The notes under the pieces are model-generated. The model searched no databases and was not told the origin of the DNA. It saw only the letters and a program-made list of their open reading frames with translations. A stretch of 64,000 nucleotides of DNA. Origin: a virus. The stretch lies in IMG/VR virus record IMGVR_UViG_3300029258_002996; one strand, given 5' to 3'. Of this stretch, positions 1 through 64,000 are shown piece by piece. How positions within the stretch are numbered: the first letter of the stretch is position 1; each line of letters begins with the position of its first letter. The position numbers and the translations under genes are program-made.

Positions 1-134
1 TCCCAAGTCTTGAAAACACCGCCAACTTCCTCAATCCACGGCTCCTCCCCCGCTAGCCCGGCACTCTCGATTTGCCGTGCCATAAGGTCGGACACTTCTG
101 CCCTTGCGTCGCTTCTCTCCTTTGGATTTCCCAT
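1..134 (-). CDS. Hypothetical protein, truncated by window edge (MGNPKERSDARAEV...)
   Basis: ATG at 134 preceded by GGGAG just after the stop of the ParB-like gene. The frame is open to base 1. Read manually. Confidence 0.55.
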   Translation of the reverse strand, partial: MGNPKERSDARAEVSDLMARQIESAGLAGEEPWIEEVGGVFKTW

Positions 135-139
135 CTTCT

Positions 140-1228
140 TCACTCCCTTTCGTTTGATTCTTCATTGCAAACTTCCCCCACCGAATCTTCTTCAGTTTCA
201 GAAGAGTCGATGAAAAAATCATCCACTTTGTACCAAAATGGAATTCCCAGCTTCTTCGCCACATCAAACAGATGTTTTCCATCCACAACTTCGTATTTTC
301 CGTCTTCCCGAGATTTCACGATTACCGGCTTCGACTTATCGAATCCGGACGCTTCCATAAAGTTCTGCAACATGCGTTTTTTTCCTTTGACTTCTTTATA
401 CGGAGGCACTATAAAATCTTCGAAATTAGAAGACTCCTTCGCTAAGATGATCTTTTTCTTCTCTTCGTTTTCGTCCAACCATTTTCGAAGAAGAGCCCAC
501 GCAGCTTTACGTTCCGGATCGCCATTCTCAATCCGGGACATCGAATCAATCGCGCGTCGTGCCCAACCAAGTCCTCTAAGAGGTGCAGTACATTGTTTCA
601 TCGACTGTTCTCTTTTCTTCTTCCTGCGTTTGGACGCAGCAATATACCCAGGTGACTTTCTCTTTGAAATTTGATCTTGTAGTATTGGATCCGGATCTAC
701 TTTATCGCGCACGCGAACACCGCAATGCTCCGCATACATGGGACCTTTTCCGTAAAATTTCCCCAAGCGAGCCCTAATCTGTTCGGTAACCGTCCCGTTG
801 TTCCTGACTACTTTTTCAGGAAAACCCCGCTCAATAATGGCGCTCACGTATTTCTTGGAAATCCCGGGATTTTTCGCGTTGAGCAAGTTATGACGACGAC
901 CTACCGCCACTTTGAACGCATCTTTGTCGAGAGTCTCTGTAATTTTCCCATTCGCTAGCTGAGCCGCCATGACATAGTCCTGAGCGTCGTCGAAGGTGAT
1001 GATGTAGTCAGGGGCCATCACGATCTTAGGCTCAATTCCCAGCTCTTGACAGATCCGATAACGTTCGTGTCCTTCAAGAATTATAAGATCGTCACTGTCC
1101 TTATCCGCTTTCCATACGACGAGAGGTTCTTTCAGCCCCTCTTTTTGAATACTCTCTTTCAGCTTCCGATAGGCGGAAGCCCTCAGAGGGGGAAGCGGCT
1201 TTTTCAATAGCGGGTCTATCTTAATCAT
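140..1228 (-). CDS. ParB/Srx-like protein with two ParB-like domains
   Basis: N-terminal LKESIQKEGLKEPLVVW...ILEGHERYRICQELG. C-terminal GFDKSKPVIV...YEVVDGKHLFDVAKKLG. Confidence 0.8.
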   Translation of the reverse strand: MIKIDPLLKKPLPPLRASAYRKLKESIQKEGLKEPLVVWKADKDSDDLIILEGHERYRICQELGIEPKIVMAPDYIITFDDAQDYVMAAQLANGKITETLDKDAFKVAVGRRHNLLNAKNPGISKKYVSAIIERGFPEKVVRNNGTVTEQIRARLGKFYGKGPMYAEHCGVRVRDKVDPDPILQDQISKRKSPGYIAASKRRKKKREQSMKQCTAPLRGLGWARRAIDSMSRIENGDPERKAAWALLRKWLDENEEKKKIILAKESSNFEDFIVPPYKEVKGKKRMLQNFMEASGFDKSKPVIVKSREDGKYEVVDGKHLFDVAKKLGIPFWYKVDDFFIDSSETEEDSVGEVCNEESNERE

Positions 1229-1327
1229 TTTTACCCATACGACTGCTTACGATTGCACGGCCTCCATACCCTTACAATACCAAACAGGTAGCTCCGGAGA
1301 CCTGCGAAATCTCAAACTCAGCCTCTT

Positions 1328-1362
1328 CATATACTACAGAGCCGGGGGTCTGTCAATATAGC
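1328..1362 (-). promoter_or_regulatory. Sigma70-like promoter for the ParB-like gene
   Basis: GCTATATTGACA-N17-TATATG. The 12-mer GCTATATTGACA is identical to the one upstream of the lipoprotein gene. Confidence 0.55.
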
Positions 1363-1401
1363 GGAAAGAAAAAATTTAGCCAATACGTATCGGAATCCGA
1401 A

Positions 1402-2151
1402 TCAGGGGTGGCAGATGTCGAACGGGTCTGCGGGAAGGTCCCTGCAAAGTTGACCCGGAGGGCATTGGTCGTCGTGGCCGCATTTTAACGTACAGTTCCG
1501 ACCGGTCACCAACGCACACTCTCCCTGAGCATCGTATGAATGTTCGCAACCTGAGATCACATCCCCGCTTATCGGATCCTTGCACTCCCGAGCGCAAACC
1601 CCAAAATCAGAAGGTGTGATAACCAAGCCGATACAAGGAGACCCGTCGTTGCAATCCTGACCGCGAGGATTGCACGCACACGGCCACCCCGAGTTCAGCG
1701 GACACGGCTCTCGGCATTCACACACCGTCCAACCCATCCGGTCCGGTCGACATTCTTGCGTACCCGGATCCGCAGGAGGGCAAGTACAAATTTGAGTTTC
1801 CCCAGGATCGCACACAAAGCCGGTTCCGGTATCGCTGCCAGTTCCGGTATCTGAGTCAGCGTCCGTGTCGCCATCCACATCGAGATCAGCATCTCCGTCG
1901 AGATCCCCATCGGAATCCGAGTCGGAGTCTCCATCCGCGTCCAGGTCTGCACCACCGTCTGCGTCAGAATCCGTGTCCCCGTCACCGTCCGCATCTCCGT
2001 CCGAACCGGGTCCATGCACAGACTTCTCGGAATCCTGAGAATCGACCGCTGCCTGAAAATCAGTGTCGGTGTCTGCGTTCTCCCCCGGCTCCCCCAGCTC
2101 CGCGTTGCAGCCCAGAAACACAAAGCTCAAAGCCAAAATCCAACAAGTCAT
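1402..2151 (-). CDS. Lipoprotein with Asp-x repeat linker and Cys-rich domain (Myxococcota/deltaproteobacterial style)
   Basis: Signal peptide with lipobox VFLG-C, a DGDADGDGDTDSD... tract and CDPGETQICTC...TQEC...WTVCEC. GGAGG Shine-Dalgarno. Confidence 0.8.
   Translation of the reverse strand: MTCWILALSFVFLGCNAELGEPGENADTDTDFQAAVDSQDSEKSVHGPGSDGDADGDGDTDSDADGGADLDADGDSDSDSDGDLDGDADLDVDGDTDADSDTGTGSDTGTGFVCDPGETQICTCPPADPGTQECRPDRMGWTVCECREPCPLNSGWPCACNPRGQDCNDGSPCIGLVITPSDFGVCARECKDPISGDVISGCEHSYDAQGECALVTGRNCTLKCGHDDQCPPGQLCRDLPADPFDICHP
1820..2003 (-). repeat. Low-complexity (Asp-x)n coding repeat
   Basis: Degenerate 6-nt periodicity encoding D-G/A/S/T dipeptides. Confidence 0.85.
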
Positions 2152-2169
2152 GGCACACCTCCTGAAGCT

Positions 2170-2204
2170 ACCTTACCAAGGAGTTGGACTCTTGTCAATA
2201 TAGC
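2170..2204 (-). promoter_or_regulatory. Sigma70 promoter for the lipoprotein gene
   Basis: TTGACA (2198-2193), 17-nt spacer ending TGG, then TAAGGT (2175-2170), followed by AGGAGG and ATG. Confidence 0.75.
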
Positions 2205-2215
2205 AAAGAGTGGAG

Positions 2216-5200
2216 CTAGAAAACGGTCGCCAGACCTCCATCATCCATCCGAATGTTGGTAGGCGCAAGAGTAAGTCCAACCGTAATCACCTTGGTCCCC
2301 ATCTGAGTTTTTGGCTGCCCGCTCAAGTTTGGAACGCTCATCACGTTGTTGCGAACGACAGGATAAAACTTAAAATTCGCATTTGCGGAGGTTTCTACAT
2401 AGAGAGCGTAGTAAGACCCGGTACTCAGATTGTTGTCCAAAATCAGATTACCCTCGATAAAAGCAGCCCCATGAATCAACCCACCTCCGTAACCTGTTTC
2501 ACTCACATATAGCCCGTGAATGGCCACGGGAGTAGGCGTTGCACTATGGTTATCAATCACGTTGTCTTTGATCGCAAAATGACCTTTGTCGTATTTCGCG
2601 TAATCGCGAACAATAATATGCTGCCCAGTTCCGCTAACAAGACCATCGCAACTTATATAAGTTTTGTTCGATTGAATAGAAAAATGAGAACAAGATCCTA
2701 ACGCAATGCAAGAACTATTGTCCAACAGTAAATTGTCACTACTACGCCCCTGCATAAAAATTTCATTACTATGAATCGTAAGATGAGCACTGTTATCCGC
2801 TCCTATAATTCCATAGCCACCCAACAAACCTCCAAGACTGGTATATGGATTGTCGCGTTCCGTAACAATACGTATCGCGTTGTTTGAAACAATCGAACGA
2901 TCTTGCTTAACGAGAATTCCAACACTTTCAGAATAAATTACGTTTCCGTCGATGGTAGTGTCGGTTACTCGCGCTATGATGCCCCCCTTAAATACTTTAA
3001 GATCATTATTGTTCAGAACCCAATATCGCCCTAAATTGCTAGGGAATATAACTCCTTCTCCAAGATCTTTAACTGTATTTTCTCCAATATTGCAATAATC
3101 GCTATTATAAACACGAAAAGCAGTGCCATCGATAGAAGTCGAGCCGTCCACACGCTTGATCGAATTTCCCTTAAAAACAGAATTCAGGACAGTTCGAATT
3201 TCAAAACCAACTTCTACATCCCCCGTACTATCACCTAGCTCTACGTGATTTTCAAAAACCTTGGCATAATCGGTATCCTTCAAAAAAACCGGATTTACAA
3301 AACCAGTACCGCCAGAACACAAAAAACGATTTTCACTAACGATGGGGGCTTGGCAGTACTCCAAACGTAAGACCGAAACATCGTCAGTAGAGCGAAAATG
3401 ATTCCCTGCGATCTGAAAATTCTGATATCCATTTGCAAGAGAAATCGCATTAGCAAAAATCGTAGCTCGGTTCAAAATAAATTCACAATTCCGAATAGTG
3501 ACATTCTCGATTTTCGACACACCTACCCAACTAGAATCATCAAGAGTCATAAAATATTGAGTAGGGTTTGCATGCGTATACTTACATCCACGTATCTCGA
3601 TGCCGTTTGCAACTCTCAAAGCCGCACCCGCACCGCTCTGCGAGTGAATGCATAAATTCTCCAGAACATTACGCTCCGAGAGAGCCCATGCACCATCCGC
3701 ACTACCGTAGTTAATGTATACCGTGCTTCCTTCCGGAGACGCATCGTGGCCCGCAGTCCCTCGCACATTCACATAAGTTGGCTGCACAATACGTCTGGAA
3801 ATGTTGCTTTCGGCTACTAAGATCACCTCGATGGATCCGGCAAAATGAGGATACTGCTGAGCCAGCTCCGCATACAGAAAAGCGGATTCCAAGCTGTCGA
3901 AAGTAGCTGCAAAAGTCGACAATATGGAAGAACTCCTGCGATTCCCAACCGACCACTCAACTTCCACATTGTTAATGTTCTTAGAGATGTCCACAGTGTC
4001 CGTCACTGCCCCACCGGAAGCATCGACCAACCAAAGTGCCACACCGCGCTCGGGCGGATCCGTTTGGTCTTCTTCCCCGGTGGAAGCCACCGAGAAGTGA
4101 GTTTCGTCGTCAACCCGGGGTGTCAACGCAGACGCGCCGACCACGTATTTCAACGCACTGACTACACTTCCGCTAAAGTCATTGGTCACGTCCAAAACGT
4201 CGAAATTTCCTTCAAAATCGACATAGACCAAATTCGTCGCGTTGTCTGCGAACCCTAAAGACGTGGCCCCCGTAGTCTCGATACGCTTTCCTCGGCAGTA
4301 GTACGCGCCACCTCGAATGTCGGCTGCCAAAGCTGCGATATTGTACAGCTCGAACTCGTTAGCGAAGCCGTTCCGGTTGAAGACGATCCCGGAGGAGAGA
4401 TACTCGTTGTTTGGGGAATAGATCATCTCCTGCAACGCGGAATCAGCCATGTTTTCGACGCACAGAGTTCCCCACGATCTTTTGTCAATAGTGCGACGAA
4501 GACCGGTATAGGGAGCATACCCTAGCTTTCTCTTTGGAGACACTGAATCATACCAAAGAGATAGGGAGGCAATTTGCATATTTTGATCACGATCAGGAGA
4601 AGCCAGAACGTCAATATTATCTTGATAAGGTCCGGCCCCTGATGGGAGAGTATCGTCCGCAGCAGTGGGAGTATCATTCCCGTTTACCCACAAATCAATC
4701 CAATCAATTCCATTCTTTGCATACAGCCGAATCACTTGACTTATCAGATCAGAAGAAGCGATGGATAAAGGTTTCCCGCCGTCCCAAGTGAATATGTAGT
4801 TACCTCCTGAAACTTCATATTTTAAAATAAGTCCCGAAGCAGCGGGGTAATCTTTCGAGCAATCCACAATCCAGGTTCCTTGAACATTCCGAGTTCCTGG
4901 AGGATAACTCATTTTCCTTTTTGCAAAAACATTCGATTCATCGTCTACGTATACTTCCAAAAGACCCGTAGATGTAGAATTCCCCCAATTGGCGTCCCAG
5001 CTACCTGGATCAAAGTAAATTTGATTGTTCAAAATCGAGTCGAACTGCTTCCCATTGATATAGAACAAATCTCCAGAACTGGGATCCTGAATGTTCAAGG
5101 TATCGCCACCCGTGCTACCGGTGTTGATGGTGGCCTGAAAAATATTCGATGAGGATCCCTTCCAGATCCCGTTGCAGTGCATCACGTCCTGGTGCTGCTC

Positions 5201-6169
5201 CAGGTAAGGCAACGACTCTCCTGCGATGTCCTCTACCGACAGCCCGTGCGGATTGGTAGGACTGACGACACCGGTCCCTCGAAGATTCCGATGCAGAAGA
5301 TCCGCAGCGGTGAGTCTCGGAACCGCCTGGTAGTAGAGATTCGTGACCGTGATGGTCTCGGTGATGGGTAGGCCGCTGGTAGGGAGAAGAGAAAGCGTCA
5401 CCAAACACCGAATGTACTCCCCGGCCCCATCCGTGAAATTGTAGATTCCGTCCGAAGTGATGGACACGGTAGGTCCCGTACCGTTCGAAGTGGTCCACTC
5501 GAAATCATGAGGAGCGCCGGGCTTGTCGTACTCCAAGCTCCCATCGCCAACCGGGGTGTTCGGAGACACTTCGAGCACGGTAACGCCCGTGATCTGAATG
5601 AGGGTGCTCGGGGTCGAATAGAGGATGTTGTTGAACGTGGTCGGTCCTTCGATGTTGCTCTGGGTCAGGGAAGTGGTCGCTCCTTGCGCCGTCACCTTCC
5701 CAATCAAGAGGCAGCGATCCTGGGCATCATTGGCCAGGTTGTCGTCCGTGGCGGGGAGAGCGTTGAACTCCGCGTCGGTGAAAACTCGAATCCTCCACGC
5801 GGCCTGCGCTCGGGTCGGATATCTCTCATTGTCGCTCTCGTGGGGCTGGTAGTAGTCTTCATCCTCGGTGTAGACGGCACAAACCCGGTTCACCACCCCA
5901 GAGGTGTAGTCGGAAAGGGCGATATTGTAGTAGTCGCTCGTCGTCTCGATGTACTCGCCGTTCGGAGCGTAACCCGAGAGCTGCTTCACGTCGATGTTCA
6001 GATACGGAGCGGACCCCGATGTATTGACCGTGATTTCGCCTCCGGTGAAGATCCCGCGAGAAGTCCAGTCGACGCGATTTCTGAGAATCTCTTCGGCCTT
6101 TGTGACTTCGGTTCGACGAAGTGCGACGTGGTCTACGACAACGCCGTCCGGATAGGTGCTACCTCTCAT
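2216..6169 (-). CDS. Tail fibre/tailspike with C-terminal right-handed beta-helix
   Basis: Follows the baseplate genes. The C-terminal ~500 aa has repeated IxxNxI/NN motifs typical of pectate-lyase-like folds. NPHG motif present. Confidence 0.8.
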   Translation of the reverse strand: MRGSTYPDGVVVDHVALRRTEVTKAEEILRNRVDWTSRGIFTGGEITVNTSGSAPYLNIDVKQLSGYAPNGEYIETTSDYYNIALSDYTSGVVNRVCAVYTEDEDYYQPHESDNERYPTRAQAAWRIRVFTDAEFNALPATDDNLANDAQDRCLLIGKVTAQGATTSLTQSNIEGPTTFNNILYSTPSTLIQITGVTVLEVSPNTPVGDGSLEYDKPGAPHDFEWTTSNGTGPTVSITSDGIYNFTDGAGEYIRCLVTLSLLPTSGLPITETITVTNLYYQAVPRLTAADLLHRNLRGTGVVSPTNPHGLSVEDIAGESLPYLEQHQDVMHCNGIWKGSSSNIFQATINTGSTGGDTLNIQDPSSGDLFYINGKQFDSILNNQIYFDPGSWDANWGNSTSTGLLEVYVDDESNVFAKRKMSYPPGTRNVQGTWIVDCSKDYPAASGLILKYEVSGGNYIFTWDGGKPLSIASSDLISQVIRLYAKNGIDWIDLWVNGNDTPTAADDTLPSGAGPYQDNIDVLASPDRDQNMQIASLSLWYDSVSPKRKLGYAPYTGLRRTIDKRSWGTLCVENMADSALQEMIYSPNNEYLSSGIVFNRNGFANEFELYNIAALAADIRGGAYYCRGKRIETTGATSLGFADNATNLVYVDFEGNFDVLDVTNDFSGSVVSALKYVVGASALTPRVDDETHFSVASTGEEDQTDPPERGVALWLVDASGGAVTDTVDISKNINNVEVEWSVGNRRSSSILSTFAATFDSLESAFLYAELAQQYPHFAGSIEVILVAESNISRRIVQPTYVNVRGTAGHDASPEGSTVYINYGSADGAWALSERNVLENLCIHSQSGAGAALRVANGIEIRGCKYTHANPTQYFMTLDDSSWVGVSKIENVTIRNCEFILNRATIFANAISLANGYQNFQIAGNHFRSTDDVSVLRLEYCQAPIVSENRFLCSGGTGFVNPVFLKDTDYAKVFENHVELGDSTGDVEVGFEIRTVLNSVFKGNSIKRVDGSTSIDGTAFRVYNSDYCNIGENTVKDLGEGVIFPSNLGRYWVLNNNDLKVFKGGIIARVTDTTIDGNVIYSESVGILVKQDRSIVSNNAIRIVTERDNPYTSLGGLLGGYGIIGADNSAHLTIHSNEIFMQGRSSDNLLLDNSSCIALGSCSHFSIQSNKTYISCDGLVSGTGQHIIVRDYAKYDKGHFAIKDNVIDNHSATPTPVAIHGLYVSETGYGGGLIHGAAFIEGNLILDNNLSTGSYYALYVETSANANFKFYPVVRNNVMSVPNLSGQPKTQMGTKVITVGLTLAPTNIRMDDGGLATVF

Positions 6170-6188
6170 GACATCCTCCTACAATATC

Positions 6189-6674
6189 CTACCACCAAGC
6201 CCAGCGGTCGGTCATGCCCTGAGACCACTGTTCCTTGGGGATCTCGACTTTCTGGCCCGCATACGACCTGGCACCACGTTCAAACCAGTTGTCGTAGTAG
6301 CTGTGTTTGCTGCGCTGGAACAACCAAATCCAAATCGAGTTGATGATGTATATCGGATAGAAGAAGAGACCGCAAGCGTACTGCTGTTGACAATGTCGGT
6401 TTTCGTGCTTCACAGTACGTTCCCATCTCTCCGTATCCGAATCGATCACCACTATATTATTACCGCAACTCCAGCCACCCCAACCTCGGTCGGAAAACGC
6501 CTTCCGGCAGAACCATCCTTCATTGGTCAGGTCCCACAGAAAAGTGAAATCCGGGTACATTTTGAACTTCTGGATCTGCCCAGTCACGAGCAAGACGATT
6601 CCGAAAATCCAAAAACCCAAAGAGACCGGAAGGGTCCACAAGAACCCGAGAAAAAAGGCGATTTTCTTAAACAT
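6189..6674 (-). CDS. Membrane-anchored putative zinc metallopeptidase-like protein
   Basis: N-terminal hydrophobic helix, HExxH (KHENRH) and downstream YYDNWFERGA. Confidence 0.65.
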   Translation of the reverse strand: MFKKIAFFLGFLWTLPVSLGFWIFGIVLLVTGQIQKFKMYPDFTFLWDLTNEGWFCRKAFSDRGWGGWSCGNNIVVIDSDTERWERTVKHENRHCQQQYACGLFFYPIYIINSIWIWLFQRSKHSYYDNWFERGARSYAGQKVEIPKEQWSQGMTDRWAWW

Positions 6675-9600
6675 TTGTCAGTCCTGGTACGTTCGCGTTC
6701 GAGCCGAACAGGTGAAGCCCCTTCATGACCATCGATCTCAACCGAAAATCGCGCAGATCTCGGATGTTGCTGGCCGAGAAGCGCAATTGATGGATCACAT
6801 GCCCTAAAGGGGTCTGTGTTACATTCACGTTCTCATTTTTCTCTACCACATTCCATGAAGCGGATCCGCAAGCCGTGGAGGTCGGTCCCGAGCGATGCTC
6901 GAAGGTGAGATTGATTCTCCGTTGGTCGTAGAGAACTACAGATTCATAAGTAAGCTGGTAAAGAACGCCTTCGACATACTGAGAGACATCGAGTTCGACT
7001 GTTTTCGAGTCAATGTACCTCCAGTTCGCCGGAGAAATGATTCTCGTTTCATCCTCGTCTTCCAAGAACAGCGTCGAAGTGCTTTGATCTCTGTTTGAGC
7101 GATTCTCCAGAATAGCCCGTCCCGTATCCGGATTGATGTAGATGGGTACCGTGATCTCTTTTGAAATTTCGTTGTGATCGAACCTTTCCCACAACATATA
7201 GTCCACGAGCCACATGTAATCTTGGAAATTGGTGCCCAAATCAATAAAAGGTGTTGTAATTCGATAAATCGGATTGTAGTTGAACGTGTACTGCGCCGAC
7301 GAGTTGTAGTAGGCGGTGTCAACTTGAATCTGAGAGGCAGAATTGAAATGCCACTTGTCGTTCGGAACCAAAACACCGTCCTCGAACAACATCGCGGCTT
7401 CCTGATCCTGATCCGAATCGTACAGGAGGGCGGCAACGTAGGGGGCGGATCCGGAAAACGTAAGCTCCTCCCCCTCAATCGGCAGCACATTCGGACCGAC
7501 GAACGAGTACCTGAACGGCGTATCCGGATTGACATCCATATTGACCAAAGTGCAGTTCGAAAAATCGGCCTCCGTGATCGGCCCCTTCAAATTGAGAGGC
7601 TCCCCAGCCGTTCCGTATTCGGTCACGTCGAAAATGTCGATAGATGAATGCGCAGGAGAGATCTTCCGCACATGGCCCTGCTGAACAGAGGTGTCTGAAA
7701 TCTCGACAATTCGGCTTTCCGTCGCCGCCGGGGGAGTACCGCTGAGAATCGGCAACAGGTCGTAATCCGCGAGAACCTGGATCGAGGAGCTGTCCGGAGC
7801 GAGAAGCTGGTAGTAGCCCGAGCTGGTCACCGAAACCCATCCGACACCTGGAGTCCAAGTCGTTCCGTTGGGCGTCCACCGGAGGCGACGAAGATCCCCT
7901 ACGCTGTTGTACTCGTACTCGAAAGTGCCGTTTCCCGGATTCGTATCCAGTGAGATGCTCGTCACTTCCACGCCTGAGAGAACCGTAGGGGGAGTCGCTC
8001 GCTTGTGCGGCAAGCCGATGTACTCCTGTTCTGTCAGGGAAAGCGGATCCGGCGACCAACACCAGAGAAGCTCCCCAAAATATTGTCGATGTCGATAACG
8101 GGCAATCGTCGTGTTGGCAAGCACACGCGAGGTAATGTACTCGACATCTACATTGAAGCTATCGATCATCACGTCGACGGAACCAGCATCCGTGATTTCG
8201 ATAGCGACCAGAACACTGTTGTCCACCAGATCAGCCGGAATGACAACGCTGAAATCCAGGAACGTGAAGTCTTCGTACCAGGAGCCCCCAGAGTCCTGCT
8301 GAACCGGCACAGCAGGTCCTGCGACCCAAGTAGCACCTCCGTCGAAAGAGAAGCTCAGGGAAGCTGTGGTAGGCCCTGCGGTACCACTGAGAATCCAACC
8401 GCTGAATGTGGCAAGGTAGCCTTCGTAATCATAGAACAGTCCAGGGCTCTGTTGCGGGAAATTGGTTCCCCGAGGTCCTGGCCTCGGCATAGGCCATTGG
8501 AGAACCCGGGAGATCAAGGCATGGCTGCTCGCGGACAGATCCTGAAGTTGAATTAGAAACTGAGGGGAGGGATCATACGATTCCAGCTTGTCCGTAACCA
8601 CCTTTGATGGAAGGATTGTCGAAACCGTGCTCGGAAGAGGGCTGAACAACCACCAGTTGTCGGGCAACTCAGGGTTACCGAAAGTAGCGTCGTCGACCAC
8701 ATCCACGTTATCGGAAGTGAGGATCGCGGGAAGCTGGGTTCGATCCACGAGAACCCAAGCTCCTTTCGTCTGTTCCAAGTTTCGGTTCACGTTCGTATAA
8801 GCCACCTTGAACGAACGGGCTGCCGCTATGGTCGGGTAGGGGCCGGGGGGAGCGGCCATCTCATCGGGGTAGCACTTGACTTTGATGGTCGCGCTCACGC
8901 TATCCGATACAACATACTCCGCGATATCCTCGGTTATCGGAGTCCACGGAGAAAATAGAGCGCCGCCAGAATGCCATCGAATTTCCCGGGTAGGTGGAAC
9001 GGTAGAACCGTCATAGCGATATTGAAATTCACAGTTCGAGTGAATGTCTTTGACCCCCAAAATCTCCACGCCGAAAACACCATCAAAGATATTCTCATCG
9101 AACTTGAGATCTCCCGGCTTGATCCCGAACAACTCCGCAGCCGCATTGGACGGCCCGCTTTCGATCTTCACGCTCGAACCGGCGACCGTTGTGCTTTGAA
9201 GGAGCAGCTTGCCGTTGTAAGACGAAGCCACTACAGCCCCGAGGGCGGCGTTGATGTCGGCAATGACGTTCGCCACGGTCGGCGTCGGGAAACCTGTCGT
9301 CAAGGTGACTACTACGATTCCGACATCGTCGATGTCCAGGTAGAGCTTGTCTTCAAAAGCGCTGAGTAAAAACGGTCCCGCAAGTCCGAGGATGAATGCA
9401 GGTACCGTCGACGGCGGACCGGGGAGGAACAGCGCTCCGTTGTTGGCAGGTACATAAGGACCCCAACTTCCCCCGACCTGCCAACGAAGCGCGTCCGGAG
9501 TCGGATCGTACTCGATCACAGCCGCAGGAGATCCTGAAGGAAGATCGGCTTCAACACGCTCCAGTTGTACTCCTGAAATTCCGGCTCCGGCGTAGGCTAC

Positions 9601-10269
9601 CGTGTGCGACCTCTCCTTATAGCGGTCGTTGATCAACATCGATTGATCCAACACCCAGTTCGGTCCCCACATACGACGCGCGTATCCAAACGGAGGCACC
9701 TGAGTAAACTCGGAAACGGCTTTGTCGAGACCTTCGTACTTTCCGCCGTGCTGCCGGTACGCCAGACGCAGCTCGTGAAGCATCCGACGATAGGTATCGA
9801 GATCCTGGCCAAGATTTCGATAGGTCTGAATCGCCCGACCAAAGACATCCTCGATACCGTTGATGGTGGCGGTCTCAATGAACATGTCGCGGTAGGCTTC
9901 GAGCCAATCAGCATCGATTGAATCAAACACAGTCGCGTAGGAAATCAGCCACAAAGCGTACTCGCGCACCGTGATCCAGCTCGAAGTACGCCGGGCAGTA
10001 TTCTGATGAATGAGCAGCAGCTCATTGTCGCCGTAATCAAAGTGGCGAGCAAAGACGACATTGCCTTCCGCATCGGAAACGACGGAACCTGAGAAAACCT
10101 CGTTGATGTAGAGACCAAAGTTGGAATTCGGATAATTCGTCTCCAGCCGAACCTCGGTGTTACCGAGACGGTAAGGGACAATCGACCCCCGCGAAGCGTA
10201 GAAATTCCCCGAGACAATCGCCTTGATCAGCTCGGCATACCGATTCGTGTTCGCGAGAGGATCGGCCAT
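6667..10269 (-). CDS. Large baseplate wedge/fibre-attachment protein
   Basis: IETATINGIEDVFG...DLDTYRRML resembles the P2 gpI/T4 gp7-type wedge signature. Lies after the gpJ-like gene. Start moved to MADPL, which has GGAG and follows the upstream stop. Confidence 0.65.
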   Translation of the reverse strand: MADPLANTNRYAELIKAIVSGNFYASRGSIVPYRLGNTEVRLETNYPNSNFGLYINEVFSGSVVSDAEGNVVFARHFDYGDNELLLIHQNTARRTSSWITVREYALWLISYATVFDSIDADWLEAYRDMFIETATINGIEDVFGRAIQTYRNLGQDLDTYRRMLHELRLAYRQHGGKYEGLDKAVSEFTQVPPFGYARRMWGPNWVLDQSMLINDRYKERSHTVAYAGAGISGVQLERVEADLPSGSPAAVIEYDPTPDALRWQVGGSWGPYVPANNGALFLPGPPSTVPAFILGLAGPFLLSAFEDKLYLDIDDVGIVVVTLTTGFPTPTVANVIADINAALGAVVASSYNGKLLLQSTTVAGSSVKIESGPSNAAAELFGIKPGDLKFDENIFDGVFGVEILGVKDIHSNCEFQYRYDGSTVPPTREIRWHSGGALFSPWTPITEDIAEYVVSDSVSATIKVKCYPDEMAAPPGPYPTIAAARSFKVAYTNVNRNLEQTKGAWVLVDRTQLPAILTSDNVDVVDDATFGNPELPDNWWLFSPLPSTVSTILPSKVVTDKLESYDPSPQFLIQLQDLSASSHALISRVLQWPMPRPGPRGTNFPQQSPGLFYDYEGYLATFSGWILSGTAGPTTASLSFSFDGGATWVAGPAVPVQQDSGGSWYEDFTFLDFSVVIPADLVDNSVLVAIEITDAGSVDVMIDSFNVDVEYITSRVLANTTIARYRHRQYFGELLWCWSPDPLSLTEQEYIGLPHKRATPPTVLSGVEVTSISLDTNPGNGTFEYEYNSVGDLRRLRWTPNGTTWTPGVGWVSVTSSGYYQLLAPDSSSIQVLADYDLLPILSGTPPAATESRIVEISDTSVQQGHVRKISPAHSSIDIFDVTEYGTAGEPLNLKGPITEADFSNCTLVNMDVNPDTPFRYSFVGPNVLPIEGEELTFSGSAPYVAALLYDSDQDQEAAMLFEDGVLVPNDKWHFNSASQIQVDTAYYNSSAQYTFNYNPIYRITTPFIDLGTNFQDYMWLVDYMLWERFDHNEISKEITVPIYINPDTGRAILENRSNRDQSTSTLFLEDEDETRIISPANWRYIDSKTVELDVSQYVEGVLYQLTYESVVLYDQRRINLTFEHRSGPTSTACGSASWNVVEKNENVNVTQTPLGHVIHQLRFSASNIRDLRDFRLRSMVMKGLHLFGSNANVPGLTNV

Positions 10270-10270
10270 T

Positions 10271-11269
10271 TTATTCTCCGCCTCCGAGCCCCTTCTGCTC
10301 ACCTTCCGGGGTGAACAACTGAGGATCGTTTATAAACGAGAGTTTCGACTGCGCTTGGGCACTATTGATCACTCGGAACTGTTCCACAAAGTAGTATTCA
10401 TAGGCATTCGACTTCGTGTAATCGCCATTCGCAATCATCGACACATCGACCAAACCTTGATAGGCGCCTTCGGTGTGCTTCACATCTCGGCTCGCGGGCA
10501 CGATACCTCGACATCGCGTATCCGAAACGATAACAGTATCGTGAACGGGTTGATTTTGGAACACCACGAAGGGCCTGAAGTAGAACCATTCCACCCGGAT
10601 CCCGGCCAATGAATATGACGTGGATCCGTTGGTTGAGAAAATCCGGAACTTCGCCGTAGTCGAACTAAATCGAACGCTCCGATAGGCCAATGAGCCGTTG
10701 GCGTAGAAGTACACATCCGAACCGAACCTGAGAATCTTGAGCATCGTGACGCCCGTGGTCCACGGCAGCGGAACGATAAGCTCGTCGGCCAAGGCACCAT
10801 TTCGATAGACCTCGCAACGAAGCTGAAGAACGCTGGGCGTCAGCTCGATGTACGCAATCGCGTACTCCGTAGCGCTCACGTACAGCGATAGCGCAACGAG
10901 CTGGACAACGTCGGACGGATATTGAGCAATCCGAGGTAGATTGATTCGAATCTCCCCCTGCACATTGCCCCAAATGGTTTTGGATTCGATTCCGGCCACG
11001 GAACCCGGAGTGGCTCCGGTGTCGAGCTGGAGATGGAAAGCGCCTGTCGAGACGGACCCCGAGCCGGAGCTGAGATCCGTCCAGAGTACTGTGTCCAGAC
11101 TCACGCCATCGAACAGATCATCCCACTGTCTGGGATCGAATCCGACGCCTTTCATGATGAAACGATTTCCTCCGGGGGATGGCCCTCGGTCCGGATTTAC
11201 TTCGTCGATAGACGTAGCAGTACCATATAAAATTCCGCTCCCGTATTTGAAGGTGGCGAATTTTGCCAT
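10271..11269 (-). CDS. Baseplate-associated protein: IPT/TIG domain with inserted lectin-like domain
   Basis: IDEVNPDRGPSPGGNRFIMKGVGF ... VIVSDTRCRGIVP...GLVDVSM...AYEY flank a ~190-aa beta-rich insert. Confidence 0.6.
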   Translation of the reverse strand: MAKFATFKYGSGILYGTATSIDEVNPDRGPSPGGNRFIMKGVGFDPRQWDDLFDGVSLDTVLWTDLSSGSGSVSTGAFHLQLDTGATPGSVAGIESKTIWGNVQGEIRINLPRIAQYPSDVVQLVALSLYVSATEYAIAYIELTPSVLQLRCEVYRNGALADELIVPLPWTTGVTMLKILRFGSDVYFYANGSLAYRSVRFSSTTAKFRIFSTNGSTSYSLAGIRVEWFYFRPFVVFQNQPVHDTVIVSDTRCRGIVPASRDVKHTEGAYQGLVDVSMIANGDYTKSNAYEYYFVEQFRVINSAQAQSKLSFINDPQLFTPEGEQKGLGGGE

Positions 11270-11281
11270 AATATTCGGTCC

Positions 11282-12715
11282 TTAGCTCACCAAGTTCACG
11301 ACCAAATCAGCAGCCTCGATTCTAGCATACCGATTTGGTCCGATTGCGAGGTCACCCACTCCGGAACCACCCTGAACTGCCAGTGTCGTCCAGGTCCAGT
11401 TTCCAACCCCGAAGACCTTCGAGATCTCCGCATCTAGGTCGAACTCCTCCACGTCCTCTCCGAGACGTAATGCATTGATGTAGTTCGTGATCCGGTCGCG
11501 CACGAGCTGAACCACGGAATCGGGATTTCCCGACGTGACCGTCAGGTTCCCCTCGATTGACAGAAGCTGCGGTTGCGCCCACCTGAACAAAACGTCGGAT
11601 CCCATCACGAAGTATCGAGATTGGCGATAGTAGGAGGTGATCACGTTGATGAGGGAGTTGTACTGGTATTCGATGTGAACGGAAGTCCCTACGGCAGGGA
11701 AACTCCCAGTCGCCAAGAACTTGATACCGCCCTGAGCCCGGTTGCTGTATCCGTAGACCCCCTCCCCACGAATCACTTCATAGTCGGTCCCCTCGATGTA
11801 CGTGACCGGTCCTGCGCTCGTCACCAAGTTCACCTGAGAAATCGGCTGCCGGGGAAGCGGGATCAACGTCTCGACCCCGGGAAACGCGATGTCGTAGGAA
11901 GCAGACAGTGGCGTATCTCCGAGAATCCACATGTCCACGGCCCCTGCATCATCTTGCTCCCGCTCCAGGTTCACATTGTTCCCGTAGACCACGTAGGTAT
12001 CGATGACGCCGGAGAAGGTATCTTCGAGGAACCTGGCGAGGCCAGCCGGGGTAGAGGTTTGATGACCCTCCACCTGCATGAGGTAGCGTGCGGCGAGATC
12101 CGAGTTCGTCTCGCGCCCGAGGCCGGAAGTCGTGGCAAACTTGTTGTAAAACTCGTCAAACTGCGGGAAAGGCCTTTTGGCGACGGTAATCGTGTACGCA
12201 CCGACTTGAGTAGTGGAGCCGCGAATGATGCTCGCACAAGCTACGTTCAACTCGTACCGTTCAGTCTCCGCGTTGTAGTAGGCGCTCGCCGGTGTCGACA
12301 GGGGTCCGTACATGATTCTTGACTCGACCGTTCGGAAATCCACAACCTCTCCGGTTTCGGGATTGAGAACCGTCGAAAGGGGGAAGTTGATGGGAACCAG
12401 AATGTCCGCAGTTGGAGGACGAATGCGAGCGAAGGTAACGGTCACGTAGGAAGGTGATCCCTCCCAACGAACAATGGCTTCGTTGTACACAAAATCGTCC
12501 AAATCTTCCGGGTTGAAACGAGCCGCGTTTTTGAGCGACATGAGCTGGCTGAGATAGACGATGTTGTCGTGCTGGTCCTTGAAGACCTCGGACGGAGGAG
12601 TGATGTACAAATCCTTGATAGGTCCGATTCTGGTGTCCAACGAAGGATCACGGGATTCGATTCCTTCGGTAATCTCGTTTTCGAACTCTGGTACTGTTTT
12701 CGCTCGAATGACCAT
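11282..12715 (-). CDS. Baseplate J-like wedge protein
   Basis: TSGLGRETNSDLAARY and GAVDMWILG motifs, C-terminal YINALRLGEDV. Confidence 0.85.
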   Translation of the reverse strand: MVIRAKTVPEFENEITEGIESRDPSLDTRIGPIKDLYITPPSEVFKDQHDNIVYLSQLMSLKNAARFNPEDLDDFVYNEAIVRWEGSPSYVTVTFARIRPPTADILVPINFPLSTVLNPETGEVVDFRTVESRIMYGPLSTPASAYYNAETERYELNVACASIIRGSTTQVGAYTITVAKRPFPQFDEFYNKFATTSGLGRETNSDLAARYLMQVEGHQTSTPAGLARFLEDTFSGVIDTYVVYGNNVNLEREQDDAGAVDMWILGDTPLSASYDIAFPGVETLIPLPRQPISQVNLVTSAGPVTYIEGTDYEVIRGEGVYGYSNRAQGGIKFLATGSFPAVGTSVHIEYQYNSLINVITSYYRQSRYFVMGSDVLFRWAQPQLLSIEGNLTVTSGNPDSVVQLVRDRITNYINALRLGEDVEEFDLDAEISKVFGVGNWTWTTLAVQGGSGVGDLAIGPNRYARIEAADLVVNLVS

Positions 12716-12724
12716 CTCCGCCTC

Positions 12725-13156
12725 CTAGAACAGACCTTCCAGTGAAAAAGCGTATTTTCCCAAGAAAGAGTAGAAGTCAACCCTCCACCTGAAAGTCCTC
12801 GGATCTTCCGTATCCGGCCAAATCTGTACCGGAGTGTATGAATCGAGCAGCTCCTCGGGCGTGCGCCTACTGAACATCGTGTGTCTCTGGACGTAGCGAA
12901 ACCGAGAGATGCCGGAAGAAGCGCGCGACTGGAACTCGAACATCGCGGGAGAGCCGAAAGCATTCTCGGGCTCTCCATCCGTGTGCTTTCCGATCACCTC
13001 GTCGAGACCACAACCGATACCGTCCGCGCGGATCCCCGTGGTCAGCACCATCCGACAGTCCTGCCGAAGCTTGTCCTTGCGGGTGATCGTTTCGTAGCCG
13101 GTGTTCGAATGATTTCGAACTACGTCGCCGTTTTCGATCTTCACCGTGTAGCTCAT
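12725..13156 (-). CDS. gp25/gpW-like baseplate sheath initiator
   Basis: Size, KLRQD...GCGL...IG pattern, DPRTF near the C-terminus and position before gpJ. Confidence 0.7.
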   Translation of the reverse strand: MSYTVKIENGDVVRNHSNTGYETITRKDKLRQDCRMVLTTGIRADGIGCGLDEVIGKHTDGEPENAFGSPAMFEFQSRASSGISRFRYVQRHTMFSRRTPEELLDSYTPVQIWPDTEDPRTFRWRVDFYSFLGKYAFSLEGLF

Positions 13157-13650
13157 GTCGGCGTTTCCTCGGCTTCTCGAATCTTCGCTAAGTAGATCGC
13201 ATCATCGATTACCTCGACCGTGGCAACCAGGTCCGTCTTGATGGCGTCCCAGTAGCTGATCAGGTAATCGAGTTCGTCCACGTAGCTGATCATTGTCTTG
13301 TACCTCTCCCTCCATACTGTAAGGGCAGAGGTGTTGATATCTGAAAGTTGAACCAAAGGATCAACCAAAGCTCGATAAAACTCAGGACAGAGATCGGCAA
13401 ACGGCCCCTCCGGAAATGCCGTGAGGGTGTCTCGAATCGCTTGAACCAAGGCTTCAAAGACACTCCAAGCCGCTTCTTCGATGATCGCAAGCACATCGTA
13501 CTGAGCCAAGAGAGCCCGAAGCCACAAAATTTGTGCATCGATGAACTGGATCGCGGCTAGGAGGATCAGCTTGAGAGCTTCGAGAACTGCGGCGATCTGA
13601 TCATAAATCCAACGAAGGATGCAGCGCGCTATGGTTCGTCCGACAGCCAT
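13153..13650 (-). CDS. Helical hypothetical protein in the baseplate module
   Basis: AGGAGG Shine-Dalgarno and ATGA overlap with the next gene. Confidence 0.7.
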   Translation of the reverse strand: MAVGRTIARCILRWIYDQIAAVLEALKLILLAAIQFIDAQILWLRALLAQYDVLAIIEEAAWSVFEALVQAIRDTLTAFPEGPFADLCPEFYRALVDPLVQLSDINTSALTVWRERYKTMISYVDELDYLISYWDAIKTDLVATVEVIDDAIYLAKIREAEETPT

Positions 13651-13659
13651 GAAATCCTC

Positions 13660-15015
13660 CTATTGCGTCGCCACTTTGACCGATAGCATACTACTCAAAG
13701 ATAGGCCAAAAGCAGTAAGGATCGGAACAAAAGTCCCCGCCGCAGCCACCGTCGCAGGTGCAACCGCTTTCAAGCCAGTATCACCCTGTATAGCACCCAC
13801 GAACAACCCCAAACCAGTAAGAAATGTAGACAACTGCGAAACAAAAGAAGTACCCTTCAACAGGAACTCAGTAGCCCCTTCCGATCCTAAGCGAACCGCC
13901 ACATCAGAGACTAGGGAGGCCAGGACCTTCCCTTCGAGCTTGAGGTTTGCCGCTGCGGAAATAGAAGCTGAAACACCTACGGTAAGATCAAAAGTCGAAG
14001 TCACTGTCCAGCTAGTTGACAGATTTGCGATATCCCACATGGCGAGTGGCGTAAACCATTGAAATCCCGTCGCCGTCTTCGCCGAAAAACCCCTATTCCC
14101 CAGGTTATCCACCACCTCGGTATAAAGATCGATCACTCCCGTCGCATCGTCTTTTATCGCCCGGTAGGCTCGAACCGAGGTGCCTACGAGAGAAGTCAGC
14201 TCCGGATAAGCCACTGAGGGGACCATGACCTGCTTGGTGTCGTCATCCACTACCTCCCCAAGAGAGTCGTGGACCATCAGGAGACCGCCCACGGCGGTCA
14301 GAGAGGAACGTTTGACGTAATTGGTACACTCCTGGGCCGGAGTCCCGAAAAGACCGTCCACGGGCGATTCTATGGAGTCTACGCCGGGGACCAGCAGACG
14401 GCGAGCAGTGCCTTCCCGCTTCTCGGACGCATTCCCATACCAGGTATGCAGATGATCGGTCTGGATGGAGATCTCGCTGTTCGTGGTGTTCTTGTCCAGC
14501 GTGATCGAGTGCGGTCCGCTGGCGATTCTGGCACGATCTCCGAGGTAGAGAAAACAGTTGCGCCCACTCTTAAAATGCCAATCTCCGGGTTTGAGACGCT
14601 TCCCCGAGGCGTTCCCCCATCCGATGCCGCCTCGATCTTCATTCGCTTCGTCGGCGCGATCCATCGCTCCGAAATCAAATGAGTAGTACCCGAGGGAATA
14701 CGGAGCGCCTAAAGCATCAAACCCAATAAGAGTGATGTCCCCTTCTTGAGGATAGTAAACTCCCCACGCTGTTTTTCTGAAATTTTGATCTTTCGCGGCG
14801 CTTTCCGGATCCCCCTTGGGGGGAAATGAAAAGCCCATGAGAGGTAGGGGAACATTCGGAAGGTACGAACCGCCGTCAAGAAATTCGACAGCCATCGTAC
14901 CGTTGCTAAAGTTTACGTCATTCACTTTACAACGATGAATCGAGGAGTAGAAAGCCTTGTTCAACCTCCGCTCATCCAGAATTGAAGACTTTCCGCTTGC
15001 GTTGATACGGCCCAC
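13660..15015 (-). CDS. Baseplate central spike (gpV/gp5-like OB fold)
   Basis: KVNDVNFSNGTMAVEF...YPQEGDITLIGF OB-fold pattern, beta-rich C-terminus, VRLGS...LLKG motif. Confidence 0.7.
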   Translation of the reverse strand: MGRINASGKSSILDERRLNKAFYSSIHRCKVNDVNFSNGTMAVEFLDGGSYLPNVPLPLMGFSFPPKGDPESAAKDQNFRKTAWGVYYPQEGDITLIGFDALGAPYSLGYYSFDFGAMDRADEANEDRGGIGWGNASGKRLKPGDWHFKSGRNCFLYLGDRARIASGPHSITLDKNTTNSEISIQTDHLHTWYGNASEKREGTARRLLVPGVDSIESPVDGLFGTPAQECTNYVKRSSLTAVGGLLMVHDSLGEVVDDDTKQVMVPSVAYPELTSLVGTSVRAYRAIKDDATGVIDLYTEVVDNLGNRGFSAKTATGFQWFTPLAMWDIANLSTSWTVTSTFDLTVGVSASISAAANLKLEGKVLASLVSDVAVRLGSEGATEFLLKGTSFVSQLSTFLTGLGLFVGAIQGDTGLKAVAPATVAAAGTFVPILTAFGLSLSSMLSVKVATQ

Positions 15016-15017
15016 CG

Positions 15018-17474
15018 CTACCTCCGGTTCCTCAACACATCGTTATAGTCAAACGGATACTTACCTCCGAAAAATTCGTAAATCTCGTGCTCCTGAATAG
15101 TGCTTCCCGTCCACCCACGCACATTGTTCAGGTTGACTGTAGTGTCGCACGAGCTGTTCCACACAATCGAATGCTGCGCACTCACGAGATTCGCCATGTA
15201 GTTTCTCTCGCGCCAATAAATAGGGCGGTTCACCATCAATCCGAACATCGGAACCGTTCCTATTCCTAGATTTCTCGCTTCCGCATTTGATTTCCTCAAC
15301 ATCAAGGAGGCGAATACTTGAGCGCCCTCCTTGGTGGCCACAGGACACCAAGGCTGGTAGGAAGCGATTCGGAAACCCAAGAGTTGAGCCAACTCCGGAA
15401 CAGTCACGTACACATTCCTTCGAAGCCCTTCGTCGTTGATTTTTGCAAAATTTATCAATAAATTAGGCATCGCGCGACCTACGGTTTTCAATCCCGAATC
15501 GTTCAATGAATTGCTATACCCAGTTGTCTCGTGATGCTCAATGGTAAAGGCGCGAGTGTAGCTGTACTCATCCAAAAGGTCCTGATAGAAAACATCAAAG
15601 CCTTGCTGAGCAACCTCAAGTTTCGTCGGAAGATCCATCATTTCCCTGAAATCACCTTCCGTGTATTTATCGGAATCAGACACCCAGAAATCGAAATACT
15701 TCGTAGTAAGATCCTCAAGCTCTTTTCGAATGCGGTCATTGTAAACACTGGGGTCCTTAGAATCCATAATGTCGACGCTGAAGTCGTAGAAAGGCATCTC
15801 AAATACTACATCGCCTCTCGGAGTGGCGTAGAACCTAAAGTCGATGGCGTCTGCAAGATCGTAAATGAACGACAACCTGTCCTTGAACTCGGAATGCTGA
15901 AGGGCAGTCCCCGCCGTAGACTGATCCAGGATACCCCTGGATACCTTCGGCCCCAAATTGGCAGGGGCTACGTAGTAGACATTTCCGTGACCCACGGGAT
16001 AACGTTCGATGTCAGTACCAATCTGCGTAATGACATCCTCCAGAGTCCAGCCCTTCTCCAAAGAAGGGATCGCGTCGTATTTCAGCATCGTGTCCAAATC
16101 CTCAACCCGAACACGATGATGCAAGAGATCGTTCAGTTCCCTAATATTCGCTATGGGTATCTTCTCCCCGAGAGCCTCGTCAACAGGATTCAGCTCGTCA
16201 CCGATGAAGAGCGCGCGAACGCCTTGCTCAACGGTCTTCCTTTTGAACGGAATCCCACGAGGAGTTGTGATCAACGGAATCGAAGAACCTGGAAAACGAT
16301 CCTGTTTTTCATCCACGAGCCTTTTTTGAAGCTGCTTACGGCGTTCCGCAGGCTGCATCGAGGCAACTTCTTCTTTAGACCGACCAAGAGTATTTAAAAG
16401 ATAGGTATTGATCTCCGAATCGTCCATTGCGCGAATGGTCGCCATCACGGTGTCGTCAAGGATAGGACGAAAATCGTCCAAACCGAAAAACAGGATTTCT
16501 AAAATTTCATAAGGACTGAATCCAGAAAAAATCTCATTGTAAAAATTCGCCTTCAACTCCCCCACGGGACTGTCTCCGAACGGACCCTGGAAAGCCGGGT
16601 TGTTTCGGAAGATTTTTCGAATCGCAGGATCGAGTTGATCCGTATTAGTCTGCAAAAAAGCGTATCGAACGGATTTGGTGACATCCGTTCCGGTAATTGT
16701 GACGGTAGACTCCCGGTTCACGCCTCGATTTTCAGTAAAGGAATCCACAAAACCAGTGAACATCCAATACCAGACGTTCGGACTGAACGGATCCCGAAAG
16801 ACAATGCGAATAGGATCGTTCGGATGGAAAATGCAGTCACCCTCTTGAAATGGGTAAAGATAAATCTGCTTGGACTTTATGTATGGCCAGAGAATCTCAT
16901 CCTTCATCAGGTCGTTAATCGCCCCTTCGCTATCATACAAAACTTGAGGGGCTTTGTTCTGTAGGACGGTGTATTTTATGCCGTCAGGAACTTGAAGATC
17001 TCCGTTATAGTAACCTTCGAAAAAACCACCTGAACTCTTCAAGTTTGAATACACAGAGATAAGGTCTCCAAGATCCTGAAACGCACCGGCCCCCTCCGCA
17101 TCTAGCTGAGAAAGTCTCGACATGAAAGAATCGAAATCGCTGCCGCCCGGATCAATTTCAGTAATCATCTCCACCCAATCTCGGTACGCTTGAATATTTT
17201 CATCAAACCTCCTATCGAGATTTTGCCGAGAAGTTCCTAGAATCAGCATATCGGTGTGGTTCACTATATACTTATCGTTGTAATTCGCTAAAGTGATCGA
17301 ACAAGTGCTCGGAGAGCGATCCTGGCTACCGCCCGACTGATTAACCCGAGCATCAATAACGTCTCCAGAAACCTCCATTCCGTAGATGAAGACACGGAAA
17401 GCTGGAAAAGCCGCTCGATAGATGCCTTCAGCGGCATCTACTCCCGAATATGGATTTTCAAAACCGTCGCCCAT
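15018..17474 (-). CDS. Baseplate hub (gp27/gpD-like)
   Basis: FTGFVDSF...VTITGTD and FRFYATPRGDVVFE motifs, position between tube initiator and spike. Confidence 0.75.
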   Translation of the reverse strand: MGDGFENPYSGVDAAEGIYRAAFPAFRVFIYGMEVSGDVIDARVNQSGGSQDRSPSTCSITLANYNDKYIVNHTDMLILGTSRQNLDRRFDENIQAYRDWVEMITEIDPGGSDFDSFMSRLSQLDAEGAGAFQDLGDLISVYSNLKSSGGFFEGYYNGDLQVPDGIKYTVLQNKAPQVLYDSEGAINDLMKDEILWPYIKSKQIYLYPFQEGDCIFHPNDPIRIVFRDPFSPNVWYWMFTGFVDSFTENRGVNRESTVTITGTDVTKSVRYAFLQTNTDQLDPAIRKIFRNNPAFQGPFGDSPVGELKANFYNEIFSGFSPYEILEILFFGLDDFRPILDDTVMATIRAMDDSEINTYLLNTLGRSKEEVASMQPAERRKQLQKRLVDEKQDRFPGSSIPLITTPRGIPFKRKTVEQGVRALFIGDELNPVDEALGEKIPIANIRELNDLLHHRVRVEDLDTMLKYDAIPSLEKGWTLEDVITQIGTDIERYPVGHGNVYYVAPANLGPKVSRGILDQSTAGTALQHSEFKDRLSFIYDLADAIDFRFYATPRGDVVFEMPFYDFSVDIMDSKDPSVYNDRIRKELEDLTTKYFDFWVSDSDKYTEGDFREMMDLPTKLEVAQQGFDVFYQDLLDEYSYTRAFTIEHHETTGYSNSLNDSGLKTVGRAMPNLLINFAKINDEGLRRNVYVTVPELAQLLGFRIASYQPWCPVATKEGAQVFASLMLRKSNAEARNLGIGTVPMFGLMVNRPIYWRERNYMANLVSAQHSIVWNSSCDTTVNLNNVRGWTGSTIQEHEIYEFFGGKYPFDYNDVLRNRR

Positions 17475-18226
17475 CAGCTCAACTCGTTGAAAAACTCACG
17501 ACCAAGCGTCGTGGAAAGATACCTGTAGATAAAGTCCATCGGCGGATCCGAGCTGGTCGCCACGAAACTGAAAGAATAATTCTTGTTGAAAGGATTATCC
17601 GCGTCATCCGTGAATTCCAAAACCCGGTCAAAATGGCCCGTAAAGTGAATCAAAGCGTTTGCAAAAATCGGGCTAGAGTACATCGCGTAGTAGCGAACAG
17701 GGCTTCCATTCCGCACATCAATCATCGGTTCTCGTGTAATGGTGTACAAATTCCAAAAGCTCATAAGTTTCGTCACACCGGAGAGAGACTCGATCTCCAG
17801 AGCTTGGTCTTTTGTAACTCCCTGGCTCCACTCCCGGAGCTTCTTCAATTGTTCGGATGCCCAATTACGACGATTCGCGCCCATCCGAAGGTTTATGTTC
17901 CCGGTCTGTCCTGAAAAATTGATGGTAATTACGTCGTTGTTAGACCCCAATGAGTTGGCCCAGTGAAAATAGATAGCCCCCGCCTGAGTATCACGTCGTG
18001 TAATCCTCTTGTTCTGGGAAAAAGTCACCGATCTCGGATTCACGCGCAGTCTCACCGGGGGGATATTGTTCCGTTTGCGAATATCGGAAGTGAACATAAA
18101 AGGTACTCGATATGAGATGTCCTCATACGGATTGAGAATGCGCTCCAGGACGCGCTCCGGACGAGGAATCGGATCAACCTCGGAGGCGAAAGTTTCTCGC
18201 ATCCATTCTCCAAATTTACTTGCCAT
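17474..18226 (-). CDS. Tail tube initiator-like protein
   Basis: LRVNPRSVTFS...ITINFSGQTG...FTGHF...FTDDADNPFNKNYSFSFV. Confidence 0.7.
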   Translation of the reverse strand: MASKFGEWMRETFASEVDPIPRPERVLERILNPYEDISYRVPFMFTSDIRKRNNIPPVRLRVNPRSVTFSQNKRITRRDTQAGAIYFHWANSLGSNNDVITINFSGQTGNINLRMGANRRNWASEQLKKLREWSQGVTKDQALEIESLSGVTKLMSFWNLYTITREPMIDVRNGSPVRYYAMYSSPIFANALIHFTGHFDRVLEFTDDADNPFNKNYSFSFVATSSDPPMDFIYRYLSTTLGREFFNELS

Positions 18227-18232
18227 AGCTAC

Positions 18233-21139
18233 CTACCCAGTTCCTTGATCCTTTCCACCCACCATGTATTGAGCGGCAAATTGAGATGCACCGCCCTTCG
18301 CTTCGTCTTCAGGACGCATGACTACGCGAGGAGCCGCTTGACGCGCCTTATAAATTCTTTGGTACTTTCGATTAAGCTGCTGCGCATCCTCGGCTTCTTC
18401 CCCACGGCGCGAATAAACCCGAAGAACCGCCCCCGGAGTATTGCTCGGCAGATTCATCACGTTCACCATGCGATCTCCCTGGGCAAACAACGGTCTCGTC
18501 GGGTCCATACCAGCTTTTACGCTTTGTTTCGCTACGTAGTTTCGTGCGGCATGATAGAAATGAGTGCCGCCTTGCGTCGGATCTTCGACTTCTCCACCGA
18601 GCAATCTTCTAGCCATTCGGAGAGATTCTGGAGAGGCTTCATGAGTGGTTGCGTAGGGCCTTTTCTGACCTTGCTTCCCGTAACCGGCTCCGCGCGTCAA
18701 AATATCGTAAATATCCCCACTCTTGCCCTTCTTCAACTCTTTCTTAACTCGGTTCAACAGAGTCCAGCCAATGACTTCCGCTTCTTCCCCCCACGCCTTG
18801 TGGACGGTTTCCGTCTCCAGCATTCGCGCAAGTGCTTCCACCTCCCGCGCTTGATAATCTTTGTCAAAAATGCCCTTTTCCACCTCAAGAGGTCGGTCCT
18901 CCGGAGCTTCCGCACCAAACACAAAACCGCATCGAGGACAGTTTCCTACGATTCCGACCGTAATATTCCCCTCTTGATCTACACTACTAACTTCCAAATT
19001 GATGCCGCCGCCGACCCAATAATCCGAAGAAAAACCCGGAGATTCTCGACGCTCTTTAGAAACCGGAATCGTGACCTGGGGCATGAAGCGAGTTGGCTGA
19101 GCTGTCGCCAGATCCACCAAAGGCATCGTAACCGGTCGCACGGTAGGCTGACTCGGTTGCCACATACCTCCAGGCAACGCAATCCCTTGTCGTGGAAGTT
19201 CCTGCTCCGGGATCCCCCCTCGCGCAACACCTGCAAAAGACCCCGGAGCAGGCGGAGCGCCCCGGTCTCCCTCCCGCACCGGAGCCGAAGGATCAAATGC
19301 CCACGCGCTCTGGACATTTTTAAGAGAGGACCCGAGAATGTCCATCCCCATGCTCTTCGCAGCAGCAGCCATCTGGTTAACGCCGCGCGACATCTTGTCT
19401 CGATGTTCCCCCTTCATTCCATAGAGATTGTTAATCTTGGACATCAGCTCGACGTTTTTGTCGAAGTCTCCACGGAGAATATTGCTCAAAAAATCTGGAA
19501 TAGATTTGAAGAATGCGATCAGCCATGCGAGTGTTTCGACCGCGAGGCTCAAAAGACCCTGACCAAGTTTCGCAATGCCCTTGTTCCAGATATTCATCAT
19601 GATCTCGAACTGGCTCGTTTTCTTCTGTTCCAACTGAAACGATTTGGCCAAAACCCCCATGCTCTCTTCGGTCGCCTTCGCCGCTTCCACCATCTTGCCC
19701 TCTTTCGCAAGATTGTAGAGCTTGGCCATCGCCCGAGCACCCTCGTATCCGAACTTGGCCTCCAGGAACTCCCGAGCGTAGGTTTCATCACCGCCAGTCG
19801 CGTCGAGAGCAATCTGGAACAGGGTCTTCGCGACTTCCAGGAACCGATTGGTATCCTTTCGATTCAAAGCCCGCTGGAGAGCGTCCTTGAGGCTCTGAGC
19901 GGCTCGAATCCCCTCCCCATGCCCTAGACGCTCCCCAACCAAGATCGCCCAATCATTGCCCATCTGAGCAATCCCAGCGGCGAGCTGCTGCAACCCCTCG
20001 GCAGCAACACGGCCCGCAAACTGCTTCGGAACCCCCATGTCCTCATAAGCCTTCCCCAAAGTCTTGGCAAGATCCATCACATCCCGAATGTTATAACCAA
20101 GACCGGCCAGAGACTCCGCAGCCGCCTCCACGTTTCTCACGAAATAAGGCTGTCCGATGCCCTCCCGACCTTCCATGTAGAGGTCGGTAACAGCTTCCCG
20201 GGCCTCGTCCGTAGTCAACGCATACTTGGCCATGTAGTCAACCATTCGTCGCGCGCTCGTACCTCCGGGAAGCTCAAACATAAGATCCAAGGCGTGAGAA
20301 ACGGTTTGAGTCGTGCTCTCGACCCCTTTCAAGGTGATCCCTACTCGTTGCTCGATTCGTTCGATGGCGACGCCGCCGTCAACGAATGCTTTCGTAACTC
20401 CCTGAGTTTCTGATTTATGGATCCCATAATACTGTTGAAGATGCTCTTGCAGACCGGAAAGATTCCGGGTAGCCGCGCGAGTAGCAGCGTTCAACCCGCC
20501 ATCATACGCCGCGACGAGAATGTTCTGCATCTCGCCCGCTTCGGCACGTACCCGATCTTTGTCGAGAAACCCAGCCTTCATCCAGTTGACGATTCCTGAA
20601 AGTACGCCGCCCGGCAACGGAATCTTCAGACTGCCAAGCATCCCCTTGATGTTGTTCCAAAAAGAGGAAAGCTCGGTATCCATGATGGTCAGCGGGGCGC
20701 GCGCCAGTCCCGTCAATTCTCGCTTCAACCAACTCTTCTTTTCTTTAGATTTATCTTCGTCGGATTTAATTACCCCAGCTTCCTGAGCCATCTGAAGAAG
20801 ATCGACAGCATCTCCTGAGAGTTTTCCAAAGTTTTCGTTGGCCGCGTCCACGGTGGAATCGAGCTTGTCAAAAGATTTTTCCATGTTCTTGGACATGGAG
20901 CTGTATTGCCCCGCTACATTGGCCACATATTGATCGCTCAAGTTTACCAATCGGCTCGCTTTTTTGAACTCCTCACTCCCCACCAAAACGCCCACCGCAG
21001 AACTGAAATGTCCGATAGAGCGGAAAGTTTCATCAAAAAGCTGAGAGTTGGTTTTTGAAAGATCCTCGACCGCGACTCCGAGATCGGTAAACCGCTGCTT
21101 GGCAGCATCGAGCTGAGTTATGTCGACAAAGTCAGCCAT
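18233..21139 (-). CDS. Tape-measure paralogue 3 with C-terminal SleB/Hydrolase_2-like cell-wall hydrolase
   Basis: Helical core homologous to the two upstream genes. C-terminal ALARMLETE...IGWTLLNRV...DPTQGGTHFYH. Confidence 0.8.
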   Translation of the reverse strand: MADFVDITQLDAAKQRFTDLGVAVEDLSKTNSQLFDETFRSIGHFSSAVGVLVGSEEFKKASRLVNLSDQYVANVAGQYSSMSKNMEKSFDKLDSTVDAANENFGKLSGDAVDLLQMAQEAGVIKSDEDKSKEKKSWLKRELTGLARAPLTIMDTELSSFWNNIKGMLGSLKIPLPGGVLSGIVNWMKAGFLDKDRVRAEAGEMQNILVAAYDGGLNAATRAATRNLSGLQEHLQQYYGIHKSETQGVTKAFVDGGVAIERIEQRVGITLKGVESTTQTVSHALDLMFELPGGTSARRMVDYMAKYALTTDEAREAVTDLYMEGREGIGQPYFVRNVEAAAESLAGLGYNIRDVMDLAKTLGKAYEDMGVPKQFAGRVAAEGLQQLAAGIAQMGNDWAILVGERLGHGEGIRAAQSLKDALQRALNRKDTNRFLEVAKTLFQIALDATGGDETYAREFLEAKFGYEGARAMAKLYNLAKEGKMVEAAKATEESMGVLAKSFQLEQKKTSQFEIMMNIWNKGIAKLGQGLLSLAVETLAWLIAFFKSIPDFLSNILRGDFDKNVELMSKINNLYGMKGEHRDKMSRGVNQMAAAAKSMGMDILGSSLKNVQSAWAFDPSAPVREGDRGAPPAPGSFAGVARGGIPEQELPRQGIALPGGMWQPSQPTVRPVTMPLVDLATAQPTRFMPQVTIPVSKERRESPGFSSDYWVGGGINLEVSSVDQEGNITVGIVGNCPRCGFVFGAEAPEDRPLEVEKGIFDKDYQAREVEALARMLETETVHKAWGEEAEVIGWTLLNRVKKELKKGKSGDIYDILTRGAGYGKQGQKRPYATTHEASPESLRMARRLLGGEVEDPTQGGTHFYHAARNYVAKQSVKAGMDPTRPLFAQGDRMVNVMNLPSNTPGAVLRVYSRRGEEAEDAQQLNRKYQRIYKARQAAPRVVMRPEDEAKGGASQFAAQYMVGGKDQGTG

Positions 21140-21142
21140 TTC

Positions 21143-23686
21143 TTAACCCGGGGGTAAAACCTTCTTTCCCGAAACCGCCAAAGAAGCCGGAATAAGACGC
21201 ACCCCGGCATCTCCGGACAAACCCGCCGTAGTATCATCCGAATAGTCGCGCAGAGTGAACTTACCCTCAGTATCCTGCTCTGCTCTTCTCTTCGCTTGCT
21301 CCTTTATATGATCGCGAGTCCGGTCTCGGATGATTTCCCCGTGCGTCCGTCCTTCTCGTTCCACATTGAGAATGCCGGTCTCGTTCAAAACAAAACGTGT
21401 CATCGGAGGAGCGAGGACTTCGAGACCGGGAACGACTTCTCCCATATTCTTCGCAAAACCCAACGCGCTCTCTACCGATTGAGCAGCAGTAGGATCGTAA
21501 GTGCCTGAGATGCGCTCTAGCTCACGACCACCGGGACTCCACCGACGACCGGTGTAGGGATCGATGGCAATTTGATTCATCCAAACCAAATCCCCGCTTT
21601 CCGTTTTCTTTTTCATCCAATCGGGCGCACGTTGAGGAGCGGCTTCACCTCGCATGTATTGTTCGGCAAGCTCTTGAGCCCTTTCCGATTGCTGCAACTC
21701 TTCGGGAGACATCGACGCCAACTTATCCAGATCTTGTTGTCTCGGAGGTTCGTAGTACTTTTGCCTACCAAAAAATAAATTCAAGATAGTCCCCACGGTG
21801 CCAGGAAACATTGCCGAGAGTTTCTGGGACGAATTGTACAAAGAATCCTCAATCTTCTGCCAGTTGGTCCCCATATCACGCCAAATAGAAGAAACCTTTT
21901 CCCACAGACGATCCATCACCAGATCAACCTCACCTGACTTGAACCCGTAGTAAAGAGCTGGGAAAGTTTTTACACCTACGATGAGAAGAGCAACAATATT
22001 GGTAAGGATCCCAAAAAGACCCTCCGAAACACCAGAAATCATATCGATCAATTCACGACGGGTAACATCCAAGGTCGAAACCGCCTCACGCTCACGACCA
22101 AACGCATCTTTCAGGTTCCGAACCTGGCTTTTATCCAGATCGGCCAACTTACCAACTTCACCCAGTTCCTCCGTCAAATCGTGAATCAACGCCGCGTCGC
22201 CAACCGAAACACTTAGAATATCGCTGACCGCCATGATTCTCTGGGCACGGCTTCCTGCCAACTGACGCATCACCACGTTAGAAAAGGCTTTCAAAAGCTT
22301 TTCGAGAAACTCGTCACTACCCCCACCCTCTTTCAAACGACTTAGACCGTCCTTGAACTGCTGCACGAGATCGAGTCCGCGCGCCTGCTCATCCCCCGTA
22401 ATGTCGCGCATCAGCTCGATTTTCAATTTATCTCCGATATTTTGAAATGCCTCCAACAAATTTACAGCCACGCCCACTGCCTGTCGTCCTGCGAATTTTC
22501 GATTGAGACCCATCTCCTCGTAATGATCGGTGATTCGGTTAACCATGACCGCCACGAATTCAACATTGCCGCCGAGCTTTCGAAGCGCATCCTCACTATC
22601 CAAGACGGCTCCAATGAATTTTTCAGTACCGATTCTACTTCGTTGCGCGGCCCCTGCGATTTTCATGTAGGATTTAAGTGCTTCGTGAGCGCCCATCGCG
22701 TAGTTGTGCATAAACTCCACGGCACGCTGCATTGAAGTTCCGTCCGCGACGTGAAAGTGCTTATCGAGCGCCAAGGAAGCTTTCACTACGTTGTCCCCGA
22801 CACCGCCAAGACCTTTGTCAAATTCCTTCAAAAAATCGTCCGCCTCTACTCCGGCATCGACGAGCAGCTTAGCAGTCGCCTGTACATCTTTCCGCGCGAG
22901 TCGATACCGCCACTGAGCGTGTTCTGCGAAGCTGCTCAGGTTACGAACCGCTCGTTGAGTTTTCCCACTCATCAAAGAATCGAAAGAAGATTGAAAAACG
23001 TTCGCCATCTCCCCTAGCTCAGCGCGCTTACGATCTTTCTCCCGGTATCCAATCGAAAGAGCCCCGAACAGCCCGCTGACAAAACCTCCACCGAGCCGGG
23101 AAAGTTTATCGGGGAGCTTCTTTAACAAATCTCCGATTCCTTCGTAAGCTTTCAAAACAGCAGCTTCAATTTTACTGGTGGCTTCCCGAGATTCCTTCGC
23201 GGCTTCCTTTCGAACGCCAAACACACCTTCGGAAGCTTTCATAGTTTCCTTGAAAGTCCCTTTGACCTCTTCTTTTGCGCTCTTCATGTCACGCTCGGCC
23301 ATGCCAATCGCAGACTCTACCGATTGATGTTGCGGATCCTGCGGCGACGGTTTTTTCTTGAAAACTTTATCGAGCTTCACCTCTTTCATTGTCGCAAGGT
23401 TTTCTACGATCCGCCTCGCCTCCCGTTGTTGAGCCTCCAGATAAAAAGCGATGCGCCCCTGGTCGGCGGCTCCGAGTGGGGCGGGCTCCGGGAGACTTGC
23501 CAAAGCGGATGATATCGGCAAATCCATCCCCAACGTTAAATCGTAAAACGAAGACACATCCTGAGCGGTGCCGACCGCGATGTCCTGAACGGTCGCTCCA
23601 AATTCGGTATAGGAACGTTGAAGATTCGCAACCTGACTTTGCAAACCAGTAAGATCAAGTTCTACCTTTGGTATTTCCTCAGCCAT
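21143..23686 (-). CDS. Tape-measure paralogue 2
   Basis: Ala/Leu/Glu-rich helical protein sharing GEM, EHAQW and ALD.H motifs with its neighbours. Confidence 0.7.
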   Translation of the reverse strand: MAEEIPKVELDLTGLQSQVANLQRSYTEFGATVQDIAVGTAQDVSSFYDLTLGMDLPISSALASLPEPAPLGAADQGRIAFYLEAQQREARRIVENLATMKEVKLDKVFKKKPSPQDPQHQSVESAIGMAERDMKSAKEEVKGTFKETMKASEGVFGVRKEAAKESREATSKIEAAVLKAYEGIGDLLKKLPDKLSRLGGGFVSGLFGALSIGYREKDRKRAELGEMANVFQSSFDSLMSGKTQRAVRNLSSFAEHAQWRYRLARKDVQATAKLLVDAGVEADDFLKEFDKGLGGVGDNVVKASLALDKHFHVADGTSMQRAVEFMHNYAMGAHEALKSYMKIAGAAQRSRIGTEKFIGAVLDSEDALRKLGGNVEFVAVMVNRITDHYEEMGLNRKFAGRQAVGVAVNLLEAFQNIGDKLKIELMRDITGDEQARGLDLVQQFKDGLSRLKEGGGSDEFLEKLLKAFSNVVMRQLAGSRAQRIMAVSDILSVSVGDAALIHDLTEELGEVGKLADLDKSQVRNLKDAFGREREAVSTLDVTRRELIDMISGVSEGLFGILTNIVALLIVGVKTFPALYYGFKSGEVDLVMDRLWEKVSSIWRDMGTNWQKIEDSLYNSSQKLSAMFPGTVGTILNLFFGRQKYYEPPRQQDLDKLASMSPEELQQSERAQELAEQYMRGEAAPQRAPDWMKKKTESGDLVWMNQIAIDPYTGRRWSPGGRELERISGTYDPTAAQSVESALGFAKNMGEVVPGLEVLAPPMTRFVLNETGILNVEREGRTHGEIIRDRTRDHIKEQAKRRAEQDTEGKFTLRDYSDDTTAGLSGDAGVRLIPASLAVSGKKVLPPG

Positions 23687-26004
23687 TAATCTGACGGTGG
23701 AAGTGTCCGCTCCTTGTGTTTGATATCCGCCTGGGCGATTGCTTCAGAAGATATGACCACTTCGGCACGCCGAGGGTTTGCCATGATTTCGCGCTCTTTG
23801 GCGTTGGCTAACGGTTCTGGCTTGGCCCGCTCTTGGTCACGCACTGCCTTGACTTCGGAACCGCGAGGCATTCCAGGATGCTTCGGAGGCGGTTCGCTTT
23901 CTTCCGTAGCCGAGTCCGGAGGAGCTACCGCAGGGGGTTCCGGGGTCGCAGACTCGGGGATCCGTTTACCTACGGTCCCCGCAGCTCCGGTCGCAAGCCC
24001 TTTCGCCGCTCTCCAGGCACCTTTGAACAGTTCAATTGGGCTTCCGGACGTACCGCGACCCACAACTCTCGGAGTCGTCGGCTGATCTTCCCTACGAGGT
24101 CCTTCAAGGTTTCCACTCGCAGCTCGTTTCAATATATCCAGCGGACCGCCTAGAGCCTCTGAGACTGATCCCGGAACTTCTTCCAGCCCTTCCATTGCCT
24201 GGACGACTCCCTCCCCCAAAGTTCCGACGAGCATTTTCATCTCGTCACCGATCTTCGTCAGCTCCCGATTCCCCTCTTCCCCTCCCCTTAAAGTAGCGCT
24301 GATAAGACGAGGCAACGAAGTGATGCCTACCGTCAGGATAGCCAAAATTGAAGTCAAAACCTTCAAAAGACCGTTCCCAACCCCAGCCAAAGCGTTGATA
24401 AGCTTCCTTTCCGTCTGTTCCAACGTGGAAACCGCTTTTCTATTGATCTCGAACGCCTGCTGAACTGCGCGCTTCTGTTCCGGAGCAAGCTTTTGAAAAT
24501 CGTTGTACTTCTTGAGTTCCTCCCGCGCATCCAGCAACGTAGCTGCTGTCTGGGTCTGCATGCCTTGGTTTTCCAAAAACAAGATAGCTTCGGAACGACC
24601 ACGACCCTCCAGAGCCCACGCGGTAAGGTGCATGGTCGCTTCGACAAGGAAACCTTCGTCCTCACCGCGAGCAGCTCGGGCAGCCCCCTCCTCGTACTTT
24701 ACGAATGCTGCATGCGCCTCCATGCCAGGGAACATCCGACGCGCTAGCTCAAGCTTGGAACTACTGCCAAGGTTGGCTACGGCGCCCGTGTAGTTATCTA
24801 CAAACCGAGCTGCCATTTCCCCAGCATGCTGCGGATGGAGTCCCATTCGGCGATAGTGCCGCTCGATATTCACCATAATGTTCGCAACATCACGAACGTC
24901 GATACCGTATTGCTGCATCGCCGAAGCACCGGACATCACCGCGTTGATGAACTTGTCGATTCCGGCCCCGCTGCGCTGCGCAGCCATCCCGAAACCGATG
25001 TAATCCTTAGTCGCCTTCTCCAACGTGTCACCGTAGTCAGAAACCAAGGTAATCACGTTTGACATCGCAGTACCCTGAGCCCTGTGGAGATGGGCATCCA
25101 GCGCCATTGTGGCAACTACGGCATTCTGACCAACGTACCCCAAGTCTTCGCTAATTCTTTTTTCGAAATCCTCGCGTCGATATCCAGCTTGCGCCATCTG
25201 ACTGACAACGCCCTGCGTTTCTTCCTTGCTGATCCCGTAAAACCACTGAGCGTGTTCTTGAAAAGCACTGAACCATCCAATGGTTTTTTCGAGAGACCCC
25301 GGGCCTGAAAGTCGCTCACCGGTAGCTTCCAGTACGTTGGCCATTTCCCCGCGTTGCGCGGTGAGGCGCGCGTCCTCTTTCCTACCCAAAATCATCCAGT
25401 TGATGAGCGTGCCGATGACTCCCCCACCGACCCCTGGAATGTTACTCAAGAGACTTCCAAGAGACTGTTTCAGCCCCTTCAATTCACTTTCCGCGTACTG
25501 TAAGAGTTGCGCAACACCTTTTTTGAACACTTCCAGCTCGTCTTTCAACGTGCGCTTCATCTCTTTGTGCTGCTGCTCGACTTCGGACATCGTGGCACGC
25601 GCCACATCCGCCATCTCCAGGACTGCCTTGATTTCTTTCGAGACGCGCTGAAGCTCCGGAGGAGTCCCGACGCCTGCTTCGCCGCCAACCTGGATCCCAG
25701 ACAAGCGACTCATGTTGGCGGCTACGGTTTCGCTCTGCCTAGAAAGATTTTCAAGATTTCGGACCGTGGAGCCCATGCCTCGCTGAATCGATTGAGCCGA
25801 TTGATCCAGTTGCGGAATCATGGTTTGCAGAGAGGCTGAAACTCCTTCTGTGGATTGTCTGAGAGCTTGCGTATCGGTGGTCGCAGCGTTCACTACCTCA
25901 CGCACTGCCATGCCGAAATCGGTATAGTCCCGCGTCAGCTCGTTGATCTGATTATCGAACTCAGAAAAATCAAACGAAAGCAGATAGTCTTTGGCAACCG
26001 CCAT
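23686..26004 (-). CDS. Tape-measure paralogue 1
   Basis: Immediately downstream of the frameshifted chaperone, the canonical tape-measure position. Shares motifs with the next two genes. Confidence 0.75.
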   Translation of the reverse strand: MAVAKDYLLSFDFSEFDNQINELTRDYTDFGMAVREVVNAATTDTQALRQSTEGVSASLQTMIPQLDQSAQSIQRGMGSTVRNLENLSRQSETVAANMSRLSGIQVGGEAGVGTPPELQRVSKEIKAVLEMADVARATMSEVEQQHKEMKRTLKDELEVFKKGVAQLLQYAESELKGLKQSLGSLLSNIPGVGGGVIGTLINWMILGRKEDARLTAQRGEMANVLEATGERLSGPGSLEKTIGWFSAFQEHAQWFYGISKEETQGVVSQMAQAGYRREDFEKRISEDLGYVGQNAVVATMALDAHLHRAQGTAMSNVITLVSDYGDTLEKATKDYIGFGMAAQRSGAGIDKFINAVMSGASAMQQYGIDVRDVANIMVNIERHYRRMGLHPQHAGEMAARFVDNYTGAVANLGSSSKLELARRMFPGMEAHAAFVKYEEGAARAARGEDEGFLVEATMHLTAWALEGRGRSEAILFLENQGMQTQTAATLLDAREELKKYNDFQKLAPEQKRAVQQAFEINRKAVSTLEQTERKLINALAGVGNGLLKVLTSILAILTVGITSLPRLISATLRGGEEGNRELTKIGDEMKMLVGTLGEGVVQAMEGLEEVPGSVSEALGGPLDILKRAASGNLEGPRREDQPTTPRVVGRGTSGSPIELFKGAWRAAKGLATGAAGTVGKRIPESATPEPPAVAPPDSATEESEPPPKHPGMPRGSEVKAVRDQERAKPEPLANAKEREIMANPRRAEVVISSEAIAQADIKHKERTLPPSD

Positions 26005-26005
26005 T

Positions 26006-26830
26006 TCAGTCCGTTTCGATTACAACGCGGCTTCGCTTGCGCTTCGCCGGAATTTCATCCAAGGAACCTTCGGATTCGATCCTCACGGGGATCTCCTCGG
26101 TTTCTCCTACATCTTTCTTTCGTTTCGCCTCCTCGCGAAGCTCTCTTCTAGCTTGTCCGATGGTTCGGGCTCTTCTCGGCATCAGATCAATCTGCTCGGC
26201 ATCGAGATCTTCCTTCGACACCACGAGACTCTCCAGCATCTTCTGCATCATGGGATCCCCCCAAGAAAGAGATTCCTGAAGCTCGTCAGGCTCGTTATCA
26301 AATTGGATATCACCTTCAGCCATGAAGGCTTCTAACTCTTCAGGAGTCAACTCCGGTTCCGATTCTCGGTCGGTTACAAATTCGGAGCCTTCGACTTCGA
26401 GATCCTGACGGACTTGTTCTTGGGTATGGTACTCCCCTTGCTTTTTGAGGATTCCAGCCACTACGTCCTCGCGACCCATTCCCAGCATCAACGGGAGATA
26501 CTCACCTTCCTGCGGCAAGCGCAGTAGTCCCGTATGAGGGTCCTCGACCGGCATCAAGTTGACCCCGAGAACGGAAATAACCTCGTCTCGAACCGCATCC
26601 ATGATGGCCTTCATCTCGTCGTATCTGCGCTCCTCGTTCCTCTGAATCGCAGCGTCTTCGAACGCCCACTGCGTTTCATTCATGTTCCTCAACCGAGGAT
26701 CCCCTATCGGGATGTTTCGCTGCGTCAAGATCTGCGCCTTGATCTGCAAATGCGAAACTATTTTTCTCCAGAAGGGGAAAGTTCGGTCCCAGAGGGGTCG
26801 ATACCCTCGTCCGAACTCTCCCCGGAGGAT
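26006..26830 (-). CDS. Tail assembly chaperone -1 frameshift extension (gpT-like part of a ~429-aa gpGT-type fusion)
   Basis: Overlaps the upstream chaperone in the -1 frame and is entered at A AAA AAA, giving ...ALKK-ILRGEFG. Confidence 0.8.
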   Translation of the reverse strand: MLRGEFGRGYRPLWDRTFPFWRKIVSHLQIKAQILTQRNIPIGDPRLRNMNETQWAFEDAAIQRNEERRYDEMKAIMDAVRDEVISVLGVNLMPVEDPHTGLLRLPQEGEYLPLMLGMGREDVVAGILKKQGEYHTQEQVRQDLEVEGSEFVTDRESEPELTPEELEAFMAEGDIQFDNEPDELQESLSWGDPMMQKMLESLVVSKEDLDAEQIDLMPRRARTIGQARRELREEAKRKKDVGETEEIPVRIESEGSLDEIPAKRKRSRVVIETD

Positions 26831-27294
26831 TTTTTTAACGCATCCTGAGCGTTCGACCTGCGGTCCTCCATCCTCTGCCACTCATCCCACAAGTCCGAAA
26901 TGACTTCTGGAAAACGGTCCGCGAGGAACTTCATCAGGTGTTCCGCCGTGAAGTACTTCGCAGAGTACGGCCCCTTTCCCTCCACGATCTCAAGCGCCCT
27001 CCGGCTCTCCTCGGTTGCGTCCCATTCCTCTCGAAAGAATTCGAAAACGGGAGTGCCGTTGATCTGTCGAATTCCGATTGCCAACGTAGGGAGCCGCCAC
27101 GAGCTAACGGCGCTCAGCTTCGAGCCGAGATTGATGTAGCCGTTTCTCCAGTTCGACTCCTCTTCGTTGAGCAGCCGCATCTTGAACTCGAAGCCTTTCA
27201 CGTTGCAGGTGTGCTCGATGGTCTCGCCGTCCAGTTCCTTGGCAAGATCCATCAGGACTTGTTTCGGATTTACGTTTTTCTGTTCGGTAGACAT
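26758..27294 (-). CDS. Tail assembly chaperone (gpG-like)
   Basis: Lies between tube and tape-measure genes and carries the slippery site near its 3' end. Confidence 0.85.
   Translation of the reverse strand: MSTEQKNVNPKQVLMDLAKELDGETIEHTCNVKGFEFKMRLLNEEESNWRNGYINLGSKLSAVSSWRLPTLAIGIRQINGTPVFEFFREEWDATEESRRALEIVEGKGPYSAKYFTAEHLMKFLADRFPEVISDLWDEWQRMEDRRSNAQDALKKSSGESSDEGIDPSGTELSPSGEK
26774..26836 (-). promoter_or_regulatory. Programmed -1 ribosomal frameshift signal
   Basis: Slippery A AAA AAA (26836-26830), 6-nt spacer, then a 13-bp stem GGGGAGAGTTCGG/CCGAACTTTCCCC with an inner GAGGG/CCCTC stem. Confidence 0.88.
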
Positions 27295-27339
27295 GGGGCT
27301 TTCGCTCCTCTCTCCCGCAATGCGGGGTAAAACGGGTTT

Positions 27340-27945
27340 TTAAATAGGTCTAACTTTTGTATAGTTCAGTGTTGCGTTCACCATCACTATTCGGTCGCCC
27401 TGCGCTGACAAATTACGACCGATCTGAGAAAACCAGCATCCCGAATACCACCACTTTTCAACCTCAAAATCTCCGGTGCCGGTCTCTATCTTTTCGATTT
27501 TTTCATCGGTAAGTCCGACGAAATTCAAAGCCTTGATCTGCCCTTCTCCTATTTTGTCAACCACGTCAGAAGTTTTATTGCCCAATTTGTCCAGCCAAGG
27601 AAAGGACCATTTGATACCGACATCCCCCACATAGCGGATCCACTTCTCCTCCACGTCGAAAGGGTTGTGCTGGTTCGTGAGCATCCAGTAGGCATTCGGG
27701 TTTCCCCACACCTCCTCCATTTTCGCCCTATACAGATCGTATCGGGAAACTTGGATGGTGAGGTTCGTAGCCGTCGCGGGAACTTGCTCAAGGGGGTTAC
27801 CTACTCCGACTGCGTCGATCTCGTACAGAGGAGCCACTCCGCGAGATTGACTCGGAGCCCAGGTCTGGATCTGACCGATGGTGTAACCGCCAGCTCGAAT
27901 GGATACGGCATGACTGGTACGAACCGTAGTTTCCGGGACTGGCAT
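27340..27945 (-). CDS. Tail tube paralogue with ~50-aa insertion
   Basis: Shares IGQIQTWAP, LTIQVSRYDL and GCWFSQIGRNL.AQGDRIVMVNATLNY with the upstream gene. Confidence 0.85.
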   Translation of the reverse strand: MPVPETTVRTSHAVSIRAGGYTIGQIQTWAPSQSRGVAPLYEIDAVGVGNPLEQVPATATNLTIQVSRYDLYRAKMEEVWGNPNAYWMLTNQHNPFDVEEKWIRYVGDVGIKWSFPWLDKLGNKTSDVVDKIGEGQIKALNFVGLTDEKIEKIETGTGDFEVEKWWYSGCWFSQIGRNLSAQGDRIVMVNATLNYTKVRPI

Positions 27946-27949
27946 TTCG

Positions 27950-28402
27950 TTATGCGGTCTGTTTGATCCGCACGTAGTTGAGAGTCGCGTTCACCATCAC
28001 GATTCGATCACCCTGCGCTTGCAGGTTTCTACCGATCTGGGAAAACCAGCACCCTATGTACTCATATTTCTCAGGAGACCCGCTAGGATTCACCCACTTC
28101 TCCGTAATAGTGAGGGGGTTCGACTGTCGAGAGAGCATATTGAGGTCCGGGTTCCCCCAAATCTCCTCCATCTTCGCAGAAAACAAATCATAGCGACTAA
28201 CCTGAATCGTAAGACCGGTGATGTTCCCGGGTACGTTCTCAGTCACTTCGCCAGAAGTCTGCGCCTTCAACTCATATGCAGGTGTGATCGTCCGGGACTG
28301 GTTTGGAGCCCACGTTTGGATCTGTCCAATAACGTATGAATTGTACTGGATGGTGACCGCATGGCTCGTCCGAATGTTTGTTGCCGGAATTGGGAATGTC
28401 AT
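27950..28402 (-). CDS. Major tail tube protein
   Basis: 150 aa, directly after the sheath, Y.GCWF motif, strong GGAGGAGG Shine-Dalgarno. Confidence 0.88.
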   Translation of the reverse strand: MTFPIPATNIRTSHAVTIQYNSYVIGQIQTWAPNQSRTITPAYELKAQTSGEVTENVPGNITGLTIQVSRYDLFSAKMEEIWGNPDLNMLSRQSNPLTITEKWVNPSGSPEKYEYIGCWFSQIGRNLQAQGDRIVMVNATLNYVRIKQTA

Positions 28403-28427
28403 TTAAATTCCTCCTCCCTTTCTCAGC

Positions 28428-30914
28428 TTACGCGGGGCTGAAGAAGGGGTTGTCGACGCTGTACTCGCCGAAGAATCGTTTCGCCGGGTAACGCAAGTTA
28501 AACCAGTACTTGAAGTAGAAGTTCCTCGGGTCCGTGGTGCTTTGCGCCACCTGAATGTCAGTCAGCGCATCGATTTCTCGCGGGAAGCCCGCCTGATCTC
28601 GGTACGGTCCAATCGAACCGGCGTTGATGTTCGCTTCGATTCCGAGAAGAATCCACTTCTTCGTATCGGAAATAAAGTCCGCCAGATCATCCGGAACCAC
28701 CCCGACCATGTTCGCAGTGAGAAGATTCTCCACCGTCTTGGAAACCGCGTCCTTCTGGGCGGAAGCCGCAGGCTCCTCGAACTGAACCACTCCGCCGCCA
28801 CCGGCTTCCGTGGTAAGCGGGTCGAGCATGACGAATCGACCTGCCTGGAGCGTGATAACAGTGACTCCCTGACTGGCCATCGTATGACGCTCGCCGCGCA
28901 AGAAGGTGCTGAAACCGTCTTCCTCGAAGCCGGTGATGGTCTTGTTGATGAGCGGGCTCGCGGGGCTCGGAAGCGCCGTGAACACCGAAGCCACCGCAGC
29001 CGCGATGTAGGAACCGTCGAGGTCCACACTGACTTCCTGACCGCTGTCCAACGTCAGGGTTCTCGTAGCGTTGCCACCGGCGACCAGGATCTGACGACCA
29101 CGTCCCGGGGAAGTCGCGCCCGGCTGCAAGGTCTGAGTCGACCTGTACACGAAGGTATCCGGCGTGTCGGGATCGCCAGGATCCGTGTCCCGAGCCATCC
29201 CATACCAGCCGCGCCGATAGTGTTTCTCCAAAATTGAAGACTGGGTAGAGACGTGATTCATCAGGTAGACCGCAATCTCCTGAGAAGTATCGAGCACGAC
29301 CACGTCCGTTATCTGCGCAGTCTCCTCGCAGACATCGATTGCGCGACGGATCTGGTTCAACGTGGGCTGACCCTCAACCGTCTGATCGTTGACTTGGACC
29401 ACGAAAATCGAAGGAGTGGCATTTTCGAATGCGATCTCTCCAGCCACACAGAGGGCGTTTCTCGTGTAGTTGTCCAGCGTCAATGGAGACGTGTACTCGT
29501 AGAGCTGATCCGGGTCGTAGCACCGATGGTAAGTTTCGTAATCGGCGGAAGGTCGCTGGTAGTCGTAGGTTGCGTAGTAGCCAGTCCCAAAATCAGGACG
29601 TTCTCCGACGCCACGGACCTCGTAAGGCAACGTAATCGCGCCGAACAACGTCGCAAAAGCATTGTCCGAAGTATCCAGGAAATCGAAGGAGCTGGCCGCA
29701 CCCTTCTCGGTCGGGAAGTTTTCGAACGGATCCGGAACATCGAGCTTGACCGCGCCGCCAGAATCTGATGCCACATGCGCATACTCGGGACCGTAATCCG
29801 CCGAAGCCGCCAACGCCGTATTGATGTCGGTGGCTATATTCGCTGCGGTTTGAGCAGCGCCAGCGGTCAACGTGATCAGAATCGGGGAATTGTCGTTGAT
29901 CGCCAGGTAGAGCTTATCGTTCGTGCTCGCAACGATGGCGTAGGGACCTGCAATACCGGTGATCGTCGAATTCGCCCATGTCGAGGAACTCCACTCGATA
30001 TTGTTACCGCTCGCCTGGTAGTCCACACTCTTCTCGTAGCTGCTGCCCCCAGGATACGAGCTGACACGAGCCAAGTTGACCAGCGGATCGGTCGCGGTGG
30101 CATTGGCCAAGGGATCAGTCAATCCGTCAATCGCCACGTAGTCGAGCGTGTAGACCGCAGTAGAGTTGTACGCTTCGTCGCGCACCTGAATCCAACTGTC
30201 CGCCTGAACGCCCGCAGACGCCGTGGGAACCCACGCAGCGTTCGAAATCAGCGACGCACCGTCCGCCGTCCGAGACAGAAGAACCTTTACGTCCGAAGCG
30301 GACGTGCTATCCGGAGACGTAATCGTGATGATCTCGTTTGCGGTACCCGTCGCGTGAGTCGCCACGTTCGCATAGGCCGCGCCGTACTTGCTGTAGTAAG
30401 TACCTGCGCTGTTACCCAGCTCGTAGTTGATGGCGTCACAGATGTTGGTCGCCGAAGCCGTCGCCGGAGTACCACCGACAGCAGTCACCGCCGCATCCAT
30501 GTCGATAGTGACTACATCCTTGCCGTCGAGGGACAGCGTGAAGTACCGGTCGGTGCCCGTACCGCTCGAAACGTCGATAGTCGCACCAGCCCACTCGTTG
30601 CCCGTCAAATACGCGGGCAGGAACCACCAATCCGCGATCCCTAAAGAGTTTCCATTCATGTAGAGAGTCGCGTTGTTCCTGTCTCGATTCGACATGTTCA
30701 CGAGCTGCGCGATATACGGGGTCGAAGCCGCGAGCGACAAAGTCTCCGCGAAAATCTTGCCGCGAACTACGGGCTCGTCCGTGGAACGACGGGTGCGCGG
30801 AGCGATTCCCACAATCGCGAGAACGCGATCCGAGGTGACAGACACGGAACCTGGCTGAATTACTTCTCCAATGTAGGTTCCGGGATCAACATATCGGGAA
30901 ATCTCAATAGCCAT
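28428..30914 (-). CDS. Tail sheath protein
   Basis: N-terminal YVDPGTYIGE, C-terminal DPRNFYFKYWFNLRYPAK, position before the tube. Confidence 0.9.
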   Translation of the reverse strand: MAIEISRYVDPGTYIGEVIQPGSVSVTSDRVLAIVGIAPRTRRSTDEPVVRGKIFAETLSLAASTPYIAQLVNMSNRDRNNATLYMNGNSLGIADWWFLPAYLTGNEWAGATIDVSSGTGTDRYFTLSLDGKDVVTIDMDAAVTAVGGTPATASATNICDAINYELGNSAGTYYSKYGAAYANVATHATGTANEIITITSPDSTSASDVKVLLSRTADGASLISNAAWVPTASAGVQADSWIQVRDEAYNSTAVYTLDYVAIDGLTDPLANATATDPLVNLARVSSYPGGSSYEKSVDYQASGNNIEWSSSTWANSTITGIAGPYAIVASTNDKLYLAINDNSPILITLTAGAAQTAANIATDINTALAASADYGPEYAHVASDSGGAVKLDVPDPFENFPTEKGAASSFDFLDTSDNAFATLFGAITLPYEVRGVGERPDFGTGYYATYDYQRPSADYETYHRCYDPDQLYEYTSPLTLDNYTRNALCVAGEIAFENATPSIFVVQVNDQTVEGQPTLNQIRRAIDVCEETAQITDVVVLDTSQEIAVYLMNHVSTQSSILEKHYRRGWYGMARDTDPGDPDTPDTFVYRSTQTLQPGATSPGRGRQILVAGGNATRTLTLDSGQEVSVDLDGSYIAAAVASVFTALPSPASPLINKTITGFEEDGFSTFLRGERHTMASQGVTVITLQAGRFVMLDPLTTEAGGGGVVQFEEPAASAQKDAVSKTVENLLTANMVGVVPDDLADFISDTKKWILLGIEANINAGSIGPYRDQAGFPREIDALTDIQVAQSTTDPRNFYFKYWFNLRYPAKRFFGEYSVDNPFFSPA

Positions 30915-30939
30915 AGAAATCCTCCTTGAATCTCGAAAT

Positions 30940-30970
30940 ATTATAGAAGAGTCGATGTTGGAAAATTTAA
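30940..30970 (-). promoter_or_regulatory. Putative late promoter (motif copy, sheath operon)
   Basis: TTAAATTTTCCA-N13-TATAAT. Confidence 0.65.
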
Positions 30971-30980
30971 AACGAGGAAA

Positions 30981-32132
30981 CTATCTGTTGTTTTCGTTTC
31001 GATAGTTGGTTCCCGGATAATCTCCGTCTGGAAGCAGATCATTCTGGGTCACCGATTGTACGATCTGAGCATCCCGATTTATGAAATCGGCAGCAATCAT
31101 CGGCACCGATCCCCGAATGGAGTGTACCTGCTCTTTCTGCTCTCCGCCTTGACGCGGCGTGTGGTACTCCCCAGCCCACGAAAACTCCCCCTTCAAGATC
31201 AACTGGTACCACTCAGGAGGGTCGAGCAAATGATCTTGATACGACCTTCCAAGTATTTGAAAATATTGGCGCTCCATGTAGAAAGTAAAAAAACTTCGAA
31301 CCAGATCCGCCACTTCGGTTCGCTCATTCAAATCATCAGTCACCACATCGAGATTAATCACCACATCCCCGGCCATCCAGTACCGTTTCTTGGGGGGATT
31401 CTGAATGTAATTCGAAGATTCGCTTTTCTGACCCACTGCGAACCCCAAAACATTCAAACATTCCGGGGTGCCACCTGTAATCTCAATAGAGTTCGGGATG
31501 CCGGGAGCCGCAGGACCACCGGCAGAAAGTTGCAAGAAATTATAAGCACTTACAGAAGCTCTGCTATACAAAGCTTGAACGTTTACAGCATTTGCTACCT
31601 GCTCCGTCGTCGAATTTCCAATGATGGGGAGCATAACGCTGCTAAAGAGAATGGTAGTAGGTTGAATTGCGGACCCATCTCCGACAGGATCCGTCTGATA
31701 TTCCAACGTCCAGCCGTCCTGCAATGCATACGGACCTGAATTAGACGAAACAATCGTCGGTATGAACTGCCCGATAGCCGCCAAGTTGTGTCCAATCCCG
31801 AGTCTCTTTTCTCGATCACTGGCCGACGTGATCGCAACCATCGGAAATCTATCGGGTGTATCGCCCCTAGACATGATCAGATTGATCACCGTAGACATGC
31901 TCGCCGCGAGCGATCCTCCGCTATCGTGAGCAAACTTCTCTATGGTGGGTATTTCCCTAATTTTCGCCCGAATGTCGTCCGACCTATAATCAAAAAATCG
32001 ACGAAGCTCTGAAGCCACCGCATCTTTCGCGGTTTCGATGAGCTGCCCGAAGCGCGGCGGGTCGTCGGAATCGAAAGGCTCCGCAGAACGGTATGATCGG
32101 CTTCCTGTGAAATCGTTGATCGTCATCACCAA
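30981..32132 (-). CDS. Tail terminator/completion protein with inserted domain
   Basis: RFPMVAIT...INLDVVTDDLNERTEVADLV pattern, directly upstream of the sheath. Confidence 0.6.
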   Translation of the reverse strand: MVMTINDFTGSRSYRSAEPFDSDDPPRFGQLIETAKDAVASELRRFFDYRSDDIRAKIREIPTIEKFAHDSGGSLAASMSTVINLIMSRGDTPDRFPMVAITSASDREKRLGIGHNLAAIGQFIPTIVSSNSGPYALQDGWTLEYQTDPVGDGSAIQPTTILFSSVMLPIIGNSTTEQVANAVNVQALYSRASVSAYNFLQLSAGGPAAPGIPNSIEITGGTPECLNVLGFAVGQKSESSNYIQNPPKKRYWMAGDVVINLDVVTDDLNERTEVADLVRSFFTFYMERQYFQILGRSYQDHLLDPPEWYQLILKGEFSWAGEYHTPRQGGEQKEQVHSIRGSVPMIAADFINRDAQIVQSVTQNDLLPDGDYPGTNYRNENNR

Positions 32133-33238
32133 ATCTCCGCCAGCGGACCCACCGGGTCCACAATCCGAATCTGGAAATTTTGAGAGACGACAATCTCTCC
32201 AAATGGGTCAGAGCTTTGCCAATTCGTGGTCAAGTACCGACTGCCTACACGGGCTCCGTCGAGAATCTCGAACATCGCGTCAGGGCCGAGAATCAGCTCT
32301 TGACGACTTCCAGTTTCGATGGAGGGATCGAACAGGCTCAATCCCGCTGTCCAGAGGGTCAACCCATCTTCAACCGAAATCGAACCGTAGTCCTGCTTGT
32401 GAAAACCTGTTTTCGGCGGTCCACGCATGATGAGAAGCCACGGTCCTTTTTGATAACCGCCATCGGCTTTCTGACCCTCCACAGGAATCCTGGAATACCT
32501 CGCGCGAACAATGTCAAAAAGAGGCGAAAGGACGTTCGCGTCATCTCTCGACAGAGTTGCGCGGAATCGGATCGTTCCCGAACCTACAGGATTCGTCGTC
32601 GGCAACGTCGAGATGTCGCTCCAGCTTCCCCCCGAATCCGTCGAGTACTCAACAGATACGCTCGACTCGGCCTCCTCACGGAGATAGTAAAGAGACTGCT
32701 GCTCCCAAGCGGATCCGAAAGCCGTCCGATCAAAAGATTTGTCTCCGCTTTCGAGAGTGCCCGTGGTTGCGCCCTCGGTCAGCTCGACCTTCGAAGATTT
32801 GAACTGAGTTGGCCGAAGGTTCGTAAGAGTCACGTCGGCATCGACGGTCGACATGAACAGCGTGTGATAGCCGAACTTGTAATAGCCGGGAACCACTCCA
32901 ACCCCGTAGCAGGCATTGCACTTCCGATCCGCAGAGATGTTCGACTTCTTGTAGCAACCGCACTTTACGTGCTCGGTGACGTTGAGCTGCCCCGTGTAGT
33001 CTCCCTGGACCGCGTTGTTGTTGCTGAGATCTACAATCAGTTCATCATTGCCCGCGCCCTGCCAAAACGATGCCCGGAACGATTGGGCGAGGATTTGGTC
33101 TTCGAGTAGGGCGCGTTCTCGTTCGAGTTTCTGGGCGGCTTGGATCTCGCGGTACACGGATCGACCCCAGTATCCGACCGCCATGTGGGCTCCTGGAACC
33201 TTACAACCCTTGTTCCTATCTTCCGGTCCACAGCTCAT
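32126..33238 (-). CDS. Neck/head-closure protein
   Basis: CxC...CxxCYGxG..PGY zinc motif, position between adaptor and terminator. Confidence 0.55.
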   Translation of the reverse strand: MSCGPEDRNKGCKVPGAHMAVGYWGRSVYREIQAAQKLERERALLEDQILAQSFRASFWQGAGNDELIVDLSNNNAVQGDYTGQLNVTEHVKCGCYKKSNISADRKCNACYGVGVVPGYYKFGYHTLFMSTVDADVTLTNLRPTQFKSSKVELTEGATTGTLESGDKSFDRTAFGSAWEQQSLYYLREEAESSVSVEYSTDSGGSWSDISTLPTTNPVGSGTIRFRATLSRDDANVLSPLFDIVRARYSRIPVEGQKADGGYQKGPWLLIMRGPPKTGFHKQDYGSISVEDGLTLWTAGLSLFDPSIETGSRQELILGPDAMFEILDGARVGSRYLTTNWQSSDPFGEIVVSQNFQIRIVDPVGPLAEIW

Positions 33239-33594
33239 TGACCAAACTTCCTGTCCAAACTCTCTTTCAACGCAGCCCCTTCTTCAGTCACCCAGCCCCA
33301 ATCCAACTCAGAATACGGAATCTCCTCACGACTCAGCAATTCACGAATCAATTTCTCCGCGATTCCCTTTCCTTGGTACTCCGGTTTTACGGTTATCATG
33401 CTGATCTGATACTCATCTTGATAGACCGTGTAGTCGAGATATCCCAACCCAGTTCCATCCTTCGAATCAAACGCGGCAATCCAGCCATTGTACTGATCTG
33501 AGCCGACAACGTCACCCCCAGATTGAAACGTCAACTCAGGTTCGACCGCTTGAGCGATTCTGGAAAACGCTGCTTCTGGGATCCCAAGCCTCAT
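33235..33594 (-). CDS. GNAT-family acetyltransferase
   Basis: ISMITVKPEYQGKGIAEKLI (motif A, QxxGxA) and TEEG. Confidence 0.85.
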   Translation of the reverse strand: MRLGIPEAAFSRIAQAVEPELTFQSGGDVVGSDQYNGWIAAFDSKDGTGLGYLDYTVYQDEYQISMITVKPEYQGKGIAEKLIRELLSREEIPYSELDWGWVTEEGAALKESLDRKFGQ

Positions 33595-33761
33595 CTCGAC
33601 TCCAAAAGCTCCTTGAACAGCTCGGCCAATGATTTTTGTCCGAGCCCTTGATCGTATTCATCTATCAGTTTTTTCCACTTCGCTTCATCTACGAGATTGA
33701 CGAACTTCTGGTTGTCCTTTTTGTTCGGATCGAAAAGGTCTATTTCGATCTTCTCAGGCAT
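33591..33761 (-). CDS. 56-aa hypothetical protein (MPEKIEIDLFDPNK...)
   Basis: Absent from the ORF track. Coupled by TAATG and ATGA overlaps to both neighbours. Confidence 0.7.
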   Translation of the reverse strand: MPEKIEIDLFDPNKKDNQKFVNLVDEAKWKKLIDEYDQGLGQKSLAELFKELLESR

Positions 33762-34669
33762 TATCCCGTAGCCCAGATCCCTCGGTACAGAGCCCCGACC
33801 GGCGACGAGGCCAGCAGCAACCCATACGCCATGTCCATTCTCATCTCGACCATCGCGGTTCCGCTATCCACAAATTGAAGCTTGAATTCCCGAATCAGCT
33901 TGTCCAACTCACCTTTCAGATGGCTGAGATAGCCCGACAAGTACTGAGCGTGGACCTGGACGAACGAATGGCCCTGATCGTTGTACGAGGGAATGTCCGT
34001 GTCGATGGCGAAGATAAGCTGACTCGTGATTCCCTGGTACAGCGCGGCTTTGATGAGAATATCGCTGTGGGTCGTAATGGGAAAAAGATCAAATGTCGAG
34101 AACGTCGGATATGGCTGGTGCTCGTTGATATAATGCAACCCCAGCTTGAGCAGCATGATGAGCTGCCCATCGCTCCAACCCAAAAAGCAGAGTCTTTCCG
34201 GCAAGATAGGCTTGATCACCTTATCCAGAAGCAACCTAAACGAAGGAAGTAATGTCAAAGTTTTCGGTGAAATCACTTCCAGAATCTGAGTCCGGTACGC
34301 ATCCTCGGTCGTCGCGTTCTGACGAGAATGCCAATTGAAGAGGACCGCTCGATTCGTGTCGGTCTCGTTCTCCCCAGTACCCCACTTGATGTAGTACTTT
34401 CCCGGAGCAACCTTGACTATTCGATGATCCGTTTGTGTCGGAAGCTTCGGCCAGTAGGATTCCGAGTACAGAGAGTTCCCGGCGATGTCAGTTACTTCGA
34501 GTTCGAGTTCCCCAGTCGGATCCCCATTCGGAAGATTCCCCTCTTCAATATCGATTGATGCGCCTGTTTGATCTTGCAACTCAATGTTCACTCGACGCAA
34601 CGAGTCGGTACGTGCCATCTCTATCATGTTGGCGACAGAAGGTTGATCGTATCCGGGAACGATTATCAT
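33761..34669 (-). CDS. Head-tail adaptor/neck protein
   Basis: Ig-like N-terminus (PGKYYIKW) plus helical WSDGQL...LHYIN...SYNDQGHS domain. Confidence 0.6.
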   Translation of the reverse strand: MIIVPGYDQPSVANMIEMARTDSLRRVNIELQDQTGASIDIEEGNLPNGDPTGELELEVTDIAGNSLYSESYWPKLPTQTDHRIVKVAPGKYYIKWGTGENETDTNRAVLFNWHSRQNATTEDAYRTQILEVISPKTLTLLPSFRLLLDKVIKPILPERLCFLGWSDGQLIMLLKLGLHYINEHQPYPTFSTFDLFPITTHSDILIKAALYQGITSQLIFAIDTDIPSYNDQGHSFVQVHAQYLSGYLSHLKGELDKLIREFKLQFVDSGTAMVEMRMDMAYGLLLASSPVGALYRGIWATG

Positions 34670-35022
34670 TTGCTCGCAGCCTTTTGCTCCGCTTGACGAA
34701 ACTCCAGAGTATTCGCGTCAACTATCTCTGGAAAGAATCCAATGCGGTCGCCCACCTCCTCCGAAATGCGCGCCACGGCGGTTTCCATCTCGGGGGAGTA
34801 GAAATCCCGGTCCAAGAGCCCCTCCCCTTCGAGGACGTACACATTGTCGGACGGCTGGAAAATCTGAGACAACATCTTCACGTAAGCTTCATCTGGTCCT
34901 GCCTGAATGTAGTCCTGGAGATGAAAAAAGAGACTTTCCGCCAAACGCTCCTTCTCGTCAGTGAGAGCAAGCTTTGCTCGGACCCTCCCCAGACCCTCTG
35001 AACTGATTCCCCGCAGCTTCAT
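34666..35022 (-). CDS. Hypothetical protein (likely start MKLRGI)
   Basis: ATG 1 nt after the upstream stop and ATGA overlap downstream. Confidence 0.65.
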   Translation of the reverse strand: MKLRGISSEGLGRVRAKLALTDEKERLAESLFFHLQDYIQAGPDEAYVKMLSQIFQPSDNVYVLEGEGLLDRDFYSPEMETAVARISEEVGDRIGFFPEIVDANTLEFRQAEQKAASK

Positions 35023-35023
35023 T

Positions 35024-35404
35024 TTAGTCACCAACGATCACGACAAAGGGCTTCGCCTCGACCGCTCCTGCGGTAATCTCGACTGCCGTGATTCCGCCGA
35101 GAGCGATCATCATGAAGCCTTCGTCAGCCAGACTCAAAATCTCGGATCCACCGTTCAGCTTGAACGTGATGGCCTTGTCGGTCCCGATGTACAGGAACTT
35201 CCCGTCTGCGATGGTCCCGAAATCAACGACCTTCGAAGTCGTCGCCGCGATGGTCAGCTCGTAATTCGCCTTCTCGTTGTATTCGATAGTCGCTGAGTTC
35301 GCGCTCGGGGTGGCTGTCGGGGCTCCGATAATGACCTGGGTCGTCGATCCGCCCGGAGCGTTCGGCAGCGTCATCGTACCGGTGATAACCAGATTTTCGG
35401 ACAT
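35024..35404 (-). CDS. Beta-rich putative virion protein
   Basis: Thr/Gly/Ala-rich, AGGAG Shine-Dalgarno. Confidence 0.65.
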   Translation of the reverse strand: MSENLVITGTMTLPNAPGGSTTQVIIGAPTATPSANSATIEYNEKANYELTIAATTSKVVDFGTIADGKFLYIGTDKAITFKLNGGSEILSLADEGFMMIALGGITAVEITAGAVEAKPFVVIVGD

Positions 35405-35405
35405 G

Positions 35406-35876
35406 TTACTCTCCTGTCGATTTGGAAAGCCCGAAGCTCAAGCCAACGGCTAGTACAGCCCCGAGCACAAAGCCTACGCCTGCCCAGAAAGGCGGCGATC
35501 TGTACCATTTGTTCAACCTCTCAAGATCCTCTCGATACTGCTTCCTTTCCATCTCGTTGATCTTGATCTGTTGATTGAAAGAGTTTTCCCAACGAAGTCC
35601 AATCTCCTGAGTGAGTTTGATATCCTCCTTGAGCAATGCGATGCGGTCGTCGCTGAGCTTCGCCCGCAGCTCATACTTTTCGATCTTCAACTCCAGCTCG
35701 GGAAGCTTCTTGAGATCCGCGAGCATTCGGGTAGCGGTCTCCTCCGCAAACCAAAATCCAGTATGCCCTTTGATCTTTACGATTCGGCTCTCGGGAATTT
35801 CTTCCTCGGCGAACGCGATCTGCGGAACCGCCAGCAAGAAAGTCAAAATTATGGGAAGGATCCGTTTCATTTCCAA
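35406..35876 (-). CDS. Secreted coiled-coil protein with C-terminal TM helix (spanin-like)
   Basis: Signal peptide ending AFA, coiled coil, then WYRSPPFWAGVGFVLGAVLAVGL. Confidence 0.55.
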   Translation of the reverse strand: MEMKRILPIILTFLLAVPQIAFAEEEIPESRIVKIKGHTGFWFAEETATRMLADLKKLPELELKIEKYELRAKLSDDRIALLKEDIKLTQEIGLRWENSFNQQIKINEMERKQYREDLERLNKWYRSPPFWAGVGFVLGAVLAVGLSFGLSKSTGE

Positions 35877-35890
35877 CTCATTCCCGAAAA

Positions 35891-36241
35891 TTAGTAACCC
35901 AAATCTTTGAATTCCTTGAGTTTTCGTTTCGCACTCATCTTTTTTATTTCACGACCATCGATTTCGATTTTCATATCGATGGCTTTGATCTCCTTATCAA
36001 TCGCCTCTACCTCGTCAGCCACCTCTCCCTCGCGACGACGGATGATTTCACGCTTCCCTTCGAGCTTCGCGATCTTCACTTTGTTTTTGTGAACTTCAAC
36101 CTTCCGTTTGTTAATGAGTGCCCGTTGAATGTCCTTCCGGAACATCCCGGCTGCGATTGCAGCCACAACGATGCCGAGCGCTCCGGCAATGATTTGCCAG
36201 TTGCGCTTGCACCATCTCCAGGCTCTCTTCAACCAGGCCAT
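35891..36241 (-). CDS. N-terminal TM plus coiled-coil protein (i-spanin/Rz-like)
   Basis: Likely start MAWLKR at 36241 through a TGATG overlap. Single TM followed by a charged coiled coil. Confidence 0.55.
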   Translation of the reverse strand: MAWLKRAWRWCKRNWQIIAGALGIVVAAIAAGMFRKDIQRALINKRKVEVHKNKVKIAKLEGKREIIRRREGEVADEVEAIDKEIKAIDMKIEIDGREIKKMSAKRKLKEFKDLGY

Positions 36242-36495
36242 CAGTACTCGTCGTCGCCTCCAATAGGAAGATCGTGCATCTGGATAATGAACTCCAGATT
36301 CTCCTGAGCCTCTTGGGAAGACATCGCGCGCATAAGTTCTTCGAGAAGCGTGGCATCCCCTAGCATCTCCCGAACCTGTTCGAACAGATCCCAAACAGCA
36401 TCAGAAGTTCCCGCCTTCTTCTCGGGAACCTTCTGCCCCATGCGCTCGGCGATCTTCGCCACACTGTCGTCTCTGATTCCACTTCGAATTCTCAT
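36241..36495 (-). CDS. Small helical hypothetical protein
   Basis: GGAGGAG Shine-Dalgarno, coupled to neighbours. Confidence 0.7.
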   Translation of the reverse strand: MRIRSGIRDDSVAKIAERMGQKVPEKKAGTSDAVWDLFEQVREMLGDATLLEELMRAMSSQEAQENLEFIIQMHDLPIGGDDEY

Positions 36496-36496
36496 C

Positions 36497-36823
36497 TTAC
36501 TCCTCCAGTTCCTTGTGATACGCCTGCTTCTTTGCCAGCTTCGTCTTTGAGGCGATGCTGGTCGAGAAGAATTTGTAGATCAACGAGGAGAGCTGCCCGA
36601 GAGCGCCACCGAGGAGTAGCTGCTCTTTCATCGATTCGACAGGCAGGAGCAGCCCCCCGACGAGACCGAGAATAATCGGAAGGAACGGGAGCAACCGGAT
36701 CCCGACTTCGTGGTGCTTGAAGAACTTCTTGAAACCGGCCTTCAGACCTTGAACCACTCCGGCCACGATGATCGGATGGGCGCAATACGGGCCATATTCT
36801 TGTACGAGATCGAAAATCTCCAT
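36497..36823 (-). CDS. Putative holin
   Basis: 108 aa with 2-3 hydrophobic segments (LLPFLPIILGLVGGLLL) and a charged C-terminus. Confidence 0.6.
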   Translation of the reverse strand: MEIFDLVQEYGPYCAHPIIVAGVVQGLKAGFKKFFKHHEVGIRLLPFLPIILGLVGGLLLPVESMKEQLLLGGALGQLSSLIYKFFSTSIASKTKLAKKQAYHKELEE

Positions 36824-36835
36824 CGACTTTTCCTC

Positions 36836-37291
36836 CTATACGTGATCACCGACAGTGCGGGACACGAAGACTACTCTGCCCGAAACGGGCGAAGCTTTTT
36901 GGTTTGTCAGCTCCACTACAATGGGAAATCCCTTGAGCGCGCTGTCCTGAACCGATCTCCCAAAAGGGATGTTCTTGTTGCCTGGAAGCAGCGTAGCGTC
37001 TTCCCAAATCACATCGCAGAGTTCCGCGCCCCCTGCGATGCTGCCGCTTCCTTGAGATTTTCCTCGAACATGAGTAGAACCTTCCTTGAAAGGTTCCCCA
37101 GTCCAGCCACCGCCGTACAAAACCTCCCAATCGAGATCAAGCGCAGCGGTAACCAAACCCCCGCTCAAAACCCAAATCGTCATGTTGCGAATGGGCTCGC
37201 TCACCGGGGCGTCCCAAAGACGAATCGTATCCTGAGCGCCTCCGGATGCCGTCAGCTCGAATTCCCGTACTGTTACCCTGAAAGCTCCCAT
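36836..37291 (-). CDS. Putative virion protein, paralogue B
   Basis: Shares LDWEV.YGGGWTGEPFK.GSTH and terminal RTVGDHV with the upstream gene. Confidence 0.8.
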   Translation of the reverse strand: MGAFRVTVREFELTASGGAQDTIRLWDAPVSEPIRNMTIWVLSGGLVTAALDLDWEVLYGGGWTGEPFKEGSTHVRGKSQGSGSIAGGAELCDVIWEDATLLPGNKNIPFGRSVQDSALKGFPIVVELTNQKASPVSGRVVFVSRTVGDHV

Positions 37292-37300
37292 TCCTCGCTC

Positions 37301-37744
37301 CTATACGTGATCGCCCACGGTACGGCACACAAAAACCGCATTCAACGTCAGCGGTACGGCCTTGTTATTCTTCAGGTACAAGACGACCGGAAAGCCCTGC
37401 AAGGCACTGTCTGAGACCGATCTTCCCGCTGGTATGTTCTGGTTCGGAGGAAGAAGTGTTCCGTCTTCCCAAACCATGTCGCACAGCTCTGTACCGCCTG
37501 CGATAGCACCGCTTGCCTGAGATTTGCCCTTCAAGTGAGTAGAGCCCGATTTGAAAGGCTCCCCGGTCCAGCCGCCACCGTAGAAAACCTCCCAATCGAG
37601 GTTCCCCGCAGCAGTCGGGACTCCTCCATTGAGAAGCCAAATAGTCATATCTTTAAAAGGCTCACTCAAAGGAGCTGCCCAGATACGAGTAGCAGCACCT
37701 GCTGCAAGAGTTACGGTACGGACAGTTTCTTGGAAAGCTCCCAT
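37301..37744 (-). CDS. Putative virion protein, paralogue A
   Basis: Paralogue of 36836..37291. GAGGTG Shine-Dalgarno. Confidence 0.8.
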   Translation of the reverse strand: MGAFQETVRTVTLAAGAATRIWAAPLSEPFKDMTIWLLNGGVPTAAGNLDWEVFYGGGWTGEPFKSGSTHLKGKSQASGAIAGGTELCDMVWEDGTLLPPNQNIPAGRSVSDSALQGFPVVLYLKNNKAVPLTLNAVFVCRTVGDHV

Positions 37745-37783
37745 CGATCACCTCGTATAAGACGCAATGGTCCGTTTGGTATG

Positions 37784-37815
37784 AGAATACCATAAAACAA
37801 ATTCGGAAAGATAAA
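37784..37815 (-). promoter_or_regulatory. Putative late promoter (motif copy)
   Basis: TTTATCTTTCCG-N14-TATTCT, with TGG before the -10. Confidence 0.55.
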
Positions 37816-37826
37816 GAGACTCCGAT

Positions 37827-38657
37827 TTACTCGGGTGCGCCGTCGATTTTTGACTCCAGCTCTTTCTGCGCGAACTTCTTGACCGTCTTCCAGTAGCCTT
37901 TCCCCATCAGATACTCAAGATCGGCCCTCGTCAGCTCCATCGCCCGAAGCTCATCGAGCATCTGATTGGCGGACATCCTTTTGTCCTTCTCCACATCGTC
38001 GCCGACTTGCGCGCACAATCCGATCACCCGAGCAGTGACAATGTCGTCCGGCGATTGAGGAGCAGCAGCCTGCTCTTCCGTCAGTTCCTCGATAGTCCTG
38101 CGAGGCCCGGCGTCCTTGTTGGTGTACGCCTGCTTGTTCTGGATCGCGGCCTGTCCTTGGTGCGCCTCATCCATCTCGGTTTGCGCATCCGTACCTCGGC
38201 TCTTCGCCTTCTTTTCGTAGTAAGCGAGATACTCCTCCTCCTCCAGCAAGATCAACGCCGGAGGACGGCGATTGATCATCTTCCGAAAATCGGGAGAATC
38301 CTTGATCGCGCTGAAAGGCACCAACTGGGTGAGGTTGATTGGATCCGGGTTTCGTGGAATCAACACGGATTCGGTTCGACCCATTCCCATCTCGAACATC
38401 AGGGAAACCTGCGTATTCGACTTGTTCTGGACATACACATCATGCTCTTCCCTAAAGTACTTAGTGAAGTTCGTGATCGCCCCTGCTGCACTTGGCATAT
38501 TAGCCTCCTTTGGCTTTTCGATCAGTTGTATGGCGTAGGGGCGACGTCCCGCGACTCGCGCCCTACCCCGGTTCACCAGTTTCCGCGCCCTGGCGGGGTG
38601 GGTGGCCGACAAAATGGTTCCATCAGGTCCAAGGACTGGAACACGATTCGTCGACAC
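37827..38657 (-). CDS. Post-capsid protein with N-terminal PLMP/RRXRR (IscB-type) domain; internal start at 38498
   Basis: VPVLGPDGTILSATHPARARKLVNRGRARVAGRRPYAIQL matches the IscB N-terminal pattern. AAGGAGG-N5-ATG at Met54. Confidence 0.8.
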   Translation of the reverse strand: MSTNRVPVLGPDGTILSATHPARARKLVNRGRARVAGRRPYAIQLIEKPKEANMPSAAGAITNFTKYFREEHDVYVQNKSNTQVSLMFEMGMGRTESVLIPRNPDPINLTQLVPFSAIKDSPDFRKMINRRPPALILLEEEEYLAYYEKKAKSRGTDAQTEMDEAHQGQAAIQNKQAYTNKDAGPRRTIEELTEEQAAAPQSPDDIVTARVIGLCAQVGDDVEKDKRMSANQMLDELRAMELTRADLEYLMGKGYWKTVKKFAQKELESKIDGAPE

Positions 38658-38792
38658 ACCAACTATCCTCGTTGGGAATCAGAGCTTTCGCTCAATCTCC
38701 CGCCTACGCGGGGTTAAAGAGTCGGAGGGAAGGGGACGCTCAGCGTCCCCATACGAAGGCGTTACCGTCTTCGCCCCTCTTCCTCAGTTTTC
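38658..38792 (-). ncRNA. Candidate structured RNA element between the capsid and PLMP genes
   Basis: Four hairpins in 135 nt, two with GNRA loops (GUAA, GAAA) on the coding strand. No U-tract follows them. Confidence 0.45.
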
Positions 38793-40067
38793 CTACTTCG
38801 AGCCCTTGGCGCACGCACGCGCGTTCGGGATCACGAATCCGATCATCTCGACAAAGGCCCAGCCTTTCACCGTCTCCTGCTGCGCGTACTTGTTGTACGG
38901 CTCGGAGAACAGCTCGATCCTGACGCCCATCTCGCCCATGTATTCGGCTCCGGTCGTCGCGTAGAAGGTCCCTGCCGGGATCACTTCCTCGACACCGGTA
39001 CCGGCTGCGGTGAGGATCTGCGCGTTCAAGATATTGCCGATGTAACCGGCCAGGATCAGCTCACGCTCGGTGACCGGATCCACCGCAGCCGACATCGTCT
39101 TCACGACATCGGACAGCTCGGCACGAGAGATCAGGAAGTTCTCGACCATCAGACGATGGCGCTCGACCTGATACCGGACATCCTCGAAAGCGTTCAGGCC
39201 AAGAGAACCGAACGTGGTCACGGTATTCTCGGTCTGGGCAGCCTCGTCGATGATGGCGATACCGGCCTTGTCCTCCTGAAGCTCGATCTCCTGCCGCGCG
39301 GTGTCCTGAGCACGATCCAAGACATCGAAGTTCATCTGATAGATGTCCATGATGTCGATGGACGGGAAGCTCGTCACCTTCCACTCGGGCGGGGTGACCC
39401 ACTTCGTCTTGATCCTCGACTCGGGGGTCTGCCCGTCTTGGCCAACCACCCAGGCGACCGAACGGATATCCAGCGGCACGCGGAACAGCTCGGCCTGGGC
39501 CAGCTTGCGTACACGATAGATCTTCCGGGAGAAGCCTTCGTAGTCGAGAATCGCCTTGATCGGGAGCGCCAGCTCCTGACCGACGATGTGGAAGCCCTGA
39601 CCCGAGGGATCCTGGAGAGCCGCCGCCAAGATGTCCCGACGCGCTTCCTTCGAGATGCCCGACTCCGTGTCCGGACGGTAGAAGGAGAGCGCGTTGGCGT
39701 TCTGCTTCACCGTCTCGTTCAGGAGCTGATGCACCTGCGTCATCGCGTCGCGACGGTCGATGGCGTTGACCTCGCCTCTCGAATCAAACATGCGGCGATC
39801 CGAACGTCCGCGAGTCGCGTGGCGGCTCGACGGATGATCGTAACGCTGCGGGTTGAAGGTACCGTCGCCCTGGAACAGGGTTTCGTCCTTCTTCGATCCG
39901 AACCGACTCCTCGGACGTGCAGCGAGTCTGCGCCGCTCGTCCTTCGGAGCTTCTTTCCGAGCCTGTCGGGGAGCGGGACGCTTACCCCGGGTAGGCTCAC
40001 CTCGCCGAGCTGCCTTGGTGGGCACGGGACGGCGCTTCTTGGAAATCCTTTTGTACGGATTATTCAT
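38793..40067 (-). CDS. Major capsid protein (HK97 fold) with Arg-rich N-terminal extension
   Basis: GQELALPIKAILDYEGFSRK...QEIELQED...GWAFVEMIGFVIPN, downstream of protease, scaffold and decoration genes. Confidence 0.9.
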   Translation of the reverse strand: MNNPYKRISKKRRPVPTKAARRGEPTRGKRPAPRQARKEAPKDERRRLAARPRSRFGSKKDETLFQGDGTFNPQRYDHPSSRHATRGRSDRRMFDSRGEVNAIDRRDAMTQVHQLLNETVKQNANALSFYRPDTESGISKEARRDILAAALQDPSGQGFHIVGQELALPIKAILDYEGFSRKIYRVRKLAQAELFRVPLDIRSVAWVVGQDGQTPESRIKTKWVTPPEWKVTSFPSIDIMDIYQMNFDVLDRAQDTARQEIELQEDKAGIAIIDEAAQTENTVTTFGSLGLNAFEDVRYQVERHRLMVENFLISRAELSDVVKTMSAAVDPVTERELILAGYIGNILNAQILTAAGTGVEEVIPAGTFYATTGAEYMGEMGVRIELFSEPYNKYAQQETVKGWAFVEMIGFVIPNARACAKGSK

Positions 40068-40080
40068 GATGCACCTCCGC

Positions 40081-40848
40081 CTAGCTCAGCATTCCGCCGA
40101 CGTACCGCACGCCCAGGAAGGGGTCGTCCGCCGTGGGCACTTGGAACACGTTTCCGATGAATGCGCCGCCGCCACCCTTGGTGACGAGGCCCGACTTGGT
40201 GTTTCCCGAGGTCCCGGCGTTCAGAGCGTCGTTGACCGCGTAGGTTTGCGACGGGTCGTACTGGGTCGTGAAAATGATCGACCAGTCGTTGATGACTGTG
40301 ATCTTTCCGCCCTGCTGATCCACGTCGTTGATGAAGTTCCAGAAGTTGCGCCCCTCGAACTTCAGTTCGGCCTCAGTAACCTGGTACTGATAATCGACGC
40401 GGACGTAATCGCCATCGCCGATGGAACCGAGCGCCACACGGGTCACCTGACCGTTGGTGTAGTTCACCGTGTAGTCTGTCGTTTCTGCGTAAACCACCGT
40501 GCGGTCATCGTTGGTCACTCGAATTCCGCCCGAGGCACCCGGTACCCACAGATTCGCGTGGGCCAGGTTGGTTGCGGTGGTAGCGTTCAGTTGGATCCGC
40601 TCGCCTACGACTGCCGCGTACAACGTGTTGACCTTGTTGTACTTGGTAAACCCGAAGGGCTCCGTGCCGTCCGAAACGATGATCTCCTGACTGGAATTGA
40701 GCTGAACCAGCATTCCAGCCCGGAAGGTCGTCGCTGCGTTGGCAACGTAGATCCCCAGGTTGCGGGTGTAGACCGAGCGCATCAAATCAATTCCGATTGC
40801 TCGGGAACTGACCCTGAAGGCTTCCATGCGTGGTGAAAACAAGCTCAT
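40081..40848 (-). CDS. Head decoration/cement protein
   Basis: Directly upstream of the capsid gene. GKITVI...FTTQYD and IGNVFQVPTA, plus an inserted DYTVNYTNG domain. Confidence 0.6.
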   Translation of the reverse strand: MSLFSPRMEAFRVSSRAIGIDLMRSVYTRNLGIYVANAATTFRAGMLVQLNSSQEIIVSDGTEPFGFTKYNKVNTLYAAVVGERIQLNATTATNLAHANLWVPGASGGIRVTNDDRTVVYAETTDYTVNYTNGQVTRVALGSIGDGDYVRVDYQYQVTEAELKFEGRNFWNFINDVDQQGGKITVINDWSIIFTTQYDPSQTYAVNDALNAGTSGNTKSGLVTKGGGGAFIGNVFQVPTADDPFLGVRYVGGMLS

Positions 40849-40878
40849 GGTTTTCGCCTCCTAATGCGTCCTTGCCGC

Positions 40879-42801
40879 TTAGCTCAGAGTCCTCGCGCGC
40901 CCGAGCCTTTTCCCGAGCGCGGTACCTCCACTAAGAGCCTCACGGACTGTGTTGTTTGACATCCTTTTCGCGGGCATAGAGGTCGAGGATGCCCTCTTCG
41001 ATTTCGTAAAATTCCCCTCGGCGGCGTCCCTCCGAACTCGGGCGGAACGTCGATTCCGGGAACTTGACTTCGCGATATGTGAAACTTCGCCACCAACCGG
41101 AACGGGGGCGAGTTCTTTCAGATCGGCTTCCACATCGGTCAGGTAGTCATCACTCTTTTCGAGTAAATCAGCAGCTTTCGACAACAGTCGACCAACGAAC
41201 TGATCATGACCTTCAGATGCAATAAGCTCGGTAAGCTCGACTGCGGTTCCGAGATCCATCGAAGCGTACTTCTCGCCGCTCGAAAACGAAATGTCACCAG
41301 CAGTCAGCACGTCGACTACCGCAACCTTCATCGGATGCTCATCGTGATTGAGAGCCATCCGAGCTGCGGCAATCCGAATCGCTCGCGTGAATTTTCGAAT
41401 GAACGCTTCTTTCTCCGCCGCGATGTGTTTCTCCGCGCGCTTCTTGTAAAGATCGCGCAGATTTCTCGCAGTGGAGTGGCGAATGTCGTCATCAGCTTCA
41501 GAAAGAACGTCGTTCGAAGGTTTGGGCTCGGGGGCCTGCTCGTCGTTGACAGCTTCGTCCTGGGTATTTCCGGAGGGCTTGGTCGGCTGCCCGTCCTTCG
41601 TAACGTTCTCCGCCATTTCGAGAATATCCCTGCCACTCTTCGTCGCCTTGAATCTCGCCCGGGACTTGGCAAGAGCTTTCTTCTTTTCGCCCGATTTGAT
41701 CATGTCCGTCTTGACATCCGTAACGGTCGGCGGTTTCTCTCGGGTATCCACCTCGTTCCCCGGAAGAGACGAATCGGAATCGTCAGTGTGCTGCTCCTGC
41801 GCGTCAGTTTCGGAATCCGACAAAATACCCTCGGACTTCGGAGCGACTTCTTTGTCCGAATCCAGCTCGACACCTTCGTCCACGCCCGCAGTGCGGAGCA
41901 ATTTGGTATTGCAGAGCTGCGCAGCCACCTTGAAGCCTTTGTATACGGCGACGCCGTACACCTTGTTCGCCAATCTGCGAAGGGCTTCGAGATCCCGCTT
42001 GACCGCAGCATGCGGCTCCGCATAGAAAACAGGGCCGTAGTCTTCGTGCTGCGCGACTAGGTTCCTTTCGGGAGTGATTGCGATTTTGATTTTCTTCGCT
42101 CTAGCGGTAGCCATCAAATCTCCTGTCGTCACTTCGGCCTCCTCGACGCCCATTTCGGCAGCAGAGATCTCGGACTCTTCCTTTTCCTTTTTCTTGTCTT
42201 GAAGAGTTCGAATATCCTTTCTTCCACGCTCCTGATCCATTGCCCTGCGAATCAGCTCACGACGGGCTTCCTTCATCTCGTCCGGCTTTTCGCCGTTTTT
42301 CGTCTCGTCCTTCTCGTCCTTCTCGTCCTTTTTCCCAGGACCTTTTTTAGAGCCCTCTCCCAGACCTTTCTCCTTTTTCGGAGGAAATCCCGAGGGTGGG
42401 GTAACGCCCTTCAGATCGATGTCCTTCTTATCTCCCCCGTCTTCTTTTTCCTCGCTCTTCTCCTCGGAACGGAACTCCTGGGTCTTTCCCTCGATGTCCT
42501 CGATAATCTCCTCTTCACGCTCTTCGTGCCCCTCGCTCTCGATAATCCCCTTGTCCTTCAGAAAATCGGCGACATACGTGAAAGCTTCGTCAGCATCCTT
42601 GGCATCTCGGAGCTTCTCCAAGATTTCCTCGAACCCCTCCGGAGTCTTCATCGCGGTCTTATTGCGAATCGATCTTTTGATAAGATCCGCAGTTTCCGCC
42701 TCGATCTGACGACGCTCCTGCGGGGTCAGATCCACCGTCCCGGCATCGTGAAGATTTTTAACTGTGGTGAAAAGCTGGATTCTTTCGAGGGGATTGGCCA
42801 T
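40879..42801 (-). CDS. Putative scaffolding/prohead core protein
   Basis: Highly charged and low in complexity, between protease and capsid. Confidence 0.55.
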   Translation of the reverse strand: MANPLERIQLFTTVKNLHDAGTVDLTPQERRQIEAETADLIKRSIRNKTAMKTPEGFEEILEKLRDAKDADEAFTYVADFLKDKGIIESEGHEEREEEIIEDIEGKTQEFRSEEKSEEKEDGGDKKDIDLKGVTPPSGFPPKKEKGLGEGSKKGPGKKDEKDEKDETKNGEKPDEMKEARRELIRRAMDQERGRKDIRTLQDKKKEKEESEISAAEMGVEEAEVTTGDLMATARAKKIKIAITPERNLVAQHEDYGPVFYAEPHAAVKRDLEALRRLANKVYGVAVYKGFKVAAQLCNTKLLRTAGVDEGVELDSDKEVAPKSEGILSDSETDAQEQHTDDSDSSLPGNEVDTREKPPTVTDVKTDMIKSGEKKKALAKSRARFKATKSGRDILEMAENVTKDGQPTKPSGNTQDEAVNDEQAPEPKPSNDVLSEADDDIRHSTARNLRDLYKKRAEKHIAAEKEAFIRKFTRAIRIAAARMALNHDEHPMKVAVVDVLTAGDISFSSGEKYASMDLGTAVELTELIASEGHDQFVGRLLSKAADLLEKSDDYLTDVEADLKELAPVPVGGEVSHIAKSSSRNRRSARVRRDAAEGNFTKSKRASSTSMPAKRMSNNTVREALSGGTALGKRLGRARTLS

Positions 42802-42812
42802 CGGATCGTCTC

Positions 42813-43730
42813 CTAACCTTGCGTCATCGCTGAGTTAATCAGCTTCGCCAGCGACTCTGGAATCTCTTGGGGGAACCTTGCCACAAAGGAAGAAATCTCA
42901 CGGATATCCGAAGCTGTCAATCTATTTAAAGATATCGGATCTCGATCCGCGATCTGTAGAAGTCCCTCCTGGACTTCTGCGGACTTGTCAGCCGGATCGT
43001 CAACTCCGGACAGCTCGGCAAATATCGTGCCTAAGCACCATTCGAAAGCTCGCCGACGACCGCCCCCTTCAATGGGATAGGCGGTCTTTGCCAACTTGCC
43101 GCGAACGTGATCACAAAATTGGAAGGTGTTCGTAGCGACACGTTTGCAGATGGAACATTCGGTAGATTCGACATCGCAGCCCATCGAGAATCGGTAAACC
43201 GACCCCGTCTTGTAAGCTTCCGCGAGAGACGGATCCTTCGTGGTATCCATCGCAATGAGGCACTCTACAAACTCATCGTTGGTGGGAACCCGACCAGTTG
43301 CCTCGGACACGGCCTCCTTGACCAGGTCGTTCGCGGGATTCGCATCGTTGTAGTGAGTATCGAGCACTACGCCCCGAGAAAGGGCGTAGTTGGCGGAATT
43401 GTGATTCACGAAATGCGGCTTGAGAAGGTAGGTCTGGTACACCCTTCGAGCGACAGTGGGTTCGAACCGAAGCAGCTCGTCGCGCCGCCAAGCGTCCATA
43501 TTTTCGTTCGGGCGATCCGCTGAATTCGCCCGAACCGGGATGAGAATATAATCCTCCGGATCGCGAGAGATCAAGTAGGCATCCGCGACACTGTCGAGAG
43601 CGGCTTCGATATTGATCGAGCCGCCACCGTCCATGTAAAATGACGAGATCTTTTTCCGGGACGCCTTCTTCCACGATCCGTTCGACTGGAATCCCAAGAC
43701 AGGGAGATGTGCTGTTTTTCGAAAGCCCAT
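42813..43730 (-). CDS. Prohead maturation protease
   Basis: NENMDAW, PHFVNH, FSMGC...CSIC...CDH and ELSGVDDPAD. Confidence 0.8.
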   Translation of the reverse strand: MGFRKTAHLPVLGFQSNGSWKKASRKKISSFYMDGGGSINIEAALDSVADAYLISRDPEDYILIPVRANSADRPNENMDAWRRDELLRFEPTVARRVYQTYLLKPHFVNHNSANYALSRGVVLDTHYNDANPANDLVKEAVSEATGRVPTNDEFVECLIAMDTTKDPSLAEAYKTGSVYRFSMGCDVESTECSICKRVATNTFQFCDHVRGKLAKTAYPIEGGGRRRAFEWCLGTIFAELSGVDDPADKSAEVQEGLLQIADRDPISLNRLTASDIREISSFVARFPQEIPESLAKLINSAMTQG

Positions 43731-43764
43731 GATTTTGATACAATAATCCGTTCGTTAACTGGAT

Positions 43765-43796
43765 ATTATAGATCAATATTGTTTTGGAAAATTAAA
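43765..43796 (-). promoter_or_regulatory. Putative late promoter (motif copy, capsid operon)
   Basis: TTTAATTTTCCA-N14-TATAAT. Confidence 0.65.
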
Positions 43797-43811
43797 GAGG
43801 TTAAAAGATTT

Positions 43812-44132
43812 TTACGAGATCAGATATTCCCGGATCGCGGAATCCACTTCTGCGTGAATATTTTGAAGATTTCGGGATTCCCCCCGTTTCCACGGGCCAA
43901 CACATAGTTGATCAAGGACGATCTCAATCCACTCAAACTCGTGAGGACCTTGTCGATGAACTCGGACAGCGTCCTCCTCCCGAGAAAATTTGAGACTCGC
44001 CTTTGCGCATACAGCCTCGAAAGCTTTGCGGAAGGCTTCGCTGCGAGAGCGACAATAAAACGTTCCGTTTCGGTAGTCATGGACAACCACCGCCACCGGA
44101 GAATCGTTAGATTCTATCGGAAAATATCTCAC
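43812..44132 (-). CDS. Hypothetical protein
   Basis: GTGA overlap with the upstream small ORF. Confidence 0.6.
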   Translation of the reverse strand: MRYFPIESNDSPVAVVVHDYRNGTFYCRSRSEAFRKAFEAVCAKASLKFSREEDAVRVHRQGPHEFEWIEIVLDQLCVGPWKRGESRNLQNIHAEVDSAIREYLIS

Positions 44133-44239
44133 TTCTTCTTCGGCTTCTCTTCGGACTTTTTCTTGGATTTCTTACCGGTATCGACAGGGACCGGATCCTT
44201 CGCCAATGGCTTTGCTTCCCCAGTTTTCTTAAACGACAT
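44129..44239 (-). CDS. 36-aa Lys-rich peptide (MSFKKTGEAKPLAKDPVPVDTGKKSKKKSEEKPKKK)
   Basis: Absent from the ORF track. Fills the gap exactly and is coupled on both sides. Confidence 0.6.
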   Translation of the reverse strand: MSFKKTGEAKPLAKDPVPVDTGKKSKKKSEEKPKKK

Positions 44240-44241
44240 CT

Positions 44242-45315
44242 CTACTTCACCTTCTCCCCCGTTTTCAAATCCCAATAACTTCCGCGATGTTTTGCAACGC
44301 GCCGACCTGAGATAAAATACACGTCTTTTCCTTCGAGATCGGCCAAGGGGAGCGAACTCTCCCCAGTCTCTTCTCGAACAAATGCTTTCAAAAACTCCAC
44401 AGGACCGGCAAGATCCACATAGCTGTTATGGACGATGAGAATATCCTTGTTTTGAAAAGCTACGATTCCTTCCGTGTTTTCTCGTTTCACATCCATGTCA
44501 GACAGATACTTTGGAAGATTCGTAAACGTGATTTTCTTCACGCCAGTAGTCGCGACCTGATCAAAAATATTGCGCTTCATTTCTACGGGGACGTTCGACA
44601 TTTCAACGCCTTGATGAAGCGCTTTCGAAAGGTTCAGATGATCGCTCAACACCCCGTCGTAAAACTCCCGATGAATGATCGGGAACCACTGACACGAGCA
44701 GTACGGGTGGACCGGAAAATCTCCGCCACTGAATAGATTGATCAAAGGTCGAACTTCGAAGAACAGCCCGTGGTGAGCCTCGCAGAGCGGACAGCCGTCA
44801 GATGGGATAAACTTTGCGAACTGAATGCCCATGTTGTCATAGGCCATCAGCGTGGCAACACTGGAGATAGCGAAGTAATCGGTGAGCTTTCTCTGTAAGT
44901 AATCAACGACGTACAAATCATTATCATCTAAAATAAGATCCTCCTCACGAAGGGGGACATCCCCCATGAAGGAAGACTTGATATCCAGGAATCCAAAAAT
45001 ATCGAACGCAGCCTTCTTCGACAAAGAGAATAATTTAACAAAAGCTTCCTCGTCTCGAACATCTACCTTATCAAGAACGAAATCATTAAGATCATCCTCG
45101 GCTCGAATTTCGTCGTCATTTTCTTCGGGCTTTTCGCGCAGTGACTGAACCGTATTCACGTCCGTCAACTGCCATGCAGTTGAAGGTTTGTACGTAGTTG
45201 TCGCCAATTCCTCGGAAGCATGCCCCACAAAAAAGGGGTCGAACTCCAGGAGAGCTTCCTCGTTCGGAAAAGCATCGTAGAGCTTCTGAGCGTATTTTTC
45301 GATCTCGCTACCCAT
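44242..45315 (-). CDS. Head morphogenesis protein (Mu gpF/SPP1 gp7-like)
   Basis: DGCPLCEAHHG...PVHPYCSC motif, directly after the portal. Confidence 0.75.
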   Translation of the reverse strand: MGSEIEKYAQKLYDAFPNEEALLEFDPFFVGHASEELATTTYKPSTAWQLTDVNTVQSLREKPEENDDEIRAEDDLNDFVLDKVDVRDEEAFVKLFSLSKKAAFDIFGFLDIKSSFMGDVPLREEDLILDDNDLYVVDYLQRKLTDYFAISSVATLMAYDNMGIQFAKFIPSDGCPLCEAHHGLFFEVRPLINLFSGGDFPVHPYCSCQWFPIIHREFYDGVLSDHLNLSKALHQGVEMSNVPVEMKRNIFDQVATTGVKKITFTNLPKYLSDMDVKRENTEGIVAFQNKDILIVHNSYVDLAGPVEFLKAFVREETGESSLPLADLEGKDVYFISGRRVAKHRGSYWDLKTGEKVK

Positions 45316-45334
45316 GTCTCTATAATACCATTCC

Positions 45335-47173
45335 CTAACCAGCCGTGGTCGGCAAACCGCCCCCCGAAGGGGCTTCGATGGTATCGTTCAACGGCCCCGT
45401 AGATTCTGCACTTCCGGGAGGCGCACTCTCGTCTGTCATGTCCTTGCCCGCAGCAGCAGGGGGCTTCCCAGCAGCTCCCGGAGGTTTGGCTCCGGCGCCA
45501 GGGGTTCCTGGAGGTGTTGGCTTGGCCGGTTGGTTCTGCTGAATGTACTGCTGAGCCAGCTCTTTCCCGAGCGTCTTTTCGATGTGCTCGCGATCCTCCT
45601 TGAACTCGTGAAGACTCTTTTCCAGCTCCTCCTTGTAATCGAGGCCCACGGCACCGGCAGCGGTCGACTTAGATACCGGAATCTGGAAAGCGTCCTTGAG
45701 CGCCTTGTACGCCTGGAGAACATCGGTGTCGACGCTGGGATCCAGCTTGTTCTTCCACTTGACCGTGGGCATGATGAGGAGACGTTCCTCCTCGATTTCC
45801 TGAGCGGTGCGCTTGATTCGATACCTGTGGTTCACCTCGGACGGTGTCGAAGTCGTCCACTCGTTGATCTCCGAAATCGGCCTGAAGAACTTGGGGTACA
45901 GCCAAACCGTCTCCAGGTACTGACGAAGCGAAAGGAGGCGTCGGAGAAAGACTTGAAGACCGCTCTTCGCACTGGCGAAGGTCTGCTCTCCCGACATAAA
46001 AGATTTGGACAAACCCAGACCGAGCAGCTTCACGCGCTCAATTACATCGTGGTACTTATTAATATTTACTTCTCGGTCTTGAGCGCCCCAAGCCTCGAAG
46101 TTTATCCCGTAATGATAGATTAACCAACTGGCCGGGTCCACCTCGATTCGGTTGAGCATTTCTAATAATTTTGCTTCAGAACCCGGAGCCGGGATCCACC
46201 CACTGGCGGGATCCCCGAGTTTTAAAACTTTTACGGGGGCCGCGCTACGTCTAAATATGGCAATCGTCGAATTGTATACCGCGTCCTCCACCATGAATAT
46301 TCTCCAGAGGCGGCTCGCGATGGAGGTTCCCCTGATCTCGTAGGGGTGGAGTTTCCGGGCAATGAACGAACAGTTCAACGAAGAGAGTCGAATCGGCTGC
46401 CGAGCCAGAATTTTACTCACGAACTCCTGGGGCAGATGCCTCTTCAGCTCTTGAGATTCTCGGGATCCATCCGACAAGAGCCGACGTAGATTGTCGTCAG
46501 GGACAAAGTTGAGGATCGGCTCCATGTCGATGATCGGGCTGTCGAGCACCTCGATATAGTCGGGGTTGTGGAACCCGATGTACGTCCAGATACCCAGCTC
46601 GTCGTCGAAGAAATTGTGGGGAATCGCCTCTCCCACGGATAGGTACTCTCGCACGATGTACTTCAACCGATCAATCAGGTTCACCTTCTCGCACATGTAC
46701 TCCAAAGTTCTCTTGATCTCGACAGACTCCTTGGCATCTCCGAGCACGATGTCGTAATCCGAGACGAGCATATCCGCGTACATGTCGATAGCGGTACCGA
46801 ACAGAGGGTCGAGCCGGTGAAAAAGACGCCAGTCCTCGTTAGCTTCGATTCGGCTCCGTGGGTACTGAACTCGGTCTGGGGATTCCACCTGCGGCAGATA
46901 GGGACGCTGCATGTGGTAGAACGTGCTTCCACCGCCTCCTCCGCCGCCGTAAGGGGTTACCCCGTAGGGCATACCCCCCGAGAATACCCCCGCCCCTCCA
47001 GAAGCGTGTCGACGGCCTCCTACGGACAATGTGGCCCCAGCGGGTAGAACGCTCGCCGCGATCTCCCGCTGCTGGTAGCTGGGATCCCCGAGATTCACAA
47101 GACGGGGTTTGAAGCTCCCCATTGATCTGCGCCGTCTAGGCACGAAACTATCCATCGGTTTTTTCCTTCGCAT
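45335..47173 (-). CDS. Portal protein
   Basis: DPLFGTAIDMY, REYLSVGEA, GTSIASRLWR, VLKLGD and Pro-rich tail. Upstream of the gpF-like and protease genes. Confidence 0.88.
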   Translation of the reverse strand: MRRKKPMDSFVPRRRRSMGSFKPRLVNLGDPSYQQREIAASVLPAGATLSVGGRRHASGGAGVFSGGMPYGVTPYGGGGGGGSTFYHMQRPYLPQVESPDRVQYPRSRIEANEDWRLFHRLDPLFGTAIDMYADMLVSDYDIVLGDAKESVEIKRTLEYMCEKVNLIDRLKYIVREYLSVGEAIPHNFFDDELGIWTYIGFHNPDYIEVLDSPIIDMEPILNFVPDDNLRRLLSDGSRESQELKRHLPQEFVSKILARQPIRLSSLNCSFIARKLHPYEIRGTSIASRLWRIFMVEDAVYNSTIAIFRRSAAPVKVLKLGDPASGWIPAPGSEAKLLEMLNRIEVDPASWLIYHYGINFEAWGAQDREVNINKYHDVIERVKLLGLGLSKSFMSGEQTFASAKSGLQVFLRRLLSLRQYLETVWLYPKFFRPISEINEWTTSTPSEVNHRYRIKRTAQEIEEERLLIMPTVKWKNKLDPSVDTDVLQAYKALKDAFQIPVSKSTAAGAVGLDYKEELEKSLHEFKEDREHIEKTLGKELAQQYIQQNQPAKPTPPGTPGAGAKPPGAAGKPPAAAGKDMTDESAPPGSAESTGPLNDTIEAPSGGGLPTTAG

Positions 47174-47624
47174 CGAGTCCAGTGATAAAGTCTAGCAGAG
47201 GAGAATAGTCGAGTGCTTTACCTCGATCTGGAATTTTTTCGAAAGGTATCGGCAAGAGATCCAGTTCGATTTCCCGCTGACCCAAGACATCCGCTTCAAG
47301 CTTGTGCTTGCACCGCTCCTCGAATACTTTAGGATATTTTTCATATAGAGCATCCAAGGCGGTTCCGTATCCTAAGACATCTCCCCGAAAAGTACGCTCC
47401 AGCTTCGTCCTCTCCACAGCAAACTGGTAGAACTCTGGGGAAACGTCCAACTGCTCCTCAGTCGGAAACCTCACGTCGGACACGTAATCCTGATACGCTC
47501 GCTTAACCGTGCGGTAGTTGCGAGCGATCAGAATCATGAAGGATTTTTCGAGTTCGAGTCCGGAAATGCGAGCCAAGGCTCGTTCCGCCTCCTGAAGATC
47601 GCCATTCCGGAACCTCACCTTCAT
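47148..47624 (-). CDS. Helical protein, possible fibre chaperone (DUF1617-like), paralogue B
   Basis: MKV start, IARN motif and C-terminal EIELDL...IPD, shared with the upstream gene. Confidence 0.55.
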   Translation of the reverse strand: MKVRFRNGDLQEAERALARISGLELEKSFMILIARNYRTVKRAYQDYVSDVRFPTEEQLDVSPEFYQFAVERTKLERTFRGDVLGYGTALDALYEKYPKVFEERCKHKLEADVLGQREIELDLLPIPFEKIPDRGKALDYSPLLDFITGLDAKEKTDG

Positions 47625-48229
47625 TTCGAGGAGTCTTCCTTTTTGGACTTTTCGGACTTGGAGGGAGACGCATTCACGTCCACATCTTCCTTGATGATCT
47701 TCAAATCATACAAGATTTCCAGATCATCCACAGTAAACAGCTCGACATCATCGGGAATGAGCGAGAGGTTGAATTTGAAAAAAGAAACCTCGGATTCCTC
47801 CTTGAGAAGCTTCTGAAATTCCTCCTCGCGAGCTTCCTGACGTTCGATAGCCTCTTTGTGTTCATCCAAGTTTCTCAGATTTTCGACTTCTTTATCGTAC
47901 TCCTCTTGACGGGAATCGTCGATGAAGTACTGTATTCGGCCATCGGGAAGTCTTTTCGGAGGCTTCTTTTTCTCCCGCCCCCTATCGTCAGTAAGAATCT
48001 CGGAGTACTCCTCCGCGATCTTTCCCAAGGCTCGTTCGTACTCCCTGAAGTCCTCACCCGGGGTCGTGGCCTCGCGAATAGCCTCCAAAGGCTCTTTGAT
48101 TTTGTTCTTGTTTCTCGCCAAAGCATACTTCAACTTCACGAGACCGGTGGCTTTGGACCTGGACGCGACTTGATCAAAAACATTGATCAGTCTCTCTAGC
48201 TTGAAGAGGGTTTCATTCTTGACTTTCAT
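47621..48229 (-). CDS. Helical protein, possible fibre chaperone (DUF1617-like), paralogue A
   Basis: KYALARNKNKIK...LLKEESEV pattern, immediately downstream of the fibre genes. Confidence 0.6.
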   Translation of the reverse strand: MKVKNETLFKLERLINVFDQVASRSKATGLVKLKYALARNKNKIKEPLEAIREATTPGEDFREYERALGKIAEEYSEILTDDRGREKKKPPKRLPDGRIQYFIDDSRQEEYDKEVENLRNLDEHKEAIERQEAREEEFQKLLKEESEVSFFKFNLSLIPDDVELFTVDDLEILYDLKIIKEDVDVNASPSKSEKSKKEDSSK

Positions 48230-48306
48230 AGGATACTCCTTTTTCCAAATATCTGTTCCCCACTACACTACCAGATTTGTAGAAAAATCGATCCTCCTGA
48301 ATGATC

Positions 48307-51300
48307 TTAATGGTTCGCGCCGGTGGCTTCCGCCGTGTTGCTGGTCCCGTACTGGTTATTCGTATTCGAACCCGTCGTCGAACCTTGGAAGGAAGTGGTG
48401 TCGTCCGCGTTTCCGATAATAGTGCTGTAATCAAAGCTAGTAACGTCGATTTTCGTCGTCCCCGTGTAACAGGTGTTTCCGACGATTACCCAATACCTGG
48501 GTTTAGCCCCAGTACCCGCAGTGATTTTTCCAGAAATGCAAGTTTCTCCGGAAGCTACGATGATCGTGTTTGAGGAGATCACACCGCCATCGGCTCCGTT
48601 CGTATCCCCATCTGGGTTGTCTACGAGGATCCCGTAGCCTCCACCAGTGCCGCTCGGGTTGAAACCGCCTATGGTATTTCCCGTGATGTTCGCCCTAGCG
48701 GGATTGTTACCCTCACCGCTCTTACCGCCGACCCAGATACCTCGTTGGCTGGTAGCTCCGCCGTTGATGTTGTTCCCCATAACCACGCACATGTCGGCTT
48801 CGGACCCAAGGTAGATGAACGAGCCAGTATATGCAGTATCGTAAGCAATGTACTCGCCCTCCAAGGTGTTTCCGACAAAAGAAACGTTTCCGTGGTCTAT
48901 CAGAACCAAGTGGTTGTTCGAGTCCCAATCGTAACTTCCGCTGTTCGTTCGAAACGCTTTAAAACAGTTATTGCTGATTCTGTGTCCGTGAAAAACGTTC
49001 GAAGTGGCCTCAGCCATATAAATAAAGCTATCCGAGGTCCCCTCGCTATTCTCAAATTCGTTGTCAGTTACGGAAAACCTCTTAGTGGAAGCATCTAAGT
49101 AAATCTGACAAGATGCGTTGGAATAGGAAGTCTGGTCTCCAGCCTCGAAGACGTTCTCCGTGATCTGACATCTTTCGGCACCCGTCGCATAAACGATGTA
49201 CTTGCACTGCACCCCCGGCCAACTATTCGTTGCATTTTGGTAACATCGATTCCCCGTAATCCGGACATGCTCACACGAGGATATCTTGATCAACGAACCA
49301 GTGGCACTCTCTGAAGTATTGAGAAATAGACAGTTCTCAACAGTCACCTTATCACAACTCGTATAAACCGAGTTGAATGAACTAGCATCCCCCGTATTGA
49401 AATCGAACGCACAATTCGAAAGACGAGAATTTTCAGCTCCCGCTGCGAACCTGATAAATCCAGCAGTCGTCACGGACGGAACGGACTCACGAGTTGTCGT
49501 AGTGAACAGAACGTCCGTAACCGCAAGTGGGTGAGCACAATTCAGATAGTTACTGGTGCTGTCGGTATTGAAGTTGATCGTTCCCGGCCCGAAAATGCTC
49601 TTGGTTTCCCCAAGAGTAATAGAATCTTCCAAATCATAGGTAACGTTCGGCAACAAGACGATGATCATCGGGGTTGCCGTGGTCAACATCGTCTTCAGCT
49701 CTGCCCCATTCTTAGGAACGTAGACTTGATCCTCAATGGACAAAAAAGAATCAAACGTAAACGTGGTCTCGTCGCTCTTGACATCTATCGTTGAAGCTCG
49801 GGTTCCCTGCTCACCGACAGTAACGGTCCGAGCAGAGCTGTTCGAATTAGTGCCGATATTTATATCGGCATCGAGATCGGCCCCTCCGTTGTTGCCGATA
49901 TCGATTACGGTCGTAGCCTCCAGGTAGAGATTCCCCGCCCCACTCGTGTTCTTCGCGTACACTTGAACGTTCGCAGCCTGAGCGTTGACACTGTCGGCAC
50001 TGAGGACAGCGGTAAGGCTGCTGCTCGTCGAGGCGTCCCCGACTGCTGTAGCGCGCACATCGTACCCCTGCAACGAGATTAGAGACCCCCGGTTGGCCAC
50101 GCTGTCCCACTCGCCTATGATTATCGTTCTTGCGGCAGAGTCAGTAGCGGTTCCAATGTTAATATCCGCATCAAAATCAGCGTTACCGGTGGCCCCTATG
50201 TTGAGAGTCGTGGTCGCGTCCACGTAAAGATTACCGCTACCCGCACCCGAGTTTTTCGCGTACAGGAAAGCATTTGCAGTCTGGGCATTCGCGGACTCCG
50301 AAGAGACCAAAGCAGTAAGAGGGCTCGAAGTCGAGCTGTCTCCTTGAGCAATCAGCCTGGAGTCAATTCCTAGAATCTGCACGGTGGAGCCACGGTTGTT
50401 CACCGCATCCATCTCGCCAACAAGGATCGTCCGTGCGCTACTCGTGCTCGAACTCCCGATATTGAGATCGGCATCGCCGCCTTGGTTTGTGCCGATGTTG
50501 ATTTCAGTGTCCGCATCGACGAACACTTTTGCATCTCCGCTTCCACCACTCTGAGAGGCTTCCACGTAAACGGAAAGCGTCCCGGTGTGCCCCGAAGCTC
50601 CGGTCGCCACGACTGTAACGGATTGATTACCCGAGCTACCGTCCTTGGCAATCGCAGACACTTGAACAGTTCGACCGTTTACAAAAGTGGTGGATCCCCG
50701 ATTGGCGGTAAGATCACCCTCACCAACCGTGACAGTACGCGCCGAACTAGTGCTGGTCGTTCCGATATTGACAGGCTCATCGTAAGTGGCCGCACCGCCT
50801 GCGCTCGTACCGATATTCAAGGCGGTCTCGGCGTTGACGTACACTACGGCATCTTCGCTACTACCGTTTTTGTAAGCTCGAACATATAGAGAAGTCTCAT
50901 CACCAACCGTTCCGCTACCGCGTGCTTCGAGGAAAACATCTCCGCTTTGCAGAGCATCCCCTAGAGACTGGATGGTGATACTGTTTCCATGAATACTCAC
51001 GGTATGCGCGGAATCAATGTAAATAGATTCGCTGGCAGTATTGGTACTGAGAGTTACCCTAGAATTGCCGCTGTCCCACCAGAGACCTGCGTCTTCCGTA
51101 CTTTCAAACGCATACCCAGGATTGGCAGCACTGCCGTCACCGACCTGAAGAGTATCTCCGTCCGTATCGGGACTGAGAATCGTTCCAGAGCGCTCCCAGT
51201 AAACGGTCGGAATCGCACCCTTCAGCTCGTTCAGCGCTCCAATGATCGAAGATGCGGTAAACCCCCCATCGAGACTAGTCTCCCCAGATTCGTTCAAGGT

Positions 51301-53802
51301 AATGGTTGCGCTACGAGCGCCAAGAGTGAGATCTTGAGACGAACCGTCCGCGATTATGTTCGCATTTCGATCAATGTAGAGAGTCAACGTCGTGTTCGAG
51401 TACCCGCGAAGTAGATAGGCGCTCGCATCTTCCGACACGAGATCCAGGCACGCACCACCGTTCCAACGGGTGTCGGTTCCTGCGGTAAGTCGCAAGACGA
51501 CGGGAGCACCTTCCGAAGAAGGGTTAACCTCGATGTCCCAAGCAATCCCACTTGTGATGGAGTAGGAATTCGCAGTAACGGTCGAACCACTGGTAAAATC
51601 TACGCCGCTCCCGTTCACCGAGATGGAACCACTCGAAACTAAGTCGAGGGTACCGTTCGAGTTGATACCGAGATTCTGTCCCGCAGCATTTTGAATAGTA
51701 TCGTAGACTTGAAGAATCGCGCTCGTTCCGAGTTCGATAGTAGATCCGTTCAGATAAATGGTCCCCGCCGTCGCATGAGAAGTGGACGAAAGAGTCAGGT
51801 CGTCTCCGGATCCGGTACCCCCGTACAGAGTCTGCCCACCGGAACGTCCCGAGAGCAAAGCATACTGAGTGTGGTCATCATCGCCAAGACCTTGCAAGCT
51901 TCCGTGGTCTATAGTCGATCCGAATTTCGCCCAAACAAACACGCCATTGAAAACGTACAAAGCGTCTTCATCAACAACCCAGAGAGCGTACCCCTCTTCC
52001 GGCCTCGTGTAATCCCAAGAAGAGCCGTCATATTCAGCAATTGTACCGGGTCCGGATCCGCTATCTTGAGCCCAGCTATCTCCAGTGGTCGCCCAATGCA
52101 TCTTGCCGTCAGCGGTCGAGCTGGGAATAGATTCGCTGACAACGATATCCGTATTGGGATCATTCCAGGTAGCGCTGACAACCGTGTACCAAGTATCGTT
52201 GGCGGTCGACTGACTGATCCGGATAATGTCCGTTGCAGCAAGAGAAGCAGAGTAGTTTCCTGCAATGGAAAAAGTTTTCGAACCTTGGTTCACCGCGACG
52301 ATATCTTGAGGAGAGCTGGTACCGTCGCCAATGATGTATCGAGCACCTGTCGCAGGGCTCCCCGGCTCTGCCGACAAATCTTTATCGAGAACTGAATCCT
52401 GCCACTCCAATCCCTGGACTTGGCTATCCACATACGCTTTCGTGGCGGCGTCCTGGGCAAGAGCGGGATCTACCAGATTGATGACTTTCTTGGCGTTGTT
52501 CAAGTCAATGTCGACCGCGCTCAGTGCTCGCGTACTGTTGATATCGAACAGCAGAGAACCGCCGACAGAGAATCCTAAATTATCAGAACCGACACGGTAC
52601 ATTCCAGTATCCGTATCGTCTGTAAAAGAATAAGTAGGATCGCTGTTACTTCCATTGGAGGAAAGAATCACATTGGACGTATAAAGAATGTTGTCAAGCT
52701 CCGCGACTCCATGAACAAAGAGCATGGGGGAGTGGCTTGCAGAGCCTCCGTAGCCGATTTCTACATGGTTGGTAGCAGCGTAAACAACGATTTGTCGCGG
52801 ATTATATCCTCCCGCAGAAATCGAAATGGTTTGACTGGACCCGTCCGCTACGAGACCAATCCCCACGGCAGTGGAGAAAGTGTACAAATTTACTCGATTG
52901 GCATACCAAGCACCCCACGAACCCGAGCTAGCGGTTCCGTGAAGAGTGAAGCCCCCTTGACCGGGCCACCCCGTATCGTTCTGAAAGAACATTTCGGCAC
53001 GGCCTGCTGAGTTACTGTTTCGGATCTGAAAACCTGTGGTGGTAGTGCTCACGTAAGCGTTTGCTCCGTGATAAGCTTCAAAAGCAGACCCTGCGTACAA
53101 GGTAGCCCCCGTAAAACGATATCGCCCAGTACCTGCTCCGCACTCGACGTAGGCATCAGTTCCGTTATGACGCAGCCTGAACCATTGCGTAGCGTCTTCG
53201 TTGCCGCTATGGATTAAAAGGGATGGACTTCCCGGATTGGCAGGTGAAAGATCGAAATTCCATCGATTCGTATCGGTAATTACGATAGGAGTATTGTAAG
53301 GAGTACATAAGAACAACGCAGCGCCTGTTTGGTTGGCGTCGTTCCACCCAATAAAAGCATCGTCGGAAGATCCCCAAAAAATACGCTTGTCATCCCGATA
53401 GTGCATTCCATCACTATCGAAATCACTCACCGTGCCGCCTCCGGAGGAGAACCCTACATTACCCGCTCCTATGTAGTAAATCCCCGTATCTGGATCCGAG
53501 GAGAAAGAATAGGACGGGGAACCTACCGCCCCGTCCCCTGCCTGAATTGTATCCCCAGAAGTGCGCGGGCTGATGACGGTTCCGGATCGATTCCAGTGGT
53601 TAGTGATATCGATCCAGGACGGGGATGAACCTATGTAGGTTTTGTACTTATCTGCATCCGTATCGTAATAGGACATCCCCGCCCGAGGATCTCCAGTTCC
53701 GTCATCGTTGGTATCCCACTTGTTGGATTGGATAAAGGTAAGAACGGCGGAGTCCCCAGCAAACTCACCCATGTAGTGGTGGAATCTGTAGTTATCGGAC
53801 AC
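48307..53802 (-). CDS. 1831-aa fibre protein: DUF2793-like segment, internal repeats, C-terminal beta-helix
   Basis: DAATKAYVD, WQDSVLD...PGSPATGARYII...IAEYDGSSW, four ~90-100-aa repeats and ITGN/ISNN ladders. Confidence 0.75.
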   Translation of the reverse strand: MSDNYRFHHYMGEFAGDSAVLTFIQSNKWDTNDDGTGDPRAGMSYYDTDADKYKTYIGSSPSWIDITNHWNRSGTVISPRTSGDTIQAGDGAVGSPSYSFSSDPDTGIYYIGAGNVGFSSGGGTVSDFDSDGMHYRDDKRIFWGSSDDAFIGWNDANQTGAALFLCTPYNTPIVITDTNRWNFDLSPANPGSPSLLIHSGNEDATQWFRLRHNGTDAYVECGAGTGRYRFTGATLYAGSAFEAYHGANAYVSTTTTGFQIRNSNSAGRAEMFFQNDTGWPGQGGFTLHGTASSGSWGAWYANRVNLYTFSTAVGIGLVADGSSQTISISAGGYNPRQIVVYAATNHVEIGYGGSASHSPMLFVHGVAELDNILYTSNVILSSNGSNSDPTYSFTDDTDTGMYRVGSDNLGFSVGGSLLFDINSTRALSAVDIDLNNAKKVINLVDPALAQDAATKAYVDSQVQGLEWQDSVLDKDLSAEPGSPATGARYIIGDGTSSPQDIVAVNQGSKTFSIAGNYSASLAATDIIRISQSTANDTWYTVVSATWNDPNTDIVVSESIPSSTADGKMHWATTGDSWAQDSGSGPGTIAEYDGSSWDYTRPEEGYALWVVDEDALYVFNGVFVWAKFGSTIDHGSLQGLGDDDHTQYALLSGRSGGQTLYGGTGSGDDLTLSSTSHATAGTIYLNGSTIELGTSAILQVYDTIQNAAGQNLGINSNGTLDLVSSGSISVNGSGVDFTSGSTVTANSYSITSGIAWDIEVNPSSEGAPVVLRLTAGTDTRWNGGACLDLVSEDASAYLLRGYSNTTLTLYIDRNANIIADGSSQDLTLGARSATITLNESGETSLDGGFTASSIIGALNELKGAIPTVYWERSGTILSPDTDGDTLQVGDGSAANPGYAFESTEDAGLWWDSGNSRVTLSTNTASESIYIDSAHTVSIHGNSITIQSLGDALQSGDVFLEARGSGTVGDETSLYVRAYKNGSSEDAVVYVNAETALNIGTSAGGAATYDEPVNIGTTSTSSARTVTVGEGDLTANRGSTTFVNGRTVQVSAIAKDGSSGNQSVTVVATGASGHTGTLSVYVEASQSGGSGDAKVFVDADTEINIGTNQGGDADLNIGSSSTSSARTILVGEMDAVNNRGSTVQILGIDSRLIAQGDSSTSSPLTALVSSESANAQTANAFLYAKNSGAGSGNLYVDATTTLNIGATGNADFDADINIGTATDSAARTIIIGEWDSVANRGSLISLQGYDVRATAVGDASTSSSLTAVLSADSVNAQAANVQVYAKNTSGAGNLYLEATTVIDIGNNGGADLDADINIGTNSNSSARTVTVGEQGTRASTIDVKSDETTFTFDSFLSIEDQVYVPKNGAELKTMLTTATPMIIVLLPNVTYDLEDSITLGETKSIFGPGTINFNTDSTSNYLNCAHPLAVTDVLFTTTTRESVPSVTTAGFIRFAAGAENSRLSNCAFDFNTGDASSFNSVYTSCDKVTVENCLFLNTSESATGSLIKISSCEHVRITGNRCYQNATNSWPGVQCKYIVYATGAERCQITENVFEAGDQTSYSNASCQIYLDASTKRFSVTDNEFENSEGTSDSFIYMAEATSNVFHGHRISNNCFKAFRTNSGSYDWDSNNHLVLIDHGNVSFVGNTLEGEYIAYDTAYTGSFIYLGSEADMCVVMGNNINGGATSQRGIWVGGKSGEGNNPARANITGNTIGGFNPSGTGGGYGILVDNPDGDTNGADGGVISSNTIIVASGETCISGKITAGTGAKPRYWVIVGNTCYTGTTKIDVTSFDYSTIIGNADDTTSFQGSTTGSNTNNQYGTSNTAEATGANH

Positions 53803-53833
53803 CGCCGTCCTCCCTAAGCCGAACTACCCCAGA

Positions 53834-56800
53834 CTAGGCGGCTACTGACCATCCAGTGTTACCTGCGCCCGAAGCCTTGATGTAGACTATGGTGTTCGTG
53901 GTATCTACGCAGATGTCGCCAACAGCTCCAGTCACTACGCCTTCCGGATTTCCAGCATTGGTATGAACCTGCGGAGCGTAACTGCCCACGTAAGTCACCA
54001 CGGCCTTCTCAGTCGGAACCGCATCGTCACTGTTCCCAGCCATCGTACCGTCGATAGAGAACTCGTTAATACTCGTTCCCGCCTTCAACGCGAGTCCCGA
54101 GCTTGTCCAAGTCCCCTCTGTCGTACCGTTGATGGTATGGGCAATCGATGCAGTACCGCTGCCCGACTCGTCTGCGCGAAGAATCAGAGTCGAATCAGAA
54201 GCTCCGGAACCGTTGTTGTCGACGAAGAGGGTCAACGTCAGTCCAGTGTCCGTAGTAGCCTGCGTCAACGTGTAGTTGGAGTCCGCAGCCGCATCGAAAC
54301 TGAGAGAATTCGTAGCGTCGATAGTGACATCCGTCGCGTCAATGGTCACGCTGGCCGCTGAGTTGATATCCACGGTTCCGGAAGTCACCGTCTCCAACTT
54401 CAGATCAGCGCCGGTAACCGTGAACGCCGACTTACCAGCAGCATCGATGTCGATACCACCCGCAGTCGCGTTGATGTCCATCGCGGGGGTCGTATCGATG
54501 TTCCCCGTACCCGCAGAATTGAGAATGAGCTGTTGGACAGACCCACCCGTAACGGCAAGAGTCAGATTTGCGGAGTTCGAGACGGTGAAGTCCGACGCAC
54601 TTGCAGCCGCGATGCTCACTGCGCCTCCCGCATCCACCGTAACTCCACCCGAAGCGTCAATGTCGACGCCACCTGCGGAAGCATTCAGGTAGAGCGCATT
54701 CACTCCCGTACCAGCCGACTGCAAGATGACCTGGTTAGTGCTGCCACCAGCAGCTTCGAGAGTCAGAGTCTTGGCTGATCCCGTCACCGTGAAGTTCGAA
54801 TCTTCCTGCGCATCCAGGGTAATTGCATTTGTTCCAGTCGCGTTGATATCGAGACCTACCGTCGAGTAGGTAGCAATCGGAGTAAGCTGGTTGGCTACCA
54901 CCTGCCACAGGTTCGTCCCGGTAGTGATCGCGTAAGTAATCGCGGCAACCAAGGTCATCTCGGTATTGCCGAGAGCCGTGTAGAGGGCGTCCCACTCGTT
55001 GCTCGCGTTGTACTCCGAGACCTTCATCGGATTCGCCCAGTTTGTCGCGTCCTGAAGAGCCTGATCGTCGAAGGTGATCCAACCCTCGGCATCCGCATCT
55101 GTCGCCGCACCGTATGAAACCAAGGCCAACGTCGAATGGTTCGTGGCTCCCGAAGGAGTACCGTTGTTCTCCGACTTGAGGGTGAGCGTGACATCGGTAT
55201 CCGCCGTGTCTTCCGTCACAGTGAGATTCGAACTCGCACCACCGTCCAACGTAATCGCACCCGAGGCGTTCACGTCAAACGCAGTGATGTTACTAAAGTC
55301 GATCTCTGCGGCAGCGAACGAGGCGATCAAAGAACCGTCCGCCGAAACTCCGACTGTTCCCTGCGCGGGCAGGTAGAGACCGGTGTTAGTTCCCGTATCG
55401 CCGTGGAATGCGATAGAAGGAGTTCCCGCTGCACCGTCCGCAAAGTACGCACGGTCGTCGTGGTAGACCTCATCGTCCCACTCAGTCTTGTAGTTGACGC
55501 GCATGTCGATGTTCGAATGCGTCAACGCAGAACCCGTTCCCGGGCTCATATCGATGGTGCAAACCGGGTTGTCATTTCCGAAGCCTGCTCGGGCCTCTGT
55601 GCTGTTGTAGTTCACCAAGCAGAGTACCGGAAGTACGGACTCAGTAGCGAGGATGTCCAACCGGGAGTCCTGATTGGTCTCCAACGCATCGTCGTCCACA
55701 TTTACGATCATGAACTCAATGTTGGCTCCCGAGACACCTCCGATAGTCCAGATCACTCCGTTTTGGACTGTTACATCGTCGCGGTCGAACGCAACTCCCT
55801 GAATTGAGGAGGTCGCGCCCGTGATCGTCCCGACGCTCGTCTCCAGCTTACCTGAAGTGTCGGCAATCTGTAGGACCGCGACACCGTTGGGAGCCTTTCC
55901 GTAAACGATGGCCTGGCTGAAGTCAGCGGACCAGTTCGAACCCGCCGCCTCCAAATTGATCATCTTCTGAGAAACAGGAGCACTTGTCGGAGTCTGGATG
56001 ATCTCAAGCAACGGAAGAGTCTCGTCGGTTGCCCAGTCAGAAACCATGTAGCTCTTGACATCAACGACATTCTCTCCGGAGTAAGTTCCGCTTTTTTCGT
56101 CAGTAACCGCCGCAATTGAAGTGGATCCGAGAATGAAGTCGATGTTGCTCGCCGCCGAGATGATGTCCACATCGCCGCTCGTGGCTTCGAGCGTCAGATC
56201 ACCGCTGGCTACCGTGAAACTCGATGCAAGCGCTGCGCTGATGTTGACACCCCCTGCGGTGGCATTCAGGTAGATAGCCGGATTCGCGGCTTCGGTTCCC
56301 GTTCCTGCGGATTGTACGATAACTTGATTAGCGCCTCCGCCCGAAGCTTCGAGAGTCAGAGTCTGGCCCGATCCAGCAACCGTCACGTCCGAAGAAGTCG
56401 CGCCTTCGATACTGAAGTTGGTGCTCGCGTTCACCTCGAAGGTCCCCGAAGTGGTGAAGTTAGCACTCGCCAAGCTCGTCGTCGTCAAGGCCGCAGCGCC
56501 GCTGATCGTGAAGACCGAGCTGCCGCTATCCTGAAGATCGATTGTGTTGCCGCTGCCGCTGTTGTTGACAAACAACGCACCGCCATTTGCAGAGTTCGTG
56601 ACCTCGACCGTATAGTCGGACGCATTCGAACCTGTGAACTCGACTGCGCCGGAATCCACCGTGATTACACGACCCGCGCCAGATCCCAGATTATCGTAAG
56701 CAGCATCGAGACTCCAATCGTCAATGCTAACCACCGAACCCGTGATGTCGATTCCGGTACCGCCCGTGTAGAGAGTGGAACCAGCGAACTGGACCCAAGC

Positions 56801-57709
56801 ATCGGAAGGAGTATCGTCGAAAACGAAACCTTGGTTCTCGTAGACACTGCTACCACCCGCAATCAGTACAGCGTCCCCGTTCACGGGAGCAGTGAACGAC
56901 CAGGAATTACCCGTAGCGTCGTAAACACCGAAACTGAACTCCTCCCCAGCGAAAGAGCCCGCAGCTCCGGAATCGATGACGAGTACCCGGGTTCCATCGG
57001 GCGGCTCCCCACCGGAGTTAGCAACGATGACGACCCAAGCGGAGCCGCTCCACTCCACGATGTCTCCGTCAGTCTCGTTCAGCCAGTTGTTGACCAACCA
57101 AGCCTCGCCGGTTTCCCCTGCGGTAGGATCTGCACCTGACTGATCAGCGTCACTCTTGATCTTCAAGACATCAACCGGATCCTTCCAGGTCAGTCCGTTA
57201 ATAGCGTTGTCGAGCTGGTTCTTGTTGACCGCATCGGTTCCGTCTGTACCAGCCGCCACATTGATGATCTTGTTAGACCCGAGATCCAGGTTGCAGCCAG
57301 AGATCTGCACAACACCCTTGTTTACGTGGGAAGTCGATTGCAGAACCAGATCATCCGAATCTCCAGTACCTCCGATGAGAGTCTGGCCACCCGCGCGACC
57401 GGCGAGCTTCGCATAATCCGTCAGATCCGGCATCATGTTCTCGTTCAATAGTCCGCTTCCGTCGAGCTTCACCGGACTATCGGCAGTCGAGGTCGTGACA
57501 AAGTCCGAGTCGCTGTAGACATCCGTCCATGCACCGTCACGTCTCAGACGAATTCGATCATTCGTAGTGTCGTAGTATTGAATGCCGTCTGATAATGACC
57601 AGCCAGCATCCGTGACAATTGCGGTTTCCGCCGCAGAGTCACTGCCCGAGTTCGCGTACCGCCCCATAAACACATGCTGGTTATAGGGGGCTGTGGTTAC
57701 TAGTGCCAT
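53834..57709 (-). CDS. 1291-aa fibre protein with YadA-stalk-like motif and beta repeats
   Basis: KIINVAAGTDGTDAVNKNQL, repeated SAGTG...NA.AGG and INEFSIDGTM...DAVPTEKAV. Confidence 0.75.
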   Translation of the reverse strand: MALVTTAPYNQHVFMGRYANSGSDSAAETAIVTDAGWSLSDGIQYYDTTNDRIRLRRDGAWTDVYSDSDFVTTSTADSPVKLDGSGLLNENMMPDLTDYAKLAGRAGGQTLIGGTGDSDDLVLQSTSHVNKGVVQISGCNLDLGSNKIINVAAGTDGTDAVNKNQLDNAINGLTWKDPVDVLKIKSDADQSGADPTAGETGEAWLVNNWLNETDGDIVEWSGSAWVVIVANSGGEPPDGTRVLVIDSGAAGSFAGEEFSFGVYDATGNSWSFTAPVNGDAVLIAGGSSVYENQGFVFDDTPSDAWVQFAGSTLYTGGTGIDITGSVVSIDDWSLDAAYDNLGSGAGRVITVDSGAVEFTGSNASDYTVEVTNSANGGALFVNNSGSGNTIDLQDSGSSVFTISGAAALTTTSLASANFTTSGTFEVNASTNFSIEGATSSDVTVAGSGQTLTLEASGGGANQVIVQSAGTGTEAANPAIYLNATAGGVNISAALASSFTVASGDLTLEATSGDVDIISAASNIDFILGSTSIAAVTDEKSGTYSGENVVDVKSYMVSDWATDETLPLLEIIQTPTSAPVSQKMINLEAAGSNWSADFSQAIVYGKAPNGVAVLQIADTSGKLETSVGTITGATSSIQGVAFDRDDVTVQNGVIWTIGGVSGANIEFMIVNVDDDALETNQDSRLDILATESVLPVLCLVNYNSTEARAGFGNDNPVCTIDMSPGTGSALTHSNIDMRVNYKTEWDDEVYHDDRAYFADGAAGTPSIAFHGDTGTNTGLYLPAQGTVGVSADGSLIASFAAAEIDFSNITAFDVNASGAITLDGGASSNLTVTEDTADTDVTLTLKSENNGTPSGATNHSTLALVSYGAATDADAEGWITFDDQALQDATNWANPMKVSEYNASNEWDALYTALGNTEMTLVAAITYAITTGTNLWQVVANQLTPIATYSTVGLDINATGTNAITLDAQEDSNFTVTGSAKTLTLEAAGGSTNQVILQSAGTGVNALYLNASAGGVDIDASGGVTVDAGGAVSIAAASASDFTVSNSANLTLAVTGGSVQQLILNSAGTGNIDTTPAMDINATAGGIDIDAAGKSAFTVTGADLKLETVTSGTVDINSAASVTIDATDVTIDATNSLSFDAAADSNYTLTQATTDTGLTLTLFVDNNGSGASDSTLILRADESGSGTASIAHTINGTTEGTWTSSGLALKAGTSINEFSIDGTMAGNSDDAVPTEKAVVTYVGSYAPQVHTNAGNPEGVVTGAVGDICVDTTNTIVYIKASGAGNTGWSVAA

Positions 57710-57743
57710 TTCTAGTTCCTCCTTGTTTCAAAATCCTCGGTTT

Positions 57744-58196
57744 TTAAACGACACGCCATGCAGTCGCGCCGTCTTCGTTTGCGTACATGATGAAATTAGC
57801 GGTGTCCCAGTAATGTTGTCCAAGGACACCGGAAACAGATCCGTTTGGGTTACCGGATCCTGTCAAAGTCGCGATGCCAATTCCAAGAGTAATCGTAGTT
57901 CCGGCGTCATCCGTATACTTGAGATCAAATCCAGGCCCACCTGAGTTATCCACCCAAACACAAGGATCTCCCGGAGACGCTGGATTCGAAGCACGCCCAA
58001 TCGGGTCGAACTGGACTCCGCCGACGTTCTGGATCGGCTCGTTGTCGAGGTTCACCTTCTGCTGGAGGGCCATCACTGCGGAAGCCAGTGAGTTCGGATG
58101 ATTGGCGATCACTTCATCGACATTGTCGATCAAGGCGGTGGTAAAATCATCGAGAGCAGTTGGGTAACTACTCGGATACGGCCAGTTCGTCGTCAA
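57744..58196 (-). CDS. Small fibre/decoration protein
   Basis: YPTALD N-terminus. C-terminal GNPNGSVSG..G..Y.DT motif shared with the 1291-aa protein. Confidence 0.65.
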   Translation of the reverse strand: MTTNWPYPSSYPTALDDFTTALIDNVDEVIANHPNSLASAVMALQQKVNLDNEPIQNVGGVQFDPIGRASNPASPGDPCVWVDNSGGPGFDLKYTDDAGTTITLGIGIATLTGSGNPNGSVSGVLGQHYWDTANFIMYANEDGATAWRVV

Positions 58197-58215
58197 AACT
58201 CAACTCCACGACGAT

Positions 58216-58246
58216 ACTATAAGCGATAAATTGTCGGATTATTAAA
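58216..58246 (-). promoter_or_regulatory. Putative late promoter (motif copy, fibre operon)
   Basis: TTTAATAATCCG-N13-TATAGT. Confidence 0.55.
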
Positions 58247-58255
58247 AACGGATCG

Positions 58256-59029
58256 CTAGTAGGCGAGATTTCCGATATCCAACTTGTCGTAGAACTTGGT
58301 CTCTCGGATATTCTGGTGGAAGTACTTTCCTTTGGAATCCGCCGCCAGGAAGTTTGAAAACTCTTCGGGGGAAACATTAAAATATCGGTACAAAGTTCGA
58401 GGGGTGGTTCTCTTGGCGGTGAAGGCGACGTAGAGCATCTCGTCCTCTTCGTCGTACCCAATCGCTTCGATATTCGAGCTTTCCACCGGATGCATCACCG
58501 GCATCTCCCCCTCATCGGGAAGCTCGAAACCTTCGAAAATTGCATACTCTCCCGCTTCTTCTTCCGGAACTACCTGAGAAAGATCTTCTTCGACTTCCTG
58601 CTCGGGCGGAAACCCGGGAGGAGGGGGAGTAATCTCCTCTTCCATCGGAGTCGGCTCTGAGACACCGTACTGATCCTCCACATATTCTTCGGCGGCATCG
58701 TCACCCCAACCAGTCCATTCCTTGACCTTGGTTTTCAAATCATCCCACCATCCGGCTTCGAGATGTCGGGCCGCGCCGACAATCCGATCTTCGATCTCTT
58801 GCTCGGAAGGAGAGAGTCCGCCAAGTCGCTGACCCGTGCGGGTGTGGATCCCCAGCTCGACCAAGGCCATCGTGAAGGGATAGTGCTCCTCCGGAGGTAA
58901 CTGAGCAAGGAGATCATCGTAGTGCTGTTGCCGCAGAATACGCTCGTAACCTGCTGACAGCTTGGCGGATTCAATCGCTTCGTCCAGCGTGATCATCCCC
59001 ATTTTCCTCTTCGAAAACACAGGATTCAT
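58256..59029 (-). CDS. KTSC-domain protein (true start probably ~10 codons downstream)
   Basis: PVESSNIEAIGYD...LYVAF...YRYFNV...FLAADSKGKYFHQNIR. Confidence 0.85.
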   Translation of the reverse strand: MNPVFSKRKMGMITLDEAIESAKLSAGYERILRQQHYDDLLAQLPPEEHYPFTMALVELGIHTRTGQRLGGLSPSEQEIEDRIVGAARHLEAGWWDDLKTKVKEWTGWGDDAAEEYVEDQYGVSEPTPMEEEITPPPPGFPPEQEVEEDLSQVVPEEEAGEYAIFEGFELPDEGEMPVMHPVESSNIEAIGYDEEDEMLYVAFTAKRTTPRTLYRYFNVSPEEFSNFLAADSKGKYFHQNIRETKFYDKLDIGNLAY

Positions 59030-59159
59030 ACCACTCTCCGCAAAGTTCTCTCCTGCAAAAATCTTGACGTTTGTTATAGCACGAAGGAGCTTGGCTTTTT
59101 TTAATCAGATCAACCTTTTTGTCTATCTTGATCTGCTCCACCGGTTTCCGCTTGGCCAT
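58971..59159 (-). CDS. Small Cys-rich hypothetical protein
   Basis: Starts 3 nt after the terminase stop and contains four Cys. Confidence 0.5.
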   Translation of the reverse strand: MAKRKPVEQIKIDKKVDLIKKSQAPSCYNKRQDFCRRELCGEWYESCVFEEENGDDHAGRSD

Positions 59160-59162
59160 CGA

Positions 59163-61433
59163 TCAATACGTGCGCCCGGCTCGAAAAATGGTTCCGATTG
59201 AGTTAGTATCCGTTGCGGTCTGACGCTTCCGGACAGATCGCCGTTTTTTCTGATTCGCCATCTCGTCGACAATGCTGTCCTGAACCAAATGGTGCGCGCC
59301 GATATAGCAACGAGCGAGATCATCCGAGTCGCGACCACGGATTTTCCCCTTGTTCGGATTGTGGAACTTCCGCAAATCGGGCGTTCGGTTCAGCTTGAGC
59401 AATTCCACCAAAGCCACTGATTGGCCTTGCATCTGTTCCTGCGGCGTACCGATCACTAAGCTCCCTTTGTCGGAAACCCCCACCATGTCCCCCTGATGCG
59501 GGGAGAGGAGAGAGACTCGGCCATTGTAGGTCATCTTGAGAAACCCCATGAAGTGCTCGGGGCGCAGCATGGTTTTCGTAGCCATCACACCCATCGTCCT
59601 GATCTGTTGAATCGAAGAGTCGCTGTTCCAACGGTCAAATGAGATAGCGGCAATTCGGATCCGCTTTCGCAGCTCCTCGATGATTGATACAATCGAATCG
59701 TACCAAACATCGCGTTCGACAGTAGGGACAATTCGAATCGCAAAATCGATCACAGTGCAGAGCATTTCACCTTGGTGATCATACGGAGAGTTCGACGGTG
59801 TCGGCTTGAAATATTCAAGCATCCGTCGACGATTCGCTTGCGCCTCCCGGATCATGGGGCCATCAGCGGCGACCGGCAAGTCCGCCCCCAGATAGGAGCC
59901 CATGTCCTCGGCGAACACCACGTCGAGATCGGTAACCGGATTGATCCGACCGCGAGCCGGAGGCTTCCTCCGAGGCTTCTCAGGACGCTCGGTATCGCCG
60001 TCTTCCCCCTCCCCGTCCTCATCTTCGTACAAGTCGAGATCCTCGGCTCGTACCCACTCTGGATGCGCGCAGACGAGCCCGAAGGCGTCCCAGGAAGTCC
60101 CTGCATCGCCGAATAGGTAGTAGGTGTTGACCTGATCGAGATCGCAACGGCTGAGCGCCAGCCCGACGTAGGATTTTCCGGTTTTGTCCGTCAGGTGGAT
60201 CTCCTCGAACTCGGCAATGGGTTTTCGATCCCAATCAATGCTCTTCCAGAACCGAAGGGGGTCGTCCACATAGGGCATTTCGGCGTTTGGAGGATCCGCG
60301 CCGTAGTCCCGCTGAGCGCCGATGGGGTCTTTTTCGTACTCTTCGTCGAAAATGTGCCGAGGCATCTGAGGGTTGAACTCCCACGTCGGGCCTTTCCAAC
60401 CGTAAACCCTCTTCAGCTCCCCCGCCTCCGCCTTGTTGTACAGAGCCATCGCAGGGTCATCCTGAGCCAGCGGAGAAGTCACGTTCATCATCAAGCCGAG
60501 AAATGTCGGCAGATTGTGAAGCTCACGAGCCGCCCTGACAGTCTTGAGACTTTGGTTGAGCACACGGTAAAGCTCCAGAGCAGAGCGCGTACCCTCCGTA
60601 TCGATCAGTCGCGCCCATTCGTCGATTGAGCCCATGATCCTGGTTTTGCCAGCGATACCGGCAGAATCCGAAGCAATTCGGTTGTACCGAACCTGAGCAT
60701 GCCCATCGAGGATGGCATCGTCGTGCAGACGGTAGCGCCATTTGTCGTAGCCGGATCCGACCTGCTCCTCCTCGCGCTCCTTGATCCATTTGGTATAGCG
60801 TCGAACCCACGGAGAATTGTTCCGCATCTCGCGGTATTTCGCGTAAATCGTCTGCTGCGCCTGGGTGGCGGTACTGGCGGCAAAAGTTACTTCGAACCAC
60901 TCGGAACGCTCCTGCTTGAGCATCCGTTGCAGGTAGCCTTTTCCGCGCACCGAACGGGTGCTCAAGAAATGCTCGATGTACCCCCCGATATGGGCTCCAG
61001 TGAAGCTCTTGCCCGAGCGCATCCCGGCGATAATAATCCCCTCGTTGTAGGGGGTTAAGACGCCGTCCGCTACGAATTCCTCCTGGGAAATTTTACACTT
61101 CGGACAGATGAACGCCTGAAATTCCTCACTCCAAGTGAACAACACTTCGGATTCGAGCTGCATACGACTCTTGCCCCAACAGTCGATATCCTCGGGCTTG
61201 TTCGAATTGCAGATTGGACATCTGATTGCGAAAATGTCGCGAAGAACTTGATATTGACGGGAATGCTCAAAAGTAGAAGCCACGTTCCAGTAATCAATCC
61301 CCGTCACCCACTCGATGATATTTGGAGCAGGTCGACTCAGAAACTCGGCTTCTTTATCCAATCTTTCTTCGAAGCTTTTATCTCCGAGTTCGGAATCGAT
61401 TTTTTCGTTAAGTCGATCTATGAAGTTGCCCAT
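59163..61433 (-). CDS. terL: Terminase large subunit
   Basis: Walker A GMRSGKS, Walker B GSIDEW, motif III TSP, and nuclease FGDAG...D, SFDRWNS and DDLA. Confidence 0.93.
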   Translation of the reverse strand: MGNFIDRLNEKIDSELGDKSFEERLDKEAEFLSRPAPNIIEWVTGIDYWNVASTFEHSRQYQVLRDIFAIRCPICNSNKPEDIDCWGKSRMQLESEVLFTWSEEFQAFICPKCKISQEEFVADGVLTPYNEGIIIAGMRSGKSFTGAHIGGYIEHFLSTRSVRGKGYLQRMLKQERSEWFEVTFAASTATQAQQTIYAKYREMRNNSPWVRRYTKWIKEREEEQVGSGYDKWRYRLHDDAILDGHAQVRYNRIASDSAGIAGKTRIMGSIDEWARLIDTEGTRSALELYRVLNQSLKTVRAARELHNLPTFLGLMMNVTSPLAQDDPAMALYNKAEAGELKRVYGWKGPTWEFNPQMPRHIFDEEYEKDPIGAQRDYGADPPNAEMPYVDDPLRFWKSIDWDRKPIAEFEEIHLTDKTGKSYVGLALSRCDLDQVNTYYLFGDAGTSWDAFGLVCAHPEWVRAEDLDLYEDEDGEGEDGDTERPEKPRRKPPARGRINPVTDLDVVFAEDMGSYLGADLPVAADGPMIREAQANRRRMLEYFKPTPSNSPYDHQGEMLCTVIDFAIRIVPTVERDVWYDSIVSIIEELRKRIRIAAISFDRWNSDSSIQQIRTMGVMATKTMLRPEHFMGFLKMTYNGRVSLLSPHQGDMVGVSDKGSLVIGTPQEQMQGQSVALVELLKLNRTPDLRKFHNPNKGKIRGRDSDDLARCYIGAHHLVQDSIVDEMANQKKRRSVRKRQTATDTNSIGTIFRAGRTY

Positions 61434-61437
61434 CGCG

Positions 61438-61725
61438 CTACTTCACCGGTTCGAGATAAAAGTTGTTCACGAGAATCTTGGACCCGGAAATCGTGATTTT
61501 CAGAGGGGACAAATCTGCGGGAACTCGATACGGAAGCCCATCCGCGTAGAAAACGCGACCCGGCACTTTCTTTACTTGAGTTGTCGAAACCGTCAACATG
61601 GCCACTGGAAGCGGCTCCCCCGGGACGAACTCCACACCGCTTTGCAAAACCACCCGAGCAATCGGAATGTTCTTCTCGCTTCGCAGTACGTGGTCTTTTC
61701 CGAAGGTTTTTGGGATAGCGCTCAC
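61438..61725 (-). CDS. Hypothetical protein
   Basis: GTGA overlap with the upstream gene and ends 4 nt before terL. Confidence 0.65.
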   Translation of the reverse strand: MSAIPKTFGKDHVLRSEKNIPIARVVLQSGVEFVPGEPLPVAMLTVSTTQVKKVPGRVFYADGLPYRVPADLSPLKITISGSKILVNNFYLEPVK

Positions 61726-62555
61726 TTGATACCGTACTTTTTCATGACGTTCATCACGACCTGCGGAACCACCGTTTTCAGATCGTTGCCAACCCGAGTT
61801 CGAACCAGCTCAGACATCTGGTCGGCCAACCGCGATCCGGGAATTTCCCGATTGAGAGTCGCGTGAATCTCCACGGCAACCTCCGCAATCCGCAATAGAA
61901 CCGCCTCCACGATCTTCTCAACCACTTCCTCCATCGCGGCCCCCACAATCTTAGCACCCTTTTGCGTCTGGACGTGTTCTTTCTTGAGCTTGATCAGATT
62001 TCCAACGAGCTTTTGGAACGTGGCAATCTCCTCCAGCGTCAGAACAGAGTCCTTGTTTCCCTCTTCCGACTCCTCGCGCTCTTTCTGCTTCAGCCGATCA
62101 TCGAATTCAGTCAACCGACGTTCCACGGCAATGATCAGCTCCTGGCTGCGCCGATGGTCCCCGAGTTCGGTATGACGCCGAAGAATCTGCTCGTCGGTTT
62201 CCAGATGCACCAAACGAGCACTACGACCCGGAACGCTCTTTTTCCTCATGCTCGGGACGAACAGATCTTCGATAGTTCCACGGAACTCCAGCACGCGCTT
62301 CAGGTCCTCCCTGTCTCGTATGTGTCGACCAAAGTGAGTATAGATGTTCGGATTGGTGATGTTCCTGAGCTGCTCTTTCTCGGGCAAGCTGTAGTTGATT
62401 GCTCGGATCCTGCTATTCATCCATTCACGCACCTCCGAGGTTTTGTGCTTCTTCTCCAAGATTCTATAGTGGAAATCGGCCCACGCCTCCCGGTCGTACC
62501 GAATGAGTCGGCAGATCTTGCAAACAGGAATCAATATGCCAGGCGCGTCCGACAT
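61722..62555 (-). CDS. Putative terminase small subunit/DNA-binding protein
   Basis: CKIC...H...H N-terminus plus helical oligomerisation-like region, upstream of terL. Confidence 0.5.
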   Translation of the reverse strand: MSDAPGILIPVCKICRLIRYDREAWADFHYRILEKKHKTSEVREWMNSRIRAINYSLPEKEQLRNITNPNIYTHFGRHIRDREDLKRVLEFRGTIEDLFVPSMRKKSVPGRSARLVHLETDEQILRRHTELGDHRRSQELIIAVERRLTEFDDRLKQKEREESEEGNKDSVLTLEEIATFQKLVGNLIKLKKEHVQTQKGAKIVGAAMEEVVEKIVEAVLLRIAEVAVEIHATLNREIPGSRLADQMSELVRTRVGNDLKTVVPQVVMNVMKKYGIK

Positions 62556-62582
62556 TGCACTGCTATACTACCAAATTGGGTT

Positions 62583-63137
62583 CTAAAAAGACGCGCTCCC
62601 GGAATTTTTTTGATTTTCGTTGTTATTTTGGGTAGATGTGCCCCGAACAACACGCTCCGCCGCTCGCCGGGCGGCGCGATCTATCATATTTTCAATCTGT
62701 TGGGGCTCTGTTTCGATTTTATCCATTTTGACTTGAATTCTGGAAATGGAAGTATCGTGGGCTTCCAGCTTGAACGCCATGCCAGCCAGGTACCACACAA
62801 AACCCACCCCAGTCGTGATCAAGAACAGAATCAATCCGGCAAGGATTCGGATAGACCATTGATAGGATTTTTTGATCTCTCTCGCATTCCCCTCGGCGAG
62901 CTTCGTCGCCGTCTCGACCGAGGCTACAATCTTGCTCAACTCCCCCTCCTTCAAGCACTGATGCCCCTTATCCAACTCCTCCTCCAGATCTTTGAGCTTC
63001 TCATCCACGCGCTTGAACTCCGCTTGCATTACGGGATCGTCGGCCTTCTTCTTCCACAAGTTCCTGAGCTGCTCGCGAGTGTCCTTGCGAAACAATTCGG
63101 ACACAGACATTGAGGGAGGGTCGCTGTCGTGGGCCAT
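62583..63137 (-). CDS. Single-TM coiled-coil membrane protein
   Basis: ILAGLILFLITTGVGFVWYL flanked by coiled coils. Confidence 0.65.
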   Translation of the reverse strand: MAHDSDPPSMSVSELFRKDTREQLRNLWKKKADDPVMQAEFKRVDEKLKDLEEELDKGHQCLKEGELSKIVASVETATKLAEGNAREIKKSYQWSIRILAGLILFLITTGVGFVWYLAGMAFKLEAHDTSISRIQVKMDKIETEPQQIENMIDRAARRAAERVVRGTSTQNNNENQKNSGSASF

Positions 63138-63177
63138 TTACAAAACCTCGCCAGAGTGTTCTTGCCATTATCCTACC

Positions 63178-63208
63178 AAGCTACCACCAAAAATGTCGGA
63201 AAATTTAA
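63178..63208 (-). promoter_or_regulatory. Putative late promoter (motif copy, terminase operon)
   Basis: TTAAATTTTCCG-N13-TAGCTT, with TGG before the -10. Confidence 0.55.
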
Positions 63209-63239
63209 GATCTATCGACAGCCCCTTGTCTCGCGTACC

Positions 63240-63277
63240 CGCGCTACGCGCGAACAACGCACGCGCGCTACGCGCGC
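63240..63277 (-). repeat. Two CGCGC-GTA-GCGCG mini-hairpins
   Basis: Direct repeat cgcgctacgcgcg at 63240-63252 and 63264-63276. Confidence 0.8.
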
Positions 63278-63479
63278 AAACTTGTCAATTTTTTCGCGAA
63301 TCTTTGTCTTATAAATTCGTTTGATCTTTGTCTAATATATTTCGTAATTTGGTACTTTTTGATCAATTATTATGGATGTTTGAACAAAGACTCACAGAGA
63401 TTTGTTAAATCTTGTCAATAAATTATAAGAAAAAGCCTTAGAGAGTTAAATTAAAAGAAACAGAGGATTTAGAATAAAA

Positions 63480-63539
63480 AAAGAATCAACGGTATGAGCA
63501 TTACGAGGTACGAGTAATGCGAAATGCCGTTGATTCTTT
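63480..63539 (+). repeat. 60-nt imperfect inverted repeat with GA/GA internal loops and GTA triloop
   Basis: AAAGAATCAACGG/CCGTTGATTCTTT outer arms and GCATTAC/GTAATGC inner arms. Confidence 0.85.
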
Positions 63540-63558
63540 AAGGGATTTTTTTCACGCC

Positions 63559-63600
63559 GAATTCAAACCCGGATTTAACCGGATTCAAACAAATTTAAAC
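63559..63600. repeat. Four degenerate 10-bp direct repeats
   Basis: GAATTCAAAC, GGATTTAACC, GGATTCAAAC, AAATTTAAAC. Confidence 0.5.
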
Positions 63601-63671
63601 AGGACAAACCCTACCTCATAATTAGATTTTTCGTAGAAAATAAATTGCGCCGCCGTATCGTATACCGATAT

Positions 63672-63845
63672 TTAGTCGGGATCCTGGGATTGGGGGTTGT
63701 TCTTCGAGGATTCTTGCTCAACCTCAGATAGGTATTCCAGGACTTTCTCCAGGTGCAAAGAGATTTGCACCTTGCATCCCCCCGAGAGGATCTCGTCGAT
63801 GGCTTCGTAGATTAGAGCTTTGGCTTTTTTGAGCTTAGCCGTCAC
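63672..63845 (-). CDS. 57-aa hypothetical protein (MTAKLKKAKALIYEAIDEIL...)
   Basis: GTG start overlapping the upstream ORF end. Read manually. Confidence 0.5.
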   Translation of the reverse strand: MTAKLKKAKALIYEAIDEILSGGCKVQISLHLEKVLEYLSEVEQESSKNNPQSQDPD

Positions 63846-64000
63846 TTTCGATCACAGGGTCCACTCCGTAGAACAGCTTCTCCTGCATCCAGACCTCGAC
63901 GTACTCGATGGCATCCGACACGATAATGTTGCCATCATCGTCGAAGCAATCTTCCGGGATCTGGATAAACTCCTCGCACCGGGTCGTCTGAAGCTTTACG
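63835..64000 (-). CDS. Hypothetical protein, 5' truncated (...EVWMQEKLFYGVDPVIESDG)
   Basis: Open frame from the window edge to TAA at 63835. Confidence 0.5.
   Translation of the reverse strand, partial: VKLQTTRCEEFIQIPEDCFDDDGNIIVSDAIEYVEVWMQEKLFYGVDPVIESDG

Follow-up and report, generated by a model that had tools for sequence, protein, structure and literature searches.

The window, i.e., the whole 64,000-nucleotide stretch analyzed here (IMG/VR record IMGVR_UViG_3300029258_002996), comes from a ~180-kb uncultured myovirus with a contractile tail. All features of its tail locus are on the minus strand, so that the genes are read from the higher coordinates to the lower ones:

28428..30914, minus strand, 828-aa sheath-like protein (tblastn matches to Rctr197k_065 and to phage G)
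27340..28402, minus strand, two tandem tube-like genes of 150 and 201 aa, both matching phrog_985
26758..27294, minus strand, tail assembly chaperone, a G-like ORF of 178 aa that overlaps the next ORF in its -1 frame
26830..26836, minus strand, slippery heptamer A_AAA_AAA for a -1 shift, in register with the zero frame of G and read off the sequence
26006..26830, minus strand, extension in the T frame, for a predicted GT fusion of ~429 aa, whose stop precedes the ATG of A by 1 nt
23686..26004, minus strand, paralogue A, short type, 772 aa (ORF, PHROG_167, BLASTP), comprising in order an N-terminal motif, a coiled-coil region, a Gly-rich hydrophobic stretch, a conserved helical core, a hydrophobic helix, and a Pro/Gly-rich tail
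24301..24369, minus strand, TM-like hydrophobic helix of A, residues 546-568 (Kyte-Doolittle maximum 2.03)
21143..23686, minus strand, paralogue B, also of the short type, 847 aa (ORF, BLASTP, AF2 model, tree)
21941..22018, minus strand, TM-like hydrophobic helix of B, residues 557-582 (Kyte-Doolittle maximum 2.06)
18233..21139, minus strand, paralogue C, the long type, 968 aa, ending in a predicted peptidoglycan hydrolase (ORF, BLASTP, model, tree)
19499..19567, minus strand, TM-like hydrophobic helix of C, residues 525-547 (Kyte-Doolittle maximum 1.72)
18905..19027, minus strand, beta-rich segment of C with a WxGG...GNCPxCG motif, residues ~705-745 (C-type alignment and model)
18470..18886, minus strand, SleB-like (Hydrolase_2) predicted cell-wall hydrolase domain of C, residues ~752-890 (VIA-align, homologue P0062)
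17474..18226, minus strand, 250-aa tube-initiator-like protein directly after C (PF23980, weak, E 0.003)
15018..17474, minus strand, 818-aa hub-like baseplate protein, assigned by position and by orthology to a gene of lineage L039, with no family match

The tape-measure protein (TMP) is a textbook molecular ruler, encoded by a single gene and acting as a homo-oligomer. Here, the block of A, B, and C lies in the tape-measure slot, with the -1 G/GT chaperone pair on its upstream side and the tube-initiator-like and hub-like genes on its downstream side. Each of the 16 loci examined keeps the G gene and its -1 ORF ahead of copy A. In the 15 relatives with two or three copies, an in-register heptamer (A_AAA_AAA, A_AAA_AAC, A_AAA_AAG, or G_GGA_AAC) is found 49-97 nt before the G stop; single-copy Rctr197k has a weaker candidate, C_CCT_TTA, at 67 nt. 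The T part is ~276-291 aa long in genomes with three copies (triplets) vs. 226-248 aa in those with two (doublets). The tube-initiator-like protein has an orthologue in L039 (43% identity) that is situated between paralogues 1 and 2, and the hub-like protein is orthologous to a 793-aa gene after the L039 array (E 3e-67). Upstream, the sheath-like protein is 42% identical to Rctr197k_065 and 26% identical to the protein annotated as tail sheath in Bacillus phage G (tblastn), and the 148-aa counterpart of a tube-like gene in a relative weakly matches Phi812_tail_tube.

The junctions of the block are tight: TGAaATG between the T stop and the A start, TAATG between A and B (1-nt overlap), and TAAgaaATG between B and C, with the C start 3 nt past the B stop. 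Such an arrangement fits coupled translation, and the close spacing on one strand suggests that A, B, and C are similarly expressed.

The three proteins can be aligned from the N-terminus through the hydrophobic segment, with 24–29% identity overall across ~570-600 residues. In BLASTP comparisons, A and B share 29% identity (E 2e-65, 576 columns), A and C 25% (E 9e-38), and B and C 24% (E 1e-34). On these alignments, A, B, and C are true paralogues, as proposed in an earlier sequence-only reading, and the shared motifs that it quoted are present in all three proteins. The C-termini are mutually unrelated, also as it described: that of A is Pro/Gly-rich, that of B contains no assignable domain, and that of C is a predicted SleB-like hydrolase. 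Two simpler accounts of the array were rejected. The genes are not fragments of one split TMP, as each is a complete copy, nor are they recent or decaying duplicates, as the clade of each type is deep and conserved.

Assignment to known tape-measure families is weak at the sequence level. PHROG_167 ("tail length tape measure") is matched by A (E 6e-6) and B (E 4e-6) and not by C, and none of the three reaches the cutoff of any Pfam TMP family; PF10145 weakly matches copy 2 of L039 (21.4 bits vs. a cutoff of 33.2). All copies are helical with hydrophobic, TM-like segments. The AF2 models are helical from residue ~7 to ~610-640, and each copy contains one strong hydrophobic helix (Kyte-Doolittle maximum 1.7-2.1 in a 19-residue window). 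The confidently predicted core, with pLDDT above 90 in the model of B, is an array of short helices and not a single long coiled coil. A Foldseek comparison of the B model with BFVD yielded 54 matches at E <= 1e-3 (best 3.5e-7), nearly all annotated as tape-measure or minor tail proteins, with the proviso that predicted models are compared with predicted models and that TM-scores are low (0.2-0.3). The C model matched nothing in the PDB at E <= 1e-3, only helical-repeat look-alikes (Foldseek), and PDB sequence searches with C-type and A-type profiles returned just generic coiled-coil or designed-helix proteins. For the C-terminal 208 residues of B, an Atlas search gave only sub-threshold leads, none reaching 0.9. 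Taken by slot, helical character, and predicted fold, A, B, and C are tape-measure proteins.

At the end of C, the modeled domain aligns with 4f55_A (VIA-align Z 9.1, rmsd 4.3, 109 of 128 residues) and 4fet_A (Z 8.9, rmsd 3.2, 103 of 122 residues), the sole non-helical matches among the top rows; the model thus has the SleB catalytic-domain fold. C itself does not match PF07486 at E <= 0.01; its homologue P0062 passes that family (35.9 bits vs. a cutoff of 27), and C aligns to P0062 across the PF07486 region with 35% identity (E 2e-37). Acidic residues are conserved in the ARM..E motif of C-type proteins. The preceding WxGG...GNCPxCG motif is invariant in the C-type alignment, with strands at residues 714-741 of the model. 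By model and alignment, the C-terminus of C is a predicted SleB-like peptidoglycan hydrolase. Among relatives, the hydrolase is carried by the last copy alone and its type is swapped, being SleB-like here vs. M23, M15, or CHAP.

Relatives with complete genomes carry one, two, or three copies, and the conserved triplet that the sequence-only reading proposed to look for in related genomes is not what they contain. We found six distinct triplet genomes and approximately 10 doublets, always in the order short, (short), long with hydrolase; the single-copy relatives are Rctr197k and L038. No further copy was found elsewhere in the complete DTR genomes. The tree resolves a C clade and an A+B clade, both with good support, and places B (support 100) as the sister group of the A copies found in triplet genomes; B thus arose from A by one duplication. 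The trees of A, B, and C have an identical branching order, indicating that B, the fastest-evolving copy, has co-diverged with A and C since its origin. Orthologues are 41/35/42% identical vs. 23–34% for co-resident paralogues, hence there has been no gene conversion, and among the three cores that of C is conserved best (53.5% orthologue identity). The paralogues are co-retained, non-redundant, and non-homogenized. Lineage L039 has its own three copies, which fall outside the C clade, and there the initiator gene separates copy 1 from copy 2; its triplet was probably built independently of that in the window lineage.

The strongest argument of the sequence-only reading for a hetero-oligomer was a near-identical ruler length. 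The distances from the GEM motif to the GL(L/F) segment (326, 331, and 326 residues) were reproduced exactly. However, the block from GEM to the hydrophobic helix spans 315-338 residues in all 39 family proteins measured, including 331 in single-copy Rctr197k; being constant family-wide, it makes the equal spacing in A, B, and C no more than homology gives, and the argument fails. The co-varying indels expected between partners were not observed either. The length of the variable N-terminal segment in co-resident A and C is negatively correlated (r = -0.66, n = 13, kinship ignored), and the position of the hydrophobic helix in A and C differs by 4-21 residues in triplet genomes and by 29-57 in doublets. 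In this one variable region, lengths are thus neither matched nor positively co-varying, which comes close to the independent length variation named in that reading as evidence against a heteromer; another such outcome that it named, lack of mutual homology, is contradicted by the BLASTP alignments. What stands in favor of joint use is the fixed order, the tight junctions, the ancient co-retention, and the absence of gene conversion, all of which fit a joint, non-redundant role in one tail. The single origin of B, its co-divergence with A and C, and the apparently independent triplet of L039 also favor such a role.

The best reading, in our view, is a mixed tape-measure oligomer in one tail, on which we put about as much weight for as against. 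One tail lumen would be loaded with a mixture, A+B+C in triplet genomes and A+C in doublets, where three copies of a single chain are the norm. Contraction of the sheath would then drive the chains out of the tail; once released, C would cut through the peptidoglycan, and the hydrophobic helices would help to build the membrane conduit. Co-assembly, the stoichiometry, and the identity of the length-setting chain are parts of this proposal. Several points count against it. Doublet genomes would need a 2:1 stoichiometry, for which we know of no precedent. Three cores modeled as short-helix arrays might be hard to place in a ~4-nm lumen. Co-resident copies are unmatched in length in the one region that varies, and the published Staphylococcus jumbo-phage pair was read as "TMP plus tail lysin." A complex prediction for the three cores (A 192-520, B 198-531, C 175-503, with alignments) gave no answer (score 0.00) and speaks neither for nor against. 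A stronger version, to which we give clearly less credence, is an obligate hetero-oligomer, present throughout a broad clade of large myoviruses from the environment, whose three lumen positions are filled by co-evolving paralogues (ABC, or A/C at 2:1 or 1:2). It would break three-fold symmetry, provide exactly one hydrolase per tail together with specialized membrane-inserting chains, and have evolved at least twice independently (the window lineage and L039).

The closest competitor, somewhat unlikely in our estimate, holds that one ruler, most likely A, is homo-oligomeric and sets the length, whereas C and B are TMP-derived tail lysins or ejection proteins present in a different or lower copy number in the hub or lumen. 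It fits the enzyme being on C alone and the unmatched N-terminal lengths of A and C, it agrees with the annotation of MarsHill-like pairs as "tape measure protein" and "tail lysin," and the single-copy relatives Rctr197k and L038 show that one chain type can suffice. What it leaves unexplained is that C and B keep all TMP features (the N-terminal motif, the 330-residue core, and the hydrophobic helix), which would be needless for a hub-bound lysin, and that the best-conserved core is that of C; the tight same-strand junctions, suggestive of similar expression, also argue against it. End-to-end use, with chains in series, a tail length given by the sum of ~2,590 residues (~390 nm), and copy number tuning the length stepwise, is very improbable. 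It draws on the variation of copies in whole units (1, 2, 3) among relatives and on nothing else. Each copy has its own N-terminal motif, hydrophobic helix, and C-terminal tail; it is therefore an entire TMP rather than a part of one, and its own length, at 1.5 A per residue, already matches that of an ordinary myovirus tail. One duplication would shift the tail length by ~115 nm in a single step, the tube-initiator gene is situated between copies in L039, and we know of no head-to-tail TMP contact. Alternative tail types, also raised in the sequence-only reading, with virions differing in the paralogue used and forming subsets that differ in penetration function or host range, would suit the differing C-termini but are hardly credible: the genes are packed on one strand in a single block whose stop and start codons overlap or nearly abut, no invertible or switch element was seen, the hub and initiator genes are single-copy, and every genome of the clade has long retained all copies.

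The mixed-oligomer reading can be set against known systems. Canonical single TMPs (lambda gpH, T4 gp29, TP901-1 TMP, and A-1(L) gp13; PF10145, TP901-type core) resemble A, B, and C in the slot after the G/GT chaperone, the helical character, the hydrophobic segments, and the predicted fold. The ~700-970 residues of the copies are likewise canonical and fit a myovirus tail of ~100-140 nm. The differences are two or three full-length paralogues in place of one gene, a short-helix repeat core, and weak similarity to curated families. In A-1(L), as seen by cryo-EM, the TMP is a small homo-oligomer in the tube lumen, and a 689-aa TMP corresponds to a 104.5-nm tail (PMC10966104). In T5 pb2 and mycobacteriophage TM4 Tmp, muralytic domains are embedded or C-terminal (PMC1796659). 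As in C, a wall-degrading module rides the tape measure and leaves the tail first; there, however, the enzyme is on every chain, and here on one paralogous chain alone.

A partial precedent, by analogy, is found in Staphylococcus jumbo phages. "Two potential tape measure proteins," a TMP and a tail lysin of ~1,960-1,990 aa each, were described in MarsHill, Madawaska, Machias, and vB_SauM-UFV_DC4 (Korn et al.; bioRxiv 10.1101/2020.12.14.422802; PMC10638138). They too are tandem, helical, TM-containing, TMP-like proteins of large myoviruses with peptidoglycan-hydrolase domains, and they were reported without a mechanism. Unlike these two giant genes, both of which may carry enzymes, the system described here has two or three ordinary-sized copies with the hydrolase on the last one, a strict order, and a traceable duplication history in a broad uncultured clade. 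A had no match at E <= 1e-5 among 50,697 phage records (tblastn), hence the Staphylococcus pair is analogous and not homologous at that sensitivity. Literature on two, duplicated, or heteromeric tape measures yielded only internal repeats, chaperone pairs, the intron-split TMP of ICP1, and baseplate-wedge heterotrimers.

Long retention, across a widespread phage group, of two or three full-length paralogues, only one of them with an enzyme, suggests that the lumen complex may be asymmetric and that its chains may divide labor as ruler, wall cutter, and membrane conduit. If so, cryo-EM lumen densities, on which symmetry is usually imposed, would be read differently, and both the annotation of TMP genes and the prediction of tail length from gene length in metagenomes would change. 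A mixed oligomer would also be a concrete, testable explanation for the "two tape measure proteins" of the Staphylococcus jumbo phages.

One named relative is Virus Rctr197k (KX853510.1), from the same lineage (capsid 61% and sheath 42% identical). Its single-copy homologue Rctr197k_071, in the same slot, has a homologous core (hhalign probability 98.5) and the same 331-residue block as noted above; it is one gene of 669 aa without the hydrolase, annotated solely as a misc_feature. PaBG, RSL1, AD1, and PhiXhv-12 are cultured jumbo phages with distantly related capsid proteins, but the family profile detected no homologue in them. No relatives turned up when viral contigs were scanned with a single protein, and a pattern scan of GTDB genomes found no prophage copy. 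The scan of metagenome contigs returned only two short fragments.

The window carries the structural module of a myovirus, which includes three consecutive tape-measure protein (TMP) genes, here A, B, and C, preceded by an ORF pair of the tail assembly chaperone type (G/GT).

Features of the structural module in the window
45335–47173: portal
38793–40067: major capsid protein
27340–28402, minus strand: two tandem tube-like genes (150 and 201 aa), both matching phrog_985
26830–26836: slippery heptamer A_AAA_AAA, in register, within the G/GT overlap
23686–26004, minus strand: A, ORF of 772 aa
21143–23686, minus strand: B, ORF of 847 aa
18233–21139, minus strand: C, ORF of 968 aa
Downstream of C: a 250-aa tube-initiator-like gene and, beside it, an 818-aa hub-like gene
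Elsewhere in the module: a Baseplate_J wedge protein, as well as a sheath-like protein of 828 aa that shares 26% identity with the sheath annotated in Bacillus phage G

By sequence comparison, A, B, and C are clear paralogues, with identities of 29% for A/B (E 2e-65), 25% for A/C (E 9e-38), and 24% for B/C (E 1e-34), and their alignment runs collinearly from the first residue as far as a hydrophobic helix at about residues 530–580. On its facts, the sequence-only reading, which had described three consecutive genes aligning from their N-termini, is confirmed; the motifs it quoted were found in the sequences, and its spacing of 326, 331, and 326 residues between the GEM motif and the hydrophobic helix proved exact on measurement. 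The junctions TGAaATG, TAATG, and TAAgaaATG place the three genes in one tightly packed same-strand block.

Several observations together make it very probable that all three are tape-measure proteins. The usual hallmark of a tape-measure gene is a G/GT chaperone signature. Directly upstream of A, a 178-aa ORF is overlapped by a second, longer one in the -1 frame, which stops 1 nt ahead of the ATG of A. The signature recurs in every relative examined, and the heptamer is located 49–97 nt before the G stop in the 15 relatives having two or three copies. A and B weakly match PHROG_167 (tail length tape measure protein), as does one relative's copy Pfam PF10145. Compared with predicted viral structures, the AlphaFold model of B had 54 matches at E ≤ 1e-3, of which nearly all carry a tape-measure or minor tail protein annotation. 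Two models are helical across the whole shared region, with a core (residues ~200–640) of many short helices at pLDDT above 90, and a single strongly hydrophobic helix occurs in each of A, B, and C. Finally, the C-terminus of C is predicted to adopt the SleB catalytic domain fold (Z 9.1 and 8.9) and shares 35% identity with a homologue scoring above the Pfam Hydrolase_2 cutoff.

Among relatives, a wall hydrolase is always present on the last, long copy, while its type is swapped (Hydrolase_2, M23, M15, CHAP, and a weak SLT match). The C-type proteins P0045, P0057, P0059, P0062, P0133, and P0137, from close relatives, display such a swap among Hydrolase_2, Peptidase_M23, Peptidase_M15, and CHAP. 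A beta-rich WxGG...GNCPxCG segment precedes the enzyme and does not vary across the 12 C-type sequences of alignment A4, from the window lineage; it may be an adaptor holding whichever enzyme is attached.

An exhaustive profile search yielded 375 cluster representatives, which fall into two groups by size, ~740–850 and ~870–1045 aa. Viral contigs include six distinct genomes with three copies (triplets), about ten with two (doublets, A and C), and two single-copy lineages, Virus Rctr197k and L038; copy order is invariably short, (short), long. In complete terminal-repeat genomes, namely triplets of 188.6 and 212 kb and doublets of 170 and 158 kb, no further TMP copy was found elsewhere. The Rctr197k homologue, Rctr197k_071 (L001:8063–10072; KX853510.1 78062–80071), is annotated as a mere misc_feature, "similar to hypothetical protein", and is an intact 669-codon ORF with a GTG start. 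Within the predicted GT protein, the T part (26006–26830, minus strand, in the window; same region of L002–L031) measures ~276–291 aa in 6/6 triplet genomes vs. 226–248 aa in doublets and single-copy genomes; a longer chaperone accompanies the extra copy, an association confounded with phylogeny.

In the maximum-likelihood tree of genome-resolved copies, the C clade has support of 99 and the A+B clade 95. The B copies form a clade (100) that pairs as sister group with the A copies of triplets (96) and is nested among the A copies of doublets, which implies a single origin of B from A followed by parallel divergence of all three. The window is the first branch in each subtree, and B is the fastest-evolving copy. 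Orthologues are 41, 35, and 42% identical (A, B, and C, respectively) vs. 23–34% for co-resident paralogues, and hence gene conversion is absent. These are three complete TMPs, each long kept under its own constraint, with a single enzyme-bearing chain. A separate lineage (L039), seen on 19 contigs, also carries a set of three, with lengths of 781, 787, and 959 aa (L039:2856–13621). Here, an orthologue of the 250-aa initiator-like gene (43% identity) is situated between copies 1 and 2, and the copies fall outside the C clade (SH-aLRT 90), suggesting independent duplications at a different position and probably an independent origin of the multi-copy tape measure. Its long copies carry CHAP in place of SleB-like domains.

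The sequence-only reading proposed that the three chains form a hetero-oligomer. This interpretation is partly borne out: long, non-redundant co-retention fits joint use, while the argument from near-identical ruler length fails. Measured in 39 proteins of the family, drawn from 17 loci, the GEM-to-helix distance is 315–338 residues, mostly 326–333, and equals 331 in the single-copy gene of Rctr197k; hence, it reflects a conserved, nearly indel-free domain rather than length matching within a genome. Only the N-terminal coiled-coil segment varies, with no positive co-variation between A and C (r = -0.66 across 13 genomes, uncorrected for phylogeny), and the hydrophobic helix of A lies later than that of C by 4–21 residues in triplets and 29–57 in doublets. 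Independent variation of core length, named beforehand as evidence against a hetero-oligomer, is closely approached by the unmatched N-terminal segments, which weigh against a mixed oligomer, as does the awkward 2:1 stoichiometry that doublets would require. Staggered or hairpinned chains could absorb the A/C differences. Taken together, the N-terminal coiled coils of A and C span a roughly constant length (~363–398 residues in 13 genomes); this inverse relation between the two may be a two-clade effect alone or hint at a fixed space shared by both regions.

We give about an even chance to a mixed oligomer of paralogues within one tail lumen. G/GT would chaperone the chains, and A, B, and C would be loaded jointly; upon contraction they would be expelled, C would then open the peptidoglycan, and the hydrophobic helices would contribute to a membrane conduit. 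That a single ruler is accompanied by a TMP-derived lysin or cargo is possible but rather doubtful: the enzyme is confined to one chain, yet the mixed oligomer is favored because no TMP part is missing from B or C, down to the motif at the very N-terminus, because the core of C shows the highest conservation among the three, and because, on this view, an extra copy need not alter tail length. End-to-end use of the chains is very improbable; a TMP of ~689 residues accompanies a tail of 104.5 nm in A-1(L) (PMC10966104), so each copy here alone already suits an ordinary myovirus tail. Equally remote are alternative tails using different paralogues.

Canonical TMPs are single genes. Tandem TMP-like pairs are on record, unexplained, in Staphylococcus jumbo phages (MarsHill, Madawaska, Machias, and vB_SauM-UFV_DC4; bioRxiv 10.1101/2020.12.14.422802; PMC10638138); in the latter, a 1,962-aa tail lysozyme adjoins a 1,990-aa TMP with an M23 domain. 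The arrangement is analogous, but no sequence relatedness to the window family was detected: tblastn of A against 50,697 phage records gave no match at E ≤ 1e-5. In the literature searched, we found no report proposing or demonstrating a heteromeric tape measure. New here are a broad uncultured clade with two to three ordinary-sized full-length copies, their strict order and duplication history as reconstructed from sequences, probable convergence in a second lineage, and the single-enzyme asymmetry among co-resident copies.

The tube protein may also be duplicated in the window's lineage, given that both tube-like genes match phrog_985 and that a relative has 148- and 162-aa genes at their position. 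Upstream of the portal region, at 48307–57709 (minus strand), are two very large genes of 1,831 aa (DUF2793) and 1,291 aa (YadA-stalk repeat), which look like fibre or adhesin proteins and are sited away from the baseplate genes.

What the first reader, a model, noticed from the sequence alone, without database searches (positions are those of the whole stretch)
37827..38792. IscB-type PLMP domain plus structured RNA placed directly behind the major capsid gene
Seen: the first ~50 aa (VPVLGPDGTILSATHPARARKLVNRGRARVAGRRPYAIQL) follow the PLMP/RRXRR pattern (V.VL..DG.PLMP.HPARAR.L...G.A.V....PF.IQL), but no RuvC or HNH motifs follow. The segment has its own GAGGA-GTG start and is fused in frame to a 223-aa phage protein that keeps its own AAGGAGG-N5-ATG at 38498, so long and short isoforms are possible. 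Known: PLMP is the N-terminal domain of IscB/IsrB OMEGA nucleases and contacts the omegaRNA encoded just upstream. Inference: either a domesticated RNA-binding module regulating expression downstream of the capsid gene, or an in-frame relic of an IS200/605 IscB element.
Basis: partly seen in the sequence, partly recalled or inferred. Interest (0 to 1): 0.8.

Follow-up and report, generated by a model that had tools for sequence, protein, structure and literature searches.

The report
Nuclease-free IscB PLMP domain in phage
A large uncultured phage carries, just after its capsid gene, a conserved protein whose rarer long form starts with the small RNA-hairpin-binding "PLMP" domain of the Cas9 ancestors IscB/IsrB but has no nuclease; conserved RNA hairpins precede it, so it may be a translational control module, though RNA binding is untested.

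Summary
ORF 37827-38657 (-) encodes 276 aa. Residues 4-53 are a genuine PLMP domain: Pfam RRXRR scores 33.6 bits against a cut-off of 25, and the model superposes on IscB/IsrB at Z 7-8, rmsd 2.3-2.5 Å, 32-35% identity. No RuvC or HNH domain follows.

The "relic" reading is refuted:
- The PLMP-body fusion is kept in frame in 37 of 38 related phage loci.
- dN/dS for the PLMP domain is 0.08-0.35.
- In one subclade PLMP and body are adjacent separate genes.

The two-start idea is strongly supported. A 5-nt or longer Shine-Dalgarno plus ATG sits at the domain junction in 26 of 28 distinct relatives, against 12% background. Gene callers usually pick this internal start.

The 135-nt spacer holds conserved hairpins with covarying stems (UUUAAC-stem-AGG, then a GNRA-type hairpin). 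A second, positionally conserved copy lies 11.4 kb away, before a putative tail-chaperone gene.

It is not shown that PLMP binds these hairpins. There is no Rfam/HEARO match, a reciprocal omega-RNA model fails, and the split forms lack the leader. The function of the body is unknown.

This scan has already flagged the same family on at least nine other genomes.

The parts
38793..40067 (-). Major head (capsid) protein gene, directly upstream; context
   Evidence: phrog_2522 major head protein, E 6.3e-57. It is 55-83% identical in the related loci and lies directly upstream of the PLMP gene in most of them.
38732..38773 (-). Two GC-rich hairpins right after the capsid stop codon (GGGGACGC-TGA-GCGTCCCC at 38750-38732). 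Terminator- or stabiliser-like, with no U-run in this window.
   Evidence: MFE fold. A long GC-rich hairpin of different sequence sits at the same place in every relative, and is followed by UUUU in the group-B relatives. The simple terminator scan does not call it.
38696..38720 (-). Leader hairpin 2: UUUAAC-CCCGC-GUAG-GCGGG-AGA
   Evidence: Flanks are conserved and stems covary. At least 15 different stem sequences occur between UUWAC and AG(G) across relatives.
38682..38693 (-). Leader hairpin 3: GAGC-GAAA-GCUC (GNRA tetraloop)
   Evidence: All 4 pairs show changes on both sides among 13 sequences; 96% of cells are paired.
38659..38675 (-). Small hairpin CCAAC-GAGGAUA-GUUGG with the upstream Shine-Dalgarno GAGGA (38670-38666) in its loop
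   Evidence: Sequence and MFE fold. L018 has a similar SD-in-loop hairpin. It is not clearly conserved elsewhere.
37827..38657 (-). Long isoform ORF (276 aa): GTG start, PLMP domain plus body
   Evidence: Full-length homologues align from residue 3-8 to about 270.
38499..38648 (-). PLMP domain (residues 4-53): four strands and one helix, pI 11.8, net charge +8
   Evidence: The eponymous P-L-M-P motif is replaced by I-L-S-A here and by FLSY in the family consensus.
38496..38510 (-). Internal ribosome-binding site AAGGAGG-N5-ATG in the linker between the domains
   Evidence: An SD of 5 nt or more precedes the junction ATG in 26 of 28 distinct relatives, against 12% of 1394 other in-frame internal ATGs (per-locus list).
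37827..38498 (-). Short isoform / body (223 aa): beta domain (residues ~60-140) plus acidic helical domain (~141-276), pI 5.1. Function unknown.
   Evidence: phrog_17686. No solved fold reaches Z 5 for the beta domain. BFVD hits are uncharacterised proteins of PaBG, Motura and BcepSaruman.
27282..27334 (-). Second copy of the hairpin motif (UUUUAC-CCCGC-AUU-GCGGG-AGAGAGGAGCGAAAGCC), ending 3 nt before ATG 27294
   Evidence: Exact-pattern search gives 2 matches against 0 expected. CM R1 finds it (this copy was in the training set). Untrained copies at the same 11.4-11.9 kb distance occur in complete relatives G001, G004 and G005.
26758..27294 (-). 178-aa gene behind the second hairpin copy. It lies after the tail-tube paralogues and before the tape-measure genes, and is overlapped by a 291-aa ORF in another frame, so it is probably a tail assembly chaperone.
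   Evidence: Position and ORF overlap. No family hit. The function is inferred from gene order only.

Best explanation
The feature is a conserved late gene of a widespread clade of large (150-210 kb) uncultured phages related to Virus Rctr197k.

It is read from two in-frame starts:
- A strong internal site (AAGGAGG-N5-ATG, 38498) gives an abundant 223-aa acidic protein of unknown function.
- A weak, hairpin-embedded upstream site (GAGGA-N8-GTG, 38657) gives a minor 276-aa form that adds a basic, nuclease-free PLMP domain of the IscB/IsrB type.

Shown here: the domain identity, the lack of a nuclease, purifying selection on the domain, the conserved internal ribosome-binding site, and a conserved, covarying hairpin leader with a second conserved copy before a tail gene.

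Inferred: as in IscB/IsrB, where PLMP clamps the hairpins next to its own Shine-Dalgarno, the PLMP domain of the long form binds the UUUAAC-hairpin-AGG / GNRA-hairpin element in its own leader and at the second site. By doing so it limits its own synthesis and perhaps that of the tail-chaperone gene.
For: - Domain: Pfam above the gathering score; structural superposition on IscB/IsrB at Z 7-8; profile hit to TbaIscB at E 1e-14.
- Conservation: 37 of 38 IMG/VR loci keep PLMP and body in one frame. 50 of the 55 aligned long forms in the 80-member alignment A1 match PF14239.
- Selection: dN/dS for PLMP is 0.08-0.35, against 0.1-0.5 for the body.
- 'Short' database forms: all five with DNA available carry the in-frame PLMP upstream.
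- Split genes: L055 and L085 encode PLMP and body as adjacent separate genes, which shows a functional link.
- Internal start: 26 of 28 relatives against 12% background. The upstream start is often GTG or TTG with a 4-nt SD.
- Leader: covariation. R1 finds untrained leaders in L053, L056 and L051.
- Second site: conserved at the same distance in relatives.
- Loss together: the PLMP-less L033 lacks hairpins 2 and 3.
- Independent co-occurrence: a solo PLMP ORF in a tra operon (L086) has the same motif nearby.
- Charge: the domain carries +8.
- Literature: PLMP contacts the terminal hairpins and the SD just upstream of its own ORF (PMC9581776; PMC9640706).
Against: - RNA binding by this domain is untested.
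- The split forms L055 and L085 have no such leader. In L085 the PLMP ORF start overlaps the stop of the preceding deaminase gene, and R1 finds nothing there. The constant partner of PLMP is therefore the body, not the leader.
- No Rfam family, HEARO included, matches the leaders.
- A model of the first two hairpins of cyanobacterial IsrB-type upstream RNAs does not find the phage leaders.
- Both hairpin sites follow very highly expressed genes (capsid, tail tube). They could be plain attenuators or processing sites independent of PLMP.
- The P-L-M-P motif itself is not kept.
- Only one PLMP-less locus could be inspected at the DNA level.
Confidence: 0.4

Rival explanations
1. PLMP is an adaptor for the body protein, not a regulator of its own mRNA. 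In IscB/IsrB the domain packs against RuvC and TI. Here it would tether a fraction of the body protein to nucleic acid (packaged DNA, replicating DNA or some RNA) or to another protein. The leader hairpins would be independent attenuator, processing or stability elements that step expression down after the capsid and tail-tube genes.
For: - PLMP stays with the body whether fused or split, while the leader does not.
- Both hairpin sites follow high-copy structural genes.
- A terminator-like hairpin precedes them in all relatives.
- The basic domain is joined to an acidic body.
- Distant body homologues in PaBG, JA11 and RSL1 sit beside a Holliday-junction resolvase or recombination endonuclease, and in PaBG and JA11 also beside a primase. 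In G003, a 365-aa protein that shares only the beta domain lies beside DNA polymerase.
- PMC9581776 reports extensive PLMP-protein contacts.
Against: - Only two copies of the hairpin motif occur in 64 kb of late genes, and 1-2 per complete related genome. That is few for a generic attenuator.
- The PLMP-less L033 lacks the motif.
- A solo PLMP gene in an unrelated tra operon co-occurs with the motif.
Confidence: 0.35
2. The N-terminal extension is a decaying, in-frame relic of an IscB/IsrB (IS200/605) insertion with no function.
For: Only the first 48 of 174 RRXRR profile positions are present, and no nuclease follows.
Against: - It is conserved in frame in relatives down to 28% identity.
- dN/dS is 0.08-0.35.
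- It keeps the same syntenic position after the capsid gene in complete genomes, which hold no other RRXRR match.
- Duplicated (L035, L036, L039) and split (L055, L085) variants exist.
Confidence: 0.02
3. The PLMP segment and the body are really two genes, or the upstream part is not translated, and the single long ORF is a reading artefact.
For: - Gene callers usually start at the internal ATG. All five 'short' database entries inspected did so, and the ESM Atlas holds this protein from residue 54.
- True split versions exist.
Against: - No stop codon separates the parts in 37 of 38 loci, although synonymous sites are saturated.
- Amino-acid-level conservation of the upstream part shows that it is translated, and without a stop codon ribosomes must read through into the body.
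Confidence: 0.05

Closest known systems
PLMP domain of the OMEGA nucleases IscB / IsrB / IshB with the omega-RNA (Pfam PF14239 N-terminal part; PDB 9K30, 9K2Z, 8DMB, 7UTN, 7XHT; PMC9581776, PMC9640706, PMC10734217)
   Same: Same small fold and clear sequence homology. The domain sits at the N-terminus, directly behind structured RNA hairpins and a Shine-Dalgarno. In IsrB these hairpins and the SD are what PLMP touches.
   Different: There is no RuvC, bridge helix, HNH or TI domain, and no transposon context. The partner is a phage protein of unknown function. The P-L-M-P motif is replaced (ILSA here, FLSY in the consensus). The leader is 135 nt (about 200 nt in group B) and matches no omega-RNA model.
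phrog_17686 (e.g. Pseudomonas phage PaBG gp154, Dickeya phage JA11 gp207, Ralstonia phage RSL1 ORF299), uncharacterised
   Same: The body (residues 69-266) matches the profile over 21-217 of 225 positions, E 9.8e-08. Foldseek BFVD E-values are about 1e-8.
   Different: Those proteins have no PLMP domain. They lie far from the capsid gene, beside a resolvase or recombination endonuclease, and in PaBG and JA11 also a primase and a Cas4-like gene.
In-frame nested phage genes with an internal start (lambda C/Nu3, T7 gene 4A/4B, phiX174 A/A*); from my own knowledge
   Same: One reading frame would give a long and a short protein from two ribosome-binding sites. The short one lacks an N-terminal functional domain.
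   Different: The two products have not been observed here. The N-terminal domain is a PLMP domain, which is not known from any of those cases.
Translational operators bound by phage proteins (MS2 coat protein hairpin, T4 RegA, T4 gp32 autoregulation); from my own knowledge
   Same: This is the proposed logic: a phage protein binds a hairpin or SD region of its own and another late mRNA.
   Different: There is no homology, and binding here is only inferred.
[quoted passage not shown]
   Same: Hirano et al. report IF3-N as the closest fold and a remote homologue of PLMP (PMC9581776). IF3-N chains appear just below the IscB hits in my Foldseek list.
   Different: Those matches are not significant here (E 0.6-0.7), and no link to initiation-factor function was tested.

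Membership tests
IscB / IsrB / IshB OMEGA nucleases | N-terminal PLMP domain | tested here: met
   PF14239 at 33.6 bits against a cut-off of 25, residues 6-53. Z 7-8 against solved IscB/IsrB. Profile hit to TbaIscB at E 1e-14.
IscB / IsrB / IshB OMEGA nucleases | RuvC nuclease domain with bridge helix (IscB, IsrB) | tested here: not met
   The RRXRR match stops at profile position 48 of 174. NCBIfam guided_IscB scores 27.8 bits against a cut-off of 175, over residues 8-52 only. The body models as a beta domain plus helices, with no RNase H-like hit.
IscB / IsrB / IshB OMEGA nucleases | HNH nuclease domain (IscB, IshB) | tested here: not met
   No HNH family in the Pfam scan at E up to 1. None in the 80 family members scanned.
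IscB / IsrB / IshB OMEGA nucleases | Cognate omega-RNA (HEARO-type scaffold with guide) encoded upstream | tested here: inconclusive
   No Rfam match at E up to 10 in the window region, or up to 1 in five related loci. R1 hits one cyanobacterial IsrB-type upstream region (L093, E 2e-4), but the reciprocal model R2 finds no phage leader. The cyanobacterial loci themselves also lack an Rfam hit, so Rfam coverage is incomplete.
IscB / IsrB / IshB OMEGA nucleases | Mobile IS200/605-type context (variable insertion sites, TnpA or transposon ends) | tested here: not met
   The gene lies directly after the capsid gene in most of the 38 loci, and in the rest the two are separated by a 0.8-2 kb insert or the capsid gene is not within the flank. 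It is the single RRXRR match in four complete related genomes. Transposon ends were not searched for explicitly.
Pfam PF14239 (RRXRR) | Whole-protein score above the gathering cut-off | tested here: met
   33.6 bits against 25. Only the N-terminal 48 of 174 profile positions are covered.
phrog_17686 | Profile match over most of the family length | tested here: met
   E 9.8e-08, residues 69-266 against positions 21-217 of 225. PHROGs has no curated cut-off, so the relation is distant.
Dual-start (nested in-frame) phage genes | Conserved internal ribosome-binding site and start codon inside the long ORF | tested here: met
   26 of 28 relatives against 12% background. Gene callers choose it.
Dual-start (nested in-frame) phage genes | Two protein products actually made | not testable with these tools
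   No RNA run holds this sequence, and no proteomic data are available.

The most novel reading that the evidence does not exclude
A PLMP domain with its hairpin RNA works in phages, and possibly in conjugative elements, as a free-standing protein-RNA switch. A minor PLMP-bearing isoform would bind a UUUAAC-hairpin-AGG operator at its own start and at a tail-assembly gene, setting late-gene stoichiometry. If so, hairpin and Shine-Dalgarno binding would be the primary, possibly ancestral, job of PLMP, whose role in IscB is still called unclear. The domain would then either have been captured from, or donated to, the OMEGA nucleases.
Probability: 0.3. Interest if true: 0.8.

Novelty: new variant of a known kind. 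Interest (0 to 1): 0.6.

Why it matters
PLMP is described in the literature I could search only as the N-terminal domain of the IscB, IsrB and IshB nucleases, and its function there is called unclear (PMC10734217). This family provides a natural, nuclease-free setting in which PLMP is under selection. It occurs fused, duplicated or split next to one partner protein, and is usually preceded by a small covarying hairpin element.

That makes the elementary activity of PLMP directly testable with short RNAs and a 55-residue domain. Candidate activities are hairpin or SD binding, or docking to a partner protein.

The finding also exposes a systematic annotation error. Gene callers start this family at the internal ATG, so public protein sets mostly hold the truncated form. 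If the regulatory reading holds, it adds a new kind of translational operator to phage late-gene control.

Tried and rejected
- Rfam scans of the window region and of five related loci gave no family, HEARO included. The eight cyanobacterial IsrB-type loci also gave none at gathering score.
- The sigma-70 promoter and intrinsic-terminator scan of 37500-39200 found nothing useful in the spacer.
- Complex prediction of the PLMP domain against the body gave no verdict. It is not used as evidence either way.
- The look-up of sequencing runs listed no RNA holder, only DNA metagenomes from sediment and seawater.
- No whole genome is held for the window.
- The word-index search for short PLMP-only relatives with the single protein found nothing. 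The alignment query worked.
- Two attempts to fetch loci failed before succeeding: alignments too diverse, and query P0175 had no relative.
- I tested homology of the phage leader with the omega-RNA. R1 hits one IsrB-type upstream region (L093). The reciprocal model R2 does not find any phage leader, so I do not claim homology.
- Fold searches for the body found no convincing fold. The helical C-terminal part gave only generic helical matches (Z 6 or less). For the beta domain alone the best hits were Z 4.8 and 4.3 to GINS subunits, and Foldseek E was 0.9 or worse. This is a lead only.
- NCBIfam and PADLOC gave nothing for the body or for the two downstream paralogues.
- PaBG gp078 and gp079, which follow its capsid gene, are not homologues of this gene or of its 147-aa neighbour.
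- The PaBG paper does not mention gp154.
- A search for bacterial-type RuvC (PF02075) in five related genomes found nothing. Phage-type resolvase families were not searched.

Full report
**What is there.** On the minus strand, ORF 37827-38657 encodes 276 aa. It begins at GTG 38657, eight bases after GAGGA (38670-38666). It contains an in-frame ATG at 38498, preceded by AAGGAGG (38510-38504) and a 5-nt spacer. The gene upstream (38793-40067) is the major head protein (phrog_2522, E 6e-57). No whole genome is held for the window. The sequence occurs in sediment and seawater metagenomes. Its only INPHARED relative is the 197-kb Virus Rctr197k.

**The domain call.**
- Pfam RRXRR (PF14239) matches residues 6-53 to profile positions 1-48 of 174, at 33.6 bits against a gathering score of 25.
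- An AlphaFold2 model built on 80 homologues has mean pLDDT 91.5. It shows four strands and a helix in residues 4-53, a low-confidence linker, a beta domain (about 60-140) and a helical domain.
- The nine best Foldseek hits in the PDB are all IscB/IsrB.
- VIA-align places residues 4-53 on residues 1-50 of IscB/IsrB at Z 7.0-8.0, rmsd 2.3-2.5 Å and 32-35% identity for four of the five top chains.
- A profile of 21 N-domains of the family hits TbaIscB at E 1e-14.
- Nothing nuclease-like follows. There is no other Pfam family, and NCBIfam guided_IscB reaches 27.8 bits against a cut-off of 175, over residues 8-52 only.
- The eponymous P-L-M-P motif is not kept. It reads ILSA here and FLSY in the family consensus.
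- The domain is strongly basic (pI 11.8, +8) and the body acidic (pI 5.1, -7).

**Relic or functional.** The evidence rules out a relic.
- An exhaustive HMMER search found 204 cluster representatives. Many align from residue 3-8 through about 270.
- 38 IMG/VR loci were fetched. In 37 the PLMP part and the body lie in one frame, at 28-62% identity.
- In most loci the gene directly follows the capsid gene.
- 50 of the 55 aligned long forms in the 80-member alignment A1 match PF14239.
- Nei-Gojobori dN/dS for the 45 PLMP codons is 0.08-0.35 wherever dS can be estimated. This is at or below the body's 0.1-0.5. dS is near saturation, so the values are rough, but the direction is clear.
- In four complete related genomes this gene is the only RRXRR match.
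- Variants argue for function. L035, L036 and L039 carry two tandem PLMP-like domains.
- In L055 and L085 a separate 64- or 71-aa PLMP ORF (PF14239 above cut-off for L055) directly precedes a separate body gene. The L085 body is 39% identical to this one, E 3e-51.
- Only L033 lacks the domain, and the same holds for its relative P0053 judging from gene spacing.

**Two starts.**
- Every relative has a Met 2-12 residues before the conserved NFT motif.
- In 26 of 28 distinct sequences that ATG is preceded by a 5-nt or longer Shine-Dalgarno. Only 12% of 1394 other in-frame internal ATGs in long open frames of the same loci have one (list). The sequences are related, so the binomial P value is not a true probability. 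The linker is otherwise poorly conserved, and its residues (PREDK, RRRK) look like translated SD sequences.
- The upstream start is often GTG or TTG with a 4-nt SD.
- Gene callers take the internal start. All five "short" database proteins I could inspect (P0016, P0018, P0025, P0028, P0031) have the PLMP domain in frame upstream.
- The ESM Atlas holds this very protein from residue 54 onwards.
- A long minor and a short major isoform are therefore well supported by sequence, though neither product has been observed.

**The spacer RNA.** The 135-nt spacer folds at z -3.3. Comparison with relatives shows a conserved layout:
1. A long GC-rich hairpin of variable sequence after the capsid stop codon.
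2. Hairpin 2, with conserved flanks UUWAC and AG(G) around a stem that takes at least 15 different sequences.
3. Hairpin 3, with a GNRA or UAAC-type loop.

On a 13-sequence alignment, 93% of cells pair. Five of nine pairs show changes on both sides, including all four pairs of hairpin 3. No shuffle out of 500 reaches the observed covariation score, and slid registers drop to 42-54% paired.

A second group of relatives has a leader of about 200 nt with several hairpins. There, 29 of 45 predicted pairs carry compensatory changes.

A covariance model of the hairpin pair (R1) finds two copies in the 64-kb window: the leader, and 27282-27334, which ends 3 nt before ATG 27294. It finds untrained second copies at the same 11.4-11.9 kb distance in complete relatives. 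It also finds untrained leaders in L053, L056 and L051. L033, which has no PLMP, keeps only the first hairpin.

**Is it an omega-RNA?** This is not shown.
- Rfam, which includes HEARO, gives nothing.
- I fetched eight cyanobacterial IsrB-sized genes. Their upstream RNA begins CACUAACC-hairpin-GGAUU-hairpin.
- R1 hits one of them (L093, E 2e-4). A model built from those RNAs (R2) finds no phage leader. I therefore claim analogy, not homology.

**What the literature says about PLMP.**
- In IsrB the domain contacts the tandem terminal hairpins and the Shine-Dalgarno that lies just upstream of the IsrB ORF. The authors suggest a role in regulating expression. They also note extensive contacts with RuvC and TI, and an IF3-N-like fold (PMC9581776).
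- In IscB the terminal hairpins are recognised by PLMP, mainly without sequence specificity (PMC9640706).
- A review calls the function still unclear and lists only the IscB, IsrB and IshB contexts (PMC10734217).

**The body.**
- It matches phrog_17686 (unknown function) and uncharacterised proteins of PaBG, Motura and BcepSaruman.
- In PaBG, JA11 and RSL1 these distant homologues lack PLMP (checked for PaBG). They lie far from the capsid gene, next to a Holliday-junction resolvase or recombination endonuclease, and in PaBG and JA11 also a primase and a Cas4-like gene.
- The beta domain also occurs alone at the N-terminus of other phage proteins. One sits beside DNA polymerase in G003. Another is an Ig-domain-rich 661-aa protein in JA11.
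- Folded alone (pLDDT 91.5), the beta domain has no solved counterpart at Z 5 or above. The top weak rows are GINS subunits.
- I cannot say whether the body is structural or DNA-associated.

**Most likely mechanism.** I commit, at about 0.4, to the following. The minor long isoform uses its PLMP domain to bind the hairpin/AGG element in its own leader and at the tail-gene site, limiting translation there.
- For: the IscB/IsrB precedent, the covarying leader, the conserved second site, the co-loss in L033, the basic charge, and an independent co-occurrence. That co-occurrence is a 65-aa solo PLMP ORF in a conjugative tra operon (L086), which has the same motif architecture between traV and trbC.
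- Against: the split forms have no such leader, so the invariant partner of PLMP is the body. Both hairpin sites also follow very highly expressed genes and could be ordinary attenuators.
- The main rival, at about 0.35, is that PLMP is an adaptor tethering the body to nucleic acid or to a partner protein, with the hairpins unrelated.
- The relic and artefact readings are essentially excluded.

**Novelty and standing.** The domain is known. Its conserved use without any nuclease, on a two-isoform phage protein behind a covarying hairpin element, is not described in the papers I could search. I class it as a new variant of a known kind. This scan has noted the same family on at least nine other genomes with similar readings. 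Those notes are not independent evidence. I tested their main points on this window myself.

Noticed in passing
window 27282-27334 (-), before ATG 27294: Second copy of the hairpin motif sits in front of a 178-aa gene. That gene follows two tail-tube-like paralogues and is overlapped by a 291-aa ORF in another frame, a layout like a tail assembly chaperone with a frameshift partner. The site is positionally conserved in relatives G001, G004 and G005.
   Followed up: partly
L035, L036, L039 (IMG/VR loci), ORF starts 3731 / 3767: These relatives carry two tandem PLMP-like domains in front of the body. The Pfam RRXRR match is weak (E 0.004 in L035).
   Followed up: partly
L055:2250-3262 and L085:2501-3519: Split arrangement: a 64- or 71-aa PLMP-only ORF is followed by a separate body gene, both directly after a dCMP deaminase gene and away from any capsid gene in the contig. 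No hairpin motif was found by R1.
   Followed up: yes
L086:1991-2052 and 2501-2698: A 65-aa solo PLMP ORF lies inside a conjugative transfer operon (TraV, TrbC, TraC). Between traV and trbC lies CUAACC-CUUUGC..GCAAAG-GAGG-U-GCGG-GAAA-CCGC followed by a U-run. This is the same motif architecture as the phage leader (R1 E 1.6e-3).
   Followed up: partly
window 37301-37744 (-) and 36836-37291 (-): Two paralogous 147- and 151-aa genes follow the PLMP gene. Genes of about 130-155 aa also follow it in L051, L053, L055, L056 and L057. They have no hit in Pfam, PHROGs, NCBIfam or PADLOC.
   Followed up: partly
PaBG NC_022096 112347-113018; JA11 NC_048077 178339-181123; RSL1 NC_010811 206239-207684: Distant homologues of the body (phrog_17686) in jumbo phages are syntenic with a Holliday-junction resolvase or recombination endonuclease, and in PaBG and JA11 also with a primase. 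The isolated beta domain gives weak GINS-subunit fold hits (Z 4.3-4.8). Together these are a faint hint of a replication or recombination role.
   Followed up: partly
L088-L098 (cyanobacterial genomes), about 200-300 nt upstream of the 363-385-aa PLMP genes: IsrB-sized genes have a conserved upstream RNA that starts CACUAACC-hairpin-GGAUU-hairpin. None of the eight loci reaches an Rfam gathering score, so this omega-RNA type seems to be absent from Rfam 15.
   Followed up: partly
L021, L023, L026-L028, L030, L031, leaders of about 200 nt: In this group the long hairpin after the capsid gene has a conserved loop (G/A)(U/A)UCCACC and is followed by UUUUACC. Conserved single-stranded blocks (ACAAACUGUCUCC, GGUGGGUGAAAGACCCGU) suggest a larger structured RNA than in the window.
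   Followed up: partly
public protein sets (P0016, P0018, P0025, P0028, P0031; ESM Atlas record of this protein): Gene callers systematically start this family at the internal ATG. Many database entries therefore lack the PLMP domain that the DNA encodes in frame.
   Followed up: yes
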